DNA of 64,000 bases from an uncultured Vicinamibacteraceae bacterium (GTDB lineage: Bacteria; Acidobacteriota; Vicinamibacteria; Vicinamibacterales; UBA8438), in the NCBI GenBank assembly GCA_964646815.1, contig CAZYFH010000011.1:3428-67427 (forward strand), written 5' to 3'. The translations under genes were made by a program, and so were the position numbers. Shown here piece after piece: positions 1 to 64,000 of the stretch. Each line of letters opens with the position of its first letter. Position 1 is the stretch's first letter. Under the pieces are notes generated by a model. It made no database searches. It was given only the letters and a program-made list of their open reading frames with translations, and had not been told where the DNA came from.

Positions 1-1
1 A

Positions 2-376
2 AACCGGAGATGCGACGACCAGTGCGGCGATGGACCAGCGTAGCGTCTCGCGCGCGAACTCCACCGCGGCGGCGCCAGCGGCTGGATCGGGAAACGCCTG
101 ATTGATGAACTGAAACACCAGCTGGCCGAGGTTGAAGGCGCTGACGTAGAGCGTGGTGAAGAGCAGAAGGTGCATGAAGGCGTCGCGCGCGGAGAGATTC
201 GGCCGTGGGCGCGGAACGGGAATGGGAAACTCGACCTCGGCGAAGCTCGTCAGTGCTCCCTGCACGTCACCCACGGCCCAGCCCGCTCGTCCCAGCACGT
301 CTTTCAGGTCCGCCCGTGACACGCCGTGCGCGAGCCCGTCCTTGATGAAACTCCGTAACTCCTCGCTCGTGGCCAT
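2..376 (-). CDS. hypothetical membrane protein, 3' end cut by window edge
   Basis: ATG at 376 (MATSEELRSFIKDGLAHGVSRADL...) stays open to the window start. It has a hydrophobic stretch LLLFTTLYVSAFNLGQLVF and lies 13 nt downstream of the MarR stop on the same strand. It is absent from the ORF track because no stop falls in the window. Confidence 0.45.
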   Translation of the reverse strand, partial: MATSEELRSFIKDGLAHGVSRADLKDVLGRAGWAVGDVQGALTSFAEVEFPIPVPRPRPNLSARDAFMHLLLFTTLYVSAFNLGQLVFQFINQAFPDPAAGAAAVEFARETLRWSIAALVVASPV

Positions 377-389
377 GATTTCTTCCTCC

Positions 390-833
390 CTACGAGGTCT
401 CGTCGAGCCGGTCGACAACCCGACGGATGGTCTCGACGGTCCGCTCGAGATCGACGGGGGCCATTCCCCGGGACACGGACTCTGACCACCGCGCGCCGAT
501 CTCAGTAAGCTGAGTCGCTAGCTGTCGGCCAGTCTCGGTGAGTCGCACGAGTGGTGAACGCGCGTGATCGGGGTTGCGCTCGAAGGCTAGGAGCTCATCC
601 TGGACCAGGAGATCCGCGACGCGCTGCACGCTTTGCCGTGCCATGCCCATCTGGCGGGCGATCTGCGGCACCGTGCGTGTCCGTTCCTCGACTGCACCGA
701 TCACCTGCCAGCGGGCCTGGGTCTGCCCGACGGGCGCCGTCAGCGCCGCGCCGTGGCGCAAGAGAGCTCCGTTGAGGCGGAAGATCTCGAGCACGAGCCG
801 TCGAAGCGCCGCTGGAGCGCGGGTCGATTTCAA
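390..833 (-). CDS. MarR-family transcriptional regulator
   Basis: 147 aa. Winged-HTH core TVPQIARQMGMARQSVQRVADLLVQDELL..RNPDHARSPLVRLTETG is typical of MarR. The apparent start is TTG, so the start is uncertain. Confidence 0.85.
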   Translation of the reverse strand: MKSTRAPAALRRLVLEIFRLNGALLRHGAALTAPVGQTQARWQVIGAVEERTRTVPQIARQMGMARQSVQRVADLLVQDELLAFERNPDHARSPLVRLTETGRQLATQLTEIGARWSESVSRGMAPVDLERTVETIRRVVDRLDETS

Positions 834-835
834 TA

Positions 836-870
836 TGACAGCACAGTGTCATAACGACAGCATAATGTCA
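836..870. promoter_or_regulatory. two tandem palindromic sites, candidate MarR operator
   Basis: TGACAGCACAGTGTCA (836-851) and CGACAGCATAATGTCA (855-870) both have GACA-N6-TGTC arms. Their centres are 19 nt apart and they lie immediately upstream of the MarR start in an AT-richer stretch. Confidence 0.5.
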
Positions 871-959
871 ATTGTTCCATGCCGCCCTCGTGCCGCACCA
901 GAGCGCTGTGTCCACATCCACTGAGCCGCAATGGCCTGTTTCTAGAACAGGCGAAGGTT

Positions 960-1530
960 CGGGCGCAGACGCCACACCGGGGACACCGCATGAACACCGG
1001 GCTTGCCGATGGTCGCCACGCGCGGCGCGCGCGCTGCTGCGCCGACACCGCATCTTCAGCCTGGTCAAGGCCGTGCTGCTCAATCCACTGCCCTACGAGG
1101 ATCCCGAGCGCCTCCGCGTGTTCTGGGAAGTCAATGCGGAGGCAACCTCGCACAGGTGTCGATCCCGACCTTCGATGATTGGCGCGCGGAGAACCGAAGC
1201 GTGAAGACGGTAGCCGACTACCGGCAGTTCAACTACAGCTGCGTCCGCGACGGCGATCCGCGTGATGTGTTGAGCGTGAAGGAGACACCCGATCTGTTCG
1301 CCGTCCTGGCGGCGGAGGCCCAGCTCGGGCGTACCTTCGTGGCAGATGAAGCGGTGGTTGGACGGGACCATACCGCGGTGCTCAGCCACGGATTGTTGGA
1401 GCAGTCCCTGGGCGGCCAGGACGACGTGGTCGGCACGACAATCGACCTCCACTAGGAGCCCTACACCATCATCGGTGTCATGCCGCCTGGCTTCGCGTTT
1501 CCGACGAGCACCGACGCCCTACAAACGGCT
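960..1530 (+). pseudogene. remnant of an ADOP/MacB-like ABC permease (N-terminal periplasmic domain only)
   Basis: The fragment is split over two frames. Frame 1 reads IFSLVKAVLLNPLPYEDPERLRVFWEVNAE and frame 2 reads FDDWRAENRSVKTVADYRQFNY...AVLSHGLLEQSLGGQDDVVGTTIDLH, then a stop, then EPYTIIGVMPPGFAFP. The pattern matches the MacB/FtsX periplasmic core, and the roughly 600 aa C-terminal remainder is absent. Confidence 0.6.
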
Positions 1531-1773
1531 ACTACAATCCACTAGGCAACCCGTCGAATGTCATCGCTGACAGTCCCGCGTGCCCGCACAGCTCATCGGA
1601 GGCGAGATAGTCCACGTGAGACTTGAAGTCGTCCAGCACCTGGGCATCGGCACTGACGGAGAGCACGCTCAGCAGGGCCACGGCGAGCTAGGGTGGCTTC
1701 CGGTATAGCCCCACAACGGAATCCTCCACCGCAACGAGACGGACGGCGACACCGGTCGGCACCGTGGGCCATC

Positions 1774-3129
1774 TCAGGGGTCGTTTCGGTACACGCGTCC
1801 GCCCTTCATCACGAAGTGCACCGCCTTGAGTGCGTCGATGTTCTCCAGGGGGTTCTCTGGAGTCGCGATGATATCGGCGGCGAGGCTGGGTGCGATGCGT
1901 CCACGCTCTGCATCGATCTTCATGAGCCGGGCCGCGTTCGTCGTCATCGCCTGTAGGATCGCGGGTGGCGGGACACCCGCCTCGACCCATACGTCCAGGT
2001 AGTCCAACATCATCTCGGCGCGCGTCCGACCGGGCGGACTGATGATCACATCGGTGCCAAACACCAGCGTGACCCCGACGTCGTACGCGCGTCGCAACCG
2101 GTCGTGGATGCCCGCCGCCGCCGCCGCCATCCCGTCGGCGGCCTCCGCTGGTCCGAGCATCTGGAAGTGCTCGGTGGGAAAGTCGGTTCCCACGAGCACC
2201 GTGCCGCGCGCTTTCATCAGGCGCAGCACGTCATCGCTCAATTGGAAGCCGTGTTCGATCGAATCCGCACCGCCGAGGACGACGTTCCGTGCCGCATCGT
2301 CGCTCGTGACGTGGACCGCAACCGTGACGCCGGCGCGATGGGCCTCGTCGACCGCCGCCCGGATATCGTCCTCCGAGTAGTAGTAGCGCTGGTCATCGGA
2401 CACGAGCTTGATCGCGTTGGCGCCGTAGTAGAGATTTCGGCGGATCGCCTTACGGATCTCGTCCGGCGTGTCGGCGTCGATGTATTCGAGTTGCCAGAAT
2501 GGCCCAATGTCCGGTGGCATTCCCACGCTCTGGCCGCCAAACGGCGCAATGATCTTGCCCGCGGTCAGCAGCGTCGGCCCGTCGATGAAGCCGCGGTCGA
2601 TCGCCGTCATGAGCGCGGTCCCGGCATAGTCGGCGTCGTTCCCGACGTTCTTGACGGTCGTGAACCCCGCGTCCAGGATCACCCGCGCATTCCGGGCGCC
2701 TCGCAACGCCCGAAGTGCGGTGCTCTCTCGAAGCCACTGCGTATCCGGTCCATCCGCGCTGGGCCGCACTGCGGTCGTCAGATGGACATGCGCGTCCATG
2801 AGACCGGGGAGGACCCACGATTCGGACAAGTCGACGACGTCGGCGCCGACGGGCACTTCTACAGTGTCACCGACCGCGGTGATCCGTCCCGCCTCGACGA
2901 GGATGAGCTGGTTCGCGGTGCTGGTGCCTGCGTCTGGGTCGATTAGGTGACCAACGCGGAGGGCCACGGTCTGGGCGTGGAGCGAACTGGCCTCGAGGAG
3001 CACCAGCATAGCTGCCAGCCCGGCGGCACGTACCGCGGCAACCCCGCTTGGATGAACCGGCAGCAGGTCGCTCACCATGTATTTAAAAAGGCCTTCCAGC
3101 CTCGCGCCGCAGACCTTGAGCGGTGCCAC
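1774..3129 (-). CDS. amidohydrolase-family metallohydrolase, secreted
   Basis: 451 aa. It has an N-terminal signal-like segment, LPGLMDAHVHL metal-binding His motif, later HV..D and HG motifs. The start may be the internal Met at 3078. Confidence 0.8.
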   Translation of the reverse strand: MAPLKVCGARLEGLFKYMVSDLLPVHPSGVAAVRAAGLAAMLVLLEASSLHAQTVALRVGHLIDPDAGTSTANQLILVEAGRITAVGDTVEVPVGADVVDLSESWVLPGLMDAHVHLTTAVRPSADGPDTQWLRESTALRALRGARNARVILDAGFTTVKNVGNDADYAGTALMTAIDRGFIDGPTLLTAGKIIAPFGGQSVGMPPDIGPFWQLEYIDADTPDEIRKAIRRNLYYGANAIKLVSDDQRYYYSEDDIRAAVDEAHRAGVTVAVHVTSDDAARNVVLGGADSIEHGFQLSDDVLRLMKARGTVLVGTDFPTEHFQMLGPAEAADGMAAAAAGIHDRLRRAYDVGVTLVFGTDVIISPPGRTRAEMMLDYLDVWVEAGVPPPAILQAMTTNAARLMKIDAERGRIAPSLAADIIATPENPLENIDALKAVHFVMKGGRVYRNDP

Positions 3130-3155
3130 GGCCGTCCGTCGTCGGCGCCCTCGCC

Positions 3156-4472
3156 TTAGTCCGCTCCGATGCTTGGCACGACGCCAGGCACCGCGTTACC
3201 GGCGATCCACACCGATTCGATCGATCGGCTGTTGCTGATGTCGGCGGCTGGATTCGCGCCGTAGACGACGAAGTCCGCCTGCTTTCCGGCAGCCAGCGTC
3301 CCGACATCGTCGAGATCCAGACAGGCGGCCGCGTCACCGGTCGCCGCGACGATGGCCTGCATCGGTGTGAGGCCGGCGTCCACCATCAGGTCGAGCTCGC
3401 CGTGCTCGAAGTAGCCCTGGAACCGCGCGGCGGGGCCGGTGTCGGTGCCCATCGCGATCCGCACACCCGCGTCGGCAAGCATCTTGAGGTTCTTCTTCGC
3501 TGTGTCGAGCTGGACCTTGTAAGTCTGCGCGCTCGAGCTGTTTCGGTAGCCTTCCTGCCGTTCCGGGTCTTCGAGCGCCGCGAGCACTGCAGGGTCCGCA
3601 TCTTTCAAGAAGAACGGATCGTCGAACCACTCGGGACGCTCTTCGTACACGTAGGTAGAGACCTCGCGCATTAGCGTCGGACAGACGCAGACGTTGCGGT
3701 CAGTGAGGAGGCCAATCAGTTCGTCGTCTACATCGAGATCGCGCACGCTGTGCGCAACGAAATCAGCGCCAGCCTCGAGGAGCCCCTTGGCGTCCTCGAG
3801 ATAGTAGAGATGGGCAGTCAGCTTCAGATCGCGGGCGTGCGCCGTCTCGATCACCGCTTGGTAGATTTCACGCGGCATTTTGTTGGTGACGCCGAGGTTG
3901 TCGTCGACCCGGATCTTGATGAAGTCGACGTTCATGTCGGCCGCGGCGTTCACCCGCTCGGCGGCCTGCTCCGGCGAGTCGGCCGTGATGACCGGTCCGG
4001 CGACCCGCAGCCGCGCATGCGACAGGTCGGGCCCTTCGCGGTCACGGACGGCAATCCCCTCGGGGCCGTCGCCGCCGAGGCTGACGACGGTCGTCACCCC
4101 GTACCGCGCGTAGAGACCGAGCTGATATGCGACGTGGTCCTCGGTGTAGTAGGCCGGGTCGGCTTCGAGGCCGCGGACGTTGTTGACGTGCCCATGTGCG
4201 TTGATCAGGCCGGGTGTGATGGTCTTGCCGGTCAGGTCGATGCTCGTGGCATCTGGCGGCACGTCGATGGCGTCGCCCGGTCCCATCGCTTCGATGCGGC
4301 CGTCACGGATGACCATCGTCCCGCCTTCGATCGTGTCACCGTCACCGACGATCAGACGCGCCCCGGTGAACGCCATCAGTCCTGGCGTTGGCTCGACCGG
4401 TTCCGGTTCCGGCGCGGCGCAGGCCGCCATCATCACCGTGACCAGCCCAAGAACGAACAGTTGCTTCTTCAT
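3156..4472 (-). CDS. amidohydrolase-family metallohydrolase, lipoprotein
   Basis: I place the start at MKKQLFVLGLVTVMMAAC (lipobox-like LVTVMMAAC) rather than the track start at 4640. It carries TPGLINAHGHV metal motif and is a paralog of the neighbouring gene. Confidence 0.8.
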   Translation of the reverse strand: MKKQLFVLGLVTVMMAACAAPEPEPVEPTPGLMAFTGARLIVGDGDTIEGGTMVIRDGRIEAMGPGDAIDVPPDATSIDLTGKTITPGLINAHGHVNNVRGLEADPAYYTEDHVAYQLGLYARYGVTTVVSLGGDGPEGIAVRDREGPDLSHARLRVAGPVITADSPEQAAERVNAAADMNVDFIKIRVDDNLGVTNKMPREIYQAVIETAHARDLKLTAHLYYLEDAKGLLEAGADFVAHSVRDLDVDDELIGLLTDRNVCVCPTLMREVSTYVYEERPEWFDDPFFLKDADPAVLAALEDPERQEGYRNSSSAQTYKVQLDTAKKNLKMLADAGVRIAMGTDTGPAARFQGYFEHGELDLMVDAGLTPMQAIVAATGDAAACLDLDDVGTLAAGKQADFVVYGANPAADISNSRSIESVWIAGNAVPGVVPSIGAD

Positions 4473-4659
4473 CGCGATCCCCTGCATAACGGCGTAGTGG
4501 CCTGTAATCGCCATTTGTAGAGCGATTTCCGTCCTGGACGCCCCGCCTACCAGCGGTGTTCCTCGGTCACACACATATACGGAACATGCTCCCTCGTCAC
4601 GCCTTGCCAGCCGGGCGTCGTGGCACGAACCGCACTCCACAAATGGCTGTTACAGGCCA

Positions 4660-7368
4660 CTAGTTCTGGCCGCCGCCACTCTCCTGCATCTCCTGCAACA
4701 CTTCGCCCAGTCGTTCGATCTCCTCGCCGTAGAGCGCCCAATCGCCGTCGCGTTGGGCGCGGAGCGCGCGGGCATAGTGGTCCTGCGCCAGCGTGATCGG
4801 TGTCAGCGTCGGGTCGGGTGTCGTTGGCAGGACGTCGGCGAGAAGCGTCGTCGCCGGGAGCACGGGCGCGCCGGGCGCGCCGCCGAACAGGCGGCTCAGC
4901 GCCTGGTCGAGCGTTGCCTCCATGACGATCTGGTTTTGATACGCGACCACGACCTGCTTCAGCTCGGGGATGCGCCCGCCCGACGCACGCAGATACAGCG
5001 GTCGGATGTACAGGAGCGCCTCCTCGATCGGAATGACCAGCAGCGTCCCCTGAATGACCTCAGACCCCTGCTGATTCCACAACGAGATCTGCGGCGAGAT
5101 GTCCTGGTCCTGATTGATCCGCGCGACGATCTGCGACGGGCCGAAGACGACTTTCTGCTTCGGAAACTGGAAGACGAGCATCTTGCCGTAGTTGTCGCCG
5201 TCGCTGCGGGCGACCATCCAGGCCGCCATGTTGTTCTTGCCCAGCGGCGTGAACGGCAGCATCTGGATGAACTCGGCCGAGTCTTCACCCGGCAGACGCA
5301 TGATCGTGTAGTACGGCTCCATCTGCTCGTTGTCGATGACCGGCACCTCCCACTCGTCCTCCCGGTTGTAGAAGACGCCCGGGTTGGTCATGTGAAAGGT
5401 CGAGTACACCGCCGTTTGCAGCGAAAAGATGCCCTCCGGATACCGGATGTGTCTCTTGAGGCCTTCCGGCATTGCCTCGAGCGGTTGCAGCAGTTCTGGG
5501 AAGATCTTGCCGAGCGTGATGCCGAGAGGATCGTCCGGTTCGGCAAGATAGAACGTCGTGGTGCCATTGTACGCGTCGATAACGACCTTCACAGAGTTGC
5601 GGATGTAGTTGATGCCGGGCGTAACCGGCGTGGAGTACGGGTAGTGGTCGGTGACCGTGTACGCGTCACGCATCCAGAAGAGCTGGCCGTCGGAAATCAC
5701 GAGGTAGGGGTCGGAATCGTATTGCAGAAATGGCGCGATGGTATCAAGCCGGTCATAGATGTTGCGGTGGTAGAGCACCCGACTTGCCCCGGTCACGGGA
5801 CCGCTCACGAAGAGCTCGTATGAGCGGAACCGCAGGCTGAACAGGAGACGTCGGAACAGGCCCCCGATCTCAATGCCGCCCCTCCCGTCATACCGCGTCT
5901 GGATGTTGTCCTCGCCCTCGGGGTAGTGGAACTCGTCGGTTGTTGTGTTGACGAGCACGTAGTCGTTCGACAATTCGCCGAAGTAGATGCTCGGTTCATC
6001 GACCTCCAGATCTATCTCGGAGCGGGGCGGCAGATCCTGGATGAACAAGACCGGCAGGCCCTCTGGCGTGACCTGGTTGACCGGGCCGAGCGCAACACCG
6101 AACCCATGTGTGTACTGCAGGCGCTCGTTCACCCAGGACCGGTTCGGGAGGCTGTCGGAATTCAGCTCTCGGATCGATAGCATCGTCTGTCGATACTCGC
6201 CGTCGACGAAGTACCGATCGTTGTCGACCGATGCAAACTCGTAATAGGTGCGGATTTCCTGGATCTGCGCAAACGTATCGAGCAACGGTCGGTGGTCCCA
6301 CAGGCGGATGTTGTTGATCGTCTCGGCGTTGTTTTCGATGTCGCGTAAGGTCAGCAGCGCATCGCCCGAGACCTGCCGCTCTTCCACGACGTCGAGGTCG
6401 AACGCGTGCCGCGTCGCGGCGATGTTGTGGACGAGATACGGCGCTTCTCGCCGCTGCTCGTCCGGCGTCACGACGAGCTGCTGTAGCAGGAACGAGACGG
6501 CACCGCCGCCGATCCACACGATGAGGTAGCCGCCGATACTGACGGCGACGGGCCAGGTCGTCGCCGACATCGCGGCGTAGGCCATGGCGCCGGCCGCGAG
6601 GACCGACACCGCCATCAGCACGCGAAAGACCGGGAGCCGCGCAGCGACATCGACATAGGACGCGCCGTGGACGATTCCCGCCGGGGTGATCAGCACGCGC
6701 GGCATGTCGAGATAGGCGCCCCAGGCCAGCAGCAGGAACATCGCCGAGCCGAGCAGCAGCAGGTGCTGACGCGCGCGTGGTCCGACGCTCAGCCCGTCAG
6801 GTCCGAGACTGACCTGGCTGAAGACCACGTACGCCGCCGTCGAGCCGATCAACGCCAGCATGACCAGGGCGAGACACGCAAGCCGTACGGCGTCGAGGAA
6901 GGGCAGCGTGAAGATATAGAACCCAGCGTCGCGCCCGAAGAGCGGGTCGGCTTCTCCGAACGGCGTTGCCTCGAGGAAGCGAAGGACGGTCATCCACTGG
7001 CTCGAGCCGATGCTACCGAAGAAGAGCGCCAGCAGCCCGGCTACCGCGACGGCCAGCAAACCGAGGTGCCGCCGCTCCAGCACGATCGGCTGCAGATCGC
7101 CCCCGCCCGGGAAGACGACATACGGCCGGTTGGGACCGCGGATGGCCACGCGAAAGTTGCCGAACAGAAAGAGAAACGCCGGTACGAACAGCGCGAGCCC
7201 GACGAGACCTTTCGTGGCGAGGCTCTTCAGGAAGACGCTCTGATACCCGGTCTCGCCGAACCAGAGCCAATCCGTATACAGCTCCGCGAACCACGGGAGC
7301 GCGACGATCAGGAACAGAGCAATCAGAGCGAACGCGAATCTGGTAAACATAGGCTTGTCTCGTTGCAC
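4660..7368 (-). CDS. UPF0182-family large membrane protein
   Basis: 902 aa. The N-terminus FAELYTDWLWFGETGYQSVF, followed by multiple TM helices and a large soluble domain, is characteristic of UPF0182 (COG1615). Confidence 0.8.
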   Translation of the reverse strand: MQRDKPMFTRFAFALIALFLIVALPWFAELYTDWLWFGETGYQSVFLKSLATKGLVGLALFVPAFLFLFGNFRVAIRGPNRPYVVFPGGGDLQPIVLERRHLGLLAVAVAGLLALFFGSIGSSQWMTVLRFLEATPFGEADPLFGRDAGFYIFTLPFLDAVRLACLALVMLALIGSTAAYVVFSQVSLGPDGLSVGPRARQHLLLLGSAMFLLLAWGAYLDMPRVLITPAGIVHGASYVDVAARLPVFRVLMAVSVLAAGAMAYAAMSATTWPVAVSIGGYLIVWIGGGAVSFLLQQLVVTPDEQRREAPYLVHNIAATRHAFDLDVVEERQVSGDALLTLRDIENNAETINNIRLWDHRPLLDTFAQIQEIRTYYEFASVDNDRYFVDGEYRQTMLSIRELNSDSLPNRSWVNERLQYTHGFGVALGPVNQVTPEGLPVLFIQDLPPRSEIDLEVDEPSIYFGELSNDYVLVNTTTDEFHYPEGEDNIQTRYDGRGGIEIGGLFRRLLFSLRFRSYELFVSGPVTGASRVLYHRNIYDRLDTIAPFLQYDSDPYLVISDGQLFWMRDAYTVTDHYPYSTPVTPGINYIRNSVKVVIDAYNGTTTFYLAEPDDPLGITLGKIFPELLQPLEAMPEGLKRHIRYPEGIFSLQTAVYSTFHMTNPGVFYNREDEWEVPVIDNEQMEPYYTIMRLPGEDSAEFIQMLPFTPLGKNNMAAWMVARSDGDNYGKMLVFQFPKQKVVFGPSQIVARINQDQDISPQISLWNQQGSEVIQGTLLVIPIEEALLYIRPLYLRASGGRIPELKQVVVAYQNQIVMEATLDQALSRLFGGAPGAPVLPATTLLADVLPTTPDPTLTPITLAQDHYARALRAQRDGDWALYGEEIERLGEVLQEMQESGGGQN

Positions 7369-7467
7369 CAGCGGCAGGACCGCGTCCGACGGCTCGGCAG
7401 CCTTGACCTAGTCGGTGCACCTCGAAGGGTACGTGAGCCGGTTGACTCGGTGCAACCTCCGAGTCCA

Positions 7468-7481
7468 CCCCCCCCCCCCCC
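7468..7481. repeat. homopolymeric C14 tract followed by AGGGGG
   Basis: Read directly: 14 consecutive C then A then G5. It lies in the divergent intergenic region between the UPF0182 gene and the peroxiredoxin gene. Confidence 0.9.
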
Positions 7482-7617
7482 AGGGGGCTGATAGACTCTC
7501 CCGGTCTTGCCGTCGCCGTCCGCGCGCGCTGACTGACGAGCGTCGGGCGGTCCCCGAGCCGTGACGGTGACAACCGAAGGTCCTCGAAACCCTCGAACCT
7601 CGCAACTGGAGATCCCC

Positions 7618-8079
7618 ATGCCGCTCACTGTCGGCGACACCGCCCCCGATTTCGAACTGAACAGCCACCTCGGCGGCACGGTCACGCTTTCGATCTTTCG
7701 GGGCAACACGAACGTAGTCGTCGCGTTCCATCCGCTGGCGTGGACGCCGGTCTGCGCCAATCAGATGAAGGCGTACGAGACGGAACGGGACTGGTTCGCC
7801 GAGCACGACACCCGCGTCCTCGGCGTCAGTGTTGACGCCGTGCCGTCCAAGATCGAGTGGGCAAAGAGCCTCGGCGGGATCTCGTACGACTTGCTGAGCG
7901 ATTTCCACCCACACGGCGCCGTGGCCGAGGCGTTCGGAGTGGCGCGTGAGGGTGGAATCTCGGAGCGGGCGATCTTCGTTGTCGACAAAGCCGGGACCAT
8001 CGCGTTCGCGAAGGTCTACGACCTCCCGACGTTGCCGGACAACGCGGAAGTCCGCCAGGCGATCGAGCGGCTAGGTTAG
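7618..8079 (+). CDS. peroxiredoxin (AhpC/TSA family, 1-Cys or AhpE/Bcp-like)
   Basis: MPLTVGDTAPDFEL...VVVAFHPLAWTPVCANQ carries the peroxidatic Cys motif. GGAG lies 8 nt upstream of the ATG at 7618. The track start at 7561 is a GTG extension. Confidence 0.85.
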   Translation: MPLTVGDTAPDFELNSHLGGTVTLSIFRGNTNVVVAFHPLAWTPVCANQMKAYETERDWFAEHDTRVLGVSVDAVPSKIEWAKSLGGISYDLLSDFHPHGAVAEAFGVAREGGISERAIFVVDKAGTIAFAKVYDLPTLPDNAEVRQAIERLG

Positions 8080-8407
8080 TCCGCACGTAGCGACCGCGCG
8101 ATATCGACGTCGAGCGCGAACATGGGCTTGCCATCCGGTCCGATGCCGACCTTCTTCGTGGCGGGCGCGTCGTCTCGACGGAGCGCGATGTGATGTACTG
8201 ACCGGCCAGGACGGCGGGAATTGACTGCCCGGCTCGGGCATCAAGAAGATCGTCAGTATCGGAAACAGGCCATTTTTGTAGACGACTCGGCTGGTTCTGC
8301 GGGAAGCCACTCCCAAGCTATCGCTGAACTCCGCCTGGCTGTCAATTCCCACCCACTAGACAAAACGGACACGTTGAGGTAGATCAACTGAAAGGATCCC
8401 ACCCTCG

Positions 8408-8863
8408 ATGTCGAAGAAATATCGGCAGCGCGGCTATCAAGACGACGACCGCGACCGTCCATCCGTTGCCGCGCCGCGAGAGCCGAAGGGCGACGGCCGG
8501 CCGCGACGCGGCTATGGGCCGCGTGAGCCGCGCAAGGTCAACATGCCGGGCTTCCACGACGTCCTGAAGTGCGCACGGTGTGGTGCGTCGCTGACCGGGG
8601 CGATCCGCTTCGATTCGCAGTGCTCACAGTGCTCCGCCGACCTCCACAGTTGCGCGCAATGCACCTGGTTCGACACGAGCAGTCAGTTCGAATGTGGGCG
8701 ACCGATCCCGAAGCGAGTGTCCCCGAAGGACGAACGGAACGACTGCACCTACTTCGAAGCGCGCATCACCGTGGAGCGCGAAACGCGCTCAGCGCCGCCG
8801 ACCGCGGAAACACGGCCGGCGTCTGGTAACGCGCGACAAGCGTTCGACGACCTGTTCAAGTAG
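8408..8863 (+). CDS. hypothetical Cys-rich (zinc-ribbon-like) protein with basic disordered N-terminus
   Basis: 151 aa with CARCG..x..CSQCS..x..CAQC..x..ECG cysteine pairs and a coding-like GC3. I do not recognise a family. Confidence 0.55.
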   Translation: MSKKYRQRGYQDDDRDRPSVAAPREPKGDGRPRRGYGPREPRKVNMPGFHDVLKCARCGASLTGAIRFDSQCSQCSADLHSCAQCTWFDTSSQFECGRPIPKRVSPKDERNDCTYFEARITVERETRSAPPTAETRPASGNARQAFDDLFK

Positions 8864-8953
8864 CCCCAACGACGCCAGGGTTCGGGCGTGTCCGGCTCGT
8901 GGATGTGCTCTTCGCCGGCCGCCACCCGTGCGTCATCTGCGATAATTCGACTG

Positions 8954-9589
8954 ATGTCCGAGCCCAGCACTCAGCACGACATTGCCGCTCGGCTCTCGGC
9001 GCTTGCGTCGCCCGTGCGACTCGTGTTCTTCACGCAGACGTTCGGCTGCGAGACTTGCTTCGCGGCCCGCCGCGTCATCGATCAGCTGGCCAGTCTGTCC
9101 GAGCACCTCACGGTCGAGGAGCACAACCTAGTGCTCGACAAGGATCGGGTGACTGAGTTCGGCGTCGACCGAGCCCCCGCGATCGCGATCGCGGGGGCTC
9201 AGGATCTGGGGCTACGGTATTACGGCGTGCCGTCGGGCCATGAGATCGAATCGTTGGTCGAGGCGATCGAGCTCGCGGCACACGGGGCGACCGGATTGAG
9301 CGATGAAAGTCTCGCTGCGCTGGCGGCGCTCGACCGCGCCGTCCACCTTCAGGTGTTCGTCACCCCGACGTGACGGTTTTGTCCCCAGGCGGTTAGCCTG
9401 GCCTACCGGTTGGCCGCAGCGAGCGCGCGTGTCACGGCGTCGGTGATCGAAGCGACCGAGTTCCCCGATCTCGCTACCCGCTATAGGGTGACCGGCGTGC
9501 CGAAAACGATCGTCGATGACCGAATCGAGATCATGGGTGCGCAGCCGGAGGCGGAGTTCGTCCAGCACGCGCTGCAGGCGACCGGATGA
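8954..9589 (+). CDS. two-domain glutaredoxin-like protein disulfide oxidoreductase (PDO-like) with in-frame TGA (candidate Sec) at 9371-9373
   Basis: The N-terminal unit has the CETC motif. After VFVTPT the frame hits TGA and continues RFCPQAVSLAYRLA...RYRVTGVPKTIV...HALQATG to TGA at 9587-9589, a complete second Trx unit with a cis-Pro GVPK. GC3 stays near 80% after the TGA. The final stop overlaps the next gene's ATG (ATGA). Confidence 0.6.
9374..9408 (+). promoter_or_regulatory. SECIS-like stem-loop immediately 3' of the in-frame TGA
   Basis: The upper stem is CCAGGC (9385-9390) paired with GCCTGG (9396-9401), with loop GGTTA. The lower stem is CGGT (9374-9377) paired with ACCG (9405-9408). 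The apical loop starts 18 nt after the TGA. Confidence 0.4.
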
Positions 9590-11475
9590 TCGCGCGGCGG
9601 AGCACGGCCAGTGGGCTCGTCGCGGGCCTCGGTGCCGGCTGGTGGCTGGTCACGCTCGTCGCACAAGTCCCGCCACCTATCGACTATCACCTGTCGTTCC
9701 CGGAGCCGGAGCATCGGTGGCTTGCGGTGGACGTACTCTTTCCCGAGATTGGTGATGCGCCACTCGACATCCGGATGAGCAGCGCCTCGCCGGGTCGTTA
9801 CGCGCGCCACGAGTTCGCGAAGAACGTCATCGAGGTGCGGTTCACCGATGGCGCCGGGGGCGACGTGGCGGTGACCCGGCGCGGGCCGGCACAATGGGCG
9901 GTCGCTCGACACGACGGCGCGGTCCGCGCCCGCTATCGCTTGTTTGGCGATCGCGTCGACGGCACGTATCTGGCGGTCGATGCCACGCATGCGCACCTGA
10001 ACATGCCCGCGACGTTGATGTGGGCCGCCGGGTTCGAGGATCGCGCCGCGACGGTCACGTTCGAGATGCCCCCTGCCCGAGGCTGGCAGGTCGCGACGCA
10101 GCTCTTTCCTACGGCGGAGCCGCTCGTCTTCACTGCCCCCAACCTGCAGTACCTCCTGGATAGCCCGACGGAGTTCAGCGATTTCGATCTGCGAACCTTC
10201 ACCGTGCCCGACCCGGCCGACAACGCCTTCGTACCGACGTTCCGGCTCGCCGTCCACCACGACGGCGAGGCGTCCGCCCTGGCGCCCTTTGCGCGGGCGG
10301 TCGAGCACATCGTGCGCGAGACGGTGTCAGTGTTCGGGGAGTTTCCCCGCTTCGAGACCGGCGCCTACACGTTCATTGCTGACTATCTGCCCTATGCCAG
10401 CAGCGACGCGATGGAGCATCGCAACAGCACGGTGCTGACGTCCGCGGGTCGGCTCGACGGGGCGGATGACCGCGCGCGCCTGCTCGGCGCGGTCGCGCAC
10501 GAGTTCTTTCACGTCTGGAACGTCGAGCGGATTCGCCCGGAATCGCTCGAGCCGTTTAATTTCACGCGTGCCAACGTCTCCGGCGAACTCTGGCTGGCGG
10601 AGGGCGTCACGAACTATTACGGCGGGCTGATCATGCACCGTGCAGGCCTCGCCACGCTGCCGGCGACGTTGAGCCGGTTCGCCAATGTCATCAACACGGT
10701 CACGCTCGGCCCTGGTCGTCGGTTCCGCTCGGTGGTCGACATGAGTCGAATGGCGCCATTTACCGATGCGGCCACCGCAATCGACCGCACCAATCTGGAG
10801 AACACGTTCATCTCGTATTACATCTGGGGGGAGGCCCTGGGGTTGGGGCTCGACCTCGCGCTGCGGACGCGAACCGAGGGCGGCGTGACGCTCGACGACT
10901 ATATGCGCGCGCTGTGGGAGCGCTTCGGCCGTCCCGGTGGTTCGGTGGCCGGAGCGGTCGACCGGCCGTACACTCCCAATGACGCGGAACGATTGCTTGG
11001 GGTCGTCGCAGGCGACCCTGCATTCGCGCGGGACTTCTTTGCTCGCTACATCAACGGCCGCGAGGTGGTCGGGTACGCAGAGCTACTGGCGCACGCGGGC
11101 TTCGTCGTGCGGCCGGCCGCACCAGGGCGGGCGACACTCGGCGACCTGCCCCTCGGGGCTGGCATGCGGGTGATTGGCCCGACGGCGTACGAATCCCCGC
11201 TACACGAGGCCGGGATCGAGCGTGACGACGTGCTGGCGACGCTCGACGGCCAGCGCCTGACGTCGGGCGCGCAGATCCAGCGACTCGTACGCGCCAAGAG
11301 CCCGGGCGACGTCGTGACCATCGGGTACGTTCGCCGCGGCCAGCGGAGGGTGTCCACCGCGACGCTCGTCGCCGACGGCCGCATCGAGATCGTGCCGGTC
11401 GAATCGATCGGCACGACGCTCACCGAGCCACAGCGCGCGCTCCGCGACGCCTGGCTCGGCAGCCGGCAAGACTGA
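9586..11475 (+). CDS. M61-family metallopeptidase (glycyl aminopeptidase-like) with C-terminal PDZ domain
   Basis: 629 aa with a HEFFHVWNVERIRP zinc motif and a C-terminal PDZ-like segment (GIERDDVLATLDGQRL...GDVVTIGYVRRG). Confidence 0.85.
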   Translation: MIARRSTASGLVAGLGAGWWLVTLVAQVPPPIDYHLSFPEPEHRWLAVDVLFPEIGDAPLDIRMSSASPGRYARHEFAKNVIEVRFTDGAGGDVAVTRRGPAQWAVARHDGAVRARYRLFGDRVDGTYLAVDATHAHLNMPATLMWAAGFEDRAATVTFEMPPARGWQVATQLFPTAEPLVFTAPNLQYLLDSPTEFSDFDLRTFTVPDPADNAFVPTFRLAVHHDGEASALAPFARAVEHIVRETVSVFGEFPRFETGAYTFIADYLPYASSDAMEHRNSTVLTSAGRLDGADDRARLLGAVAHEFFHVWNVERIRPESLEPFNFTRANVSGELWLAEGVTNYYGGLIMHRAGLATLPATLSRFANVINTVTLGPGRRFRSVVDMSRMAPFTDAATAIDRTNLENTFISYYIWGEALGLGLDLALRTRTEGGVTLDDYMRALWERFGRPGGSVAGAVDRPYTPNDAERLLGVVAGDPAFARDFFARYINGREVVGYAELLAHAGFVVRPAAPGRATLGDLPLGAGMRVIGPTAYESPLHEAGIERDDVLATLDGQRLTSGAQIQRLVRAKSPGDVVTIGYVRRGQRRVSTATLVADGRIEIVPVESIGTTLTEPQRALRDAWLGSRQD

Positions 11476-11499
11476 TCCCGGCGCATACTTCGTCCGGCG

Positions 11500-11720
11500 T
11501 CCTCGGCAATCGGGCTGTCCGGCCCTTCGCCCGCCGAGACTTGCGACGCCTCGAACTCTGGGATGTCGCGCGCCACCGGATCGGGCAGGCGGAAGTTGCC
11601 TTCCTCATAAGCCAGCATCAGCGCCACGCCCGTGATCGGCTTCGACATCGCGGATCGGGATCGGTGGTAGAAACCTGGCCATTTTGGGCCACCCACGGCC
11701 CATACGCTGTGGACGCGCCA
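11500..11720 (-). pseudogene. possible remnant of a beta-lactamase-fold serine hydrolase
   Basis: A minus frame reads SAMSKPITGVALMLAYEEGNFRLPDPVARDIPEF, which resembles the SxxK region plus the following helix of class C / esterase-type hydrolases. There is no intact N- or C-terminal context. Confidence 0.3.
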
Positions 11721-11739
11721 CGGCCCGCTATGATCAGCC

Positions 11740-14244
11740 GTGGCCATGGCTGTCGTCACACGCGACCCCGTCTGCGGCATGGAGGTGAATCCGGACAAAG
11801 CCCGGTATAGCCATGAACACGAGGGGTCGACATACCTCTTCTGCTGCTCGGGTTGCCAGGCCGCGTTCACCGACGACCCCACCGCGTTCCTCCAGGCCGC
11901 CGCCCCCCCCGCGTCGCTCGATCACTCGGACGCCGCCGTCCCGCGCCCCGCGTCTGGACCGTCGAAGAAGGTGGAGCCTCCAGCCTCGACAGCCTATGTC
12001 TGCCCGATGTGTCCGGACGTCCGTGAAGACGAGCTGGTCCCATGCCCCTCGTGTGGGATGGCGCTCGAACCGGAAGCCGTCGCGCTGCCGGAGCAGCGGG
12101 TCGAGTACACCTGCCCGATGCATCCCGCGGTCGTTCGCGCTGAGCCCGGTGCGTGTCCCACATGCGGCATGGGGCTCGAGCCGCGAACCGTCACGGCCGA
12201 CGAGCCGCCGAACGCCGAGCTGATCGGCATGACGCGCCGGTTCCAGGTCGGCGCGGCAATCGGTCTTCCGGTGTTCGCGCTCGCCATGGGCGAGATGCTG
12301 TTCGGAACTGAGGTGCTGGGTCTCCCGCGATGGGCGTCGAACTGGATCCAGCTCGCCTGCGCGACGCCGGTCGTCGTCTGGTCGGGGCGTCCGTTCTTCG
12401 AGCGGGGGTGGACGTCGATCGTCAACCGGAGCCCCAATATGTTCACGCTAATCGCGCTGGGCGTCGGCGCGGCGTATCTCTACAGCGTAGCTGCCACGGT
12501 GATGCCTGCCGCGTTTCCGTCCGGGTTCCGCATGGACGGGGGCGTCGAGCCGTACTTCGACACCGCGGTCGTCATCATCGTGCTCGTGCTGCTGGGCCAA
12601 GTGCTCGAGCTACGGGCGCGGCAGCGCACCGGCGCTGCACTGCGCGCGCTCCTCGGCTTCGCTCCCGCAGTGGCCCACCGGCTGGAGCCAGGTTCCGATG
12701 ACGCGCTCCGGGAGACCGACGTTCCGCTAGCCGACGTGCGGGTCGGCGACCTGCTGCGCGTGCGCCCGGGCGATCGCATCCCGGTCGACGGGACCGTCAC
12801 GGATGGTCGCAGCACGGTCGACGAGTCGATGGTGAGCGGCGAGCCGATGCCGGTGCTGAAGACGCCTGGCGTTGACGTGATTGGCGCAACGATCAACGGC
12901 ACCGGTAGTCTGACAATGCGGGCCGATCGGGTCGGCCGGGACACCCTGCTCGCGCAGATCGTCGGCATGGTCAGCGACGCGCAACGAAGCCGCGCCCCGA
13001 TCCAGCGGGTCGCCGACCGGCTGGCCGCCTTCTTTGTCCCGGCCGTCGTGACCGTGGCGGCGGCGTCATTCGTCGGTTGGGCGATCTGGGGACCCGAACC
13101 CCGGCTCGCCCTCGCGGTGGTCAGCGCTGTCGCGGTGCTCATCATTGCCTGCCCGTGCGCTCTGGGGCTCGCCACGCCGATGGCCATCATGGTGGGGTCG
13201 GGTCGCGGCGCGACGGCCGGGGTGCTCATCCGCAACGCGGAGGCGCTCGAGACGCTCGAGAAGGTCGATACGCTGATCGTCGACAAGACCGGCACGTTAA
13301 CCCTGGGCAAACCACAAGTGCAGTCCGTCGTGCTCGCGACCGAAGGCGACGCGCCCCCCCGCTGGGAGGAAAATGCGCTGCTCGGGATCGTCGCCGGGCT
13401 CGAGCAAGCGAGCGAGCACCCGCTGGCGTCCGCGGTCGTGGCTGAGGCGACGCGTCGCGGCTTGACGCGGGCGTCGGCGAGCGACTTCGAGTCTGAGACG
13501 GGCCGCGGGGTGATTGGCAACGTCGGCGGCCGGCGCGTGGCCGTCGGCACCGCGGCGTGGTTGCTTCACCAGGGATGCGAGGTCGGATCGCTCGACGCCA
13601 CCGCGGAGGCTGCCCGTCTGCGTGGCGAGACGGTCGTCTACATCGCAGTCGACGGCGTCTTGGCTGGCCTCCTCGGCATCGCGGATCCGGTCAAGGGCTC
13701 GACACCCGAGGCCATCTGGCTCCTCCGTTCTGACAACCTCCGCGTCATGATGGTCACCGGGGACAGTCGCGCGACAGCCGAAACGGTGGCCGCGCAGGTC
13801 GGCATCGACCCGACCGATATCGTTGCCGAAGCGCTGCCCGCCGACAAGCGCCGTGTCGTGGCAGAGCAGCAGGCCGGCGGACACTTGGTCGCCATGGCGG
13901 GCGACGGCATCAACGACGCACCGGCGCTCGCCGAGGCCGCGGTCGGCATCGCTATGGGCACCGGGACCGACGTTGCGATGGAGAGCGCCGGAGTGACACT
14001 CGTTAAGGGGGATCTCCGGGCCATCGTGCGGGCGCGGCGGCTCAGCCGCGCCACGATGCGCAACATCCGGCAGAACCTGTTCCTCGCGTTCGTCTACAAC
14101 GCCGTCGGCATTCCGGTGGCGGCTGGCGTGCTGTACCCGGTGATTGGACTGCTCGTGAGTCCCATCTTGGCAAGCGCTGCGATGATGATGAGCTCGCTGT
14201 CGGTGATCGGCAACGCGCTCCGGCTCCGCCGCCTCAAGCTGTAG
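11740..14244 (+). CDS. heavy-metal translocating P1B-type ATPase (Cu/Ag-type) with TRASH/YHS and duplicated Cys-rich metal-binding modules
   Basis: 834 aa. It has N-terminal DPVCGMEV...FCCSGC, then two repeats [17 protein letters not shown] and [17 protein letters not shown], a CPC motif in TM6 ([12 protein letters not shown]), the phosphorylation site DKTGTLT and GDGINDAP. Confidence 0.9.
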
Positions 14245-14282
14245 TGGAGCACCCGTGACAACGCTCACGTTTGGAGGGAGCC

Positions 14283-16367
14283 ATGAAGAACAGGACCGCC
14301 ATCGTCGCTCTCTCCGCCGCGCTCTTCGTGGTCGCCATCTCAGCGGCGCAGGACGATCCGTTCCTGTGGCTCGAACAGGTCGAAGGACCGGAGGCGCTGG
14401 AATGGGTGGAGGCCCGCAACGCCGAAACCGTTGCCGCTCTGGGCGAGAGTGAGACCTTTCACGCGCTCTACGACGACGCGCTCGGAATTCTCACGTCCCA
14501 GGATCGGATCGCCTACCCGAGCACCGTGGGTAACGTCGTGTACAACTTCTGGACCGACGCCGAGCACAAGCGAGGTATCTACCGGCGTACGGGTCTCGAC
14601 GACTACCTCTCCGGCGCACCGGATTGGGAAGCAGTCCTCGACGTCGATGCGCTTGCGGAAGCCGAGGGCGTGCCCTGGGCGTTTAGCGGCATGAGCTGCC
14701 TGGCGCCCGAGTACCGGCACTGCCTGGTGAACCTTTCACGCGGCGGGTCGGACGCGACCGAAGCGCGAGAATTCGACCTGCCGTCGGCCACGTTCGTCGA
14801 GGACGGCTTCCACTTGCCGGAGGCCAAGAGCTCGGTTGCGTGGGTTGACGCCGATTCGCTGCTCGTCGGGACCGATGTTGGTCCTGGCTCGATGACCACC
14901 TCCGGGTATGCGCGGACCATTCGTTTGTGGCGGCGCGATACTCCCCTGGCCGAGACCGACACCGTGTTCGAGGCCGACGAAACCGATATGGGGGTCTTCG
15001 CACGCGTCTTCGAAACCCGCGACGGCCCCCTACCGACGATCATGCATCGGCCGGAGTTCTTCGACGGTTCGGTCTACATCTACCGCGACGGAACACTCGG
15101 CAAGGTCGACATCCCGACTGATGCGGACCCCGGCGTTGTCGGCGACCAGCTCGTGGTCTACGTACGCACCCCGTGGGAGGTCGATGGTAGGACCTATCAG
15201 ACGGGGTCGGTGATTGCGATGTCGCTCCGGGACTTCATGAGCGGCCGACGCGATTTCGCGGTCGTCGTGGAGCCGGCGCCTCGGGTCACCGTGCAGGGTA
15301 CGGTCCCGGCCGGCGACCAGCTCCTTGTCAGCGTGCTGGACAATGTCCAGGGCCAGCTCTGGAAATACCGTCTGGACAACGGACGTTGGGTCGGCGAGCG
15401 GGTTGACGCGCCCGGCATGGGGAGCGTCGGTGTCGTCGATGTCGACTTACAGACCAGCCGGTTCTTCTTCACGTACTCGAGCTTTACGCAGCCGACGACG
15501 TTGTATCTGCACGACGACGACGGCGCGGTCCGGCAGGTCCGCCAGTCACCCGAGCGGTTCGATTCGGCGGGACTTGAGATCCGCCAGCTCGAGGCAGCAT
15601 CGCCGGACGGTACGAAGGTGCCGTACTTCGTCGTCGCGGACCGTGACATCCCGCTCGATGGCAGCACCCCGACGCTGCTCTATGCGTATGGCGGCTTCGA
15701 GATCTCGATGCAGTCGGGCTACAGCGCGGTGCGCGGCAAGGCCTGGATAGAGCGTGGCGGGGTGTACGCGGTGGCCAATCTTCGCGGTGGTGGCGAGTTC
15801 GGACCGGCGTGGCACCGTGCCGCGCTAAGAGAGAACCGGCAGCGCGCCTACGATGACTTCATCGCCGTGTCGGAAGATCTGATTAAGCGCCGCTACACGT
15901 CGCCCGCCAGACTCGGGATTGTGGGTGGCAGCAATGGAGGACTTCTGACGGGGGTTGCCATGACGCAGCGCCCCGATCTCTATGGTGCGGTGATTGTCTC
16001 CGTGCCACTGCTCGACATGAAACGCTACAACAAACTTCTCGCGGGTGCGAGTTGGATGGCCGAGTACGGCAACCCGGACATTCCGGAGGAGTGGGCGTTC
16101 ATTAGCAAATACTCGCCGTACCAGAACGTCTATGCGAATCGCGACTATCCGCGTCCGTTCATCGATACGACGACACGGGACGATCGCGTGCACCCGGGCC
16201 ACGCGCGAAAGATGGCGGCCAAGATGCTCTCGCAAGACCACGAGGTGTATTACTTCGAGAACACCGAAGGCGGTCACGGTGCCGGCGTGACGCCGGAGCA
16301 GCGCGCCCGCATGCTCGCGCTCGAGTACGCCTATCTCTGGGCGCAACTCGGTGGTCAGTCCAAGTAG
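14283..16367 (+). CDS. S9-family prolyl oligopeptidase, secreted
   Basis: GGAGGGAG lies upstream of the ATG at 14283. It has a signal peptide, the N-terminal DPFLWLE motif and GGSNGGLL around the catalytic Ser. Confidence 0.9.
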   Translation: MKNRTAIVALSAALFVVAISAAQDDPFLWLEQVEGPEALEWVEARNAETVAALGESETFHALYDDALGILTSQDRIAYPSTVGNVVYNFWTDAEHKRGIYRRTGLDDYLSGAPDWEAVLDVDALAEAEGVPWAFSGMSCLAPEYRHCLVNLSRGGSDATEAREFDLPSATFVEDGFHLPEAKSSVAWVDADSLLVGTDVGPGSMTTSGYARTIRLWRRDTPLAETDTVFEADETDMGVFARVFETRDGPLPTIMHRPEFFDGSVYIYRDGTLGKVDIPTDADPGVVGDQLVVYVRTPWEVDGRTYQTGSVIAMSLRDFMSGRRDFAVVVEPAPRVTVQGTVPAGDQLLVSVLDNVQGQLWKYRLDNGRWVGERVDAPGMGSVGVVDVDLQTSRFFFTYSSFTQPTTLYLHDDDGAVRQVRQSPERFDSAGLEIRQLEAASPDGTKVPYFVVADRDIPLDGSTPTLLYAYGGFEISMQSGYSAVRGKAWIERGGVYAVANLRGGGEFGPAWHRAALRENRQRAYDDFIAVSEDLIKRRYTSPARLGIVGGSNGGLLTGVAMTQRPDLYGAVIVSVPLLDMKRYNKLLAGASWMAEYGNPDIPEEWAFISKYSPYQNVYANRDYPRPFIDTTTRDDRVHPGHARKMAAKMLSQDHEVYYFENTEGGHGAGVTPEQRARMLALEYAYLWAQLGGQSK

Positions 16368-16431
16368 CGCCCCGCTTCCGGATCGCTCGGCACCCGTCAT
16401 GGGGGGCAGCCCAACCCCTCGCTGCACGTGA

Positions 16432-18045
16432 CTACCGCACGGGAAACAACACCCCTGGTGCCAGCTTCCCCGCCGGGTCGAGCGCCGCTTTGACGCGGCG
16501 CATCTGGTCGACCCCAGCCTCGCCGTACAACCGCCGGAGCAGCGCCTGTTTGACCGGATTTCGGCCGACGCCGTGCTCGGCGAGCGGGCAACCGCCGAGG
16601 CGAACCACCTCTTCGCCACACTCGAGAATGGCCTCCGTGCCGCGTTGGACGTCGGCCAGGCTGCGCGGGATGACATTGGGGTGCAGGTTGCCATCCGACA
16701 GGTGCCCCCAGATGGTGTAGTCAAGGCCCCGTCGCTCGAACGCTCCCCGGAACAGGTCGAGGCCAGCGCCCATCGCCTCGAAGGGCACGATCATGTCCGC
16801 CGCGGTTTTTTCGATCCGTGCATCGACGGTGCGCCTGGCATCGCCGACCAGCCGGTTGACTGCCTCCGGAACCGCCTCCCGGATCTCGGCGAGGCGGTCG
16901 CGCCGCCGCGTCTCATGCGGCAGGACGATCTCCGTTCGGTCGAGGACGCCGGCCCGCTGGACGAGGCGGCACAGGCGCACGAGCGGTGTATCGGGGGCTG
17001 AGCCGGTCTCCGCCGCGGCGATCTGCGCGTATGCGTCCTCCGCGATCGGGACGACGTCGGCCGGTAATTCGACCTGCGCGAGCAGCGCCACCTCCGTATC
17101 GTCCGGTATGTCGATGCCGTGTCTCCGGGTGCCGCCGGTCGCCCGGACGAGGTCCAGGCACCGCCGGTCGAGATGCTCGACGCCAGACACATCGATCCCG
17201 CGCGGATCGCCCTCGCGCCACGTCTCGCGCGAGGCTTCGCGTAGATGCGTGACCAGCTCAATCGCGTCGCGCTCGGTGGCCAGCGTCATCCAGACTGTGA
17301 GGCGCGCAGGTGGCGGTGAAACGACCCGGAACGTCATCTCGGTGACGACGCCGAGTGTGCCCTCCGAGCCGATGAAGAGGTCGATCAGATCCATCCGGGG
17401 TCGCGCGTAGTATCCAGCGGAGCACTTCACGACCGGCGGCATCCGATAGTCGGGCACCGGCACACGGACCGTCCCGCCTGCGAGATCGATCTCGAAGTAC
17501 CCGTCGTCGTGGCCCCGCACCGCGTCGCGGTCGATCTCCAGGACGTCGCCGGTCGCGAGTACGACGGTGAGTCGTTGCACCCAGTCACGCGTGCTGCCGT
17601 ACTTGAACGTGGCGGCGCCGGCCGCGTTTGTGGCGACGATCCCGCCCGCGAACGCCCCATCGAATGTCGGCGCCGGCGGAAACCAGGCGCCCGCACGACG
17701 CAGGGTCTCCTGCAGGAGTGACAGCGGCACGCCTGGCTCGACGGCCACCTCTCCTCCGCCCACGCGCAGGATGCGGTCCATCCGAGTGGTGGCGATGACC
17801 AGGTCGCCCATCGGCGTCGCACCTCCCGTCAGTGACGACTGTGCGCCGACGGGCAGAACACGGGTCGCGTGTCGGAGGAGGGCGACGACTTCCGCCTCGC
17901 TGCGCGGATGGGCGACCCCGCTGGCGTGCCCGCCCGGGTAGTGCGCGGCGTCCTCGCTGACGCTGGCCAGGGCAACGTTGTCCCGCGCGATTGGTGGAGG
18001 CGGTGTGTTGCGGGCCAGCCTGGCGGTGATCCGGTGCGACGCCAT
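16432..18045 (-). CDS. FAD-binding oxidoreductase (GlcD / D-lactate dehydrogenase-like)
   Basis: 537 aa with a PCMH-type FAD-binding N-domain pattern (VLPVGAQSSLTGGATP) and the C-terminal ...GGCPLAEHGVGR motif typical of the FAD-linked oxidase C-domain. Confidence 0.8.
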   Translation of the reverse strand: MASHRITARLARNTPPPPIARDNVALASVSEDAAHYPGGHASGVAHPRSEAEVVALLRHATRVLPVGAQSSLTGGATPMGDLVIATTRMDRILRVGGGEVAVEPGVPLSLLQETLRRAGAWFPPAPTFDGAFAGGIVATNAAGAATFKYGSTRDWVQRLTVVLATGDVLEIDRDAVRGHDDGYFEIDLAGGTVRVPVPDYRMPPVVKCSAGYYARPRMDLIDLFIGSEGTLGVVTEMTFRVVSPPPARLTVWMTLATERDAIELVTHLREASRETWREGDPRGIDVSGVEHLDRRCLDLVRATGGTRRHGIDIPDDTEVALLAQVELPADVVPIAEDAYAQIAAAETGSAPDTPLVRLCRLVQRAGVLDRTEIVLPHETRRRDRLAEIREAVPEAVNRLVGDARRTVDARIEKTAADMIVPFEAMGAGLDLFRGAFERRGLDYTIWGHLSDGNLHPNVIPRSLADVQRGTEAILECGEEVVRLGGCPLAEHGVGRNPVKQALLRRLYGEAGVDQMRRVKAALDPAGKLAPGVLFPVR

Positions 18046-18187
18046 CGGACCGGCATTATAGGTGGCGCTCGCGGCCGTGGACGGGTGGAAACCCGCAGTG
18101 GTACAGTGGCTAGCTCCTCAGACTTGAGGTCTGAACGGCCGAGCTCACGCAGCGTCGGCACGGCCCCGCATCAGAAAGGACCTACGC

Positions 18188-19219
18188 ATGGCATCGTGTC
18201 CGGCACGACTGGTTTTGGCGGCGCTCGCGTTGTTGCTTGCGCCGGTGCCGCTCCTCGCGCAGGACAGCGGCGGCGTGGTCGCGCGCGTCGGCGGTGAGTC
18301 GATCACGGCGACCGAGCTCGAAGATGCCTGGCATCGCAGTGACGCCGCGTCCCGTATCCGGATGCTCCAGCAGCTCTACGACACACGACGGCGCGCGCTG
18401 GACATCGTCATCGGCGAGCGACTCATCGAGCGGGAAACCGTGGCGCGCGCCATGACGCGCGAGGCGTTGCTGGCGGCCGAGTTGCCGAGTCGAACCTTAC
18501 CGGTGAGCGACGAGGAGATCGACCTCATCTACGAGCGCAACAAGGATCGGTTCGGCGGGCGGACCGCCGAAGAGATGCGGCCCGAAATCCGCGTCATGAT
18601 GGAAGAGCAGCGGCCGTTGCAGGCGTTGCACGCGTACATGAACGAGCTCCGGCTGGCGGCCGGCGATGTCGTCGTGCTCCTCGACCCGCCGCGGCAGGAC
18701 GTCGAGACGAGCGCGGACGACGCGGTGCGCGGTCCCGCCGACGCCCCGATCCAGCTCGTCGAATTTTCGGATTTCGATTGTCCGTATTGCCAGCGGGCCA
18801 CCGGCACGATTGCTCGGCTGCTCGAGCGGTATGGTGACCAGATCCGTGTCGTCTACAAGGACTACCCGCTCCCCAATCATCCGAACGCGTTCAAGGCCGC
18901 CGAGGCGGGGAAGTGCGCCAACGCCCAAGGCAAGTTCTGGGAGCTGCACGACAAGATGTTCGCGAGTCAGGGCTCGCTCGACGTCGCGTCGTTGAAGACA
19001 TACGCGTCGGAGCTCGGACTCGACGCACCCGAATTCGCCTCCTGCCTGGATGAGGGACGCTACACTCGGCGTGTGCAGCAGGATCTCGTTGCCGGCTCAC
19101 GCTATGGTGTCTCGTCGACTCCAACGGTGTTCATCAACGGCCGCCTCGTGACCGGCGCCGTGCCCTACGATGTGTTCGACGGGATCATCCGCGAGGAGTT
19201 GGTTGCAGCCGGGCAGTAG
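18188..19219 (+). CDS. secreted DsbA-family thiol:disulfide oxidoreductase with N-terminal SurA-like helical extension
   Basis: It has a signal peptide, the active site FSDFDCPYCQ, and the DsbA helical insert FWELHDKMF. Confidence 0.85.
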   Translation: MASCPARLVLAALALLLAPVPLLAQDSGGVVARVGGESITATELEDAWHRSDAASRIRMLQQLYDTRRRALDIVIGERLIERETVARAMTREALLAAELPSRTLPVSDEEIDLIYERNKDRFGGRTAEEMRPEIRVMMEEQRPLQALHAYMNELRLAAGDVVVLLDPPRQDVETSADDAVRGPADAPIQLVEFSDFDCPYCQRATGTIARLLERYGDQIRVVYKDYPLPNHPNAFKAAEAGKCANAQGKFWELHDKMFASQGSLDVASLKTYASELGLDAPEFASCLDEGRYTRRVQQDLVAGSRYGVSSTPTVFINGRLVTGAVPYDVFDGIIREELVAAGQ

Positions 19220-19264
19220 GACGGTCGGAGACCGCATCGACATCCCGCCGACGGGTGCCGCAGG

Positions 19265-19513
19265 TTACTCGGTTTCCGTGGCCGTTGGTGACGCCTTCTT
19301 TCCCAGACGGCCGGGTTGCACCAGCAGCCGGAGCGCAAAGTCATCCGGGAGCCAGGTCACGCGCGCTTGCGGGCCGACGCGGTAGACGACCGCCGGTATG
19401 CGCAGTTGCCGGAGCGGAGCTGGCACGTCGTGTTCCAGTCGCGCCGCGTCATCCAGAGCCAGATTAACCAGCCGGTAGAGCGGGATGGCCCCGCAGCCGC
19501 TGACGCACTCCAC
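19265..19513 (-). CDS. small hypothetical protein
   Basis: 82 aa with a GTG start and high GC3 in this frame. I do not recognise a family and it may be a remnant. Confidence 0.3.
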   Translation of the reverse strand: MECVSGCGAIPLYRLVNLALDDAARLEHDVPAPLRQLRIPAVVYRVGPQARVTWLPDDFALRLLVQPGRLGKKASPTATETE

Positions 19514-19612
19514 GACCGCGCCTCCGCTGCTGACATCGCGTGTCCATGAGGCCGGACGTGCTGCGACATAGACACCGCAACGGTGTTTCGAATCCGCATA
19601 CCCGGAAGATCA

Positions 19613-19629
19613 GTGCCCGGGACGGGCAC
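19613..19629 (-). terminator. stem-loop downstream of the oxidase subunit II gene
   Basis: GTGCCCG-GGA-CGGGCAC gives a 7-bp GC stem 23 nt after the stop. There is no clear U-tract, so the call is weak. Confidence 0.35.
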
Positions 19630-19651
19630 GGCACGCCGACGGACGAGGCGG

Positions 19652-20398
19652 TCAGTCGCCGGTAACCAGGGCGAGCTCTTCGGCGTACCAAGCCTCGAAC
19701 TCGACCTCCGACTGGATGGTGACAAAGCCGCGCATCCGGTAGTGACCGAGACCGCACAGCTGTGAGCAGTTGACCTCGAAATTACCGGGCACCGTTGGCT
19801 CCCACCAGACGGGGATCTGGATACCTGGAATGGCGTCCTGCTTTACTCGCATCTCCGCGATTCCCATGCTGTGGATGACGTCCTGTGTCGACAGGTAGAC
19901 GATGACCGGCTTGTCGACCGGCAGGTTCATCTGGTTGATGCTGTGGACGTCGTCGCGCGCGTTCGGATCGCTCCGGTCGAGACCGATCGCGTTCGTCGGG
20001 GTGATCAGGCTGATGTCACGACGGCCGAACCGGCCGTCGGCGCCGGGGTAGTGCGTATGCCACTCGAACTGCTTGCCGATCATGTGCACGACGGTCGCTT
20101 CGTCCTCGGGTGGGAACTCGTTCACTCGGTTGGCCCACGCCGGGATGGCGAAGCCGACGAGCAGCACTGCCTCGACGACCGCCACGCCGATTTCCAGATA
20201 ACTCGACGTATGGCTCTTGACACCGTGGTAGTCGGCCTTGGGGTTCGCGCTGGCGCGGAAGCGGATGAGCGTGTAGATGAAAAAGCCGCCCCAGCCGACG
20301 AACATCGCGGCCATCAGCCAATGGGTGAGGATGATCATCTGGTCGATCTCCTCGGCATGGGCGGCCGCCTGAATTGGCAGTCCAAGTAGCTCGCGCAT
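19652..20398 (-). CDS. ctaC: cytochrome c oxidase subunit II (no fused cytochrome c domain)
   Basis: 248 aa with two N-terminal TM helices and the CuA site H...CSQLCGLGHYRM. Confidence 0.9.
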   Translation of the reverse strand: MRELLGLPIQAAAHAEEIDQMIILTHWLMAAMFVGWGGFFIYTLIRFRASANPKADYHGVKSHTSSYLEIGVAVVEAVLLVGFAIPAWANRVNEFPPEDEATVVHMIGKQFEWHTHYPGADGRFGRRDISLITPTNAIGLDRSDPNARDDVHSINQMNLPVDKPVIVYLSTQDVIHSMGIAEMRVKQDAIPGIQIPVWWEPTVPGNFEVNCSQLCGLGHYRMRGFVTIQSEVEFEAWYAEELALVTGD

Positions 20399-20695
20399 CT
20401 ACGTTCTCCCCCCCGGCGCGCCGGGTCGATAGGTGCCGAACGCGCCCTCGTTGCTCATCGCCTGGCGCGAGCGCTTCATCAAGTGGAAGATGAAACCGAC
20501 GAACCCGCTCAGCACGCCGCCCGTCACGCCGAGCAGCGTGAAGACCGCCCAGTTCAGACCTTGTGCCTCGGGCGAGTTCGGATCGCCGCCGAAGCAGATC
20601 GGGCACGCCAGAGTGACCACTGGCGCACCGATCACCATGGCCGCGGCCACCGGTCCCACTCGAAGCCACTCGCGAAGTGTCATGACGGCCCTCAT
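20399..20695 (-). CDS. small two-TM membrane protein with CPICFGG motif, oxidase-cluster associated
   Basis: WLRVGPVAAAMVIGAPVVTLACPICFGGDP is followed by a second TM segment. Its stop abuts the subunit II start. The start is uncertain (20683, 20695 or 20782). Confidence 0.45.
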   Translation of the reverse strand: MRAVMTLREWLRVGPVAAAMVIGAPVVTLACPICFGGDPNSPEAQGLNWAVFTLLGVTGGVLSGFVGFIFHLMKRSRQAMSNEGAFGTYRPGAPGGRT

Positions 20696-20774
20696 AGACA
20701 ACGAACACCGGAAGCGTGCCATCGGCCCGATGGGTGGACGCGGGGCTGAAAGCCCCGCGCTACGCATCTGTTGG

Positions 20775-20984
20775 CTACTCAATGCCCAGTTCCCGCGTCT
20801 TGCGCACGAACCTGACGGCGTAGGCTGACATCAGCGCGGCCGACACCGCCGACCCGGCCGCGAACAGAAGGTGCCCCGTGCTCCCACGCTCGCTCGTGAA
20901 CATCACCACGCCCCAGACGGTGACCATGGCAGCGAGCACGATCGACGCCACGATAAAGACGATGTGAATGGCGCGTAACGACAT
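20775..20984 (-). CDS. small two-TM membrane protein
   Basis: 69 aa with two hydrophobic helices, located between the subunit IV and CPICFGG genes. Confidence 0.5.
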   Translation of the reverse strand: MSLRAIHIVFIVASIVLAAMVTVWGVVMFTSERGSTGHLLFAAGSAVSAALMSAYAVRFVRKTRELGIE

Positions 20985-20999
20985 GACCTCAGGTTTAAC

Positions 21000-21341
21000 C
21001 TAGTGCGCATCGGCCTCCGCTGCCGGGGCGTTCGCATTCGGCAGCGTGAAGTACTCGCCGACTTTGTCCGCGTGCCCCATGAGCGGGATGAACAACATCA
21101 CAAAAAAGAAGAAGACGGTCAGCACCAGCACCGCGACGATCGCCTTGTTCTCTCCGAGCAAGTGCATAAAGAAGCTGGCGACCAGCGATCCCTTGAAGAT
21201 GGCGATGATGAGCGCGACGGTCACCGCCAGCGGCACGCCAAACGGTAGATATGACACGGCGACTGTCACGACCGTGAGGACCAGCAGCGCGGTTCCGACC
21301 TTCATGTAGGTTCGGATATGGGCTTGAACATCTTCGCTCAT
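21000..21341 (-). CDS. cytochrome c oxidase subunit IV (bacterial CoxD/CtaF-like)
   Basis: The start MSEDVQAHIRTYMKVG has GGAGGCTG upstream and is followed by three TM helices. The track ORF start at 21554 overlaps subunit III and is rejected. Confidence 0.7.
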   Translation of the reverse strand: MSEDVQAHIRTYMKVGTALLVLTVVTVAVSYLPFGVPLAVTVALIIAIFKGSLVASFFMHLLGENKAIVAVLVLTVFFFFVMLFIPLMGHADKVGEYFTLPNANAPAAEADAH

Positions 21342-21390
21342 GCAGCCTCCAACGAATTCCAAGAACTTGGAACCCTGACTCCGGTGCTCC

Positions 21391-21981
21391 CTAGAGCAAA
21401 TACAACACGGGAAACAGAAAGATCCAGACCAGGTCGACGAAGTGCCAGTAGAGTCCCGCCGCTTCGATCCGATTCGTGAACTGCTCCTTGGACGTCTCCC
21501 ACATCTTGGAGCCCGGTCCCAGGAAATACGAGTTGATGACCACGCCGCCCACAATGTGCAGGGCGTGCAGGCCGGTCAGCGTGAAGTAGATTCCCAGATA
21601 CGTGCTGCTCGACGGGACGTCGCCGTGCGAGAACTTGTCCGCGTACTCGTAGGCCTTGACGCCCAGGAATAAGAGCGAGAGCCCGACGGTCGCCGCCATG
21701 TACAGCTTGAACTTGCCGAGGTCGTTCGTCTTGAGCGCGGCGTACGCCAATACCATGGTAACGCTCGACGTGATCAAGACGGCGGTGTTGAACGCACCAA
21801 TGGGGACGCTGAGGATGTCCGCGCCGAACGGCCACTCGACCGCGATGACACGCAACAGTACGTAGGTGGAAAACAGCCCGCCGAACAGCATCACTTCCGA
21901 CGCCAGGAAGAGCCAGATGCCCAGCTTGACGTTGTTCAGGCCGGTGTCGGGCCGTTCCGCGACGGTATACGGAATGTCCAT
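21391..21981 (-). CDS. ctaE: cytochrome c oxidase subunit III
   Basis: 196 aa. LGIYFTLTGLHALHIVGG and YWHFVDLVWIFLFPVLYLL are typical subunit III motifs. Confidence 0.9.
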   Translation of the reverse strand: MDIPYTVAERPDTGLNNVKLGIWLFLASEVMLFGGLFSTYVLLRVIAVEWPFGADILSVPIGAFNTAVLITSSVTMVLAYAALKTNDLGKFKLYMAATVGLSLLFLGVKAYEYADKFSHGDVPSSSTYLGIYFTLTGLHALHIVGGVVINSYFLGPGSKMWETSKEQFTNRIEAAGLYWHFVDLVWIFLFPVLYLL

Positions 21982-21983
21982 GT

Positions 21984-23774
21984 CTACACTTTCGCGGGCT
22001 GGGCCTGCGGCTCGTCCGCCTCACCCTGCATGATGAAGTCCGTCCGCGCACCCGGCGCGCTGTATTCGTACGGTCCGCGGTGGACCTGCGGGGGCGTCAG
22101 GAAGTTGCCATGTGGTGGCGGCGACGGCGCCTGCCATTCCAGCGTGGTGGAGTCCCAGGGGTTCTCGGCAACCTTCTCGCCCTTCTTGATGCTCCAGAAG
22201 AAGTTGAAGATGAAGAAGAGCTGGAAGAAGCCGAGTGTCCAGGCGCCCATTGAGATGACGGAGTTCCAGACCAGGACGTCCTGGTTCATCTGATACCCGA
22301 TGCCGCCGTCGTACATACGGCGGTTCATCCCGGACAACCCTTGAATGAACATCGGCATGAACACGACGTTGATGGCGACGAACGAACCCCAGAAATGAAT
22401 CCTGCCGAGGACGTCGTTCATCTGGCGGCCGGTCGCCTTCGGGAACCAGTAGTAGATCCCACCGAAGAGCGCGAGCAACGTGCCGGGCGCCACGACGTAA
22501 TGGAAGTGACCGATGACGTAATACGTGTCGTGCAGGTGAATGTCAGGCGGTGCGAGGCCAAGCGGCAGACCGGTCAAGCCCCCGATCCCGAACATCGGCA
22601 CGAACGCCAGCGCGAAAAGCATTGGCGTCGTGAAGCGTATCGATGCCCCATACAACGTGAGGAACATCGCCGAGAGAATCACAACCGACGGGATCGAGAT
22701 GATCATCGTCGTCGTCTGGAAGAACGAGCTCATCGTCGTGCCCATGCCGGTCAGGAACATGTGGTGCGCCCAGACAACGAACGACAGGAAGCCGAGGACA
22801 GTGACCGACGCCACGAGCACGCGGTAGCCCCAGATCGGCTTCCGAGTGTTGTTGGCTAGGATCTCCACCACGATGCCCATCGCCGGGAGGATCAAGACGT
22901 AGACCTCGGGGTGCGCGAGGAACCAGAAGAGGTGCTGCCAGAGCAGCGGGCTGCCGCCGCCGCTGAAGTCAGCGGGGGCATCGGCGTAGACGAGGCCGCT
23001 CGGCATGAAGAAGCTGGTGCCCACCAGCCGGTCCATCAACTGGAGGATACCCGCGACCTCGAGCGGCGGGAACGCCAGCAACAGCAGGAACGCCGTGACC
23101 AGCTGTGCCCAGACGAAGAACGGCAGCCGCATGAAGCTGAGCCCAGGCGCGCGTAGCTGAATTGTCGTGACGATGAAGTTAACCGAGCCGAGAAGCGACG
23201 AGGTGATCAGGAAGATCATCCCGACGAGCCAGAGCGTTTGTCCGGTCGTTGCAAAGACCGAGAGCGGCGCGTAGGACGTCCAGCCCGAGTTGGCCGCGCC
23301 ACCCGGAACGAAGAAGCTGGCGAACATCACGACGCCGCCCATGAAGAACGACCAGTAGCTCGCCATGTTGAGACGGGGGAACGCCATGTCGGGCGCGCCG
23401 ATCTGCAGCGGCAGGACGAAGTTGCCGAAGCCGCCGACCGCCAGAGGGACGACCCCCAAGAACACCATGATGGTGCCGTGCATGGCGCCAAGCTGGTTGT
23501 AGAACTCCGGTAGCATAATGCCGCCCGGCGCGCGCGACTCGCCCAGGAGCCCGCCGATCAGCGGAATGGGCTGGCCCGGGTAGGCGATCTGCCAGCGCAT
23601 GACCATCATCAAGCTGAAGCCGAACAGCAGGAAGAGCAGTCCGGTGATCGCGTACTGGATACCGATCACCTTATGGTCGAGCGAGAAGATGTACTGCCGC
23701 CAGAAGGACAGCTCCTCGTGCTCGTGTCCGTGCTCGGCGTGCGCAGCGTGCTCGGTCGTCGTCACGTCAGACAC
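21984..23774 (-). CDS. ctaD: cytochrome c oxidase subunit I (heme-copper oxidase)
   Basis: 596 aa with WFLAHPEVYVLILPAMGIV, the GHFHYVV heme and CuB ligands, and 12 or more TM helices. Confidence 0.95.
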   Translation of the reverse strand: MSDVTTTEHAAHAEHGHEHEELSFWRQYIFSLDHKVIGIQYAITGLLFLLFGFSLMMVMRWQIAYPGQPIPLIGGLLGESRAPGGIMLPEFYNQLGAMHGTIMVFLGVVPLAVGGFGNFVLPLQIGAPDMAFPRLNMASYWSFFMGGVVMFASFFVPGGAANSGWTSYAPLSVFATTGQTLWLVGMIFLITSSLLGSVNFIVTTIQLRAPGLSFMRLPFFVWAQLVTAFLLLLAFPPLEVAGILQLMDRLVGTSFFMPSGLVYADAPADFSGGGSPLLWQHLFWFLAHPEVYVLILPAMGIVVEILANNTRKPIWGYRVLVASVTVLGFLSFVVWAHHMFLTGMGTTMSSFFQTTTMIISIPSVVILSAMFLTLYGASIRFTTPMLFALAFVPMFGIGGLTGLPLGLAPPDIHLHDTYYVIGHFHYVVAPGTLLALFGGIYYWFPKATGRQMNDVLGRIHFWGSFVAINVVFMPMFIQGLSGMNRRMYDGGIGYQMNQDVLVWNSVISMGAWTLGFFQLFFIFNFFWSIKKGEKVAENPWDSTTLEWQAPSPPPHGNFLTPPQVHRGPYEYSAPGARTDFIMQGEADEPQAQPAKV

Positions 23775-23968
23775 CGTCGTGACTCCTTTCGTGCCGTGTC
23801 ACTGAGTGCCAGAACCCGTTCGTTTCGGGAAACGCGATCGGGATCGGTCGTGCCTCGTCTGGACGGCAAAAGACCCCGGCGACCCCATCAACTCGACGGA
23901 ATCGGCCGAAGCCGGAGGAATTCTATCCGGCGGGCACGGGACGTGCAACTGCCGAACGCCTCGCGGCG

Positions 23969-24682
23969 TCACGCGGCGGTGGCTTCATGGAGCGCGCGCC
24001 GGGCGGTCCGGGTCACGAGCGTCGTCACGACGATGGTGGCGACGAGGCCGAGCGCGAGCACGGTGTAGTACCCAGGGCCCCGGTCGGGCACAGACCCCCC
24101 GGCCAGGCGTGCGACGTCGCCCGCAACGGTCCCGTAGTAGGTGTAGAGGAAGGACCCGGGCAGCATCCCGATCGATGCGACGACGTAGTCGACAAATCGA
24201 ACGTTGGTGAGACCGAGAGTGTAGTTGAGCAGGTTGAACGGAACGATCGGTGATAGGCGCAGCAGCAGGACAATCTTGCGCCCCTCGCGTCCGACGGCCT
24301 CGTCGACCGCTGCAAGCCGAGGGTTCCCCTCGAGTCGCTGCTCGATCACCTCTCGCGCCACGTACCGGGAGACGAGGAAGGCGAGTGATGCACCCACGGT
24401 GGCCGCGGTAAAGACGTACACGACGCCAGGCCCCAGGCCGAAGACCGCGCCCCCAGCTAGCGTCAAGGCGGAGCCGGGGACGAGGGCGACGGTGCCGACC
24501 ACGTACCCGGCAATGAACACTACCGGGCCCCAGACACCAAGCCCGGCGATCCATTCCTCGAACTGCGGGACGTATGGCCCGATCTGACGGCCGATTCCCC
24601 CCAGGGCGACGACCGTCACGATGCCGAAGAGGATGCGGCCAATCGGAAGGCGCTTCACCGGGGACGCAGCGACATCGTCCAT
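23969..24682 (-). CDS. TVP38/TMEM64 (DedA-related) family membrane protein
   Basis: Start MDDVAASPVKRLPIGRILF. It carries ALVPGSALTLAGGAVFG and FLVSRYVAR motifs typical of the family. Confidence 0.8.
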   Translation of the reverse strand: MDDVAASPVKRLPIGRILFGIVTVVALGGIGRQIGPYVPQFEEWIAGLGVWGPVVFIAGYVVGTVALVPGSALTLAGGAVFGLGPGVVYVFTAATVGASLAFLVSRYVAREVIEQRLEGNPRLAAVDEAVGREGRKIVLLLRLSPIVPFNLLNYTLGLTNVRFVDYVVASIGMLPGSFLYTYYGTVAGDVARLAGGSVPDRGPGYYTVLALGLVATIVVTTLVTRTARRALHEATAA

Positions 24683-25135
24683 GCTCGTGCCTCGGCTACG
24701 TCCCGCTCTAGGCAATTCAGGCGTCCTTCTCTGACGCGACGGTAACAGCGGTCCCGGCACGCATCAATCCTAGCAACGGACGTGTCACCGCGGACAGACA
24801 GCGACTGGTCGGGGTCACAGGCCCACCGTGCCGGTCGACCGAATAAAGACAGGCTAGAGTACGGCCCATCGTTGCGAGAGATGCCGATGCCGCCTGGAGG
24901 CGGCACCGGTCGGCGGATGGGGCGATCGCGGTGTCATGCACGAGCGACTGCTGATTTAGTTCTGGGAGCACGGCCTGCATCTCAACGTCGACGCCGCGAG
25001 TCGGGTCGACGTCGTGCTACGCAACGGGCGCGACGCCTTCCGCCGTCGCGCGAACATCAGCCTCGCGCTCCGTGACGACCAGACCAAGAGCCGCGTCAGG
25101 CGGCGCGCAAAACTTAAGGGCTGGGCGCTTTAGGA

Positions 25136-25879
25136 GTGGCGGCTCAACATCTGGACGGAGCGCGGCCGGCTGGCTCTGAAGCCGACAGGCTGTCCCCGGG
25201 GCGCTACCAGGTCACCGTCGGCATCGAAGACCTGAAGATTGTTAACGTCGAGGAGCGTCGAGATTGCGAACATTCGTGGAGGTTCGCCGCGATCCCCGGT
25301 CGGTCGAACTCGTTGACCTTGAGTCACATGCCCGTCGGATCCTGGCCGCTGACGAATCAGTACACCATACAGCGGACCGCCATGGAATCGCTCCGGAGTC
25401 ATCACCTGCGCGCCGTGCGGCAGGCGTGCCTCCTCAACATTCTCGCGATGGCGCGGGTCACGCCAACGAAGGCAAATCATCTCCTCGCGCACGTGACCGA
25501 CGTGTTCTTCGCGGCGCCGTCGCTGCTGCAACGCCTGGTCAGGTTGTCCAACGGTCCGCGCAAGAAGTTCCACAGGGAGGGTCCGCCGACCGGAGGCGTG
25601 CATGCGGCGCTCCTCTTTCGCATCGAGGACGACCGACGCGTCTGGCCAGGCACGCCGAGTCTCCAGACCGTTGTGGCCTACCCGATGGAGGGAGTGACGG
25701 CCGGCCGTCACTACGCGGACCTGGACCTGGATCTCGGGAACCCGCTCCAGGACGTGGTGGCGTTTCTCATTCACGTAGGTGAGCTCCTGAACCCGGGCCG
25801 CACCGATCATTTCAAGCTGGTCACGAAGCGGAAGCAAGGCAAGGCCGGCGAATTCCTGGGCTGCCGGATCGCGAAGTAA
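25136..25879 (+). CDS. hypothetical protein (strand assignment tentative)
   Basis: Same-register ORFs are open on both strands. By my count the plus frame has about 80% GC at position 3 versus about 67% at position 1, the pattern of real genes in this window, so plus is favoured. I do not recognise a family. Confidence 0.35.
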   Translation: MAAQHLDGARPAGSEADRLSPGRYQVTVGIEDLKIVNVEERRDCEHSWRFAAIPGRSNSLTLSHMPVGSWPLTNQYTIQRTAMESLRSHHLRAVRQACLLNILAMARVTPTKANHLLAHVTDVFFAAPSLLQRLVRLSNGPRKKFHREGPPTGGVHAALLFRIEDDRRVWPGTPSLQTVVAYPMEGVTAGRHYADLDLDLGNPLQDVVAFLIHVGELLNPGRTDHFKLVTKRKQGKAGEFLGCRIAK

Positions 25880-26182
25880 CCATGCTCGATCTGCGATACT
25901 GACCCTAGTGACCCGCACCTACGTCGCCGTCGTCGTGGTCGAAGTCGGGAGCCTCGTCGCCCTCTGGCTTCTCTCGCAGCACTTCACCGCATGAACGCGT
26001 CGATTTGGAGAGCCGTGCGGGTCGTGCACATCCATAAGGAAACCGGCTCGCCTCGGGACACGCCGTGCCGCTTCCAGCGGCGGCGTTGCGTCGTCTCGCC
26101 AAAGGTAAACGGTTTCTTTCGGGTGGTACACGCCCCGCCCCGCCCCCGTGCAGCGCCTCGCGGCCTCTAGCCTTCCCGACAC

Positions 26183-27865
26183 GTGCATCCACTCGACTGG
26201 GCCATCATCGTCGCCTACCTCGCCTGGGTCCTCTACGACGGCATCAGCCGGTCGAAGAACACCCACGCCGTGGAGGGCTATTTCCTGGCCTCACGCTCGC
26301 TGCCGTGGTGGGCCGCGGGTCTCTCGGTCATGGCGACGCAGATGAGCGCGATCACGCTGGTCGGGACAACCGGACAGGGTGCCACCGACGGGATGCGCTT
26401 CGTGCAGTTCTACTTCGGGCTCCCACTCGCGATGATCATCCTGTCGGTCACGCTCGTGCCCTTCTTTCACCGGGCGAAGGTGTTCACGGCGTACGAATAC
26501 CTCGAGCAGCGCTTCGACGCGAAAACACGCGCGCTGGCCAGCGCGCTGTTTCTCATCCAGCGCGGTCTGAGCGTCGGCGTGATCATTTCGGCCCCCGCGG
26601 TCATCCTGGCGATCGTGCTGGGACAGAGCTTGCCGTTGACCATCCTCGTCATCGCGAGCTCGACCACCTTCTACACAATGTTCGGCGGCGTGCAGGCGGT
26701 GGCCTGGGCCGACGTCAAGCAGATGGTCGTCATCATGATTGGGGTGACCGCCGCAGTGGTCGCGCTGGTCGTCGGTTTGCCGGACGATGTTGGCGTTGAA
26801 CCGGCGCTGCACGTCGCCGGCGCCGTCGGCCGACTGCAGGCGATCGACTTCACCTTCGATTTGGACGAGACCTACACCTTCTGGTCCGGGCTGCTGGGCG
26901 GGCTGTTCCTCGCGCTCGGCTACTTTGGCACTGATCAGAGCCAGGTGCAGCGATATCTGGCCGCGCGATCGGTGGACGACGCCCGCCACTCGCTGTTGAT
27001 GAGCGGCTTCGCCAAGATCCCGCTGCAGGTGCTGATCCTGCTGATGGGTGTCCTGGTCTTCTGCTTCTACCTGTTCACCCAGCCGCCGATGGTGTTCAAC
27101 AGCGCGCACCGGGCGCGGGTGGAGGCGAGTGACCGTGCCGACGACTACGCCGCGCTCGACGACGAGTTCCAGTCGGCGTTCGAGCGGCGCCGGGAACGCG
27201 CGACGGATGTAGTCGCGGCGCGCCAGGCCGGAGACGCCGCCGCCGTCACGGTCGCGACCGCCGCGTTCGTCGCGAGCGAGCGGCGCGTGGAGGACGTGCG
27301 CACGCGTGCCGCGGCCCTGATCGAGGACGTGACCGGCGAAGACACGGGCGACGACGTCAACTACGTCTTCCCGACGTTCGTGACGACCCACCTGCCCATC
27401 GGGTTGGTCGGTCTACTCATCGCGGCCATCTTCGCGGCGGCAATGTCGAGCGCCGCGGCGGAGCTAAACGCGCTCTCGACCGCGAGCGTCATCGACTTCT
27501 ACCGGCGGCACTACCGGAAGGAGGCCTCCGACGCCCACTACCTCCGCATCTCGAAGGTGGCGACCGGCTTCTGGGGCGTCTTCGCCGCGGTGGTGGCGCT
27601 GTTCGTCACCAACCTGGGATCGCTCATCGAGGTGGTGAACCTGTTCGGCTCCTATTTCTACGGGTCGCTCCTCGGCGTGTTCGTCCTGGCGGTCGGTTTT
27701 CCCCGCGCGACGGCTAGCGACGCGTTCCGGGGGCTGCTCGGCGGGATGGCGACAGTCGGTTTCGTGGCGACGACGACGGATATTTCCTACCTTTGGTACA
27801 ACGCGGTCGGTGTCGTCGCCGTCTGCCTCATCGGCGGGCTCAGCGGTCTCATGCGATCGCCCTAA
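26183..27865 (+). CDS. sodium:solute symporter (SSS/SLC5) family transporter
   Basis: 560 aa with about 13 TM helices. The N-terminal pattern [16 protein letters not shown]...[14 protein letters not shown] is typical of SSS transporters. There is an unusual soluble Ala/Arg-rich insert around residues 300-390. Confidence 0.85.
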
Positions 27866-27910
27866 TCCCTGTGCAACTTTGCAATTGCGAGGCACGAACA
27901 GATAAGATTG

Positions 27911-27935
27911 ATATCCGACTGATTTGGTCGGTTAT
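27911..27935. promoter_or_regulatory. IscR/Rrf2-type palindromic operator upstream of sufB
   Basis: ATATCCGACTGATTTGGTCGGTTAT closely fits the recalled E. coli IscR type-1 consensus ATASYYGACTRwwwYAGTCRRSTAT. It sits in a low-GC gap 33 nt upstream of the sufB ATG. Confidence 0.5.
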
Positions 27936-27967
27936 TGAATAAGGGGCAACTGAAGCGCAGCCCAGAT

Positions 27968-29410
<1,443 letters not shown>

Positions 29411-29567
29411 GGCTTGGGAATTTGAGGCTTGGGACCAGGCCACGCCTACACCGCGCGCAACGCAGATTGGTCACACGCGGTTCCGTTGCCTCCCAGACGC
29501 ATCGACACCAGCGACGAGAACGCTCGGACACTCTGCAACCCCTAAGCCTGGACTCGTGAACCAACCC

Positions 29568-30332
29568 ATGCTCGAAGTCACGAACCTACACGCCAAAATC
29601 GGCGATCGCGACATCCTCAAGGGCATCGACCTGTCGGTGCAGGCCGGCGAAGTGCACGCCATCATGGGCCCGAACGGCTCGGGCAAGAGCACATTGGCTG
29701 CCGTCCTCGCCGGTCGCGAGGAGTACGAGGTCACCGCGGGGACCGTGACCTACCGCGGTTGGGACCTCCTCGATATGGCCCCGGAAGCGCGCGCGCGCGA
29801 GGGGGTCTTTCTTGCTTTTCAATACCCGGTCGAGATTCCTGGCGTCAACAACGCCTATCTCCTTAAGGCGGCGCTCAACGAGGTCCGCAAACATCGCGGT
29901 GAACCAGAGCTCGACGCCATGGACTTCATGACGTTTGTCAAGGAGCGGATGCGAACGCTCGAGTTCGACCAGAGCCTGATGAACCGGCCGGTCAACGAGG
30001 GTTTCTCCGGTGGGGAGAAGAAACGAAACGAGATCTTCCAGATGGCGGTGCTCGAGCCGAAGCTGGCCATCATGGACGAAACGGACTCCGGCCTGGACAT
30101 CGACGCGCTCAAGATCGTCGCACATGGGGTCAACGTGATGCGCACCCCCGAGCGCGCGGTCGTGATTGTCACGCACTACCAAAGGCTGCTCAACTACATC
30201 GTGCCCGACTTCGTGCACGTTCTCGCTGGCGGCCACATCGTCAAATCCGGCGGCAAGGAGCTGGCGCTTGAGCTTGAGGAGCGTGGCTACGGCTGGATCG
30301 AGGGCGATGCGGTGAGTGCCTCGGTGTCATGA
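29568..30332 (+). CDS. sufC: Fe-S cluster assembly ATPase SufC
   Basis: MLEVTNLHAKIGDRDILKGIDL...GPNGSGKST Walker A, FSGGEKKRNEI signature and LAIMDETDSGLD Walker B. Confidence 0.95.
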   Translation: MLEVTNLHAKIGDRDILKGIDLSVQAGEVHAIMGPNGSGKSTLAAVLAGREEYEVTAGTVTYRGWDLLDMAPEARAREGVFLAFQYPVEIPGVNNAYLLKAALNEVRKHRGEPELDAMDFMTFVKERMRTLEFDQSLMNRPVNEGFSGGEKKRNEIFQMAVLEPKLAIMDETDSGLDIDALKIVAHGVNVMRTPERAVVIVTHYQRLLNYIVPDFVHVLAGGHIVKSGGKELALELEERGYGWIEGDAVSASVS

Positions 30333-30345
30333 CAGCCTGGACCCA

Positions 30346-31707
30346 ATGCCAGTGACGGAGACGCGAGCGGCGACGCTCGATGCGTATGGCGCCGCGTTTG
30401 AACGCGTCCAGCGTGACGCCGGGGGGGCGACGCGGCTCACCGACCTGCGTCGCGCCGCATTTGACCGCTTTACGCAACTGGGTCTTCCGACCACGCGGCT
30501 CGAGCGGTGGCGCTTCACCAACGTTGCGCCGATCGCCGCCACGGCGTTCGGCCCGGCGGATCCGACCCCGGTTCCCCCCTCGGCGGTTTCCCCGTACCTC
30601 ACGAACGTCGACGGCGCCGCGCCAACCGTTGTATTCGTCAACGGCCGCTACGTCCCCGCGCTGTCCACAGCGGCCGACGGGTCGTCGGATGTTCGGGTCG
30701 AGAGCCTCGCGGACGCGCTCATGTCCGACGCGGCGGACGACACGGAGCGCCATCTCGCGTCCGTTGCAGGCTTCGACACCGAAGCATTCACCGCGCTCAA
30801 CACCGCCCTGCTACACGACGGGGCGGTGGTGCGCGTTCCTAACAACGTCGTCGTGGAATCGCCAATCCAGCTCCTGTTCCTGACCGCGCCCACGGCCGAC
30901 CGCACCCCGATCATGACGCACCCGCGCGTGCTGATCGTCGCTGGTGAAAACGCCCAGGCCAGGCTCGTCGAGAGCTACGCCGGAGTCGACGACGGCCCGT
31001 ATTTTACCAACGCGGTGACCGAGGTGATCGCCGGTGCACACGCCATCATCGATCACTACAAGCTGGTTCGCGAGCGTCTCGACGCCTTTCACATCGCTAG
31101 CATGCATCTTCGGCTCCACCGGGCCGCGAGTTTCTCGTCGCATGCGATCACACTCGGGGGCGGCCTGGTACGCAATGACGTCGAGGCCCATCTCGATGGA
31201 GAAGGCGTCGACTGCACGTTGAACGGGTTGTATCTCGCGAACGGCCGACGGCTGGTGGACAACCACACGACGATTCGTCACGCCAAGCCACACTGCTCCA
31301 GCCACGAGCTCTACAAGGGTATCGTCGACGATCAGGCGCGTGCTATTTTCAACGGCAAGATCATCGTCGAGATCGACGCGCAGAAAACCGACGCCAAGCA
31401 GACCAACAAGGCGCTGCTGCTGTCCGAAGATGCCCAGATCAACACCAAGCCGGAGCTGGAAATCTTCGCCGACGACGTCAAGTGCACCCACGGCGCGACT
31501 GTGGGCCAGCTCGATGCCGACGCGCTCTTCTACCTTCGCGCTCGGGGCCTGGGTCTCGTGCAGGCGCGCAATGTCCTGATCCACGCGTTTGCCAGCGACC
31601 TGCTGAGTCATGTCGGCGTCGCGCCGCTCCGCACGATGCTCGACGGCCTGCTCCTCGACCAGCTGCCGGGGTCGGGCGGAGGCACGTTCTATGAGCAGTC
31701 CGACTGA
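30346..31707 (+). CDS. sufD: Fe-S cluster assembly protein SufD
   Basis: The C-terminal beta-helix pattern (HSSHELYKGIVDDQARAIFNGKI...TKPELEIFADDVKCTHGATVG) is typical of SufD. A GTG at 30316 is an alternative start. Confidence 0.9.
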   Translation: MPVTETRAATLDAYGAAFERVQRDAGGATRLTDLRRAAFDRFTQLGLPTTRLERWRFTNVAPIAATAFGPADPTPVPPSAVSPYLTNVDGAAPTVVFVNGRYVPALSTAADGSSDVRVESLADALMSDAADDTERHLASVAGFDTEAFTALNTALLHDGAVVRVPNNVVVESPIQLLFLTAPTADRTPIMTHPRVLIVAGENAQARLVESYAGVDDGPYFTNAVTEVIAGAHAIIDHYKLVRERLDAFHIASMHLRLHRAASFSSHAITLGGGLVRNDVEAHLDGEGVDCTLNGLYLANGRRLVDNHTTIRHAKPHCSSHELYKGIVDDQARAIFNGKIIVEIDAQKTDAKQTNKALLLSEDAQINTKPELEIFADDVKCTHGATVGQLDADALFYLRARGLGLVQARNVLIHAFASDLLSHVGVAPLRTMLDGLLLDQLPGSGGGTFYEQSD

Positions 31708-32956
31708 CGCACCCGCGCCGCCCGCGGTGCCGGCCCCGCTCGACGTCGAGAGGATCAGGCGGGACTTCCCGATTCTTCGCCGGCTCGTCCGCGGGCATCC
31801 CCTCGTCTACCTCGATAGCGCCGCGACGACGCAGAAGCCACAAGCGGTACTCGACGTCATCGCGCAGTACTACGCCGACAGCAACGCGAACATCCACCGC
31901 GGCGTCCACGTGCTGAGCGAGGAAGCGACGCGCGCATACGATGCGGCGCGTGGAAAAGTGCAACGTTTCCTCAACGCCGCGGCCAGTCGGGAGATCATCT
32001 TCACGCGCAATTCCACCGAGAGCATCAATCTGGTGGCACAGAGCTTCGGGCGGCAGAACGTCGGGCGCGGCGACGAGATCGTCATCACGCACATGGAGCA
32101 CCACTCGAACATCGTGCCGTGGCAGCTGCTGTGCGAGCAGGTGGGCGCCCGGCTACGCGTCGCGCCGATCGACGATCGCGGCGAGTTGAGGCTCGACGAG
32201 CTCGAGCAGCTCATCGGCCCGCGCACGCGCTTCGTGTCGGTGGTCCATCTGTCCAACTCGCTCGGGACCATCAATCCCGTGCGCGACATTGTGCAGATGG
32301 CGCATCAGCGGAACGTGCCGGTCCTGATCGATGGTTCGCAGGCCGTCTACCACATGCCGGTGGACGTCCAGGCGATCGACTGCGACTTTTACGTCTGCAC
32401 CGGGCACAAGCTGTACGGCCCAACTGGGATCGGCGTGCTATATGGCCGTGAAGCGTGGCTCGAGCGGATGCCGCCCTATCAGGGGGGCGGCGACATGATT
32501 CGGTCGGTTACCTTCGACAAGACCACCTACGCCGACCTTCCGAACAAGTTCGAGGCCGGGACACCGCATATCGCCGGCGCGGTCGGTCTCGGCGCCGCCG
32601 TCGACTATGTGCAAGCGGTCGGGTTCGACCGTCTTGCCGCCCACGAAGCGGACCTGCTCGCCTACGGCACGGCGGCGCTCTCCGAAGTCAAAGGTCTGCG
32701 CCTGATCGGCACCGCGTCCCGGAAGGCGAGCATCCTGGCGTTCGTCATGACGGGCGCGCACCCGCACGACGTTGGCACCATCGTCGACACAGAAGGCGTG
32801 GCGATCCGCACGGGGCACCATTGCACGCAGCCGCTGATGGAGCGGTTCGGGGTGCCGGCGACCGCGCGCGCGTCAGTCGCCATGTACAACACACGCGCGG
32901 AGATCGACGCGCTGGTGCGCGCGCTGCAACGCGTGCGCGAGGTCTTCCCTGCATGA
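31691..32956 (+). CDS. sufS: cysteine desulfurase SufS (group II)
   Basis: DFPIL...YLDSAATTQKP, the PLP-binding region GHKLYGPTGIG and the active site RTGHHCTQP. The start overlaps the sufD stop. Confidence 0.9.
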   Translation: MSSPTDAPAPPAVPAPLDVERIRRDFPILRRLVRGHPLVYLDSAATTQKPQAVLDVIAQYYADSNANIHRGVHVLSEEATRAYDAARGKVQRFLNAAASREIIFTRNSTESINLVAQSFGRQNVGRGDEIVITHMEHHSNIVPWQLLCEQVGARLRVAPIDDRGELRLDELEQLIGPRTRFVSVVHLSNSLGTINPVRDIVQMAHQRNVPVLIDGSQAVYHMPVDVQAIDCDFYVCTGHKLYGPTGIGVLYGREAWLERMPPYQGGGDMIRSVTFDKTTYADLPNKFEAGTPHIAGAVGLGAAVDYVQAVGFDRLAAHEADLLAYGTAALSEVKGLRLIGTASRKASILAFVMTGAHPHDVGTIVDTEGVAIRTGHHCTQPLMERFGVPATARASVAMYNTRAEIDALVRALQRVREVFPA

Positions 32957-33402
32957 GTGAGCTTCGCGAGCTGTATCAAGAGGTCATCCTCGACCACAAC
33001 AGGCACCCGCACAACTTCGGCGAGCTCGGTGGCGCCGACCGCCACGCCGACGGATACAACCCGTTGTGCGGTGACAGGCTGGCGGTATACGTCAATCTCG
33101 ACGGTGAGGTCATCAGCGAGGTCAGCTTTCTCGGGTCCGGCTGTGCCATCTCGAAGGCCTCGGCATCGCTGATGACCGATGCGGTGAAGGGCAAGACGCT
33201 GAGCGAGGCCCGCGCGCTGTTCGAGCGTTTCCTGCGGCTGGTGACCGGCGACTCGGTCGTCACGGAATCCGAGACACTGGGCAAGCTGGCTGTATTTGCC
33301 GGCGTGCGCGAGTACCCGACGCGCGTCAAGTGCGCGAGCCTCGCATGGCACACGCTGCGGGCCGCGGTCGAGGACGTGCACGAGATCGTCAGCACGGAGT
33401 GA
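32953..33402 (+). CDS. sufU: SufU (NifU/IscU-like sulfur transfer protein)
   Basis: LYQEVILDHNRHPHNFG..NPLCGD...GSGCAISKASAS...RVKCASLAW. The start forms an ATGA overlap with the sufS stop. Confidence 0.9.
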   Translation: MSELRELYQEVILDHNRHPHNFGELGGADRHADGYNPLCGDRLAVYVNLDGEVISEVSFLGSGCAISKASASLMTDAVKGKTLSEARALFERFLRLVTGDSVVTESETLGKLAVFAGVREYPTRVKCASLAWHTLRAAVEDVHEIVSTE

Positions 33403-33405
33403 GCC

Positions 33406-33915
33406 ATGGGCATCTTCAATTTCAAGAACGCGCCGCCACCACCTCCGGACGCCGAACCGGCAGGGCCGGCTGACCTGTCTCCGGTCGCTCCGATCCCGCC
33501 CGCCGCTCCATCGTTCGACACGAGTGCGTTCGCCGGCGACCGCAGTTCGGAGGACGGCGCTCCCTCGTCCAAGGCTGGACCGCCGATCGAGTCCGACCCG
33601 CTCAAGACGCTCGAGCTCAAGCCGAAGATCGTAGAGCAGCTTTCGACCGTCTTCGATCCGGAGATCCCCGTCAACATTTACGAGCTCGGTCTCATCTACG
33701 ACGTCGCCGTCGATAAAGACGGGTTGGCCGTAATCCAGATGACGCTGACCGCGCCGGGGTGCCCGGCAGCCGTCACGCTCCCCGCCGAGGTGCAGGGCAA
33801 GGTGAAGGCGATCGACGGCGTGAGCGACGCACGAGTCGACCTCGTATGGGAGCCGCCCTGGGACAAGGATCGAATGTCCGAGGCAGCGAAGCTGCAGCTC
33901 GGGATTTTCGACTGA
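33406..33915 (+). CDS. sufT: DUF59-domain Fe-S assembly protein (SufT-like) with Pro/Ala-rich N-terminal extension
   Basis: The DUF59 core reads VFDPEIPVNIYELGLIYDV...MTLTAPGCPAA. Confidence 0.8.
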   Translation: MGIFNFKNAPPPPPDAEPAGPADLSPVAPIPPAAPSFDTSAFAGDRSSEDGAPSSKAGPPIESDPLKTLELKPKIVEQLSTVFDPEIPVNIYELGLIYDVAVDKDGLAVIQMTLTAPGCPAAVTLPAEVQGKVKAIDGVSDARVDLVWEPPWDKDRMSEAAKLQLGIFD

Positions 33916-33933
33916 GGGCGAAGACTGTTCCGC

Positions 33934-34377
33934 CTACGCGCTAACCTCGTCGGCCGCGACGAGCTTGTTTCGACCCGACTGTTTGGCATCACCGAGTGCG
34001 CGATTTTCCGCGGCGACCACCTCGAGCTCTTCCCAGTTCGAATCGACGGTCGGTGTTGCGCTCGCGACGCCAACGCTGACGATCAGCCGGTTCGCGATCG
34101 GGGAGTCCGAATGTTCGATGTCGAGGCCCTCGATCGCGGCGCGGATCTTGTGCGCGACGCGGTAAGCGCCTTGCGCTAGGACGACGACGCTGATGGCGAC
34201 GAAAGCACCCATGAACGTACATTCTCGCACACCGGTGCTGCCCCCCTGGCCAGTGAGTGGCCGCCACTCCGTCAAGCCGAGCATCGCGTGCTTGTCGTTG
34301 CAGCTGAAGGAGATAGCAACCGCGGCACCTGTCGATCGGTGATCTGGTAGCGCTACGAACCTGGCGGATCTGCGCAC
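33934..34377 (-). pseudogene. truncated or degenerate GGDEF-domain protein
   Basis: The C-terminal half matches the GGDEF fold (AHKIRAAIE...IVSVGVAS...AAENRALGDAKQSGRNK). The signature position reads MGAF rather than GGDEF, and the N-terminal half of the domain is unrecognisable. Confidence 0.4.
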
Positions 34378-34443
34378 GGCTCCTCGGCCGCCGATCGCGG
34401 CCCTGCGAGGATGTGACGCCCACCTCCGTGATACTCATGGATC

Positions 34444-35376
34444 ATGGCTGAGCGTGTCCGTGTGTTCGCCCCCGCCACGGCGTCGAACCTCGGGCCCGGA
34501 TTCGACGTGCTCGGTTTGGCGCTCACGCGGCCGGGTGACGTGGTGGAGGCAGAGCGACGCACGCAACCCGGCGTTGAGATCGCCGAGGTCACCGGTGGGT
34601 CCTCGCTGACCACCAATCCGGAGACCAATGTCGTCGGCATCGCCGCGACCGCGGCGCTCCAGCGCCTTGGGATCTCCGATGTTGGCGTGCGACTTCGGCT
34701 GCACAAACAGATGCCGCTGGGGAGCGGCCTCGGGAGCTCGGCCGCCAGCAGCGTCGGTGGTGCCGTCGCGGTCAACGAATTGTTCGGCAAGCGGTTGACC
34801 ACGCACGCCATCGTCGAGTGCGCGCTGCGCGGCGAGGCGGCCGTTTCTGGCACCGCCCACGCCGACAACGTCGCCCCGGGGGTACTCGGCGGGATCGTCC
34901 TGATCCGCGCCGTGGATCCGCTAGACCTCGTCGAGTTGCCCGTGCCGGCCGACCTGCGCGTCGTCGTGGTGCACCCGCACTGCGAGGTGCACACGGCGCA
35001 CGCGCGGCAACGGGTCGCCGATCAACGGTTCACGATCGGGCAGGTGGTCGCCAACCTCGGAAACGTCGCGGCGCTGGTCAGTGCGCTGTACCGGGGTGAC
35101 CTCCCGCTGTTCGGGCGCAGCATTTCCGATGCGCTCGTCGAACCAATTCGCGCACCGCTCGTGCCCGGCTTCCGAGGGGTGCAGGCGGAGGCGATCAATG
35201 CCGGCGCGCTTGGCTGTTCGATCTCGGGGTCCGGGCCGAGCGTGTTCGCCTTCGCCGACTCGGATGACGCGGCGACGGCGGTGGCGGACGCGATGCAAGC
35301 CGCGTTCGGTAACGTGGGCCTCGACAGCGACCGCTACATCGGCCGGGTCGAGACCCGCGGCGCCCGTCTGGTCTGA
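34444..35376 (+). CDS. thrB: homoserine kinase
   Basis: VFAPATASNLGPGFDVLGLAL and the GHMP kinase motif PLGSGLGSSAASSV. Confidence 0.9.
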   Translation: MAERVRVFAPATASNLGPGFDVLGLALTRPGDVVEAERRTQPGVEIAEVTGGSSLTTNPETNVVGIAATAALQRLGISDVGVRLRLHKQMPLGSGLGSSAASSVGGAVAVNELFGKRLTTHAIVECALRGEAAVSGTAHADNVAPGVLGGIVLIRAVDPLDLVELPVPADLRVVVVHPHCEVHTAHARQRVADQRFTIGQVVANLGNVAALVSALYRGDLPLFGRSISDALVEPIRAPLVPGFRGVQAEAINAGALGCSISGSGPSVFAFADSDDAATAVADAMQAAFGNVGLDSDRYIGRVETRGARLV

Positions 35377-35450
35377 GTTTAGACGGAGCTTCGCCCCGAA
35401 CCCCCGCTGGCTACGCGTCCTTCGGCGCCGCTCGGGACAGGAAAGTCCCG

Positions 35451-36011
35451 CTATTCACCGCTGAACACGGGAGCCGATGCCGCCGGCGGGGTGACCGGCG
35501 CTTCGTCCACCGGCATGATGAACCACGCGAGGAGGTAGGCGAGCACTCCGCAGATGACCATGCCAGGGAAGATCGACAGGATGACCCCGAGCAGCCGGGT
35601 GGCGGTTGGGTCAACGCCGAAGTACTTGGCGATCCCTCCGCAGACGCCGGCCAGCTTCGCATCTGTCGAGGAGCGCTGCAGCCGGCGCCTGGGGACTCGG
35701 GCGGCTCCGACGTCAACAGAGCCGGGTTCCGCGTCGGGGACGATCAGCCACGCCACGAGGTAGGCGAGCACGCCAAGAAAGATTGTCCCGGGAACGACGG
35801 TCAGCACGACCCAGGCCGCGCGCACGACCACCGGGTCGACCGTGAGGTGCCGGGCGATCCCACCGCAGACACCGGCGAGCTGTCGGTCGACCTGCGAGCG
35901 GCGCAAGGGGGCTCGTTGCGCACCCTGTGGCGCCGCCGGTTGCTGGCTGGCGCCGCAGAAGTGGCAGAACGCCGCACCCTCGACGATCTCACGCCCGCAG
36001 CGGACACACAC
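35451..36011 (-). CDS. zinc-ribbon plus tandem PspC-domain membrane protein
   Basis: CVRCGREIVEGAAFCHFCG is followed by two PspC repeats (LAGVCGGIA..L.VDP..VR...V). I start it at the GTG at 36011 because the 26 upstream codons of the track ORF are low in GC3. Confidence 0.75.
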   Translation of the reverse strand: MCVRCGREIVEGAAFCHFCGASQQPAAPQGAQRAPLRRSQVDRQLAGVCGGIARHLTVDPVVVRAAWVVLTVVPGTIFLGVLAYLVAWLIVPDAEPGSVDVGAARVPRRRLQRSSTDAKLAGVCGGIAKYFGVDPTATRLLGVILSIFPGMVICGVLAYLLAWFIMPVDEAPVTPPAASAPVFSGE

Positions 36012-36100
36012 TATTAGGTTCTTTTCCAAGGCTGAATACCTTACTTGAATACGGAAACCGGTGCTCCTCGATTCCGCTGATCGCGGCATTCGTCAGCGCA

Positions 36101-36154
36101 CCGTAGCGCAGGCCTTCAGGCCTGCGGGCCAGGCTGAAGCTTGGCGCTTCGAAT
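36101..36154. repeat. REP-like intergenic element, copy A
   Basis: CGTAGCGCAGGCCTTCA is followed by the hairpin GCAGGCC-TTCA-GGCCTGC, then TGCGGGC and TTCGAA. It shares these blocks with copy B at 48583-48654. Confidence 0.55.
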
Positions 36155-36177
36155 GGCCACACAACTGAGTTCCGGGG

Positions 36178-37859
36178 CTAGTCCCGCCGCCAGCCGGTGA
36201 GGACGTGAAGCGTCTCGACACGCCCGGCTGGCTGAAGCATCACGAATCGCGAGCCGTCGAGATCCACGTCATACGCGGGGAGGACGGCACTGGCGTCGGC
36301 GACGAACGCACCGTCGAACAGGTGCCGGGGCGCGCTGAAATACGGCGGGCGCTCCCGCACGGCGACCGCGTGCAGCGCGCGACCACGCCGATAGAACAGC
36401 TCGGTGCCGTCTCGGCTCCACACCGGCTCGGTCCCACCATTCGGTGACACGCGGCGGGGACCATCGTCGCGTGCGGTGTCTACGCCACGCACATAGATCT
36501 GGTCGCCCTCCGCCTCCTGGCCGTCCGACACGTAGGCCAGCCATCGACCGGACGGGCCAAACGCAGGCGCCCGTTCGTTGGCTGCGGTCGCGACGAGCGC
36601 CACAGGCCCGGCGTCGTCGCCTTTGGTCCAGGTCCAGATGTCGCGGCCCCGCGCCGGGTGGACTCGTGAAACCCGAGCGTGCGGCCGTCGGGTGACCACG
36701 ATCCGGGGGTGCGCGCATCTCCCGCGACGAGCGTCTCCAGTGCGCTCGCACCGACGGCAACTGGCTGACGGAAGATCCGCTGCGGTCCGTATCGGCTCGA
36801 CGCAAAGCTCACCGCCGTCCCGTCCGGCGACCAGATGGGAGAGTGGTTGTCGCCCGCCTGCACGGTGAGCTGCCTGCGTTCCCCCGAAGCGACGTCGACG
36901 GACCAGATATCGCGGCGGAGGAACTCGGCGCGGATCGACATGGTGATGCGAGTGCCGTCGGGCGAGATCCTGGGCGTCGCGTGCGGCGCGGCGACGGAGT
37001 CGGTTGGCGTGGCGACCCCGTGGCGGTCTACCCACACGAGCCGATTGTTCGCGCCCGGTTCAAGCAGCGGCATGAAGACGAGGGTCCCGTCGCGGGCGGC
37101 GGCGAGGCCAGACCGGCCGAGTCCCCCGTAGCCGGTGGCGCTGCTGGCCGTGCCCTTCACGACGGGTCGCGGCGACCGCGCGGTCGCGGGATCCGCAGGG
37201 TCGAGCGTGGTCGAGAATACTTCGCCGCGGCGAATGAAGAGGACGCGCCCCGACTCGAGATAGTGTCCACCTCCATCGGCAAGCGAGAGCGGGTGCTGCT
37301 CGCCGGTCTCGAGGTCGAGGAGGGTCAGCCGGGGGTCGCGGCCGTTGCGGCCAGCGGTGAAGATCACGTATCGCCCGTCGACGTAGTACGGCCAGCCATG
37401 CGCGGTCTCGCCTGCGTCGCGATCGGGTGTCGTGATCGGCACGGGGGTGCCCCCCGTGGCGGCGACGCGGCACACGGTGACCGGAGCAGTCGCTGCGCCG
37501 GTTGACGCCAGTGTGACCGTCTTGAGGAACCCGCCGACGAAGAACGCGATCGCGGCGCCATCCGGTGAGAAGAACGGTTGGGTCGCACCATCCGTGCCCG
37601 GCAGCGGCAGCGTGTCGAAGCGATCGAGTGGTCGCACGAACAGCCGAGTGCGGCCGTCCATCACCGCGGTGTAGGCCAGCCGGGTCGCGTCCGGAGAGAC
37701 GGCTACATCGAGCGCGGCATGGCCGTGCGGTAGATCGATCGGGAGCGCGCGCCTCGGCGGCGAGGAGCTGGGTGGTGGCGGTGTCCGCAGGACGAGCGTG
37801 GCGACCGCACCAGCACTTGCTGCGGCGACCAACGCGACCAGCGCCGTTCGCGTGCGCAT
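36178..37859 (-). pseudogene. TolB-like / WD40-like beta-propeller protein, reading frame broken near 36672
   Basis: The 459-aa ORF carries repeated SPDG motifs (FSPDGAAIAF, ISPDGTRI, WSPDGTAVSF, WSPDGRTLGF) and then drifts into Arg-rich nonsense. The -1 frame continues ...RVHPARGRDIWTWTKGDDAGP...GPSGRWLAYVSD...WSRDGTELFY to the stop at 36178. Confidence 0.6.
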
Positions 37860-37865
37860 GCCAGG

Positions 37866-38852
37866 CTAGCCTGCCGCGTATCGCTCCTGTGCGCGGCGCA
37901 GGTCGGTCGCGATGCGACGCGTCAGCGACGCCGGCGAGCGCACGCGCACGGCAGGCCCGAAGCTCAGGATCCAGCTGCGCAACGCGCCGTCGTCGCAGAC
38001 GTCGATCGTCATCACGACGGACCCGTCGGGTACGGGAGAGAGAGTCTGTGAGGGGTGCCACACGCGTTCCCGCACATAGGGCGCGGCCTCCGCCGTGAAC
38101 TCGAGCACGACATGCTTCGGGTCGCCCTGGTGAATCCCGAGCGAGTGCGGGAACGCGGCATCGGTCAGATCCTCGATCGGCAGGAACGTCTCGTTGAGCG
38201 GCGTGAGCTGCCGGATACGCTCGACGGCGAACGTCCGGACCTGCTGGTACTGCGCCACATACGCGAACAGATAGAGACCACCCTGCGCGTACACCAGACG
38301 ATAGGGGTCGAGGCGATACTGCTTCTCGCGGCGGCTCGACAACGAGTGATAGCGTGCGTCCACGCGGCGTTGGTGCAGGATGGCATCGAGCAGCCGGCCG
38401 ATGGTGGCGCGCTGGCGCCCCTCGTCGCGCGCCCGCACCGGTTCTCGCTTGGCCTGGATCACCGCCGGCAGGCGGTCGAGAAACTGCCGCGTGCGCGGCC
38501 CTAGTGCCGTCTTGAGCTTCTGGAACGCGCCCCGCAAGTCATGGGCAAAAGGGGTTCCCGCCAGGCACTCGACGAGTGTGCGACTGAAGTAGAGGGCGGA
38601 CAACTCGGCCAGCGTGAACGCGGTCTCGTCGAGTCGCCGGAATGGCCGCGCTTCGAGCTTCCAGATCTTCGCGCCGTCGGCTGGCTCGTCGTAGAGCGGG
38701 AACCCCGCGTCCTGCAGCGCGTTGAGGTCTCGCCGGATCGTGCGGGTGGTCACGCCTGTCGAGTCCGCCAGGTGCCGGATCGTGGTACCGCGGGAGGACT
38801 CGATCTCGCGCAGGATGCTCCACTGTCGAATCACCTCGGCATTGCGCGGCAT
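37866..38852 (-). CDS. HTH-WYL-domain transcriptional regulator (YafY / PafBC / BrxR-like)
   Basis: 328 aa with the N-terminal wHTH TIRHLADSTGVTTRTIRRDLNALQDAGFPL and the WYL-domain core YRLDPYRLVYAQGGLYLFAYV. Confidence 0.85.
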   Translation of the reverse strand: MPRNAEVIRQWSILREIESSRGTTIRHLADSTGVTTRTIRRDLNALQDAGFPLYDEPADGAKIWKLEARPFRRLDETAFTLAELSALYFSRTLVECLAGTPFAHDLRGAFQKLKTALGPRTRQFLDRLPAVIQAKREPVRARDEGRQRATIGRLLDAILHQRRVDARYHSLSSRREKQYRLDPYRLVYAQGGLYLFAYVAQYQQVRTFAVERIRQLTPLNETFLPIEDLTDAAFPHSLGIHQGDPKHVVLEFTAEAAPYVRERVWHPSQTLSPVPDGSVVMTIDVCDDGALRSWILSFGPAVRVRSPASLTRRIATDLRRAQERYAAG

Positions 38853-38952
38853 GGCAGCGGTGGAACCTCGAACCGACGTCTTCCCGTCCCAATAATAGAG
38901 GGTCCGCGATGGGTATGACCTACCCTGTCACACCTCGGGCTTAGGGTGAGTC

Positions 38953-39387
38953 ATGGCTCACTACCAGGAGGCAACGGCTCGACAACTGGGGTTCCCCTAC
39001 GACGGTCCAGGTCCAGGACTGCCAGCGGAGGCAGCCCCTAATGCACCGCCGCGTCCCCGTCCCGGCCCGCGCCCGCTGTGCGCCGTCTGCGGTCGGGTCC
39101 CCGCGCATCTGACGATCGGCCGGGACCGTAAGCAGCTGCCGGCCCGGTTGTGCCTCCGGTGTCATCACGCGGTGATGCGGCAGCGGCGTATGCTCCGCGC
39201 GAAGCTCAGGGACAATGACAAGTACACCCCGCCCGTCATCACGGACCGCGTCGGGGCCACCGGCCTCATTGTCCCGCGCCAGAGCGGTCTCAGCGGCGAT
39301 CGCAAGTACCGACGACTGGCGCAGTCGCGGGGTCGCGCTCAGAAAGCGGCCCGACATGCTCTAGAGGAACCCGATCCAGGCTCGTAG
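38953..39387 (+). CDS. small hypothetical protein with CxxC...CxxC pair
   Basis: 144 aa with CAVCGRVP...CLRCHH, a basic C-terminus and moderately high GC3. It is divergent from the WYL regulator and upstream of addB. Confidence 0.4.
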   Translation: MAHYQEATARQLGFPYDGPGPGLPAEAAPNAPPRPRPGPRPLCAVCGRVPAHLTIGRDRKQLPARLCLRCHHAVMRQRRMLRAKLRDNDKYTPPVITDRVGATGLIVPRQSGLSGDRKYRRLAQSRGRAQKAARHALEEPDPGS

Positions 39388-39596
39388 TGTCCTGTCTCGG
39401 GTAAATCAAGAGCGCTCACCGGGCGGGGCATCCCGCGCTGGCCGGCGTTGGACCCTGCGTCAGCGCCGTCACATACGGCGTGTCTGCTCCTTCGTCGCGC
39501 CTTGTCAGCCGGGCGCCGCGCGCCAGTGACCACTACCGATTCACCCGGTCCAGACTAGGCGGCGCTCTACCGGCCCGTGCTACGATCCGGTGACTG

Positions 39597-42500
39597 GTGG
39601 CGCAGCGCCGCCGGAACGGAGACCCCGGCACGGAGGCTTCGGGGAGCGTGGGACTCGAGACCCTACCGGCGGCCGATTCAGTCCCGCCTGCGACCTCGCT
39701 CGCAATCCTTTCCGCTCCTGACGCCGCGACCCGTCTCGACGCCGCTAGAGCTTTCCTGGAGCCGCACGCCGCGGGGCGGGAGTTGCTCCTGGTCGGCGAG
39801 ACGCGTGAAGCGGCTGATGATTTCGCGCACGAAATCGCCCGACGTCTCGGGGCGACCTTTGGACTCCATCGATTCAGCGTGCGGCAGCTCGCGGCGCGGA
39901 TCGCCGCAGTTGATCTCGCTCGGGCTGGGACCGCGCCCGCCACCCGGCTCGGGGTGGAGGCTGTCGCGACCCGCGCCGCGTTCGAAGAGATCGAGCGCGA
40001 GGCGCTCGACTACCTCCGTCCCATCGCGCGCCTTCGCACGTTCGGGCGTACGCTCGCTGCGACGCTACAGGACCTTCGGCACGCCGATGTGTCGGTGGCT
40101 CGGGTGATCCGTCTCGATTCGAGTGGACCCGACCTCGGGGTGCTCGCGGCGCGCTACGCGCAGCAACTCGACCAGGCTCGACTCGTCGACGCGTCGATGC
40201 TCTACCGACTGGCTGCTGCTACCGCGGCGCGCGGGGTCGCGAGACCGCCACTGGGTCTCCCCACGGTGCTGCTGGACGTCGCGGTCGCTGACGACGCGAC
40301 GCTGGCACTGGTCGCCTCGCTCGCTGCCCGTGCCCCGCGGGTGCTGGCTACCGTGCCGGCGGGTGACGACCGCACGCTGGCCGCGCTCCGACGGCTCCCG
40401 GGTGCGACGGACGCGGCCGTTGCGGACGATGGGGCGAAGGATCGGGCCCTCGGGCGAGTACGCCGATTCCTGTTCACGGCCGATACCCCGCCAGCGGTGG
40501 ACGACACGAACGAGGCACCCGAGGTCACCTTCCGCTCCGCTCCAGGCGAGGAGCGCGAGTGCGTCGAGATTGCGCGAACGATGCTGCAGGAGTCGGCGCG
40601 GGGCGTGAGATTCGATCGGATGGCGGTCTTGCTCCGGTCGCCGCGCGTCTACGGTGGCTTGCTCGAGACGGCGCTGAATCGAGCGGGGATCAACGCCTGG
40701 TTCGCCAAGGGCACACGCACCCCGGATCCGGCGGGCCGGGCGTTCCTGGCGCTGCTCACCTGCGCGGCAGAACGGCTCTCCGCGCGCCGGTTCTCCGAAT
40801 ACCTGTCGCTGGGCCAGGTGCCCCGGCTCGACGCCGACGGTGCGCCACCGGTTGACCGCGGACGATGGGTGGCGCCTGATAGCGTCGCCGAGGTCGTGCC
40901 GGCGCCTGCAGTCCCAGCACAGCTCTCGCTGCTCGCCCTGCTTGAGGCCGAGGACGGCTCGCCGGGTGATCCGACCGATGCCAGTCCGGTGGACGGCGAC
41001 GCCTCTCCGGTCGTTGCCGGAACGCTGCGCGCGCCGTGGCGCTGGGATCGTCTTCTCGTCGAGTCAGCCGTCATCGGCGGACAAGAGCGGTGGGCGCGAC
41101 GCCTGACCGGTCTGGCTCGTGAGCTGGAGTTGAAGCGCGCCGAGCATGCTGCGGATGACCCTGACTCGTCGCGCGTACGCGGAATCGATGAAGACCTTCG
41201 CAACCTGGAGCACCTACGCCGGTTCGCGTTGCCCGTCATCGGTCGGTTGGCGGCATTGCCAGACGAGGCACCATGGGGCGAGTGGCTGGATCTCCTTGAC
41301 GACCTGGCGCCGATGGTGCTCGAGGATCCGGACCGCGTGCTCGCGGTGCTCGCCGAGCTCCGGCCGATGGCTCGTGTGGGTCCGGTGCCGCTGCCGGAGG
41401 TGCAGGATGTCCTCGCGGAGCGCTTGACCGAGTTGCAGGCCGAACCGCCGCGCCGGCGGTTCGGCCGGGTCTTCGTCGCCGAACCGGAGCATGTACGCGG
41501 CCGCCAGTTCGAAGTCGTGTTCATTCCAGGTCTCGCCGAGCGCGTCTTTCCCCAGAAGCAGCGTCAGGACCCGTTGTTGCTCGATGCGCACCGCGCCAGC
41601 CTCAACACGGGCGCGGACGCGGCACATCTCGGTCTGCCGGATCAGCACGAACGCAACGCGCGTGAAAAGCTCTTGCTGCGCCTAGCTGTTGGCGCCGCCA
41701 CCGACCGCGTGCACCTGTCCTACCCGCGTCTACAAGCGAGTGACGGTCGCCCACGGGTCCCCTCGTTCTACGCGCTGGAGGTCGAACGGGCTCGGAGCGG
41801 GGTCTTGCCGAGCTTTCAGGCGGTCGAGGAACGGGCGTTTCTCCAGGCGGGCGCGCGTCTCGCCTGGCCGGCGCCGGCGGATGCGGCACTCGCCATCGAC
41901 GATGCCGAGCATGATCTGGCGGTCCTCGGCCCGCTGCTGCATCGAACGGTCACGCCCGAGATCGCAGGTCGTGGCCGGTACTTATTGACTCTGGACCGCG
42001 GGCTGCGGCGGTCGCTCCTCACACGCTGGGCACGCTGGAAGCAGCCGTGGTCGAAATACGACGGGCTCTACGATCTCGACGACGGCACGATCGCCATGCT
42101 TGCCGCGCACCGACTCGATGCGCGACCCTATTCCGTCTCGTCACTACAGCGCTTTGCGGCGTGTCCGTATCAGTTCCTGCTCGCTGCGGTCTACCGCTTG
42201 ATGCCACGCCAGGACGTCGAGCCGCTGGAAAAGCTTGACCCGCTGACGCGAGGCCGCATGGTTCACGAGGTGCAGGCTGAGTACATGCGCGAGCTGAAGC
42301 GCCGCGACGCACTGCCGGTGACGGCGACACGGGTTCCTGATGCGGAAGCGGTGCTCGACGACGTCCTCGACCGGGTGTCCGCCGCCTACGCCGAACAGCT
42401 CGCGCCGGCCATCGATCGCGTGTGGCGAGATGAGATCGAGGCGGTGCGCGCCGATCTCAAGGGATGGATTCACCACGTGGCGAACGAGGACGGCGAGTGG

Positions 42501-43055
42501 ATCCCCATTCGCGCGGAGTTCGGATTCGGCTTCGCATCCGGGAGCGGCCGAGATCCCGAGAGCGTGCCGGAGCCGGTGACCCTCGACGGGCGTTGGCGAT
42601 TGCACGGTGTGGTCGACCTCATCGAAGCGAAGGCCGGACCGACGCCCCGCGGCGAGCTCCGTGTCACCGATCACAAGACGGGGAAGAACCGCACGCGCGA
42701 GCGGATGGTGGTCGGACGCGGCGAAGTGCTGCAGCCCGTGCTCTACGGCTTGTCCGTCGAGCAGGCAATCGGCCGCGCCGTTGGTGAGTCCCAGCTGTTC
42801 TTCTGTACCTCGACCGGCGGCTTCGGGCGTCGGTCCGTGACGCTCGGCGAGCGCGAGCGGCGATCCGGGATCGAGGTGCTGGAGATCATCGATCGGGCGG
42901 TGGAGGGAGGCATGTTCTTGCCGGCGCCGCGGGAGGGCGCATGCCGGTGGTGTGACTACCGTGAGGTCTGCGGTCCGTGGGAGGAGCGGCGGGCGCGTCG
43001 GGTGAAGGACGAGACCAAGCTCGTCGATCTCTACGCCCTCCGCAGGGCGCCATGA
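39597..43055 (+). CDS. addB: AddB-type helicase-nuclease subunit (PD-(D/E)XK nuclease with Fe-S cluster cysteines)
   Basis: 1152 aa. The C-terminal nuclease has [18 protein letters not shown]...RVTDHKTGK and [13 protein letters not shown], the 1+3 Cys pattern of AddB. The GTG start is uncertain. Confidence 0.8.
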
Positions 43056-46000
43056 CAGAGAAGCCGGCGCCGCTGGTCGATGCCGATGCGCGTCATCGGA
43101 TCCGCACCGCGCTCGATGATTCGCTGATCGTCGAAGCGGCGGCCGGGACCGGTAAGACCAGCGAACTCGTCGCCCGCATCGTCAACGTGCTCGCGTCGGG
43201 CACCGCGCGAATCGACGAGATCCTCGCCGTGACGTTCACCGAGAAGGCGGCAGGCGAGCTGAAGCTCCGGCTGCGTGAGGAGCTCGAGCGCACGCGCCTG
43301 GCGCCGAATGACGGCGGTGGACGCGGTGCAGCCGACGGGCACCCCACGGTGCGCGCGCGCACCGTGGAACATGCGATCGCGCATCTCGAGGAAGCCCAAG
43401 TCAGCACGATTCACGGCTTTTGCGCCGATCTGTTGCACGAACGGCCGGTCGAGGCCGGGGTCGATCCGCGCTTCGGCATCTTGCCTGAGCCCGAGGCTCG
43501 ACGGCTCTTCGCACAAGGATTCGACCTCTGGTTTCAGGGCGTGCTCGCCGATCCGTCCGAAGGGGTCCGGCGCGCGCTGCGCCGTCGCCGGACGCCGTTC
43601 CGGTTCGCCGAACCCGACGTCTCGACCGATGGGCCGACCGACAGATTGCGTCGCGCGGCGTGGCAGCTCGCCGAATGGCGGGACTTTGTCGCCCCGTGGC
43701 GACGCGAGGAGTTCCCTCGCGAAGCGGTGATCGACCAGATCGTGGCCCACGTCAAGGAGTTCGCCGATCTCACCGACCAGGCGGGCAATCGCAAGCACGA
43801 TCGCCTCTTCCACGACACACAGCCGGCACGATCTGTGGCCCAAACCATAGAGACGACAGATGCCGTTCGGCCCCGGCGTCGCGACTATGACGGGATCGAG
43901 GCATTGCTCATCGAGCTCGCGGCGAACCGCTCGTTCACGAAACCCCGTAGCGGTGCGGGTGCGGGCTACGCCGATGGCGTGGCCCGTTCGCGCGTCCTCG
44001 AACGGCACACGAAGGTTGTCGACATGTTGCGGCGGTTCACTAAGGTTGCCGATGCCGATCTCGCCGCCCTCCTTCAACAGGAGCTCCAGGCGGTCATCGA
44101 ACGGTATGGTGCGCTGAAGGCTGAAGCCGGCTATCTCGATTTCGTCGATCTTCTCCTCAAGGCACGCGATCTCCTTACCCGCCACGAAAGCGTGCGACGC
44201 GCCGCCCAGCGACGGTTTGCACGCGTGTTCGTCGACGAGTTCCAGGACACCGATCCGCTTCAGGCGGAGATCATCCTCTTGCTCTCGGCGAACGACCCGG
44301 ACGAGCGTGAGTGGCGGCGTGTGACGCCGGCTCCCGGCAAGTTGTTCATCGTTGGGGATCCCAAGCAGTCGATCTACCGGTTTCGTCGGGCCGACGTCGG
44401 GATCTACGAAGAGGTCAAGCGTCAGCTGGAGCGGGTTGGTGTCACGTCCGTTGCGCTCACGACCAGTTTCCGAGCCGTGCCGGCCATCCAACGGTTGGTC
44501 AACCGGTCGTTCGCGCCGGTCATGCGCACCGTGCGCGCCGGGGGCGGGTCGCGGCCGGCCTATGTGCCGTTGTCACCGTATCGCAGCGGAACCGAGACGC
44601 AGCCGGCCGTGGTGGCGCTGCCGGTGCCGCGTCCGTACGGCTATCACCGTGTCGCGGCCGGGGCCATCGACACCTCCATGCCGCACGCTGTCGGCGCGTT
44701 CATTGATTGGCTCGTGCGTCAGAGCAGCTGGACCGTCACCCAACGGCGCTCGGACACGGGCGACGACGACCCGGGCACGGGCCGCGTGCCGATCGAGGCG
44801 CGTCACATCTGCGTGCTGTTCCGGCGCTTCGAGAGCTTTGGTGGCGACGTGACGCGCGCCTACGTCAACGCCCTCGAAGCACGCGGTATTCGCCACCTTC
44901 TGGTCGGCGGGCGGACGTTCCATGAACGGGAGGAGGTCTCGACGATGCGTGCGGCGCTGGCCGCCGTCGAATGGCCTGACGACGAGCTGTCGGTGTTCGC
45001 GACACTGCGTGGGTCGCTCTTTGCCCTCGACGACGAAACCCTCTTCGTCTATCGCCAGCGGTTCGGACGACTTCATCCGTTTCGGGTCCCAAGGGCGTTG
45101 ACGAGCGACCACGATACTGGCGACGAACGGTTGCTGCCGGTTGCCGATGCGCTCGAGTTGCTCCAGCACTTGCATCGCGAGCGCAACGACGTGCCGATGG
45201 CCGAGACAATCGGACGGCTGCTCGAAGAGACTCGCGCGCACGCGGGTTTTGTGATGCGACCTGCGGGTGAGCAGGCGCTGGCCAACGTGCTCCAGATCGC
45301 AGAGCTGGCACGGCGCTATGAGGCGAGCGGTGGGCTCTCGTTCCGCGGCTTCGTCGAGTATCTCCGGGACGAGGCGTCCGCACGGCAGGCGGGTGAGGCG
45401 CCGATCCTTGAGGAGGGGAGTGACGGCGTACGGATCATGACCGTACACCGCGCGAAGGGACTCGAGTTCCCAGTGGTGGTATTGGCCGATCCGACCTGCA
45501 AGCTCCATCGCAAGAGCGCCGACCGCTTCGTCGACGCGGAAGGGGGGCTGTGCGCGTTGCGGCTGGCGGGGTGGTCACCGCTCGATCTGCTGGACCATGA
45601 GCCCGAGGAAGTCGATCGTGATCGCGAAGAAGGCATCCGCCTCGCGTATGTCGCCGCGACACGCGCGCGCGATCTGCTCGTCGTGCCCGCGGTCGGTGAT
45701 GGGCCGCACGAGGGGGGGTGGACGAGTCCGCTCCACCCGGGGCTCTACCCACCCACGTCGACACGCCGCGCTCCCGAGCCCGCCCCCGGCTGTCCGCGAT
45801 TTGGTGTCGATACCGTGCTCGAGCGGCCGGATGGGGATCCGGCACGCAGCGACACAGTCGCGCCCGGGTTGCACAACTTCGCCACACTCGAGGCGGCCGA
45901 TCGTCATGACGCGAGCGTGGAGCGCGGCAAGGTCGTCGCGTTCCCTGGCAGTGCACCGGCGGTCTCGATCCCCGAGCCTCCTGCTGCCCCGACCTACGGC

Positions 46001-46732
46001 GTTGTCTGGTGGGATCCCGCGCAGCTGACGCTCGACGTCGATGCCCGGTTCGGGATCCGACAGGAGGAGCTCCTCTCGAAGAACACGCCGCCGGAGGTCG
46101 TCGAGGAGGACTTGCAGCGCTACCGCGGATGGCGCCGTCGCCGCGACGAGGCGATTGCTCGCGGGGCGCGGGCGAGCCTTGTCATCGAGACGGCAACCGA
46201 GCGCGCGCGCAGCGCGACCAGCGCCCGGGTCGCGCCTCCACCAGTCGAGGTCATCGAGCTTCCGATCGCATCGCGACGGCCGACGGGCGCGCGGTTCGGT
46301 TCGGTGGTCCACGCGGTGCTGGCAAGCGCGCCGCTGGAGCTCCCCGCTGCGTTGGCACCGCTCGACGAGCTCGCCGCGCTCCATGGGCGTATTCTCGGGG
46401 CGACGGAGCCCGAGACCACCGCAGCGTCGGCAATCGTCCGCGCGACGCTCGAACACCCGCTGCTGGCGCGCGCCCGCGCCGCGGCCACGCGCGGCGACTG
46501 CCGGCGCGAAGCGCCGGTCACGATGTGCGCCGACGACGGGGCGCTGGTGGAGGGGATTGTCGATCTCGCATTTCGTGAATCCACCGGCTGGACGGTGGTC
46601 GACTACAAGACCGACGCAGAGCTGGACGGGACCGACGCCCTGGAGATCTACCGGCAGCAGGTGGCGCTCTATGCGGCGATGATCGCTAGGGCGACTGGAG
46701 AGACGGCGACGCCGGTCCTGATGCGCGTGTGA
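43052..46732 (+). CDS. addA: AddA-type UvrD/Rep-family helicase with C-terminal PD-(D/E)XK nuclease
   Basis: Walker [22 protein letters not shown], the C-terminal nuclease [18 protein letters not shown], and an ATGA overlap with the addB stop. Confidence 0.85.
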
Positions 46733-46744
46733 CAGAATGAATCG

Positions 46745-47614
46745 GTGAGCGGGAGGATCACGAGGTGGACGCGCGCTGGACCACGGTTGCGACGCCCTCC
46801 GGATCGTGCGTCCCGCACGCCGCTCTTGCTCGCCGGGTTCGCGTTCGCCGCGCTCGTCACGGGCGGCTTGGTGCTCCGCTCATCGACCACGACGAGCCAC
46901 TCGGCGGCCCAGCCGGACGGCGTCGTGCGCTCGCTGCGTGTCGAGGTGCTCCGGACGCTGCCGCACGACACGACCGCGTATACCCAGGGACTGCTCTGGT
47001 GGGGCGGTGCGCTGTACGAGAGCACTGGTCAGTACGGGCAGTCGGAGCTCCGTCGAATCGATCCCGCCACTGGCCGCGCGACGCGGCGCGTCGATATCTC
47101 ACGCGCCTATTTCGGCGAGGGTCTCGCCCGTGTCGGTGATCGCCTCATCATGCTCACCTGGAAGGCGCAGCGCGCGCTCGTCCACGATCTCGCCAGTTTC
47201 GACCGGCTCGCGACGTTTCGCTACCGGGGCGAAGGGTGGGGCCTGTGCCACGACGGCGCGCGTCTGATCATGAGTGACGGAACCGACGTGCTCACATTCC
47301 GGGATCCTGAGTCGTTCGAGGCCGCCGGGCAGGTTCGCGTTACCTTGCGAGGTCGACCGCTCATGGAGCTGAACGAGCTCGAGTGTGTCCACGGCGAGGT
47401 GTTCGCCAACGTATGGCAGGAGGACTATCTCGTGCGTATCGACCCGGCAAGCGGACGGGTTACACACCAGATCGACGCGGCCGGTCTGCTGACTCGGCGC
47501 GAATCGCGCGGTGTGGACGTCCTCAATGGCATCGCCCATGACCCCGACGCCGACACGTTCTACATCACCGGTAAGTGGTGGCCCAAGATGTTCGAGGTGC
47601 GGTTCGTGGAGTAG
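46745..47614 (+). CDS. glutaminyl-peptide cyclotransferase (beta-propeller type)
   Basis: HDTTAYTQGLLWWGGALYESTGQYGQSELRRIDPATGR and the C-terminal NGIAHDPDADTFYITGKWWPKMFEV are typical of plant/bacterial-type glutamine cyclotransferase. Confidence 0.85.
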   Translation: MSGRITRWTRAGPRLRRPPDRASRTPLLLAGFAFAALVTGGLVLRSSTTTSHSAAQPDGVVRSLRVEVLRTLPHDTTAYTQGLLWWGGALYESTGQYGQSELRRIDPATGRATRRVDISRAYFGEGLARVGDRLIMLTWKAQRALVHDLASFDRLATFRYRGEGWGLCHDGARLIMSDGTDVLTFRDPESFEAAGQVRVTLRGRPLMELNELECVHGEVFANVWQEDYLVRIDPASGRVTHQIDAAGLLTRRESRGVDVLNGIAHDPDADTFYITGKWWPKMFEVRFVE

Positions 47615-47690
47615 GACGGCCTCGAGGGGCTGACGTCTCGGGGTCGAGCTTTGTGCTCGCCGCTGCGGGGACCGAGGGGCGGGAGGTAGC

Positions 47691-48563
47691 GTGATGATGG
47701 TGCCACGGTCGTCACGCCGTTGGCGCGTTCGAGCGCGGGTAGCCGGGCTCGCGTGCGTCGGGTCGGTCGTCGGCCTGACAGCGATCGGGCTCGCGCAGGA
47801 AGTGGTCACCAGCCAGCGGTGGGGCTGGTATCAGACGCCGCCGCGGTTCCCCGACCACACCGCCGACCGGCGCTTCGCATTCGCGCGGGTGATGTACGAG
47901 AGCGTCACGTCGGAGCCGCGCGGCTAGGGGTGGCTTACCGACTATCCGTCTGCCGATCGCAACTTCATGATTCGGCTCTCCGAGTTGACCACGACACGGA
48001 TCACCCGGGACCGACGGGCGGAGCCTGGCCATGTCGTCGTGCGATTGCTGGACGACGCGCTGTTCGATTACCCCTTCATCTTCATGTCCGATGTCGGTAC
48101 CGCTGGATTCAGCGCCGATGAGGCGGCACGGCTGCGGGCGTACCTGCTCAAAGGCGGATTCCTCTGGGTCGACGACTTCTGGGGTCCGCGCGCATGGAAT
48201 CGGTGGGTCGCTGAGATCGGCCGCGTGTTACCGCCGTCCATCTACCCAATCGTCGATGCTGGGCCGACGCACCCGATCTGCAACGGGCTCCACGACGTGG
48301 CGCAGATCCCACAGATCTCGTCGATCCGGTTCTGGCGGATGATGGGCGGGCGCACGACATCGAAACGCGGTGGCATGACCGCCGAGCCTCATTTTCGTGG
48401 TATCGCGGATGCGCACGGTCGGCTTCTCGTGGTGATGTCCCACAACACCGACATCGCTGACGGTTGGGAGCGCGAGGGTGAGGACTACGAGTAATTCTAC
48501 CGCTTCTCAGTCAAGGCGTACGCGTTCGGCATCAACGTCGCACTACACGCCATGACGCACTGA
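47691..48563 (+). pseudogene. DUF4159-family protein, single frame interrupted by TAG (47928) and TAA (48492)
   Basis: ORFs 47691-47927 and 47967-48494 plus the tail FYRFSVKAYAFGINVALHAMTH* are all in one frame. Together they align end to end with the intact paralogs at 51002 and 55369 (GWLTDYPSADRNF, GGFLWVDDFWG, terminal A(M/L)(T/S)H). Confidence 0.7.
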
Positions 48564-48582
48564 CGGCGCCCGAGCCCCGAAT

Positions 48583-48654
48583 CGTAGCGCAGGACTTCAA
48601 GCTTCCGAGGTAAGGCGGAAGCCTTGCCTTGCGGGCGAGCACTTGAAATTCGAA
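48583..48654. repeat. REP-like intergenic element, copy B
   Basis: CGTAGCGCAGGACTTCA is followed by the hairpin CAAGCTTCCG-AGGTAAGG-CGGAAGCCTTG, then TGCGGGC and TTCGAA. It lies between convergent genes. Confidence 0.55.
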
Positions 48655-48665
48655 CCTCGACGCGC

Positions 48666-49922
48666 TTACCGTCTCGGCGTCGCGGTCCGTGTGCCGCCCC
48701 CGCCTCGATACCCGCCTGACGTGACGCGACCGCCGGAGGAGTTGCCGCCCGAGCGACCGCTCGCGGACGAGCCACTCTGCCCCGCACCGGTCCCTCCTCC
48801 CGCGGTCGCCAGGCGACCGCCCGCTGGCGTGCGCGTGACCCGTGTGTAGCCGCGATTGGCGATCGCGCGGCCCGAGGGCGCAGTCGCGTCGTCACGGAGG
48901 AGGATGAAGGGGCTAGCTGCGCCACCGTAGCCATACAGATAGGGGCTGTACCCACTTCGCCAGTGGTTGTAGCCGAGCGGCGTCACGTAGTAGGGGTAGA
49001 GGTCGTTGTACCAAATCGGATCGTAGTACCTGCCGAAGCCGCCGCCACCGCCGCCCGACCAGCTCCCGCCCCGGGACCGGCGCTCGACGACGAACTGCTC
49101 GGGGTAGGCTAGCGCTACGAGCAAATCGATCACCTGGTGGTCGATGCCGGCCTCGTCCAGGGCGACCAGTGTGGCGGCGTCGAGATTGAACCGCGGCTGC
49201 GTCTCGACGAGCATCGCCTCGACGACACGTGGTGCCGCCCGCTCCGCTGCCTCGCGCACGCCCGGAAGGCTCAAGGGCGCGGCGGTCTCGCGTCGCGCCT
49301 CTCGGACGTCGCCCGGGTCGACCTGCGTGTCGAACTTTGACCCCAGCAACTCCTCACGCTGTTGCTCGGTCGCAGGGTTGTATCGCCGGATCTCGAGATG
49401 CTGTTGTCCACCGACGTCGACGAGCTGGATGTCGACCCAAGTGGAGGCACTTACCAGCAAGCTGATGCCATCGACAGACCGTGTCGGTCCATCGCCGCAT
49501 TGGAGCTCGGCGCGGGTAAAGAGCCGCCGGCCGCTGACGGCCCACTCGCTGCGTTCCCACCCGGTGCAGTCCCCCTCCGCGACCTCCTGACGGACCCCGT
49601 TACCCGGAAGTTCGCGTTCGACGAGCACACGCCCGTTCGCGACGGCGCGAAGCGTGATGCCGGACCCGCGTTCGGCCGGAGTCACGCAGACGAAGGTGCG
49701 CTCGGGGAACTCGGCGCCCGGCTGCGCCTCGCGATCGACCTGCTCTTCCCAGAGTTGCCAGCATCCGAGCCACGGCATCCACCGCGAATCGACGTTGGCG
49801 GCGCTCGACGGCGCGAGGTCGGTGGCAGATGCCGGCTCCTGTGCCGCCGCCGGACCTAGCGCCAGGAGCGTCAGCGCTGACGCCGCCAGGCACGCGCGCG
49901 GACCGCTGATGTTGGTCGACAT
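48666..49922 (-). CDS. secreted hypothetical protein with Gly/Tyr-rich and Gly/Ser/Arg-rich C-terminal region
   Basis: It has the signal peptide MSTNISGPRACLAASALTLLALGPAAAQE. The C-terminal third reads GGGGGGFGRYYDPIWYNDLYPYYVTPLGYNHWRSGYSPYLYGYGG, followed by a G/S/R tail. I do not recognise a family. Confidence 0.55.
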   Translation of the reverse strand: MSTNISGPRACLAASALTLLALGPAAAQEPASATDLAPSSAANVDSRWMPWLGCWQLWEEQVDREAQPGAEFPERTFVCVTPAERGSGITLRAVANGRVLVERELPGNGVRQEVAEGDCTGWERSEWAVSGRRLFTRAELQCGDGPTRSVDGISLLVSASTWVDIQLVDVGGQQHLEIRRYNPATEQQREELLGSKFDTQVDPGDVREARRETAAPLSLPGVREAAERAAPRVVEAMLVETQPRFNLDAATLVALDEAGIDHQVIDLLVALAYPEQFVVERRSRGGSWSGGGGGGFGRYYDPIWYNDLYPYYVTPLGYNHWRSGYSPYLYGYGGAASPFILLRDDATAPSGRAIANRGYTRVTRTPAGGRLATAGGGTGAGQSGSSASGRSGGNSSGGRVTSGGYRGGGGTRTATPRR

Positions 49923-49949
49923 TGTTGAGCCCCCCACGTCCACTATGCG

Positions 49950-50753
49950 TCAGAACATGAGCCGTACGCCAGCCGAAATACGGAGACCGGTGAGGTCGAT
50001 TGGGTCGAACCCGGCGAAGTCCCTCGTCACTTCCGCCTCGGCCCAGACGTATCGCACTTCCCCGGTCAGGAACAACTGGCGCATCAGCTGGACATCGACG
50101 CCGCTAAGCACATGTGTGCTCGGCGTCCACGCGCTCGTCTCGTGCCGCGCCGTGAAAATCGACAAGTCGCGGAAATCGACGAAATCGCCGAGCTGCTCGA
50201 ACTGGTAACGCATCAGCCCGACACCGGCGCCGACGTATGGGACGACCTGTCTTGGAATCCAGGTGTATCGGCCGATGGCGCGCCCGCGCGGTAGGATCGC
50301 GAGCACGATGCTGCCTGTCAGATCGAACTGACGCAGCGTGGTGTCCTGCTCGATCGGGATGCCGCTCTCATCGAAGTCGCGGTACTCGGAGCGAGTCAAC
50401 GTGCGTGTGAAGTCCAACCCGGCGCGCGCGTCGAGCCGTGACCCGAGCGCGAAGGCGACGTCGATTCCAATGCCCGGTGCGCTGAAGTCGCGCTGCTCGA
50501 GCGTCAGCGTCTCCGTCACGAAGTCGTACAGATCGGTCTCGGGGTCGAACCGATCGCGTCCGGCACGCGCTGCAAACCACTGGCCCCGGACGGCGACCGA
50601 TGTTCCCGGTCGCCCGAACAGAAAATCGGGACGCGCCTGTGCCTGCTCCCCGGCCTCGCTCTCGGCTCTGTCGGCCGAGGCGACCGCGGGACGAGGGGCG
50701 CCGAGCAGGACAGCGACGGTGGCGCAGAGCGCAAGTTGCCTGTGATGACGCAT
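49950..50753 (-). CDS. outer-membrane beta-barrel protein (small porin/OmpW-like size)
   Basis: It has a signal peptide ending AVASA, alternating hydrophobic beta-strand patterns and a C-terminal ...ISAGVRLMF with terminal Phe. Its stop lies 27 nt upstream of my ATG (49922) for the next gene, or 6 nt before the alternative GTG at 49943. Confidence 0.6.
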   Translation of the reverse strand: MRHHRQLALCATVAVLLGAPRPAVASADRAESEAGEQAQARPDFLFGRPGTSVAVRGQWFAARAGRDRFDPETDLYDFVTETLTLEQRDFSAPGIGIDVAFALGSRLDARAGLDFTRTLTRSEYRDFDESGIPIEQDTTLRQFDLTGSIVLAILPRGRAIGRYTWIPRQVVPYVGAGVGLMRYQFEQLGDFVDFRDLSIFTARHETSAWTPSTHVLSGVDVQLMRQLFLTGEVRYVWAEAEVTRDFAGFDPIDLTGLRISAGVRLMF

Positions 50754-51001
50754 CCACATGACACGGGGACTGTGCACGGACCGTACCGGAAAAAATCGCT
50801 AGTTCTACGGGGCCTGGGCCGCGGCCGCTCGTCCCGGGATCGCGACACCCTGTCCCGTCGGACGGACGTGGCGTACGGCCCTTGCGTCGTCACACAAGGG
50901 ACGGCGCCAGATCCTGTTGTCGACTCCAGAGTACACGAGCGGCCTGTGCTATGCTGCGACCGCCTCAACGACATCGGACCCCGTTCCGCCGGGAGCTGTA
51001 G

Positions 51002-51934
51002 ATGCGGCCGTTACGCGTTGGAGTGATTGCCTTCGTCGTGCTGGCGCTCTCGGGCGTCGCGCTGGCTATTCGGGCCGACGGTTCACTTGCGGATGGCTGG
51101 CAGGCGATCAGCGCGCGGCTGTTGGGTTCCCCGGAACTGGCGCCGTCACCAGCGACCGGCGCCCTCCACCCCGCCGCGGGTGGCCCTGGTGGCGTACCCG
51201 GCCCAGGGCAACGGGTGCAGCGCGGCTTCGACCCACGTCAATTGCTCGACCGGCGTCGCGGGACACTGCAGAGCCCGGCCGGCCCCCACGAGTTTTATTT
51301 TACCCGCGCCATCTATCGCAGCGGCGGCTGGCGGGGAAATCCATGGGCCACTGACTTTCCGAAGTCCGACCGGCAGTTCATGACGATCGTCAATCGTCTG
51401 ATCGAGATCGATGCCTCCGAGCGGGAGAATGCCATCCGGCTCGACGACCCCGACGTGCGGAAGTACCCGTTTCTCTACGCGCTCGAAGTGGGCGATATCG
51501 CGCTCAGCCCCGCCGAAGTCGAGGGACTCCGCAACTATCTGTTGGCGGGCGGCTTCTTAGTCGTCGATGACTTCTGGGGTTCGTGGCAATGGTCGAACTT
51601 CGAGCGGCAAATCCGGCTCGTCTTTCCCGAGCACCAGATCATCGAGATCCCCCTTGACCATCCTATTTTCAACACTGTCTATAAAATTGATGAGATTCTT
51701 CAGGTCCCGGCGATCAACAACCACTGGCGCGGCCGGACGTGGGAGTATGACGGGTACACGGCACACACCCGCGGCATCTTCGACGAAAAGGGCCGTTTGA
51801 TGGTCATGATCAACTGGAACACCGACCTCGGCGATGCGTGGGAGTGGGCCGAGCGCCCCGAGTACCCGCTCAAGTACTCGACGTTCGCCGTGGAGATGGG
51901 TGTCAACTTCATCGTGTACGCGATGAGCCATTAG
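51002..51934 (+). CDS. DUF4159-domain protein (paralog 2)
   Basis: 310 aa with an N-terminal TM/signal segment, WATDFPKSDRQF, GGFLVVDDFWG and terminal VYAMSH. Confidence 0.8.
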   Translation: MRPLRVGVIAFVVLALSGVALAIRADGSLADGWQAISARLLGSPELAPSPATGALHPAAGGPGGVPGPGQRVQRGFDPRQLLDRRRGTLQSPAGPHEFYFTRAIYRSGGWRGNPWATDFPKSDRQFMTIVNRLIEIDASERENAIRLDDPDVRKYPFLYALEVGDIALSPAEVEGLRNYLLAGGFLVVDDFWGSWQWSNFERQIRLVFPEHQIIEIPLDHPIFNTVYKIDEILQVPAINNHWRGRTWEYDGYTAHTRGIFDEKGRLMVMINWNTDLGDAWEWAERPEYPLKYSTFAVEMGVNFIVYAMSH

Positions 51935-51962
51935 GCAAAGGTGGGCGACTAGGGGCTCGGAA

Positions 51963-51986
51963 ACCCGTAACCCGTAACCCGTAACC
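51963..51986. repeat. tandem heptamer (ACCCGTA)x3 plus ACC
   Basis: Read directly in the 129-nt gap after the stop of DUF4159 paralog 2. Confidence 0.85.
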
Positions 51987-52063
51987 TGGATCCGGGACGC
52001 CGGAGATCTCCCGATGGACCCCGGGTACCGGCACGCTGAAACCCGACCAGATTTTCGAGGCCC

Positions 52064-54343
52064 ATGTTCGACGCGCTCTTCGAGTTTCTCTTCAAGTATC
52101 GCCCTCTGGTCTACGAGCAGGGGGACCTCGCGTTTCGTGCGTCGTGGGCAGGTGCCCTCGCGGTGGCCGCCGCGGTGGTGGCCGGTGCTCTGACGTTGCG
52201 AACATACGCGCAAGTCCGGGGGAACAGCCAACCGCACGATCGCACCGTGCTTACCGTTGTCAGGCTGGCCGCGCTCGCGGTGCTCGCCCTCTGCCTGATG
52301 CAGCCGGTGCTCGTCCTCTCCTCGGTCGTGCCACAGCAGAATTTCCTCGGCGTGCTGCTCGACGACTCGCGCAGCATGCAGATCGCGGACCGCGACGAGA
52401 CAGCGCGGCGGCAATTCGTCGAGGACCATTTCGCGGCAGAGACCGGCGATCTTCGGGCCGCCCTGTCCGATCGCTTTGCCTTGCGGTTCTTCGGTTTCTC
52501 GACGGAAACGGATCGGCTCGACGACATCAGCGAGTTGTCGTACGCCGGCACACGCACGCACCTCGGGCAGGCACTCGAGCGCGCACACGACGAGCTCTCC
52601 GGCGTGCCGCTGTCGGGCCTAGTCGTCGTGACCGACGGCGCCGACAATGCCGACGCCGGCCTTGCCGAGTCGTTGCTCCCGATCCAGGCCGCTGGTATCC
52701 CTGTGTTCACGGTTGGCCTCGGCCGGGAGGAATTCGACCGCGACATCCAGCTCAGCCGTATCGAAACGCCTCGGCGTGTTCTCAAGGGTGCGGCGCTGGT
52801 CATCGACTGCGTCGTCACGCATCGCGGCTACCGAGGTGAGACCGTGACCGTCCAGGTCGAGGACGAGGGCCGCATCGTCGGCACCGAGACTGTCGAGCTT
52901 CCCGGCGACGGCGAGCCCAGGACGGTTCGGATGCGGTTCACCGCTAACGAAGAGGGCCCGCGCTTGTTCAGCTTCCGCGTGTCGCCGCGTCCGGGTGAGA
53001 TGGTCACCCAGAACAACGTGCGGAACGTATTGATCCTCGTTGAAGATCGCAGCGAAAAGATCCTGTACTTCGAGGGCGAGCCGCGGTTCGAGGTGAAGTT
53101 CCTGCGCCGCGCGGTGGCCGACGACGAGAATCTGCACGTCTCGATTCTGCAACGCACGGCGGAGAACAAGTTCATGCGCCTCGACGTCGAGGGCGCAGAT
53201 GATCTCGTCGGCGGCTTTCCGACGACTCGAGCCGAGCTCTTCAGGTACAGCGGACTCGTGCTCGGCAGCATCGAAGCCAGCCACTTCACTCCCGACCAGC
53301 TGCGCATGATTGCCGACTTCGTCAACCACCGTGGCGGCGGGCTGCTCATGCTCGGTAGCCAGCGGTCGTTCGCCGAAGGCGGATACGCGGGAACGCCCGT
53401 CGCCGACGTCCTGCCGGTCGTGCTCGACGGCGACCGTGCCGACGGTGAGGAGGACTTCTTCGTCGAAGTGGCCGTCGAAACGACACGCGCCGGGGCGACC
53501 CATGCCGCCACACAGATCGCGGATACGGAGGAGCTGTCAGTCAATCGCTGGCGCGAGCTGCCGCCGATCACGGTGGTCAACCCGATCACCGACGTCAAGC
53601 CGGGTGCAACGACCCTGTTGACCAGCCCGGATGAAGAGCTGGTGATCCTTGCGTTCCAGCGCTACGGGGCGGGCAAGTCGCTCGCGTTCCCGGTGCAGGA
53701 CTCGTGGATGTGGCAGATGCACGCCGACATCGCCGTCGACGACATGACGCACGAGACGTTCTGGCGACGGCTCCTGCGGTGGCTCGTCGATGGGGTGCCC
53801 GACCAGGTTACGACGGATCTGCCCCAGGACCGCGTCGAGACAGACGAGCCGGTTACCGTGCTGGCGGCGGTCGGCGACGCGAATTTCGAGGAGCTCAACA
53901 ACAGCGCCGTGACAGCCGTGGTGACGCACCCGAACGGCGACTTCACCGATCTCTCGATGGAGTGGACGGCGGAACGGGACGGCGAGTATCGTGCCAGTTT
54001 CACGCCGAGCGAAGAGGGGTTCTACGAGATCCACGTCGAGGCGATGGCCGGTGACGAGGTGATCGGCGAGGATGCGACGTTCGTGCAGGTGGCTCCGAGC
54101 GACGCGGAATTTTACGACTCGACGATGCGAGCGCCGCTCCTGGAGCGGATCGCCGACGATACCGGGGGCCGCTTCTATACGCCCGAGACCGTATCGTCGC
54201 TCCCGGAAGACGTTCAGCATGTCGGGCGCGGTGTGACCGTGGTCGAGGAGCGCGACCTCTGGGACATGCCGGCGCTGATGTTGTTGCTCGCCACGCTCGT
54301 CCTGGGCGAGTGGGGGTACCGGCGTTTCCGAGGGCTCGCATGA
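52064..54343 (+). CDS. membrane-anchored VWA-domain protein with GATase1-like (DUF1355-type) domain
   Basis: 759 aa with N-terminal TM helices, MIDAS-like LLDDSRSMQ, a later ILYFEGEPRFEVKFLRRAV segment, and a C-terminal TM MPALMLLLATLVLGEWGY. Confidence 0.75.
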   Translation: MFDALFEFLFKYRPLVYEQGDLAFRASWAGALAVAAAVVAGALTLRTYAQVRGNSQPHDRTVLTVVRLAALAVLALCLMQPVLVLSSVVPQQNFLGVLLDDSRSMQIADRDETARRQFVEDHFAAETGDLRAALSDRFALRFFGFSTETDRLDDISELSYAGTRTHLGQALERAHDELSGVPLSGLVVVTDGADNADAGLAESLLPIQAAGIPVFTVGLGREEFDRDIQLSRIETPRRVLKGAALVIDCVVTHRGYRGETVTVQVEDEGRIVGTETVELPGDGEPRTVRMRFTANEEGPRLFSFRVSPRPGEMVTQNNVRNVLILVEDRSEKILYFEGEPRFEVKFLRRAVADDENLHVSILQRTAENKFMRLDVEGADDLVGGFPTTRAELFRYSGLVLGSIEASHFTPDQLRMIADFVNHRGGGLLMLGSQRSFAEGGYAGTPVADVLPVVLDGDRADGEEDFFVEVAVETTRAGATHAATQIADTEELSVNRWRELPPITVVNPITDVKPGATTLLTSPDEELVILAFQRYGAGKSLAFPVQDSWMWQMHADIAVDDMTHETFWRRLLRWLVDGVPDQVTTDLPQDRVETDEPVTVLAAVGDANFEELNNSAVTAVVTHPNGDFTDLSMEWTAERDGEYRASFTPSEEGFYEIHVEAMAGDEVIGEDATFVQVAPSDAEFYDSTMRAPLLERIADDTGGRFYTPETVSSLPEDVQHVGRGVTVVEERDLWDMPALMLLLATLVLGEWGYRRFRGLA

Positions 54344-55365
54344 CCGCCATCCGCTTCTTGTTGGCCACGGTGTGGCTGATTGGACTGCCCGCCAGCGCCG
54401 GCGCCCAGCAGCAGACCTACCTGCTGGTCGTCACCGGACTCGGCGGCGATCCAGCCTACACGGAGCAATTTCACACGTGGGCGACGACATTGATTGATGC
54501 GGCCGCGACGCGCTACGGGGTTCCCGCCGACAACATCACCTATCTTGGCGAGGACCCGGATCTCGACCCGGTGACGGTTGCCGACCGATCGACACGCGAG
54601 AACGTTGGCGCCGCAGTCGGGGAGATCGCCGCGCGTGTTGCGCCCGCAGACCAGATCGTCATCGTGATCTTCGGACACGGCAGCTTCACGGATACCGCGC
54701 GCGTCAATCTGCCGGGGCGTGATCTGTCGGCCGATGACTTCGCCGAGCTGCTCGAACCGCTGCGCGGCCAGCGTGTCACCTTTATCAACACAGCGAGTGC
54801 GAGCGGACCCTTCGTCGAAAAACTCTCGGGAACGGATCGCACGGTGGTCACTGCCACGCGGACCGGTGGCGAGCGTAACGCGTCGATCTTCGGCGGCTAC
54901 TTCGTAGAAGCGTTCGCCGAGGGCGAAGACGACGCCGATGCTAATAAGGACCGGCGCGTGTCGGTGCTCGAGGCGTTCACCTACGCGCGGCTCAAGGTCA
55001 AGCAGGCCTATGAGGCGGATGGGAAGCTACTCACCGAGCACGCGTTGCTCGACGACAATGGGGACGGCGAGGGGACGGCGGAACCCGATCCGTTGTCCGG
55101 CGACGGGATGATTGCGCGCACGCTCTTCTTGACGTCGGGCGAGCCGACGCTCGCCGAGATGGCGTTCCCGGACGACCCTGAGCTTCGCCCGCTCTACGAC
55201 GACCGCGCGTCGCTCGAGGAGCGCGTCGAGGCCTTGCGGGTCCTGAAGGACGGGACCGATCCAGAGCGCTACGAGCAGGAGCTTGAGACCCTGCTCGTCG
55301 CACTGGCGCTGAAGAGCCGTGAGATCCGGCAGCTCGAAGAGGTGAGGGGCGAGGCTCCCCGGTAA
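54340..55365 (+). CDS. secreted legumain/caspase-fold (clan CD, C13-like) protein with Ser at the expected catalytic Cys
   Basis: It has a signal peptide. QIVIVIFGHGSF is the His block and RVTFINTASASGPF sits where C13 peptidases have ...EACESGS. The start forms an ATGA overlap with the upstream gene. Confidence 0.55.
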   Translation: MTAIRFLLATVWLIGLPASAGAQQQTYLLVVTGLGGDPAYTEQFHTWATTLIDAAATRYGVPADNITYLGEDPDLDPVTVADRSTRENVGAAVGEIAARVAPADQIVIVIFGHGSFTDTARVNLPGRDLSADDFAELLEPLRGQRVTFINTASASGPFVEKLSGTDRTVVTATRTGGERNASIFGGYFVEAFAEGEDDADANKDRRVSVLEAFTYARLKVKQAYEADGKLLTEHALLDDNGDGEGTAEPDPLSGDGMIARTLFLTSGEPTLAEMAFPDDPELRPLYDDRASLEERVEALRVLKDGTDPERYEQELETLLVALALKSREIRQLEEVRGEAPR

Positions 55366-55368
55366 CCC

Positions 55369-56157
55369 ATGCCGTTTGGGACGATCCTCACGCAGACGCG
55401 GCGCCGATGGACTGGTGGGCTGATCGCTGGCGTGCTGGCAGTGGTCACGCTCGCATGGTCGGCCGGACCGGCGTCTGCGGACGTGGCGCCAGGGAACGTG
55501 GCCTACGAGGGGAGGCTCGTGTTCGTCCGGCTCCGCTACGACATGGCACGGAGCCTGGCGGGCGGGTTCTTCCGTCAGGACGTCAAGTGGGCGCACGACT
55601 ACCCACGAGCCGAACGCAACCTGACGAAGATTCTCGAGGCGGTGACCAACGTGAACCCGTTCCAAGGGCCGAACGGCGGCAACGTCCTCGCCCTCGACGA
55701 CCCGGAGCTCCACAAGTTTCCGTTCGCATACATGTCGGAGCCGGGCTTTTGGTTTCCGACCGATGCCGAGGTTGTCGGGCTCCGCAACTATATGCTCAAG
55801 GGCGGGTTCGTCATTTTCGACGACTTCTGGGGCAACCACTGGCGCAACTTCGAGGCGCAGCTCCAGCGCGTGCTGCCCGATGCGCGGCCGCTTCCCATGG
55901 AGCTGACCCATCCGGTCTTCCAGTCGTTCTTCGAGATCGAGACGCTGGAGATGCCGGGCCCGTACGGCCCGCCGGTGGAGTTCTGGGGAGTCTTCGAGGA
56001 TAACGATCCGGCGGGGCGTCTCATGGCGATCGTGAACTTCAACAACGACATCGGGGAGTACTGGGAGTTCTCGGATTCGGGCTGGTACCCGATCGACTTG
56101 ACGAACGAGGCATACAAGTTCGGCGTGAACTACGTGGTGTATGCGTTGACGCACTAA
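55369..56157 (+). CDS. DUF4159-domain protein (paralog 3)
   Basis: 262 aa with WAHDYPRAERNL, GGFVIFDDFWG and terminal VYALTH. It starts 3 nt after the upstream stop. Confidence 0.85.
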   Translation: MPFGTILTQTRRRWTGGLIAGVLAVVTLAWSAGPASADVAPGNVAYEGRLVFVRLRYDMARSLAGGFFRQDVKWAHDYPRAERNLTKILEAVTNVNPFQGPNGGNVLALDDPELHKFPFAYMSEPGFWFPTDAEVVGLRNYMLKGGFVIFDDFWGNHWRNFEAQLQRVLPDARPLPMELTHPVFQSFFEIETLEMPGPYGPPVEFWGVFEDNDPAGRLMAIVNFNNDIGEYWEFSDSGWYPIDLTNEAYKFGVNYVVYALTH

Positions 56158-56167
56158 CCCCATTCGT

Positions 56168-56237
56168 GGGGTTCATGGTTCAAGGTTCCCGGTTCGGATC
56201 GGTTCGCCCTTCCTCAGGACCTGGAACCCTGAACCCC
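56168..56237. repeat. 18-bp imperfect inverted repeat built from GGTTC/GAACC units
   Basis: GGGGTTCATGGTTCAAGG (56168-56185) pairs with CCTGGAACCCTGAACCCC (56220-56237) at 16 of 18 positions, with a 34-nt loop containing GGTTCCCGGTTCG. Confidence 0.7.
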
Positions 56238-56256
56238 GAACATAGGGAGCTTTCCT

Positions 56257-57315
56257 TTGGACCTTGACATCCCCGACACCCAGACTGACACGCAACCCAC
56301 CGACCTCGACTCGGCGGATGATGTCGCGTTGGCCGACCGGCTCAAGGCTGGCCGGGAGCAAATCCTGAGCGAACTGCACAAGCTGATCATCGGGCAGGAC
56401 GAGACGATCAACCAAGCGCTCCTAACGCTCTTCGTCGGTGGCAACAGCCTGATCGTGGGCGTGCCGGGGCTGGCGAAGACGCTGCTCATCCAGACGATGG
56501 CGCGGGTGCTGGATCTGAAGTTCGCGCGGATTCAGTTCACCCCCGATCTGATGCCGTCCGACATCACCGGCACCGACATCATCCAAGAGGATCCGGGGAC
56601 TGGCGGCCGAAAGATGGAGTTCGCGGCGGGGCCCGTCTTCACGAATATTCTGCTTGCGGACGAGATCAACAGGACGCCACCGAAGACGCAATCGGCCCTA
56701 CTCGAAGCAATGCAGGAACACCGGGTCACGGTCCAGGGGCGCACGTATACGCTCGAGGAGCCGTTCTTCGTCTTCGCGACCCAGAATCCCATCGAGCTCG
56801 AGGGTACCTATCCGCTGCCGGAGGCTCAGCTCGACCGGTTCATGTTCCACATCATCATCGAGCACCCGCCGGTCGAGGAAGAGTTGGAGGTCGTTCGCAC
56901 GACGACCGCCAACCTGAACCCGCAGTTCCAGCACGCCGTGACTGGCGCCGACTTGATCGCGTTTCAGCGGTTGGTCCGCAAAGTCCCGGTCGCCGAATCG
57001 GTGTATCGCTACGCGCTTGACCTCGTCCGGACGAGCCGGCGGCGGTCGCCGAACGCGCCGGAGTTCATCAAGAAGTGGGTCTCCTATGGCGCCAGCGTCC
57101 GCGCCGCCCAGTATCTGATCCTCGGGGGCAAGGCGCGCGCGGTGACCCAGGGCCGATACCATGTGAGCTTCGACGACATACGCGCGCTGGCCCATCCCGT
57201 CCTGCGGCACCGGGTGTTGCTCAATTTTCACGCGGAGTCCGAGGGGCGGACGTCGGACGAGCTGATCGACGAATTGCTTGAGGCCGTGCCCGAGCCGCAT
57301 TCCCAAATGCAATGA
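56257..57315 (+). CDS. MoxR-family AAA+ ATPase
   Basis: Walker A GVPGLAKT, Walker B LLADEINRTPPKTQSALLEAMQE, and a typical length of about 350 aa. Confidence 0.95.
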   Translation: MDLDIPDTQTDTQPTDLDSADDVALADRLKAGREQILSELHKLIIGQDETINQALLTLFVGGNSLIVGVPGLAKTLLIQTMARVLDLKFARIQFTPDLMPSDITGTDIIQEDPGTGGRKMEFAAGPVFTNILLADEINRTPPKTQSALLEAMQEHRVTVQGRTYTLEEPFFVFATQNPIELEGTYPLPEAQLDRFMFHIIIEHPPVEEELEVVRTTTANLNPQFQHAVTGADLIAFQRLVRKVPVAESVYRYALDLVRTSRRRSPNAPEFIKKWVSYGASVRAAQYLILGGKARAVTQGRYHVSFDDIRALAHPVLRHRVLLNFHAESEGRTSDELIDELLEAVPEPHSQMQ

Positions 57316-58229
57316 GCGACACGACGCAGTTCACGCCGGCGGGCGCGCGGTTCCTGGACCCCACGGTCCTCTCGCGCATCGGCACGCTCAACCTGCTGGC
57401 GCGGATCGTCGTGGACGGATTCATCAACGGCCTGCACAAGGCACCCTATCTCGGCGTATCGATTGATTTCGCCGAGCACCGGATGTATACCCCCGGGGAC
57501 GACATTCGCTTCTTGGATTGGCGTGTGTTTGCCCGCACCGATCGCTACTATGTCAAGACGTTCGAGGCCGACACCAACTGCAATCTCTCGGTGCTCCTCG
57601 ACGTCTCTCGCTCGATGAGCTTTGGGAGCAAGGGCATTACCAAGCTCGACTACGGGCGCTTCCTTGCGGCGTGCCTCTGCCACTTCTCGACGCAACAACG
57701 CGATCGCGTCGGACTAGTGACGTTCGACAGCGAGGTCGTGGAACGCGTGCCGCCGTCGGCGAAACACCTCGAGGTGGTCCTGCACACGCTCGATCAGGTC
57801 GAGGCCGGTCGACCGGGGAATCTCGCCCGTCCGATGTTCCAGATGACGGAGTTCTTCAAGCGCCGCGGTATTCTCGCCGTGATCTCAGATTTCTATGAAG
57901 AACCCGAGAGCGTCATCGACGCGATCAAACCCCTCCGCTACGGCGGAAACGACGTCATCGTGTTTCACATTCTCGACCCGGCCGAGATCGAGTTTCCGTA
58001 TAACGACGCGACAAGCTTTCAGGACCTTGAGACCGGCCGCAAGATGCCGGTAGTGCCCGAGAAGCTCCGCGAGCAGTACCGCGCCCTCGTGCAAGAGCAC
58101 ATCGCGACGATCTCGAAGCTCTGCACGCAAAACCGTATTGACTACGCGCTGTTCAACACCGCCACGCCGCTGGACCACGCGCTGTTCAAGTACCTGGCGA
58201 CGCGGCATAAGTTGACACGGACACGCTGA
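57312..58229 (+). CDS. DUF58-domain protein (VWA-like, MoxR partner)
   Basis: EHRMYTPGDDIRFLDWRVFARTDRYYVKTFE is the hallmark DUF58 motif. The start overlaps the MoxR stop by 4 nt. Confidence 0.9.
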   Translation: MSDTTQFTPAGARFLDPTVLSRIGTLNLLARIVVDGFINGLHKAPYLGVSIDFAEHRMYTPGDDIRFLDWRVFARTDRYYVKTFEADTNCNLSVLLDVSRSMSFGSKGITKLDYGRFLAACLCHFSTQQRDRVGLVTFDSEVVERVPPSAKHLEVVLHTLDQVEAGRPGNLARPMFQMTEFFKRRGILAVISDFYEEPESVIDAIKPLRYGGNDVIVFHILDPAEIEFPYNDATSFQDLETGRKMPVVPEKLREQYRALVQEHIATISKLCTQNRIDYALFNTATPLDHALFKYLATRHKLTRTR

Positions 58230-60307
58230 TGGGACTTTTGGCTCCGCTGTTCTTGCTCGGTTTGGCCGCGATCGCCGTCCCGGTCATCATTCACATGATT
58301 CAACGCGAGCGGAAGGAGGTCGTCGAGTTCCCCTCGCTGATGTTCGTGCGTAAGATCCCTTTCCACTCGTTTCGTCGTCAGCGGATTCGCCACTGGTTCT
58401 TACTGCTGCTGCGGTGTGCCGCGTTGGCGTTGCTCGTGCTTGCCTTCGCTCGACCCTTCTTTCATGCTGCGGCGCTGGCGGCCGTGACCGATGGCGCGCG
58501 GGAGGTGGTCATCCTCCTGGATCGCTCCTACAGTATGGGATACGCCGACCGATGGGACCGCGCCAAGGACGCGGCGAGGGAGGCGATCGACGGCCTCGCC
58601 GCGGACGACCGAGCGACCCTGATCTTTTTCGACAGTGGCGCTGAGGCGGGCCCGCGGTCGACAACCGATCGGGCGAGCTTGACCGGGCTGGTCAACGACG
58701 CGGAGCTCGGGGCCGGTGTGACGCGCTACGGGCCCGCGCTGAAGCTGGCGGAGGGGATCTTCGAGGGATCGGATCTCCCGCGACTCGAGGCAGTGCTGAT
58801 CACCGATTTCCAGCGTGTGGGAGTCGAAAGCGCGTCGGGGGTCCGATTTCCCAACGGCACGGCACTCACACCCATCGCGGTCGGCGGAGGGGATGAGGCG
58901 GAGGCCAACGTGAGTGTGGCCGGGGTGCTGTTCAAGCGCGAGTACTTTTCGGGACGCGAGCGGGTCGTGGTCGCAGCGCGCCTGACGAACCGTGGTGCGG
59001 CGCCTATCACCGGGCTCGACGTGGCGCTCGAAATGGACGGTCGCGAGGTCGAGACGCTGACCGCCGATATCCCGCCGCACGGCTCTACGACAGTCGACTT
59101 CGCCGCGGTCACGCTCGGGGATGCGCCGATGGCCGGCGCGGTTCGGACGGCGGCGGATGCCCTCCCGACCGACGACGTCTTCAACTTCGTCGTCTCCCCG
59201 GGGCAGGTGGTCACTGTCCTGGTGGTCGGTAGCGGCCGCGCTTCAGCCGAGGCCAACCTCTATCTCACGCGGGCGCTCGGAATTGGGTCCGCCCCCGCCT
59301 TCGATGTGCGCACGACGACGAGCGGCGGCTTCGGTGCGCCCGATCTCGAGGGCCGCCAGGTCGTCATCCTGAACGATGCGCCCGCACCGTCCGGGCAGGC
59401 AGGCCGCGCCCTCGAAGCGTTCGTCGAAGGCGGCGGGGGGTTGCTCGTGGTCGCCGGCGAGCGGAGCACGTGGCCGGCCGACGGTCCCGACCTGCTCCCC
59501 GGCGCCGTCGGTAGCCCGGCTGACCGCGCCGGGCGAGGTGGTGCCATCGGTTTCGTCGACTACTCGCACCCGGTCTTCGAGGTGTTCGCCGCTCCGCGCA
59601 GCGGCGACGTCACGACCGCGCGCTTTTTCCGCTACCGGCCGGTGGAGCCGGGGCCAGGGGCGGCCGTCCTCGCCCGCTTTGACGATGGCAGCCCGGCCCT
59701 CGCCGAGCGGCGCGTCGGCTCCGGCGCCGTATTGTTCTGGGCCTCGTCCATCGATAGCTACTGGAACGATCTCGCGAAGAAGCCCGTCTATCTGCCGTTC
59801 GTACACCGACTCACCGAGTACCTTGGCAACTACACGCCGCCAACGCCGTGGTTTTCCGCCGGGCAAGTGCTGAATCTCGCCCAGCAGGAGGTGGCGCTCG
59901 GCACCGGTGGTCTGGCCGCTGCGGAGTACGTGGTGATGTCGCCGTCCGGCTCGCGCATCCCGGTCGATGTCGGCGAGCGCGCCGGGTTCATCGATCTCGA
60001 CGAGCAGGGGTTCTACGAAGTACACGATGCCAATGCAGCCGAGACGGATCTCCTCACGCTGGCCGTCAATGTCGACCTGGCCGAGTCGGATCTCAGCGCG
60101 GTCGACCCGGAGGAGCTGTCGAGTGCTGTGACCGGCCGCGTCGGGGGCGAACGCGCGGATGCGGCGCCCCCACGCGAGGTTGGCTCCTCGGATCTCGAGC
60201 GACGGCAGGCCATCTGGTGGTACTTACTTGTCGCCGCGCTCCTTTTCTTTGTCGCGGAAACGGTGGTCTCGAACCGGCTGTCACGCACGGTGTTGAGCGC
60301 GGAGTGA
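58229..60307 (+). CDS. BatA-N-terminal-domain / VWA-domain membrane protein
   Basis: MGLLAPLFLLGLAAIAVPVIIHMIQRERKEVVEFPSLMF is the aerotolerance-regulator N-terminal domain. It also has the MIDAS motif ILLDRSYSM and a C-terminal TM. The start overlaps the DUF58 stop by 1 nt. Confidence 0.85.
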   Translation: MGLLAPLFLLGLAAIAVPVIIHMIQRERKEVVEFPSLMFVRKIPFHSFRRQRIRHWFLLLLRCAALALLVLAFARPFFHAAALAAVTDGAREVVILLDRSYSMGYADRWDRAKDAAREAIDGLAADDRATLIFFDSGAEAGPRSTTDRASLTGLVNDAELGAGVTRYGPALKLAEGIFEGSDLPRLEAVLITDFQRVGVESASGVRFPNGTALTPIAVGGGDEAEANVSVAGVLFKREYFSGRERVVVAARLTNRGAAPITGLDVALEMDGREVETLTADIPPHGSTTVDFAAVTLGDAPMAGAVRTAADALPTDDVFNFVVSPGQVVTVLVVGSGRASAEANLYLTRALGIGSAPAFDVRTTTSGGFGAPDLEGRQVVILNDAPAPSGQAGRALEAFVEGGGGLLVVAGERSTWPADGPDLLPGAVGSPADRAGRGGAIGFVDYSHPVFEVFAAPRSGDVTTARFFRYRPVEPGPGAAVLARFDDGSPALAERRVGSGAVLFWASSIDSYWNDLAKKPVYLPFVHRLTEYLGNYTPPTPWFSAGQVLNLAQQEVALGTGGLAAAEYVVMSPSGSRIPVDVGERAGFIDLDEQGFYEVHDANAAETDLLTLAVNVDLAESDLSAVDPEELSSAVTGRVGGERADAAPPREVGSSDLERRQAIWWYLLVAALLFFVAETVVSNRLSRTVLSAE

Positions 60308-60419
60308 GGGTGAGGTCGCCTGAGCGCTCCACGACCAGGATCCAGGGTCTCCGGCGTCGAGGTTAGACCATCGCGTCGGGCGTGTAAGATGAGGTTCGCG
60401 AAATGATGAGGCTGAGCTG

Positions 60420-63400
60420 ATGTTCAACAAGCCGCTGCTGACGGGAAGCCGGGATGAGATCCTCCGCGCGATTCGGCATGTGCGGAATCGATGGCGCCTC
60501 CGGGTGGCGTTGCGCGGCGTGGCGGTGCTGGTCGCCGCCGCCCTCGGCACGTTGCTGATCTCTTCCTACGGCCTGGAGCTCTTCAGGTTCAGCTCGGAAG
60601 CGATCATCGCGTTTCGGATCTTGACCCTGTTGGCGCTCCTGGGTCTGGGTTGGTGGTTCTTCGTGCGACCCATCTCTCAGCGGGTGTCCGATGAGCGCGT
60701 CGCGCTCTATCTCGAAGAGCACGAGCCGTCGCTGCAGGCCGCTGTGTTGAGCGCGGTCGAGGAGAGCAAGAAGGGCGCGCGCGAGGCGACACCAGACCAT
60801 TCGCCCGAGATGGTGCGCGAACTCATCGATTCGGCTGTCGCGAAGATCCGGGACATCGACATGGGGCGGGGTGTTGAGCAGCGGCAGCTCAAGACCTCGT
60901 CGAGCCTGCTGGTGGCCGCCGGTCTCGCAGCGGTGCTCCTGATCGTGTTCGGGCCGGCGTATCTGCGGCACGGAGTCTCGGCGCTGCTCTCGATGGGGAG
61001 CGTCACGGCGGCCAGCCCGTATCAGATCGAGGTGCTGCCCGGTGATGCGACGGTGGCCAAGGGCTCGGACCAGACCGTCACTGCGCGCTTGCTTGGCTTC
61101 GAGTCGGATGAAGTCGACCTTCTCATGCGTGCCGGTGCCGACGGCGCGTTCGAGCGCTTGCCGTTGCTGCCCATCGAGAACGAACAGGGTGAGTTGGAAG
61201 CGGGGATGTTTGAGGTGCTGCTGTTCGATCTCCAGCAGCCAACCGACTACTTCGTCGAGTCGGTCGGGGTCGAATCGCCGACCTTCACGCTCGACGTGAT
61301 CGACCTGCCCTACGTCGAGCGGCTTGAGCTCGAATACCACTTCCCGGCGTACACCGGCCTGGAGCCGCGGCTCATCGAAGACGGCGGCGACATTGCCGTT
61401 CTGGGCGGCACCGAGGTTCACTTGCGCGCCATACCGACGATGGGGACCGCCGGCGGTGAGCTGGTGTTCGACGAAGAGAATCGGGCCACCCTCGTCGTGG
61501 ATACGGAGGGGGCGCTCGCGGCCACCTTCACTGTGGAGCAGGAAGGCTTCTACCGAGTCGACCTGCAGGCGCCCGACGGGAAGCTCATCACGGCGTCACC
61601 GCAGTACACGATCGACGTCTTGACGGACCAGCCGCCCTCGGTGATGTTCGTCCGACCGGGGCGCGATACCACGGCCAGTGCCATCGAGGAGATGTTCGTC
61701 GAAGCGCGCGCCGACGACGATTTCGGGCTCCGCAACCTTGACCTCGTCTACTCGGTCAACGGCGGCCCCGAGCAATCGGTTGGTTTGTACGACGGGAGTG
61801 ACACCACGCTCAAGGAGGTGTCGGCTGGGCACACCTTCTTCCTCGAGGAGCTTGAACTCGAGCCGGGAGACTTTCTCTCCTACTACGCGCGCGCGACCGA
61901 CCGTAACCTTGCGCAGCAGAACGCGGATATCAAGAGCGACCTGTACTTCATTCAGGTTCGCCGCTTCAGCCGAGACTTCCGTGCGCAGCAGTCGCAGGGT
62001 GGGGGCGGTGGTGGGGCGGGCGGCGGAGCCGATCCGCGCGCCCTCTCGGAAGCGCAGCGCGAGATCATCTCCGCCACGTTCAATGTGATCCGCGATCGGG
62101 ACACGTTCACCGGCGACGAACTCCAGGAGAACGTGGTGTTTCTGACCCTGGCGCAGGGCCGGTTGCGCGAGCAGGTCGAGACGCTCCTGCGGCGCATGAA
62201 CAGCCGCGTCATGCCGGCTGATCCGGCGTTCAGGCGCATCACAGAGATCCTGCCCCAGGCGGCCGACGCGATGCGTGCCGCGGAGGCGGAGCTGCAAGGC
62301 CAGGACGCCGACGCAGCGCTCCCACACGAGCAGCGGTCGCTGCAGGCCCTGCAGCGTGCAGAAGAGGCCTACGAAGAAGTAATCGTCACGATGGGTGGCG
62401 GTGGCGGTGGCGGTGGCGGCGGTGGCCGTCAGGCCGCAGAGGATCTCGCCGACCTGTTCGAGCTCGAGCTCGACAAGCTCCGCAACCAGTACGAGACACT
62501 CCAGCGCGGTCAGCAGCAGCAGGCCGACAACACTGTCGACGAGCTAATGGAGCGTCTGCGCGAACTGGCGCGTCGTCAGGAGCGTGAAGCGGAGCGTCAG
62601 CGGCGCCGCGCGCGTGGCCAGCAATCGACGCAGGGGGGTGGCGCCGGTCAGCGTGCATTGGCCGAGGAAGCGGAGGAAGCTGCCCGTCGGCTCGAGCGGC
62701 TCGCGCGCGAGGAGAACTCGCCGCAGATGATGGACGCTGCCCGACGGCTACAGGAGGCCGCCGATGCGATGCGGCGCGCCGCCGCCAATAGCGATAACCT
62801 CGGCTTCGCCGAGGCGGGGGCCGCGCTCGACCGGCTGCGGGAGGTGCAGGAGCGGCTGCAGGGCGAGCAGACGGGCCGGCTGCAGCGTGACATCCAGGAC
62901 CAGCTGCGTCGGGCCAACCGGCTCGCCGACGAGCAGCGGGAGATGGCGTCAGACGTCAGCGGCTTGCCGGGTATGGCCGATCAGGATCGCATGGAGCAAC
63001 AGCGCCGCCTGATGGAGCGGAAGGACCAGATGGAAGGCGAAGTTGCCGACCTGGAGCGGCAGATCGATTCGACCTCGGCGGAATTCAGGCGTGACGAGCG
63101 CGACGCGTCGCAGCGTCTTCAGGAAGCTGCGGGCAGTATTCGCGACAACAAGCTCAAGGAGAAGATTCGCTACTCGCGGGGCTTGATCCGCAGTCGCCCG
63201 GGCGAAACCGCCAACGCCTTCGAATCGGAGATCGGCAGCGACATCGGCGAGCTCGCTGAGAAGCTCGCCGAGGCCGCGGCGGCCGTTGGCAAATCGGACG
63301 GCGATCGGATGGCCCAGGCGCTCGACCAGACGCGCGACCTCATGCGGAGTCTCGAGTCGCTCGACCATCGCATGTGGCAGGAGGGCCAGGAATCGCAGGA

Positions 63401-63896
63401 CGGCCAGCAGAGCCAGCAAGGTGAACAGGGCCAGCAAGGTCAGCAAGGTCAGCAGGGCCAAGGCGGCCAGCGGGGTGACGGGGACGCCTGGGGCGGGCCG
63501 TTCGGCGGTCGGTACGGGTACGGCGACCGTCGGCCCGGGACGACCGAGTGGGCCCCGGACGACATTCGGCAGTGGCAGCGGGAGTACCGGGAACGCGCGG
63601 GGGAAGCGGACGAGCTGAGGCGCATGCTTGAGCAGGAGGCCTTCGCTGCCGCCGATCTGCGCGACATCATCGAGCGGATGCGGGAGCTCGACAACCTGCG
63701 CAACTACCAGGACCCCGAGGAAATTGCCCGGTTGCAATCGTTCGTTCTCGAAGAGCTGAAGCGATTCGAGTACCGCCTACGACGCGAGATCAGTGAGGAA
63801 AGCGAGGAGCTCTTTCTCGCCGGCAACGAGGAGATGCCCGCCGAGTTCCGCGAGCTGGTTGAAGAGTATTTTCGGGCGCTGTCCGAGGAGCAGTGA
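60420..63896 (+). CDS. DUF4175-like giant membrane-anchored coiled-coil protein
   Basis: 1158 aa with two or three N-terminal TM helices, a beta-rich middle region and a long Arg/Glu/Gln-rich coiled-coil C-terminal half with poly-Gly and Gln/Gly runs. The position after the BatA-like gene matches DUF4175 proteins as I recall them. Confidence 0.7.
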   Translation: MFNKPLLTGSRDEILRAIRHVRNRWRLRVALRGVAVLVAAALGTLLISSYGLELFRFSSEAIIAFRILTLLALLGLGWWFFVRPISQRVSDERVALYLEEHEPSLQAAVLSAVEESKKGAREATPDHSPEMVRELIDSAVAKIRDIDMGRGVEQRQLKTSSSLLVAAGLAAVLLIVFGPAYLRHGVSALLSMGSVTAASPYQIEVLPGDATVAKGSDQTVTARLLGFESDEVDLLMRAGADGAFERLPLLPIENEQGELEAGMFEVLLFDLQQPTDYFVESVGVESPTFTLDVIDLPYVERLELEYHFPAYTGLEPRLIEDGGDIAVLGGTEVHLRAIPTMGTAGGELVFDEENRATLVVDTEGALAATFTVEQEGFYRVDLQAPDGKLITASPQYTIDVLTDQPPSVMFVRPGRDTTASAIEEMFVEARADDDFGLRNLDLVYSVNGGPEQSVGLYDGSDTTLKEVSAGHTFFLEELELEPGDFLSYYARATDRNLAQQNADIKSDLYFIQVRRFSRDFRAQQSQGGGGGGAGGGADPRALSEAQREIISATFNVIRDRDTFTGDELQENVVFLTLAQGRLREQVETLLRRMNSRVMPADPAFRRITEILPQAADAMRAAEAELQGQDADAALPHEQRSLQALQRAEEAYEEVIVTMGGGGGGGGGGGRQAAEDLADLFELELDKLRNQYETLQRGQQQQADNTVDELMERLRELARRQEREAERQRRRARGQQSTQGGGAGQRALAEEAEEAARRLERLAREENSPQMMDAARRLQEAADAMRRAAANSDNLGFAEAGAALDRLREVQERLQGEQTGRLQRDIQDQLRRANRLADEQREMASDVSGLPGMADQDRMEQQRRLMERKDQMEGEVADLERQIDSTSAEFRRDERDASQRLQEAAGSIRDNKLKEKIRYSRGLIRSRPGETANAFESEIGSDIGELAEKLAEAAAAVGKSDGDRMAQALDQTRDLMRSLESLDHRMWQEGQESQDGQQSQQGEQGQQGQQGQQGQGGQRGDGDAWGGPFGGRYGYGDRRPGTTEWAPDDIRQWQREYRERAGEADELRRMLEQEAFAAADLRDIIERMRELDNLRNYQDPEEIARLQSFVLEELKRFEYRLRREISEESEELFLAGNEEMPAEFRELVEEYFRALSEEQ
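62394..62426 (+). repeat. in-frame (GGTGGC)n tract encoding poly-Gly
   Basis: Five GGTGGC units plus one GGC lie inside the DUF4175-like CDS (MGGGGGGGGGGGR). A second G-rich run lies at 61997-62028. Confidence 0.85.
63381..63473 (+). repeat. in-frame CAG/CAA-GGN tract encoding a Gln/Gly-rich run
   Basis: It encodes EGQESQDGQQSQQGEQGQQGQQGQQGQGGQ, with CAGCAAGGT units repeated directly. Confidence 0.8.
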
Positions 63897-63926
63897 CGCG
63901 CGTCGCGGCCGGGCTTCCAGGATTAC

Positions 63927-63946
63927 GGTTCCGGGTTCCCGGTTCG
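63927..63946. repeat. GGTTC-unit element sharing an exact 13-mer with the 56184-56196 element
   Basis: GGTTCCGGGTTCCCGGTTCG lies 31 nt after the DUF4175 stop. The 13-mer GGTTCCCGGTTCG is identical at 63934-63946 and 56184-56196. Confidence 0.7.
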
Positions 63947-64000
63947 ATTTGACGCAATGACCGCGGGTCGCCTCGGTGTGGCCGACGCTGGGCCATTCAT

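Follow-up and report, generated by a model that had tools for sequence, protein, structure and literature searches.

Does the TGA at positions 9371-9373 end a short gene, or is it read as selenocysteine (Sec) in the middle of a longer one? The locus lies within a window of 64,000 nucleotides, the whole stretch of DNA analysed here, which comes from contig CAZYFH010000011.1 of an uncultured Vicinamibacteraceae bacterium, and gene callers divide it into a 139-aa piece and a second piece of about 52-59 aa. A sequence-only reading of the same DNA had proposed that the two pieces form one gene, encoding a protein disulfide oxidoreductase (PDO) with Sec in the second of its active-site motifs. We consider it highly probable, on comparative grounds, that UGA 9371-9373 is decoded as selenocysteine, and we describe the feature at 8954-9589 (+ strand, 211 codons plus stop) as a predicted selenoprotein coding sequence of the double thioredoxin-fold PDO, or AhpF-N-terminal-domain-like, type.

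On the forward strand, the frame from 8954 to 9589 holds a single internal TGA, the one at 9371-9373, besides its terminal TGA at 9587-9589. Translated from ATG 8954, a start that is consistent with the 139-aa gene calls in relatives, it reads MSEPST...LQVFVTPT up to the internal TGA and then RFCPQAVSLAYRL...RYRVTGVPKTIVDD...TGVPKT...QATG up to the terminal one. The claim that the frame continues past the TGA to 9589 was borne out both by this translation and by a match to Pfam Thioredoxin_3 (E 6e-19) that extends over residues 131-207. Since this match straddles the TGA, what follows the codon is coding sequence with homologues elsewhere, and its openness is no accident. G+C content at third codon positions (GC3) is 0.82 upstream of the internal TGA and 0.80 downstream of it, as had been estimated for the downstream part. 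When the TGA was entered as Cys, the protein matched the NCBIfam model TIGR02187.2, which NCBI names "PDO_seleno_TRX, protein disulfide oxidoreductase", with a score of 237.6 bits (E 8e-71), above the curated cutoff of 185, the alignment running from profile position 3 to 208 of 209.

Within this protein, the internal UGA (9371-9373, +) occupies residue 140, the first position of a C-terminal U-R-F-C motif, and aligns with a Cys140 that is invariant in 24 Cys homologues. The last position of the motif is Cys143 (TGT, 9380-9382, +), the predicted resolving Cys of the U-x-x-C pair, which is likewise an invariant column of the homologue alignment. The N-terminal unit carries a CxxC motif of its own, C32-E-T-C35 (9047-9058, +), both cysteines of which are invariant in 25 homologues, while the C-terminal unit carries Pro183 (9500-9502, +), the conserved thioredoxin-fold proline of a G-V-P-K-T loop in which G181, V182, P183, K184 and T185 are all invariant. 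This proline is cis in solved relatives, and the same conformation is probable for Pro183. The best match among solved structures is the P. furiosus PDO 1A8L (E 2.4e-35, collinear over residues 15-209), whose FVTPTCPYCPLAV aligns on FVTPT[TGA]RFCPQAV, its CQYC on CETC and its AVPK on GVPK. The sequence-only reading was thus correct in giving the Pyrococcus PDO as FVTPTCPYCP at this point, and this alignment, together with the invariant C140 and G181-T185 columns, upholds the two claims built upon it, namely that the TGA takes the place of the nucleophilic Cys in the second CxxC and that a second thioredoxin-fold unit with a GVPK loop follows. The order of the motifs, CETC at residues 32-35, U-RF-C at 140-143 and GVPKT at 181-185, is collinear with 1A8L, 2AYT and 2HLS, and points to two thioredoxin folds in the 211-residue protein; the absence of a signal peptide indicates that it is probably cytoplasmic.

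An in-frame TGA might be an artefact of sequencing or assembly, or be unremarkable if TGA had been reassigned throughout the genome. The first of these could appeal to the fact that ERZ909419, an assembly of the marine metagenome PRJNA352798 that carries the locus, is a short-read metagenome assembly. Against this, the exact 139-aa upstream product was recovered on 6 contigs derived from different runs, different assemblers and several samples, including the 375,943-bp contig k127_654304 of ERZ909419, and the long-read chromosomes of relatives give the same picture. As for reassignment, TGA serves as the ordinary stop for 11 of the 28 called genes in the window, the PDO gene itself included, so any recoding is local. 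We therefore give either possibility, error or reassignment, a negligible probability.

Another way in which the TGA might be a true stop was raised in the sequence-only reading itself, as a recent nonsense mutation of a Cys codon. In this case, the gene would be a pseudogene in which TGC or TGT had changed to TGA and the downstream frame had not yet decayed. A single base change suffices for either conversion, and Cys forms do exist in sister lineages (L011, L013-L020). The distribution of the TGA is, however, far too wide. Searching with the protein gave full-length Cys homologues (60-71% identity) and, besides these, four clusters of 139-aa proteins that are 84-88% identical and end at the same residue; at least 15 distinct sequences fall into the four clusters, some of them on contigs of 1-6.6 Mb. 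Overall, we counted about 20 distinct shortened products of 139 aa, along with orphan 52-aa Thioredoxin_3 fragments. In the DNA of the related loci L001, L002-L005, L006 and L007, the TGA is followed by an intact frame, RFCPQAVSLAYRLAAAS..., the first codons of which differ synonymously only, and altogether five distinct lineages close to the window keep the TGA.

We extended this comparison to 80 loci by a profile-guided search through GTDB species, each represented by one genome. At the Sec position, these species-representative loci read TGA in 26 clean cases and TGC or TGT in 51 matched ones; an additional Cys form (L050) stands beside the 51, in a further locus (L068) the TGA precedes a Thr codon and a 1-nt frameshift, and another (L063) has TAG at the second Cys. 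The genomes that carry TGA belong mostly to Vicinamibacterales and other Acidobacteriota, with Terriglobia, one metagenome-assembled genome (MAG) each of Gemmatimonadota, Methylomirabilota and Anaerolineales, and one MAG labelled Betaproteobacteria making up the others. The nearest species representative, the Vicinamibacterales chromosome OZ220728.1 (L008), which has 72% amino-acid identity to the window protein, has the TGA form. The codon has thus been kept in 26-27 species-representative genomes, across lineages that differ at 30-50% of their residues.

The sequence downstream of the TGA likewise behaves as that of a working gene. Across its 71 codons, synonymous and non-synonymous codon differences from the window stand at 15:5 in L001, 11:4 in L002 and 23:13 in L008, which shows that this part is under purifying selection and is at least as constrained as the part upstream. 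No extra stops or frameshifts were seen downstream in the seven closest Sec-type relatives compared, and in the Sec loci that were read the frame stays open through the GVPK region, with L068 as the sole, frameshifted exception. Moreover, the gene still appears to be translationally coupled to the next one. As had been noted, its final TGA (9587-9589) overlaps the ATG (9586-9588) of a downstream M61 peptidase, here a 629-aa open reading frame starting at 9586, in an ATGA (9586-9589, +) that also occurs in L001 and L002. A pseudogene is consequently scarcely credible at this locus. Taken together, replication across contigs, conservation across lineages, purifying selection and the ordinary use of TGA elsewhere rule out that the codon stems from an assembly error or a nonsense mutation, that the gene is a pseudogene, and that the genetic code has been reassigned.

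When the Sec and Cys forms were placed on a gene tree, they did not separate into two groups. The tree contains at least four Sec clades and several switches between Sec and Cys, with Cys forms nested in a large Sec clade. Within the Acidobacteriota clade centred on Vicinamibacterales, the Sec form is the predominant state. As a side observation, repeated switches from Sec to Cys are visible here in a single gene tree.

If the UGA is decoded as Sec, the mRNA should carry a bacterial SECIS element just downstream, and the sequence-only reading had pointed to a hairpin there. The hairpin begins 11 nt after the TGA and forms a SECIS-like minihelix at 9385-9401 (+), with the 5' arm CCAGGC at 9385-9390, the loop GGUUA at 9391-9395 and the 3' arm GCCUGG at 9396-9401; counted from the U of UGA, nt 15-20 pair with nt 26-31 and the loop occupies nt 21-25. 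In the published bSECIS model, the loop has 3-9 nt with G at position 1 or 2, the upper stem has 4-16 bp, the distance from UGA to loop is 16-37 nt and the minimum free energy (MFE) is at most -7.5 kcal/mol (PMC13188914). The window hairpin lies within all of these bounds, with a loop of 5 nt beginning GG, a stem of 6 bp, a distance of 17 nt and an energy of -11.5 kcal/mol over nt 12-36. A crude scan with such generic constraints, however, passes 18 of 49 Cys sequences as well as 19 of 30 Sec sequences, so that in G+C-rich coding DNA these rules prove little alone, and it is the contrast between Sec and Cys forms at a fixed position that carries weight.

This contrast is pronounced. Of 29 distinct Sec forms, 28 keep all four pairs next to the loop, as do 6 of 48 distinct Cys forms (Fisher P = 4e-14), the mean MFE of nt 12-36 is -10.4 kcal/mol in Sec forms versus -6.4 kcal/mol in Cys forms (Mann-Whitney P = 4e-9), and the mean shuffle z-scores are -1.6 and -0.25, respectively. 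In the correct register, 84% of cells are paired, as against 24-61% when the register is slid. Furthermore, all of the Sec-type loops have G at position 1 or 2 and U at nt 23, the commonest loop being GGUCA (18/29), and the base after the UGA is C in every one of the 29 aligned Sec forms (UGAC), the frameshifted L068 falling outside this alignment. The stem itself varies between groups: one subgroup of Vicinamibacteria has a GCGGGC/GCCUCGC stem with a bulged U on its 3' side, and the Anaerolineales locus L064 has an unrelated stem, GGCAC/GUGCU, at the same site.

Other parts of the proposed element fared less well. The upper hairpin stood, in a fixed register, but the lower stem, CGGT 9374-9377 with ACCG 9405-9408 (nt 4-7 and 35-38), is present in the window while no more than 51% of cells are paired there when all Sec forms are taken, and we rejected it as a part of the conserved element. 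As to covariation across orthologues, the helix is mostly conserved in sequence and strict covariation in it is weak, with one pair changed on both sides and 27-28 of 500 column shuffles reaching the observed score. What speaks for the hairpin in these alignments is its conservation and the contrast between Sec and Cys forms, not compensatory change. The encoded peptide P-[QR]-A-V-[SR]-L-A is itself nearly fixed in Sec forms. When 48-50 nt were folded, the MFE structure in the window and its three closest relatives was an alternative helix of nt 19-47 that would bury the loop; this helix is absent from L008 onwards. Rfam gave no match anywhere in the window at gathering thresholds, and a permissive scan of 9340-9460 returned a chance miRNA match only. 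Short bacterial SECIS elements are not known to be covered by Rfam, so these results are uninformative.

Two further readings would do without Sec altogether. In one, the UGA would be read through at a low level by a near-cognate Trp, Cys or Arg tRNA; in the other, the gene would be truly bipartite, with the 139-aa N-unit associating with a separately initiated C-terminal thioredoxin fragment. The latter finds a foothold in the gene calls, where a Thioredoxin_3 fragment of 52-59 aa begins at an internal start codon, which in the window is TTG 9410; in L001 the fragment lies at 10478-10636. The TTG is not conserved, however, being CTC in L008-L010, and a fragment that started there would be without the active site and strand beta1. 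Moreover, the 12 codons that separate the TGA from this start (RFCPQAVSLAYR) encode the same amino acids throughout the clade although their DNA shows synonymous differences, and they hold the indispensable resolving Cys and Pro. In favour of doing without Sec, no Sec machinery was found in the ~84 kb of the host genome examined; against it, the UGA sits exactly on the catalytic Cys column and the hairpin is specific to UGA forms. We regard both readings, even when combined, as very unlikely, and decoding of the UGA as Sec as the preferred explanation.

The search for the Sec machinery itself covered several sets of sequences. ARAGORN found no tRNA genes in the window or in 31 related loci, and hence no tRNA-Sec there; Pfam models detected no SelA, SelB or SelD in the window or its two 10-kb flanks (together ~84 kb of a single genome); and tblastn with approximate E. 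coli SelA, SelB and SelD queries gave no matches in 676 kb, related loci included. Absence from ~84 kb of a multi-megabase genome is uninformative, and neither supports nor refutes the Sec reading. When the window was screened for other selenoproteins by looking for in-frame TGA codons flanked on either side by coding-like GC3, the PDO gene was the one credible case; the further candidates were antisense shadows of real genes and were rejected.

How decoding might proceed can be sketched from these features. With the ribosome at UGA-C, the 17-nt minihelix 9385-9401 would stand where the mRNA enters, with the GGU(U/C)A loop starting 17 nt past the codon. By analogy with the established bacterial Sec pathway, SelB-GTP-Sec-tRNA(Sec) would bind the apical part of the minihelix, and SelB would then deliver Sec in competition with release factor 2. 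Translation would run on through a further 71 codons and reach TGA 9587-9589, where it would be coupled to the M61 start through the ATGA. In the finished protein, Sec140 would make the nucleophilic attack and Cys143 would resolve the intermediate in thiol-disulfide (selenenylsulfide) exchange, and electrons would be passed to client proteins as in PDOs and the AhpF N-terminal domain. The CETC of the N-unit would form a second redox site, as in PDOs, and recharging would probably be the task of a flavoprotein of the thioredoxin-reductase type.

The neighbours of the gene are in part conserved along with it. Immediately upstream lies the gene for a 151-aa Cys-rich protein (8408-8863, +) that has no Pfam or NCBIfam match, and two genes upstream of the PDO gene is a peroxiredoxin of the AhpC-TSA family (7561-8079). 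Downstream, the M61 peptidase gene (9586-11475, +; 629 aa) encodes Peptidase_M61_N, Peptidase_M61 and PDZ domains; next in order is a Cu P-type ATPase (11740-14244), and a DsbA-like protein (18188-19219) comes after it. The Cys-rich protein was found near the PDO gene in 31 related loci, directly adjoining it in nearly all of them and lying upstream on the same strand except in L026, where it is on the opposite strand; its homologues share invariant Cys pairs and a C-terminal AFDDLFK. Of 32 Sec loci, 19 have an M61 gene after the PDO gene, whereas the peroxiredoxin gene has stayed nearby in the closest relatives only.

One might read this arrangement as an undescribed conserved module of three genes, for the 151-aa protein, the U-x-x-C PDO and a translationally coupled, exported M61 peptidase, that is shared by Vicinamibacteria-type Acidobacteriota and some Gemmatimonadota, and that serves selenium-dependent thiol or metal handling or protease maturation in aerobic bacteria, with Sec being ancestral and selected in the clade. 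In this reading the 151-aa Cys-rich protein is zinc-ribbon-like, and a copper P-type ATPase often adjoins the three-gene set. We hold this to be a speculative and unlikely proposal.

Several consequences follow for annotation and for the distribution of Sec. All of the gene calls retrieved for Sec-type relatives stop at residue 139, and because the cut is systematic, inventories of the selenoproteome and of redox genes in Acidobacteriota MAGs are understated. It is an annotation error repeated many times over, in which callers split Sec PDO genes in two. Cytochrome oxidase genes are present in L001 and in the window, and those in the window indicate that the host is aerobic. The analysis thereby adds a lineage that is aerobic, marine or soil-dwelling and high in GC, namely Vicinamibacterales and their neighbours, to those with Sec PDO, and one in which the Sec form predominates. 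A literature search on Vicinamibacter together with selenocysteine found nothing relevant. The locus also offers a natural case for asking why Sec persists at a thiol-disulfide active site, and a case of a SECIS lying within coding sequence and constraining the protein sequence.

Set against systems that are already known, the predicted protein resembles the solved PDOs most closely, with 1A8L followed by the PDOs of Aquifex, Pyrococcus horikoshii and Aeropyrum, and by the AhpF N-terminal domain as a more distant match. Unlike the window protein, the solved PDOs (1A8L, 2AYT, 2YWM, 1J08, 2HLS) all have Cys at the Sec position, with CPYC in place of URFC. The AhpF N-terminal domain (1HYU, 1ZYN) shares the double thioredoxin fold and a redox CxxC in the second unit (E 1.5e-8), and the peroxiredoxin gene near the PDO gene is a further point of likeness to AhpF. 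AhpF proper (TIGR03140) was rejected as an identity for the gene, at 61 bits against a cutoff of 502.9: the product has 211 aa, as compared with about 520 aa, it is without the FAD/NAD(P)H thioredoxin-reductase module, and the next gene encodes an M61 peptidase, not a flavoprotein.

For the hairpin, the comparison was made with the E. coli fdhF SECIS, the sequence of which was confirmed in 5,420 E. coli genomes as a positive control. Both elements have a UGA-C context and a minihelix at nt 15-31 from the U of UGA, and both present a similar apical loop, which contains GGUC in fdhF (nt 22-25) and GGU(U/C) in the window-type element (nt 21-24). They differ in that the window element has a 5-nt loop, a perfect G+C-rich stem of 6 bp and no bulged U on the 5' side. 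We class the window hairpin as SECIS-like and as a candidate SECIS for SelB binding.

Finally, PDO has been among the catalogued selenoprotein families since 2006, when it was known from Carboxydothermus hydrogenoformans and Symbiobacterium thermophilum and when Acidobacteria were given as holding three selenoprotein families (PMC1794560), and it is listed as a UxxC selenoprotein (PMC13188914; PMC9312934; PMC1794560). The window gene passes the same HMM; its UxxC belongs to the second thioredoxin unit, each protein has a single Sec, and Cys orthologues are common. It differs from that family in its host, which is here an aerobic, high-GC marine, Vicinamibacterales-like acidobacterium, whereas the known hosts are of the anaerobic, thermophilic kind; in its conserved neighbours, the 151-aa Cys-rich protein and the M61 peptidase; and in the dipeptide of its clade, R-F (URFC), where most of the other Sec forms recovered here have UPHC or UPYC. 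The gene thus belongs, as a new member, to an already known selenoprotein family and does not represent a new type of system. What is modestly new is the series of Sec/Cys switches on the gene tree, the systematic truncation of the gene in the calls retrieved for Sec-type relatives, and the prevalence of Sec-PDO in aerobic Acidobacteriota of the Vicinamibacterales type, together with the URFC dipeptide of this clade.

In the window, the gene immediately upstream of the protein disulfide oxidoreductase (PDO) gene encodes a 151-residue Cys-rich protein (8408-8863, + strand) for which Pfam and NCBIfam returned no match. Its cysteines follow the pattern C-x2-C ... C-x2-C ... LHxCxQC..FDT...EC...RNxC, and a C-terminal AR.AFDDLFK is invariant. 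In 31 related loci from Acidobacteriota and Gemmatimonadota, this gene lies near that for PDO, on the same strand and upstream in all of them except one (L026), and accompanies both Sec forms (TGA at codon 140) and Cys forms (TGC or TGT) of PDO. On the downstream side lies the gene for a peptidase of family M61 (glycyl aminopeptidase) whose N-terminus carries a hydrophobic segment (9586-11475, + strand); its start codon and the PDO stop overlap as ATGA. An M61 gene comes next after the PDO gene in 19 of 32 Sec loci, but in only 3 of 51 Cys loci.

When 48-50 nt were folded, the favoured MFE structure in the window and in the related loci L001, L002 and L006 was an alternative helix, GGCGGUUAGCC / GGUUGGCCGC (9389-9417, + strand; nt 19-47 from the UGA). 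This predicted helix would sequester the SECIS loop. It was found neither in the Sec locus L008 nor in more distant Sec forms.

L068 (3001-3611 of that locus, from Vicinamibacterales chromosome OZ252042.1) is a TGA form reading TPT*TFCPQG. The frame then shifts by 1 nt within the hairpin region, past which the usual C-terminal sequence resumes in a different frame; the cause is an assembly error at a homopolymer or else the onset of decay. In the Cys-type homologue L063 (about 680-1279, Chloroflexota MAG), the CxxC motif reads CPY*, with TAG where its second Cys would stand; this may be an error, a pseudogene or another recoding.

The window also holds an ordinary SufB-SufC-SufD-SufS Fe-S assembly cluster (27935-32956, + strand; SUFBD_core twice, ABC_tran, Aminotran_5). 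A BatA / VWA / DUF58 / MoxR-AAA (Bat-like aerotolerance) gene row (51002-63896, + strand) also holds several DUF4159 proteins and a 1158-residue protein with zero Pfam matches.

Finally, 9 kb from the Sec-PDO gene lies a gene for a DsbA-like protein whose active-site motif is CPYC (18188-19219, + strand). Its score against NF041057, 'Rcas_1661 family thioredoxin-like (seleno)lipoprotein', is 103 bits, where the cutoff is 190. The protein is related, in a Cys-containing form, to a second of the known selenoprotein families.
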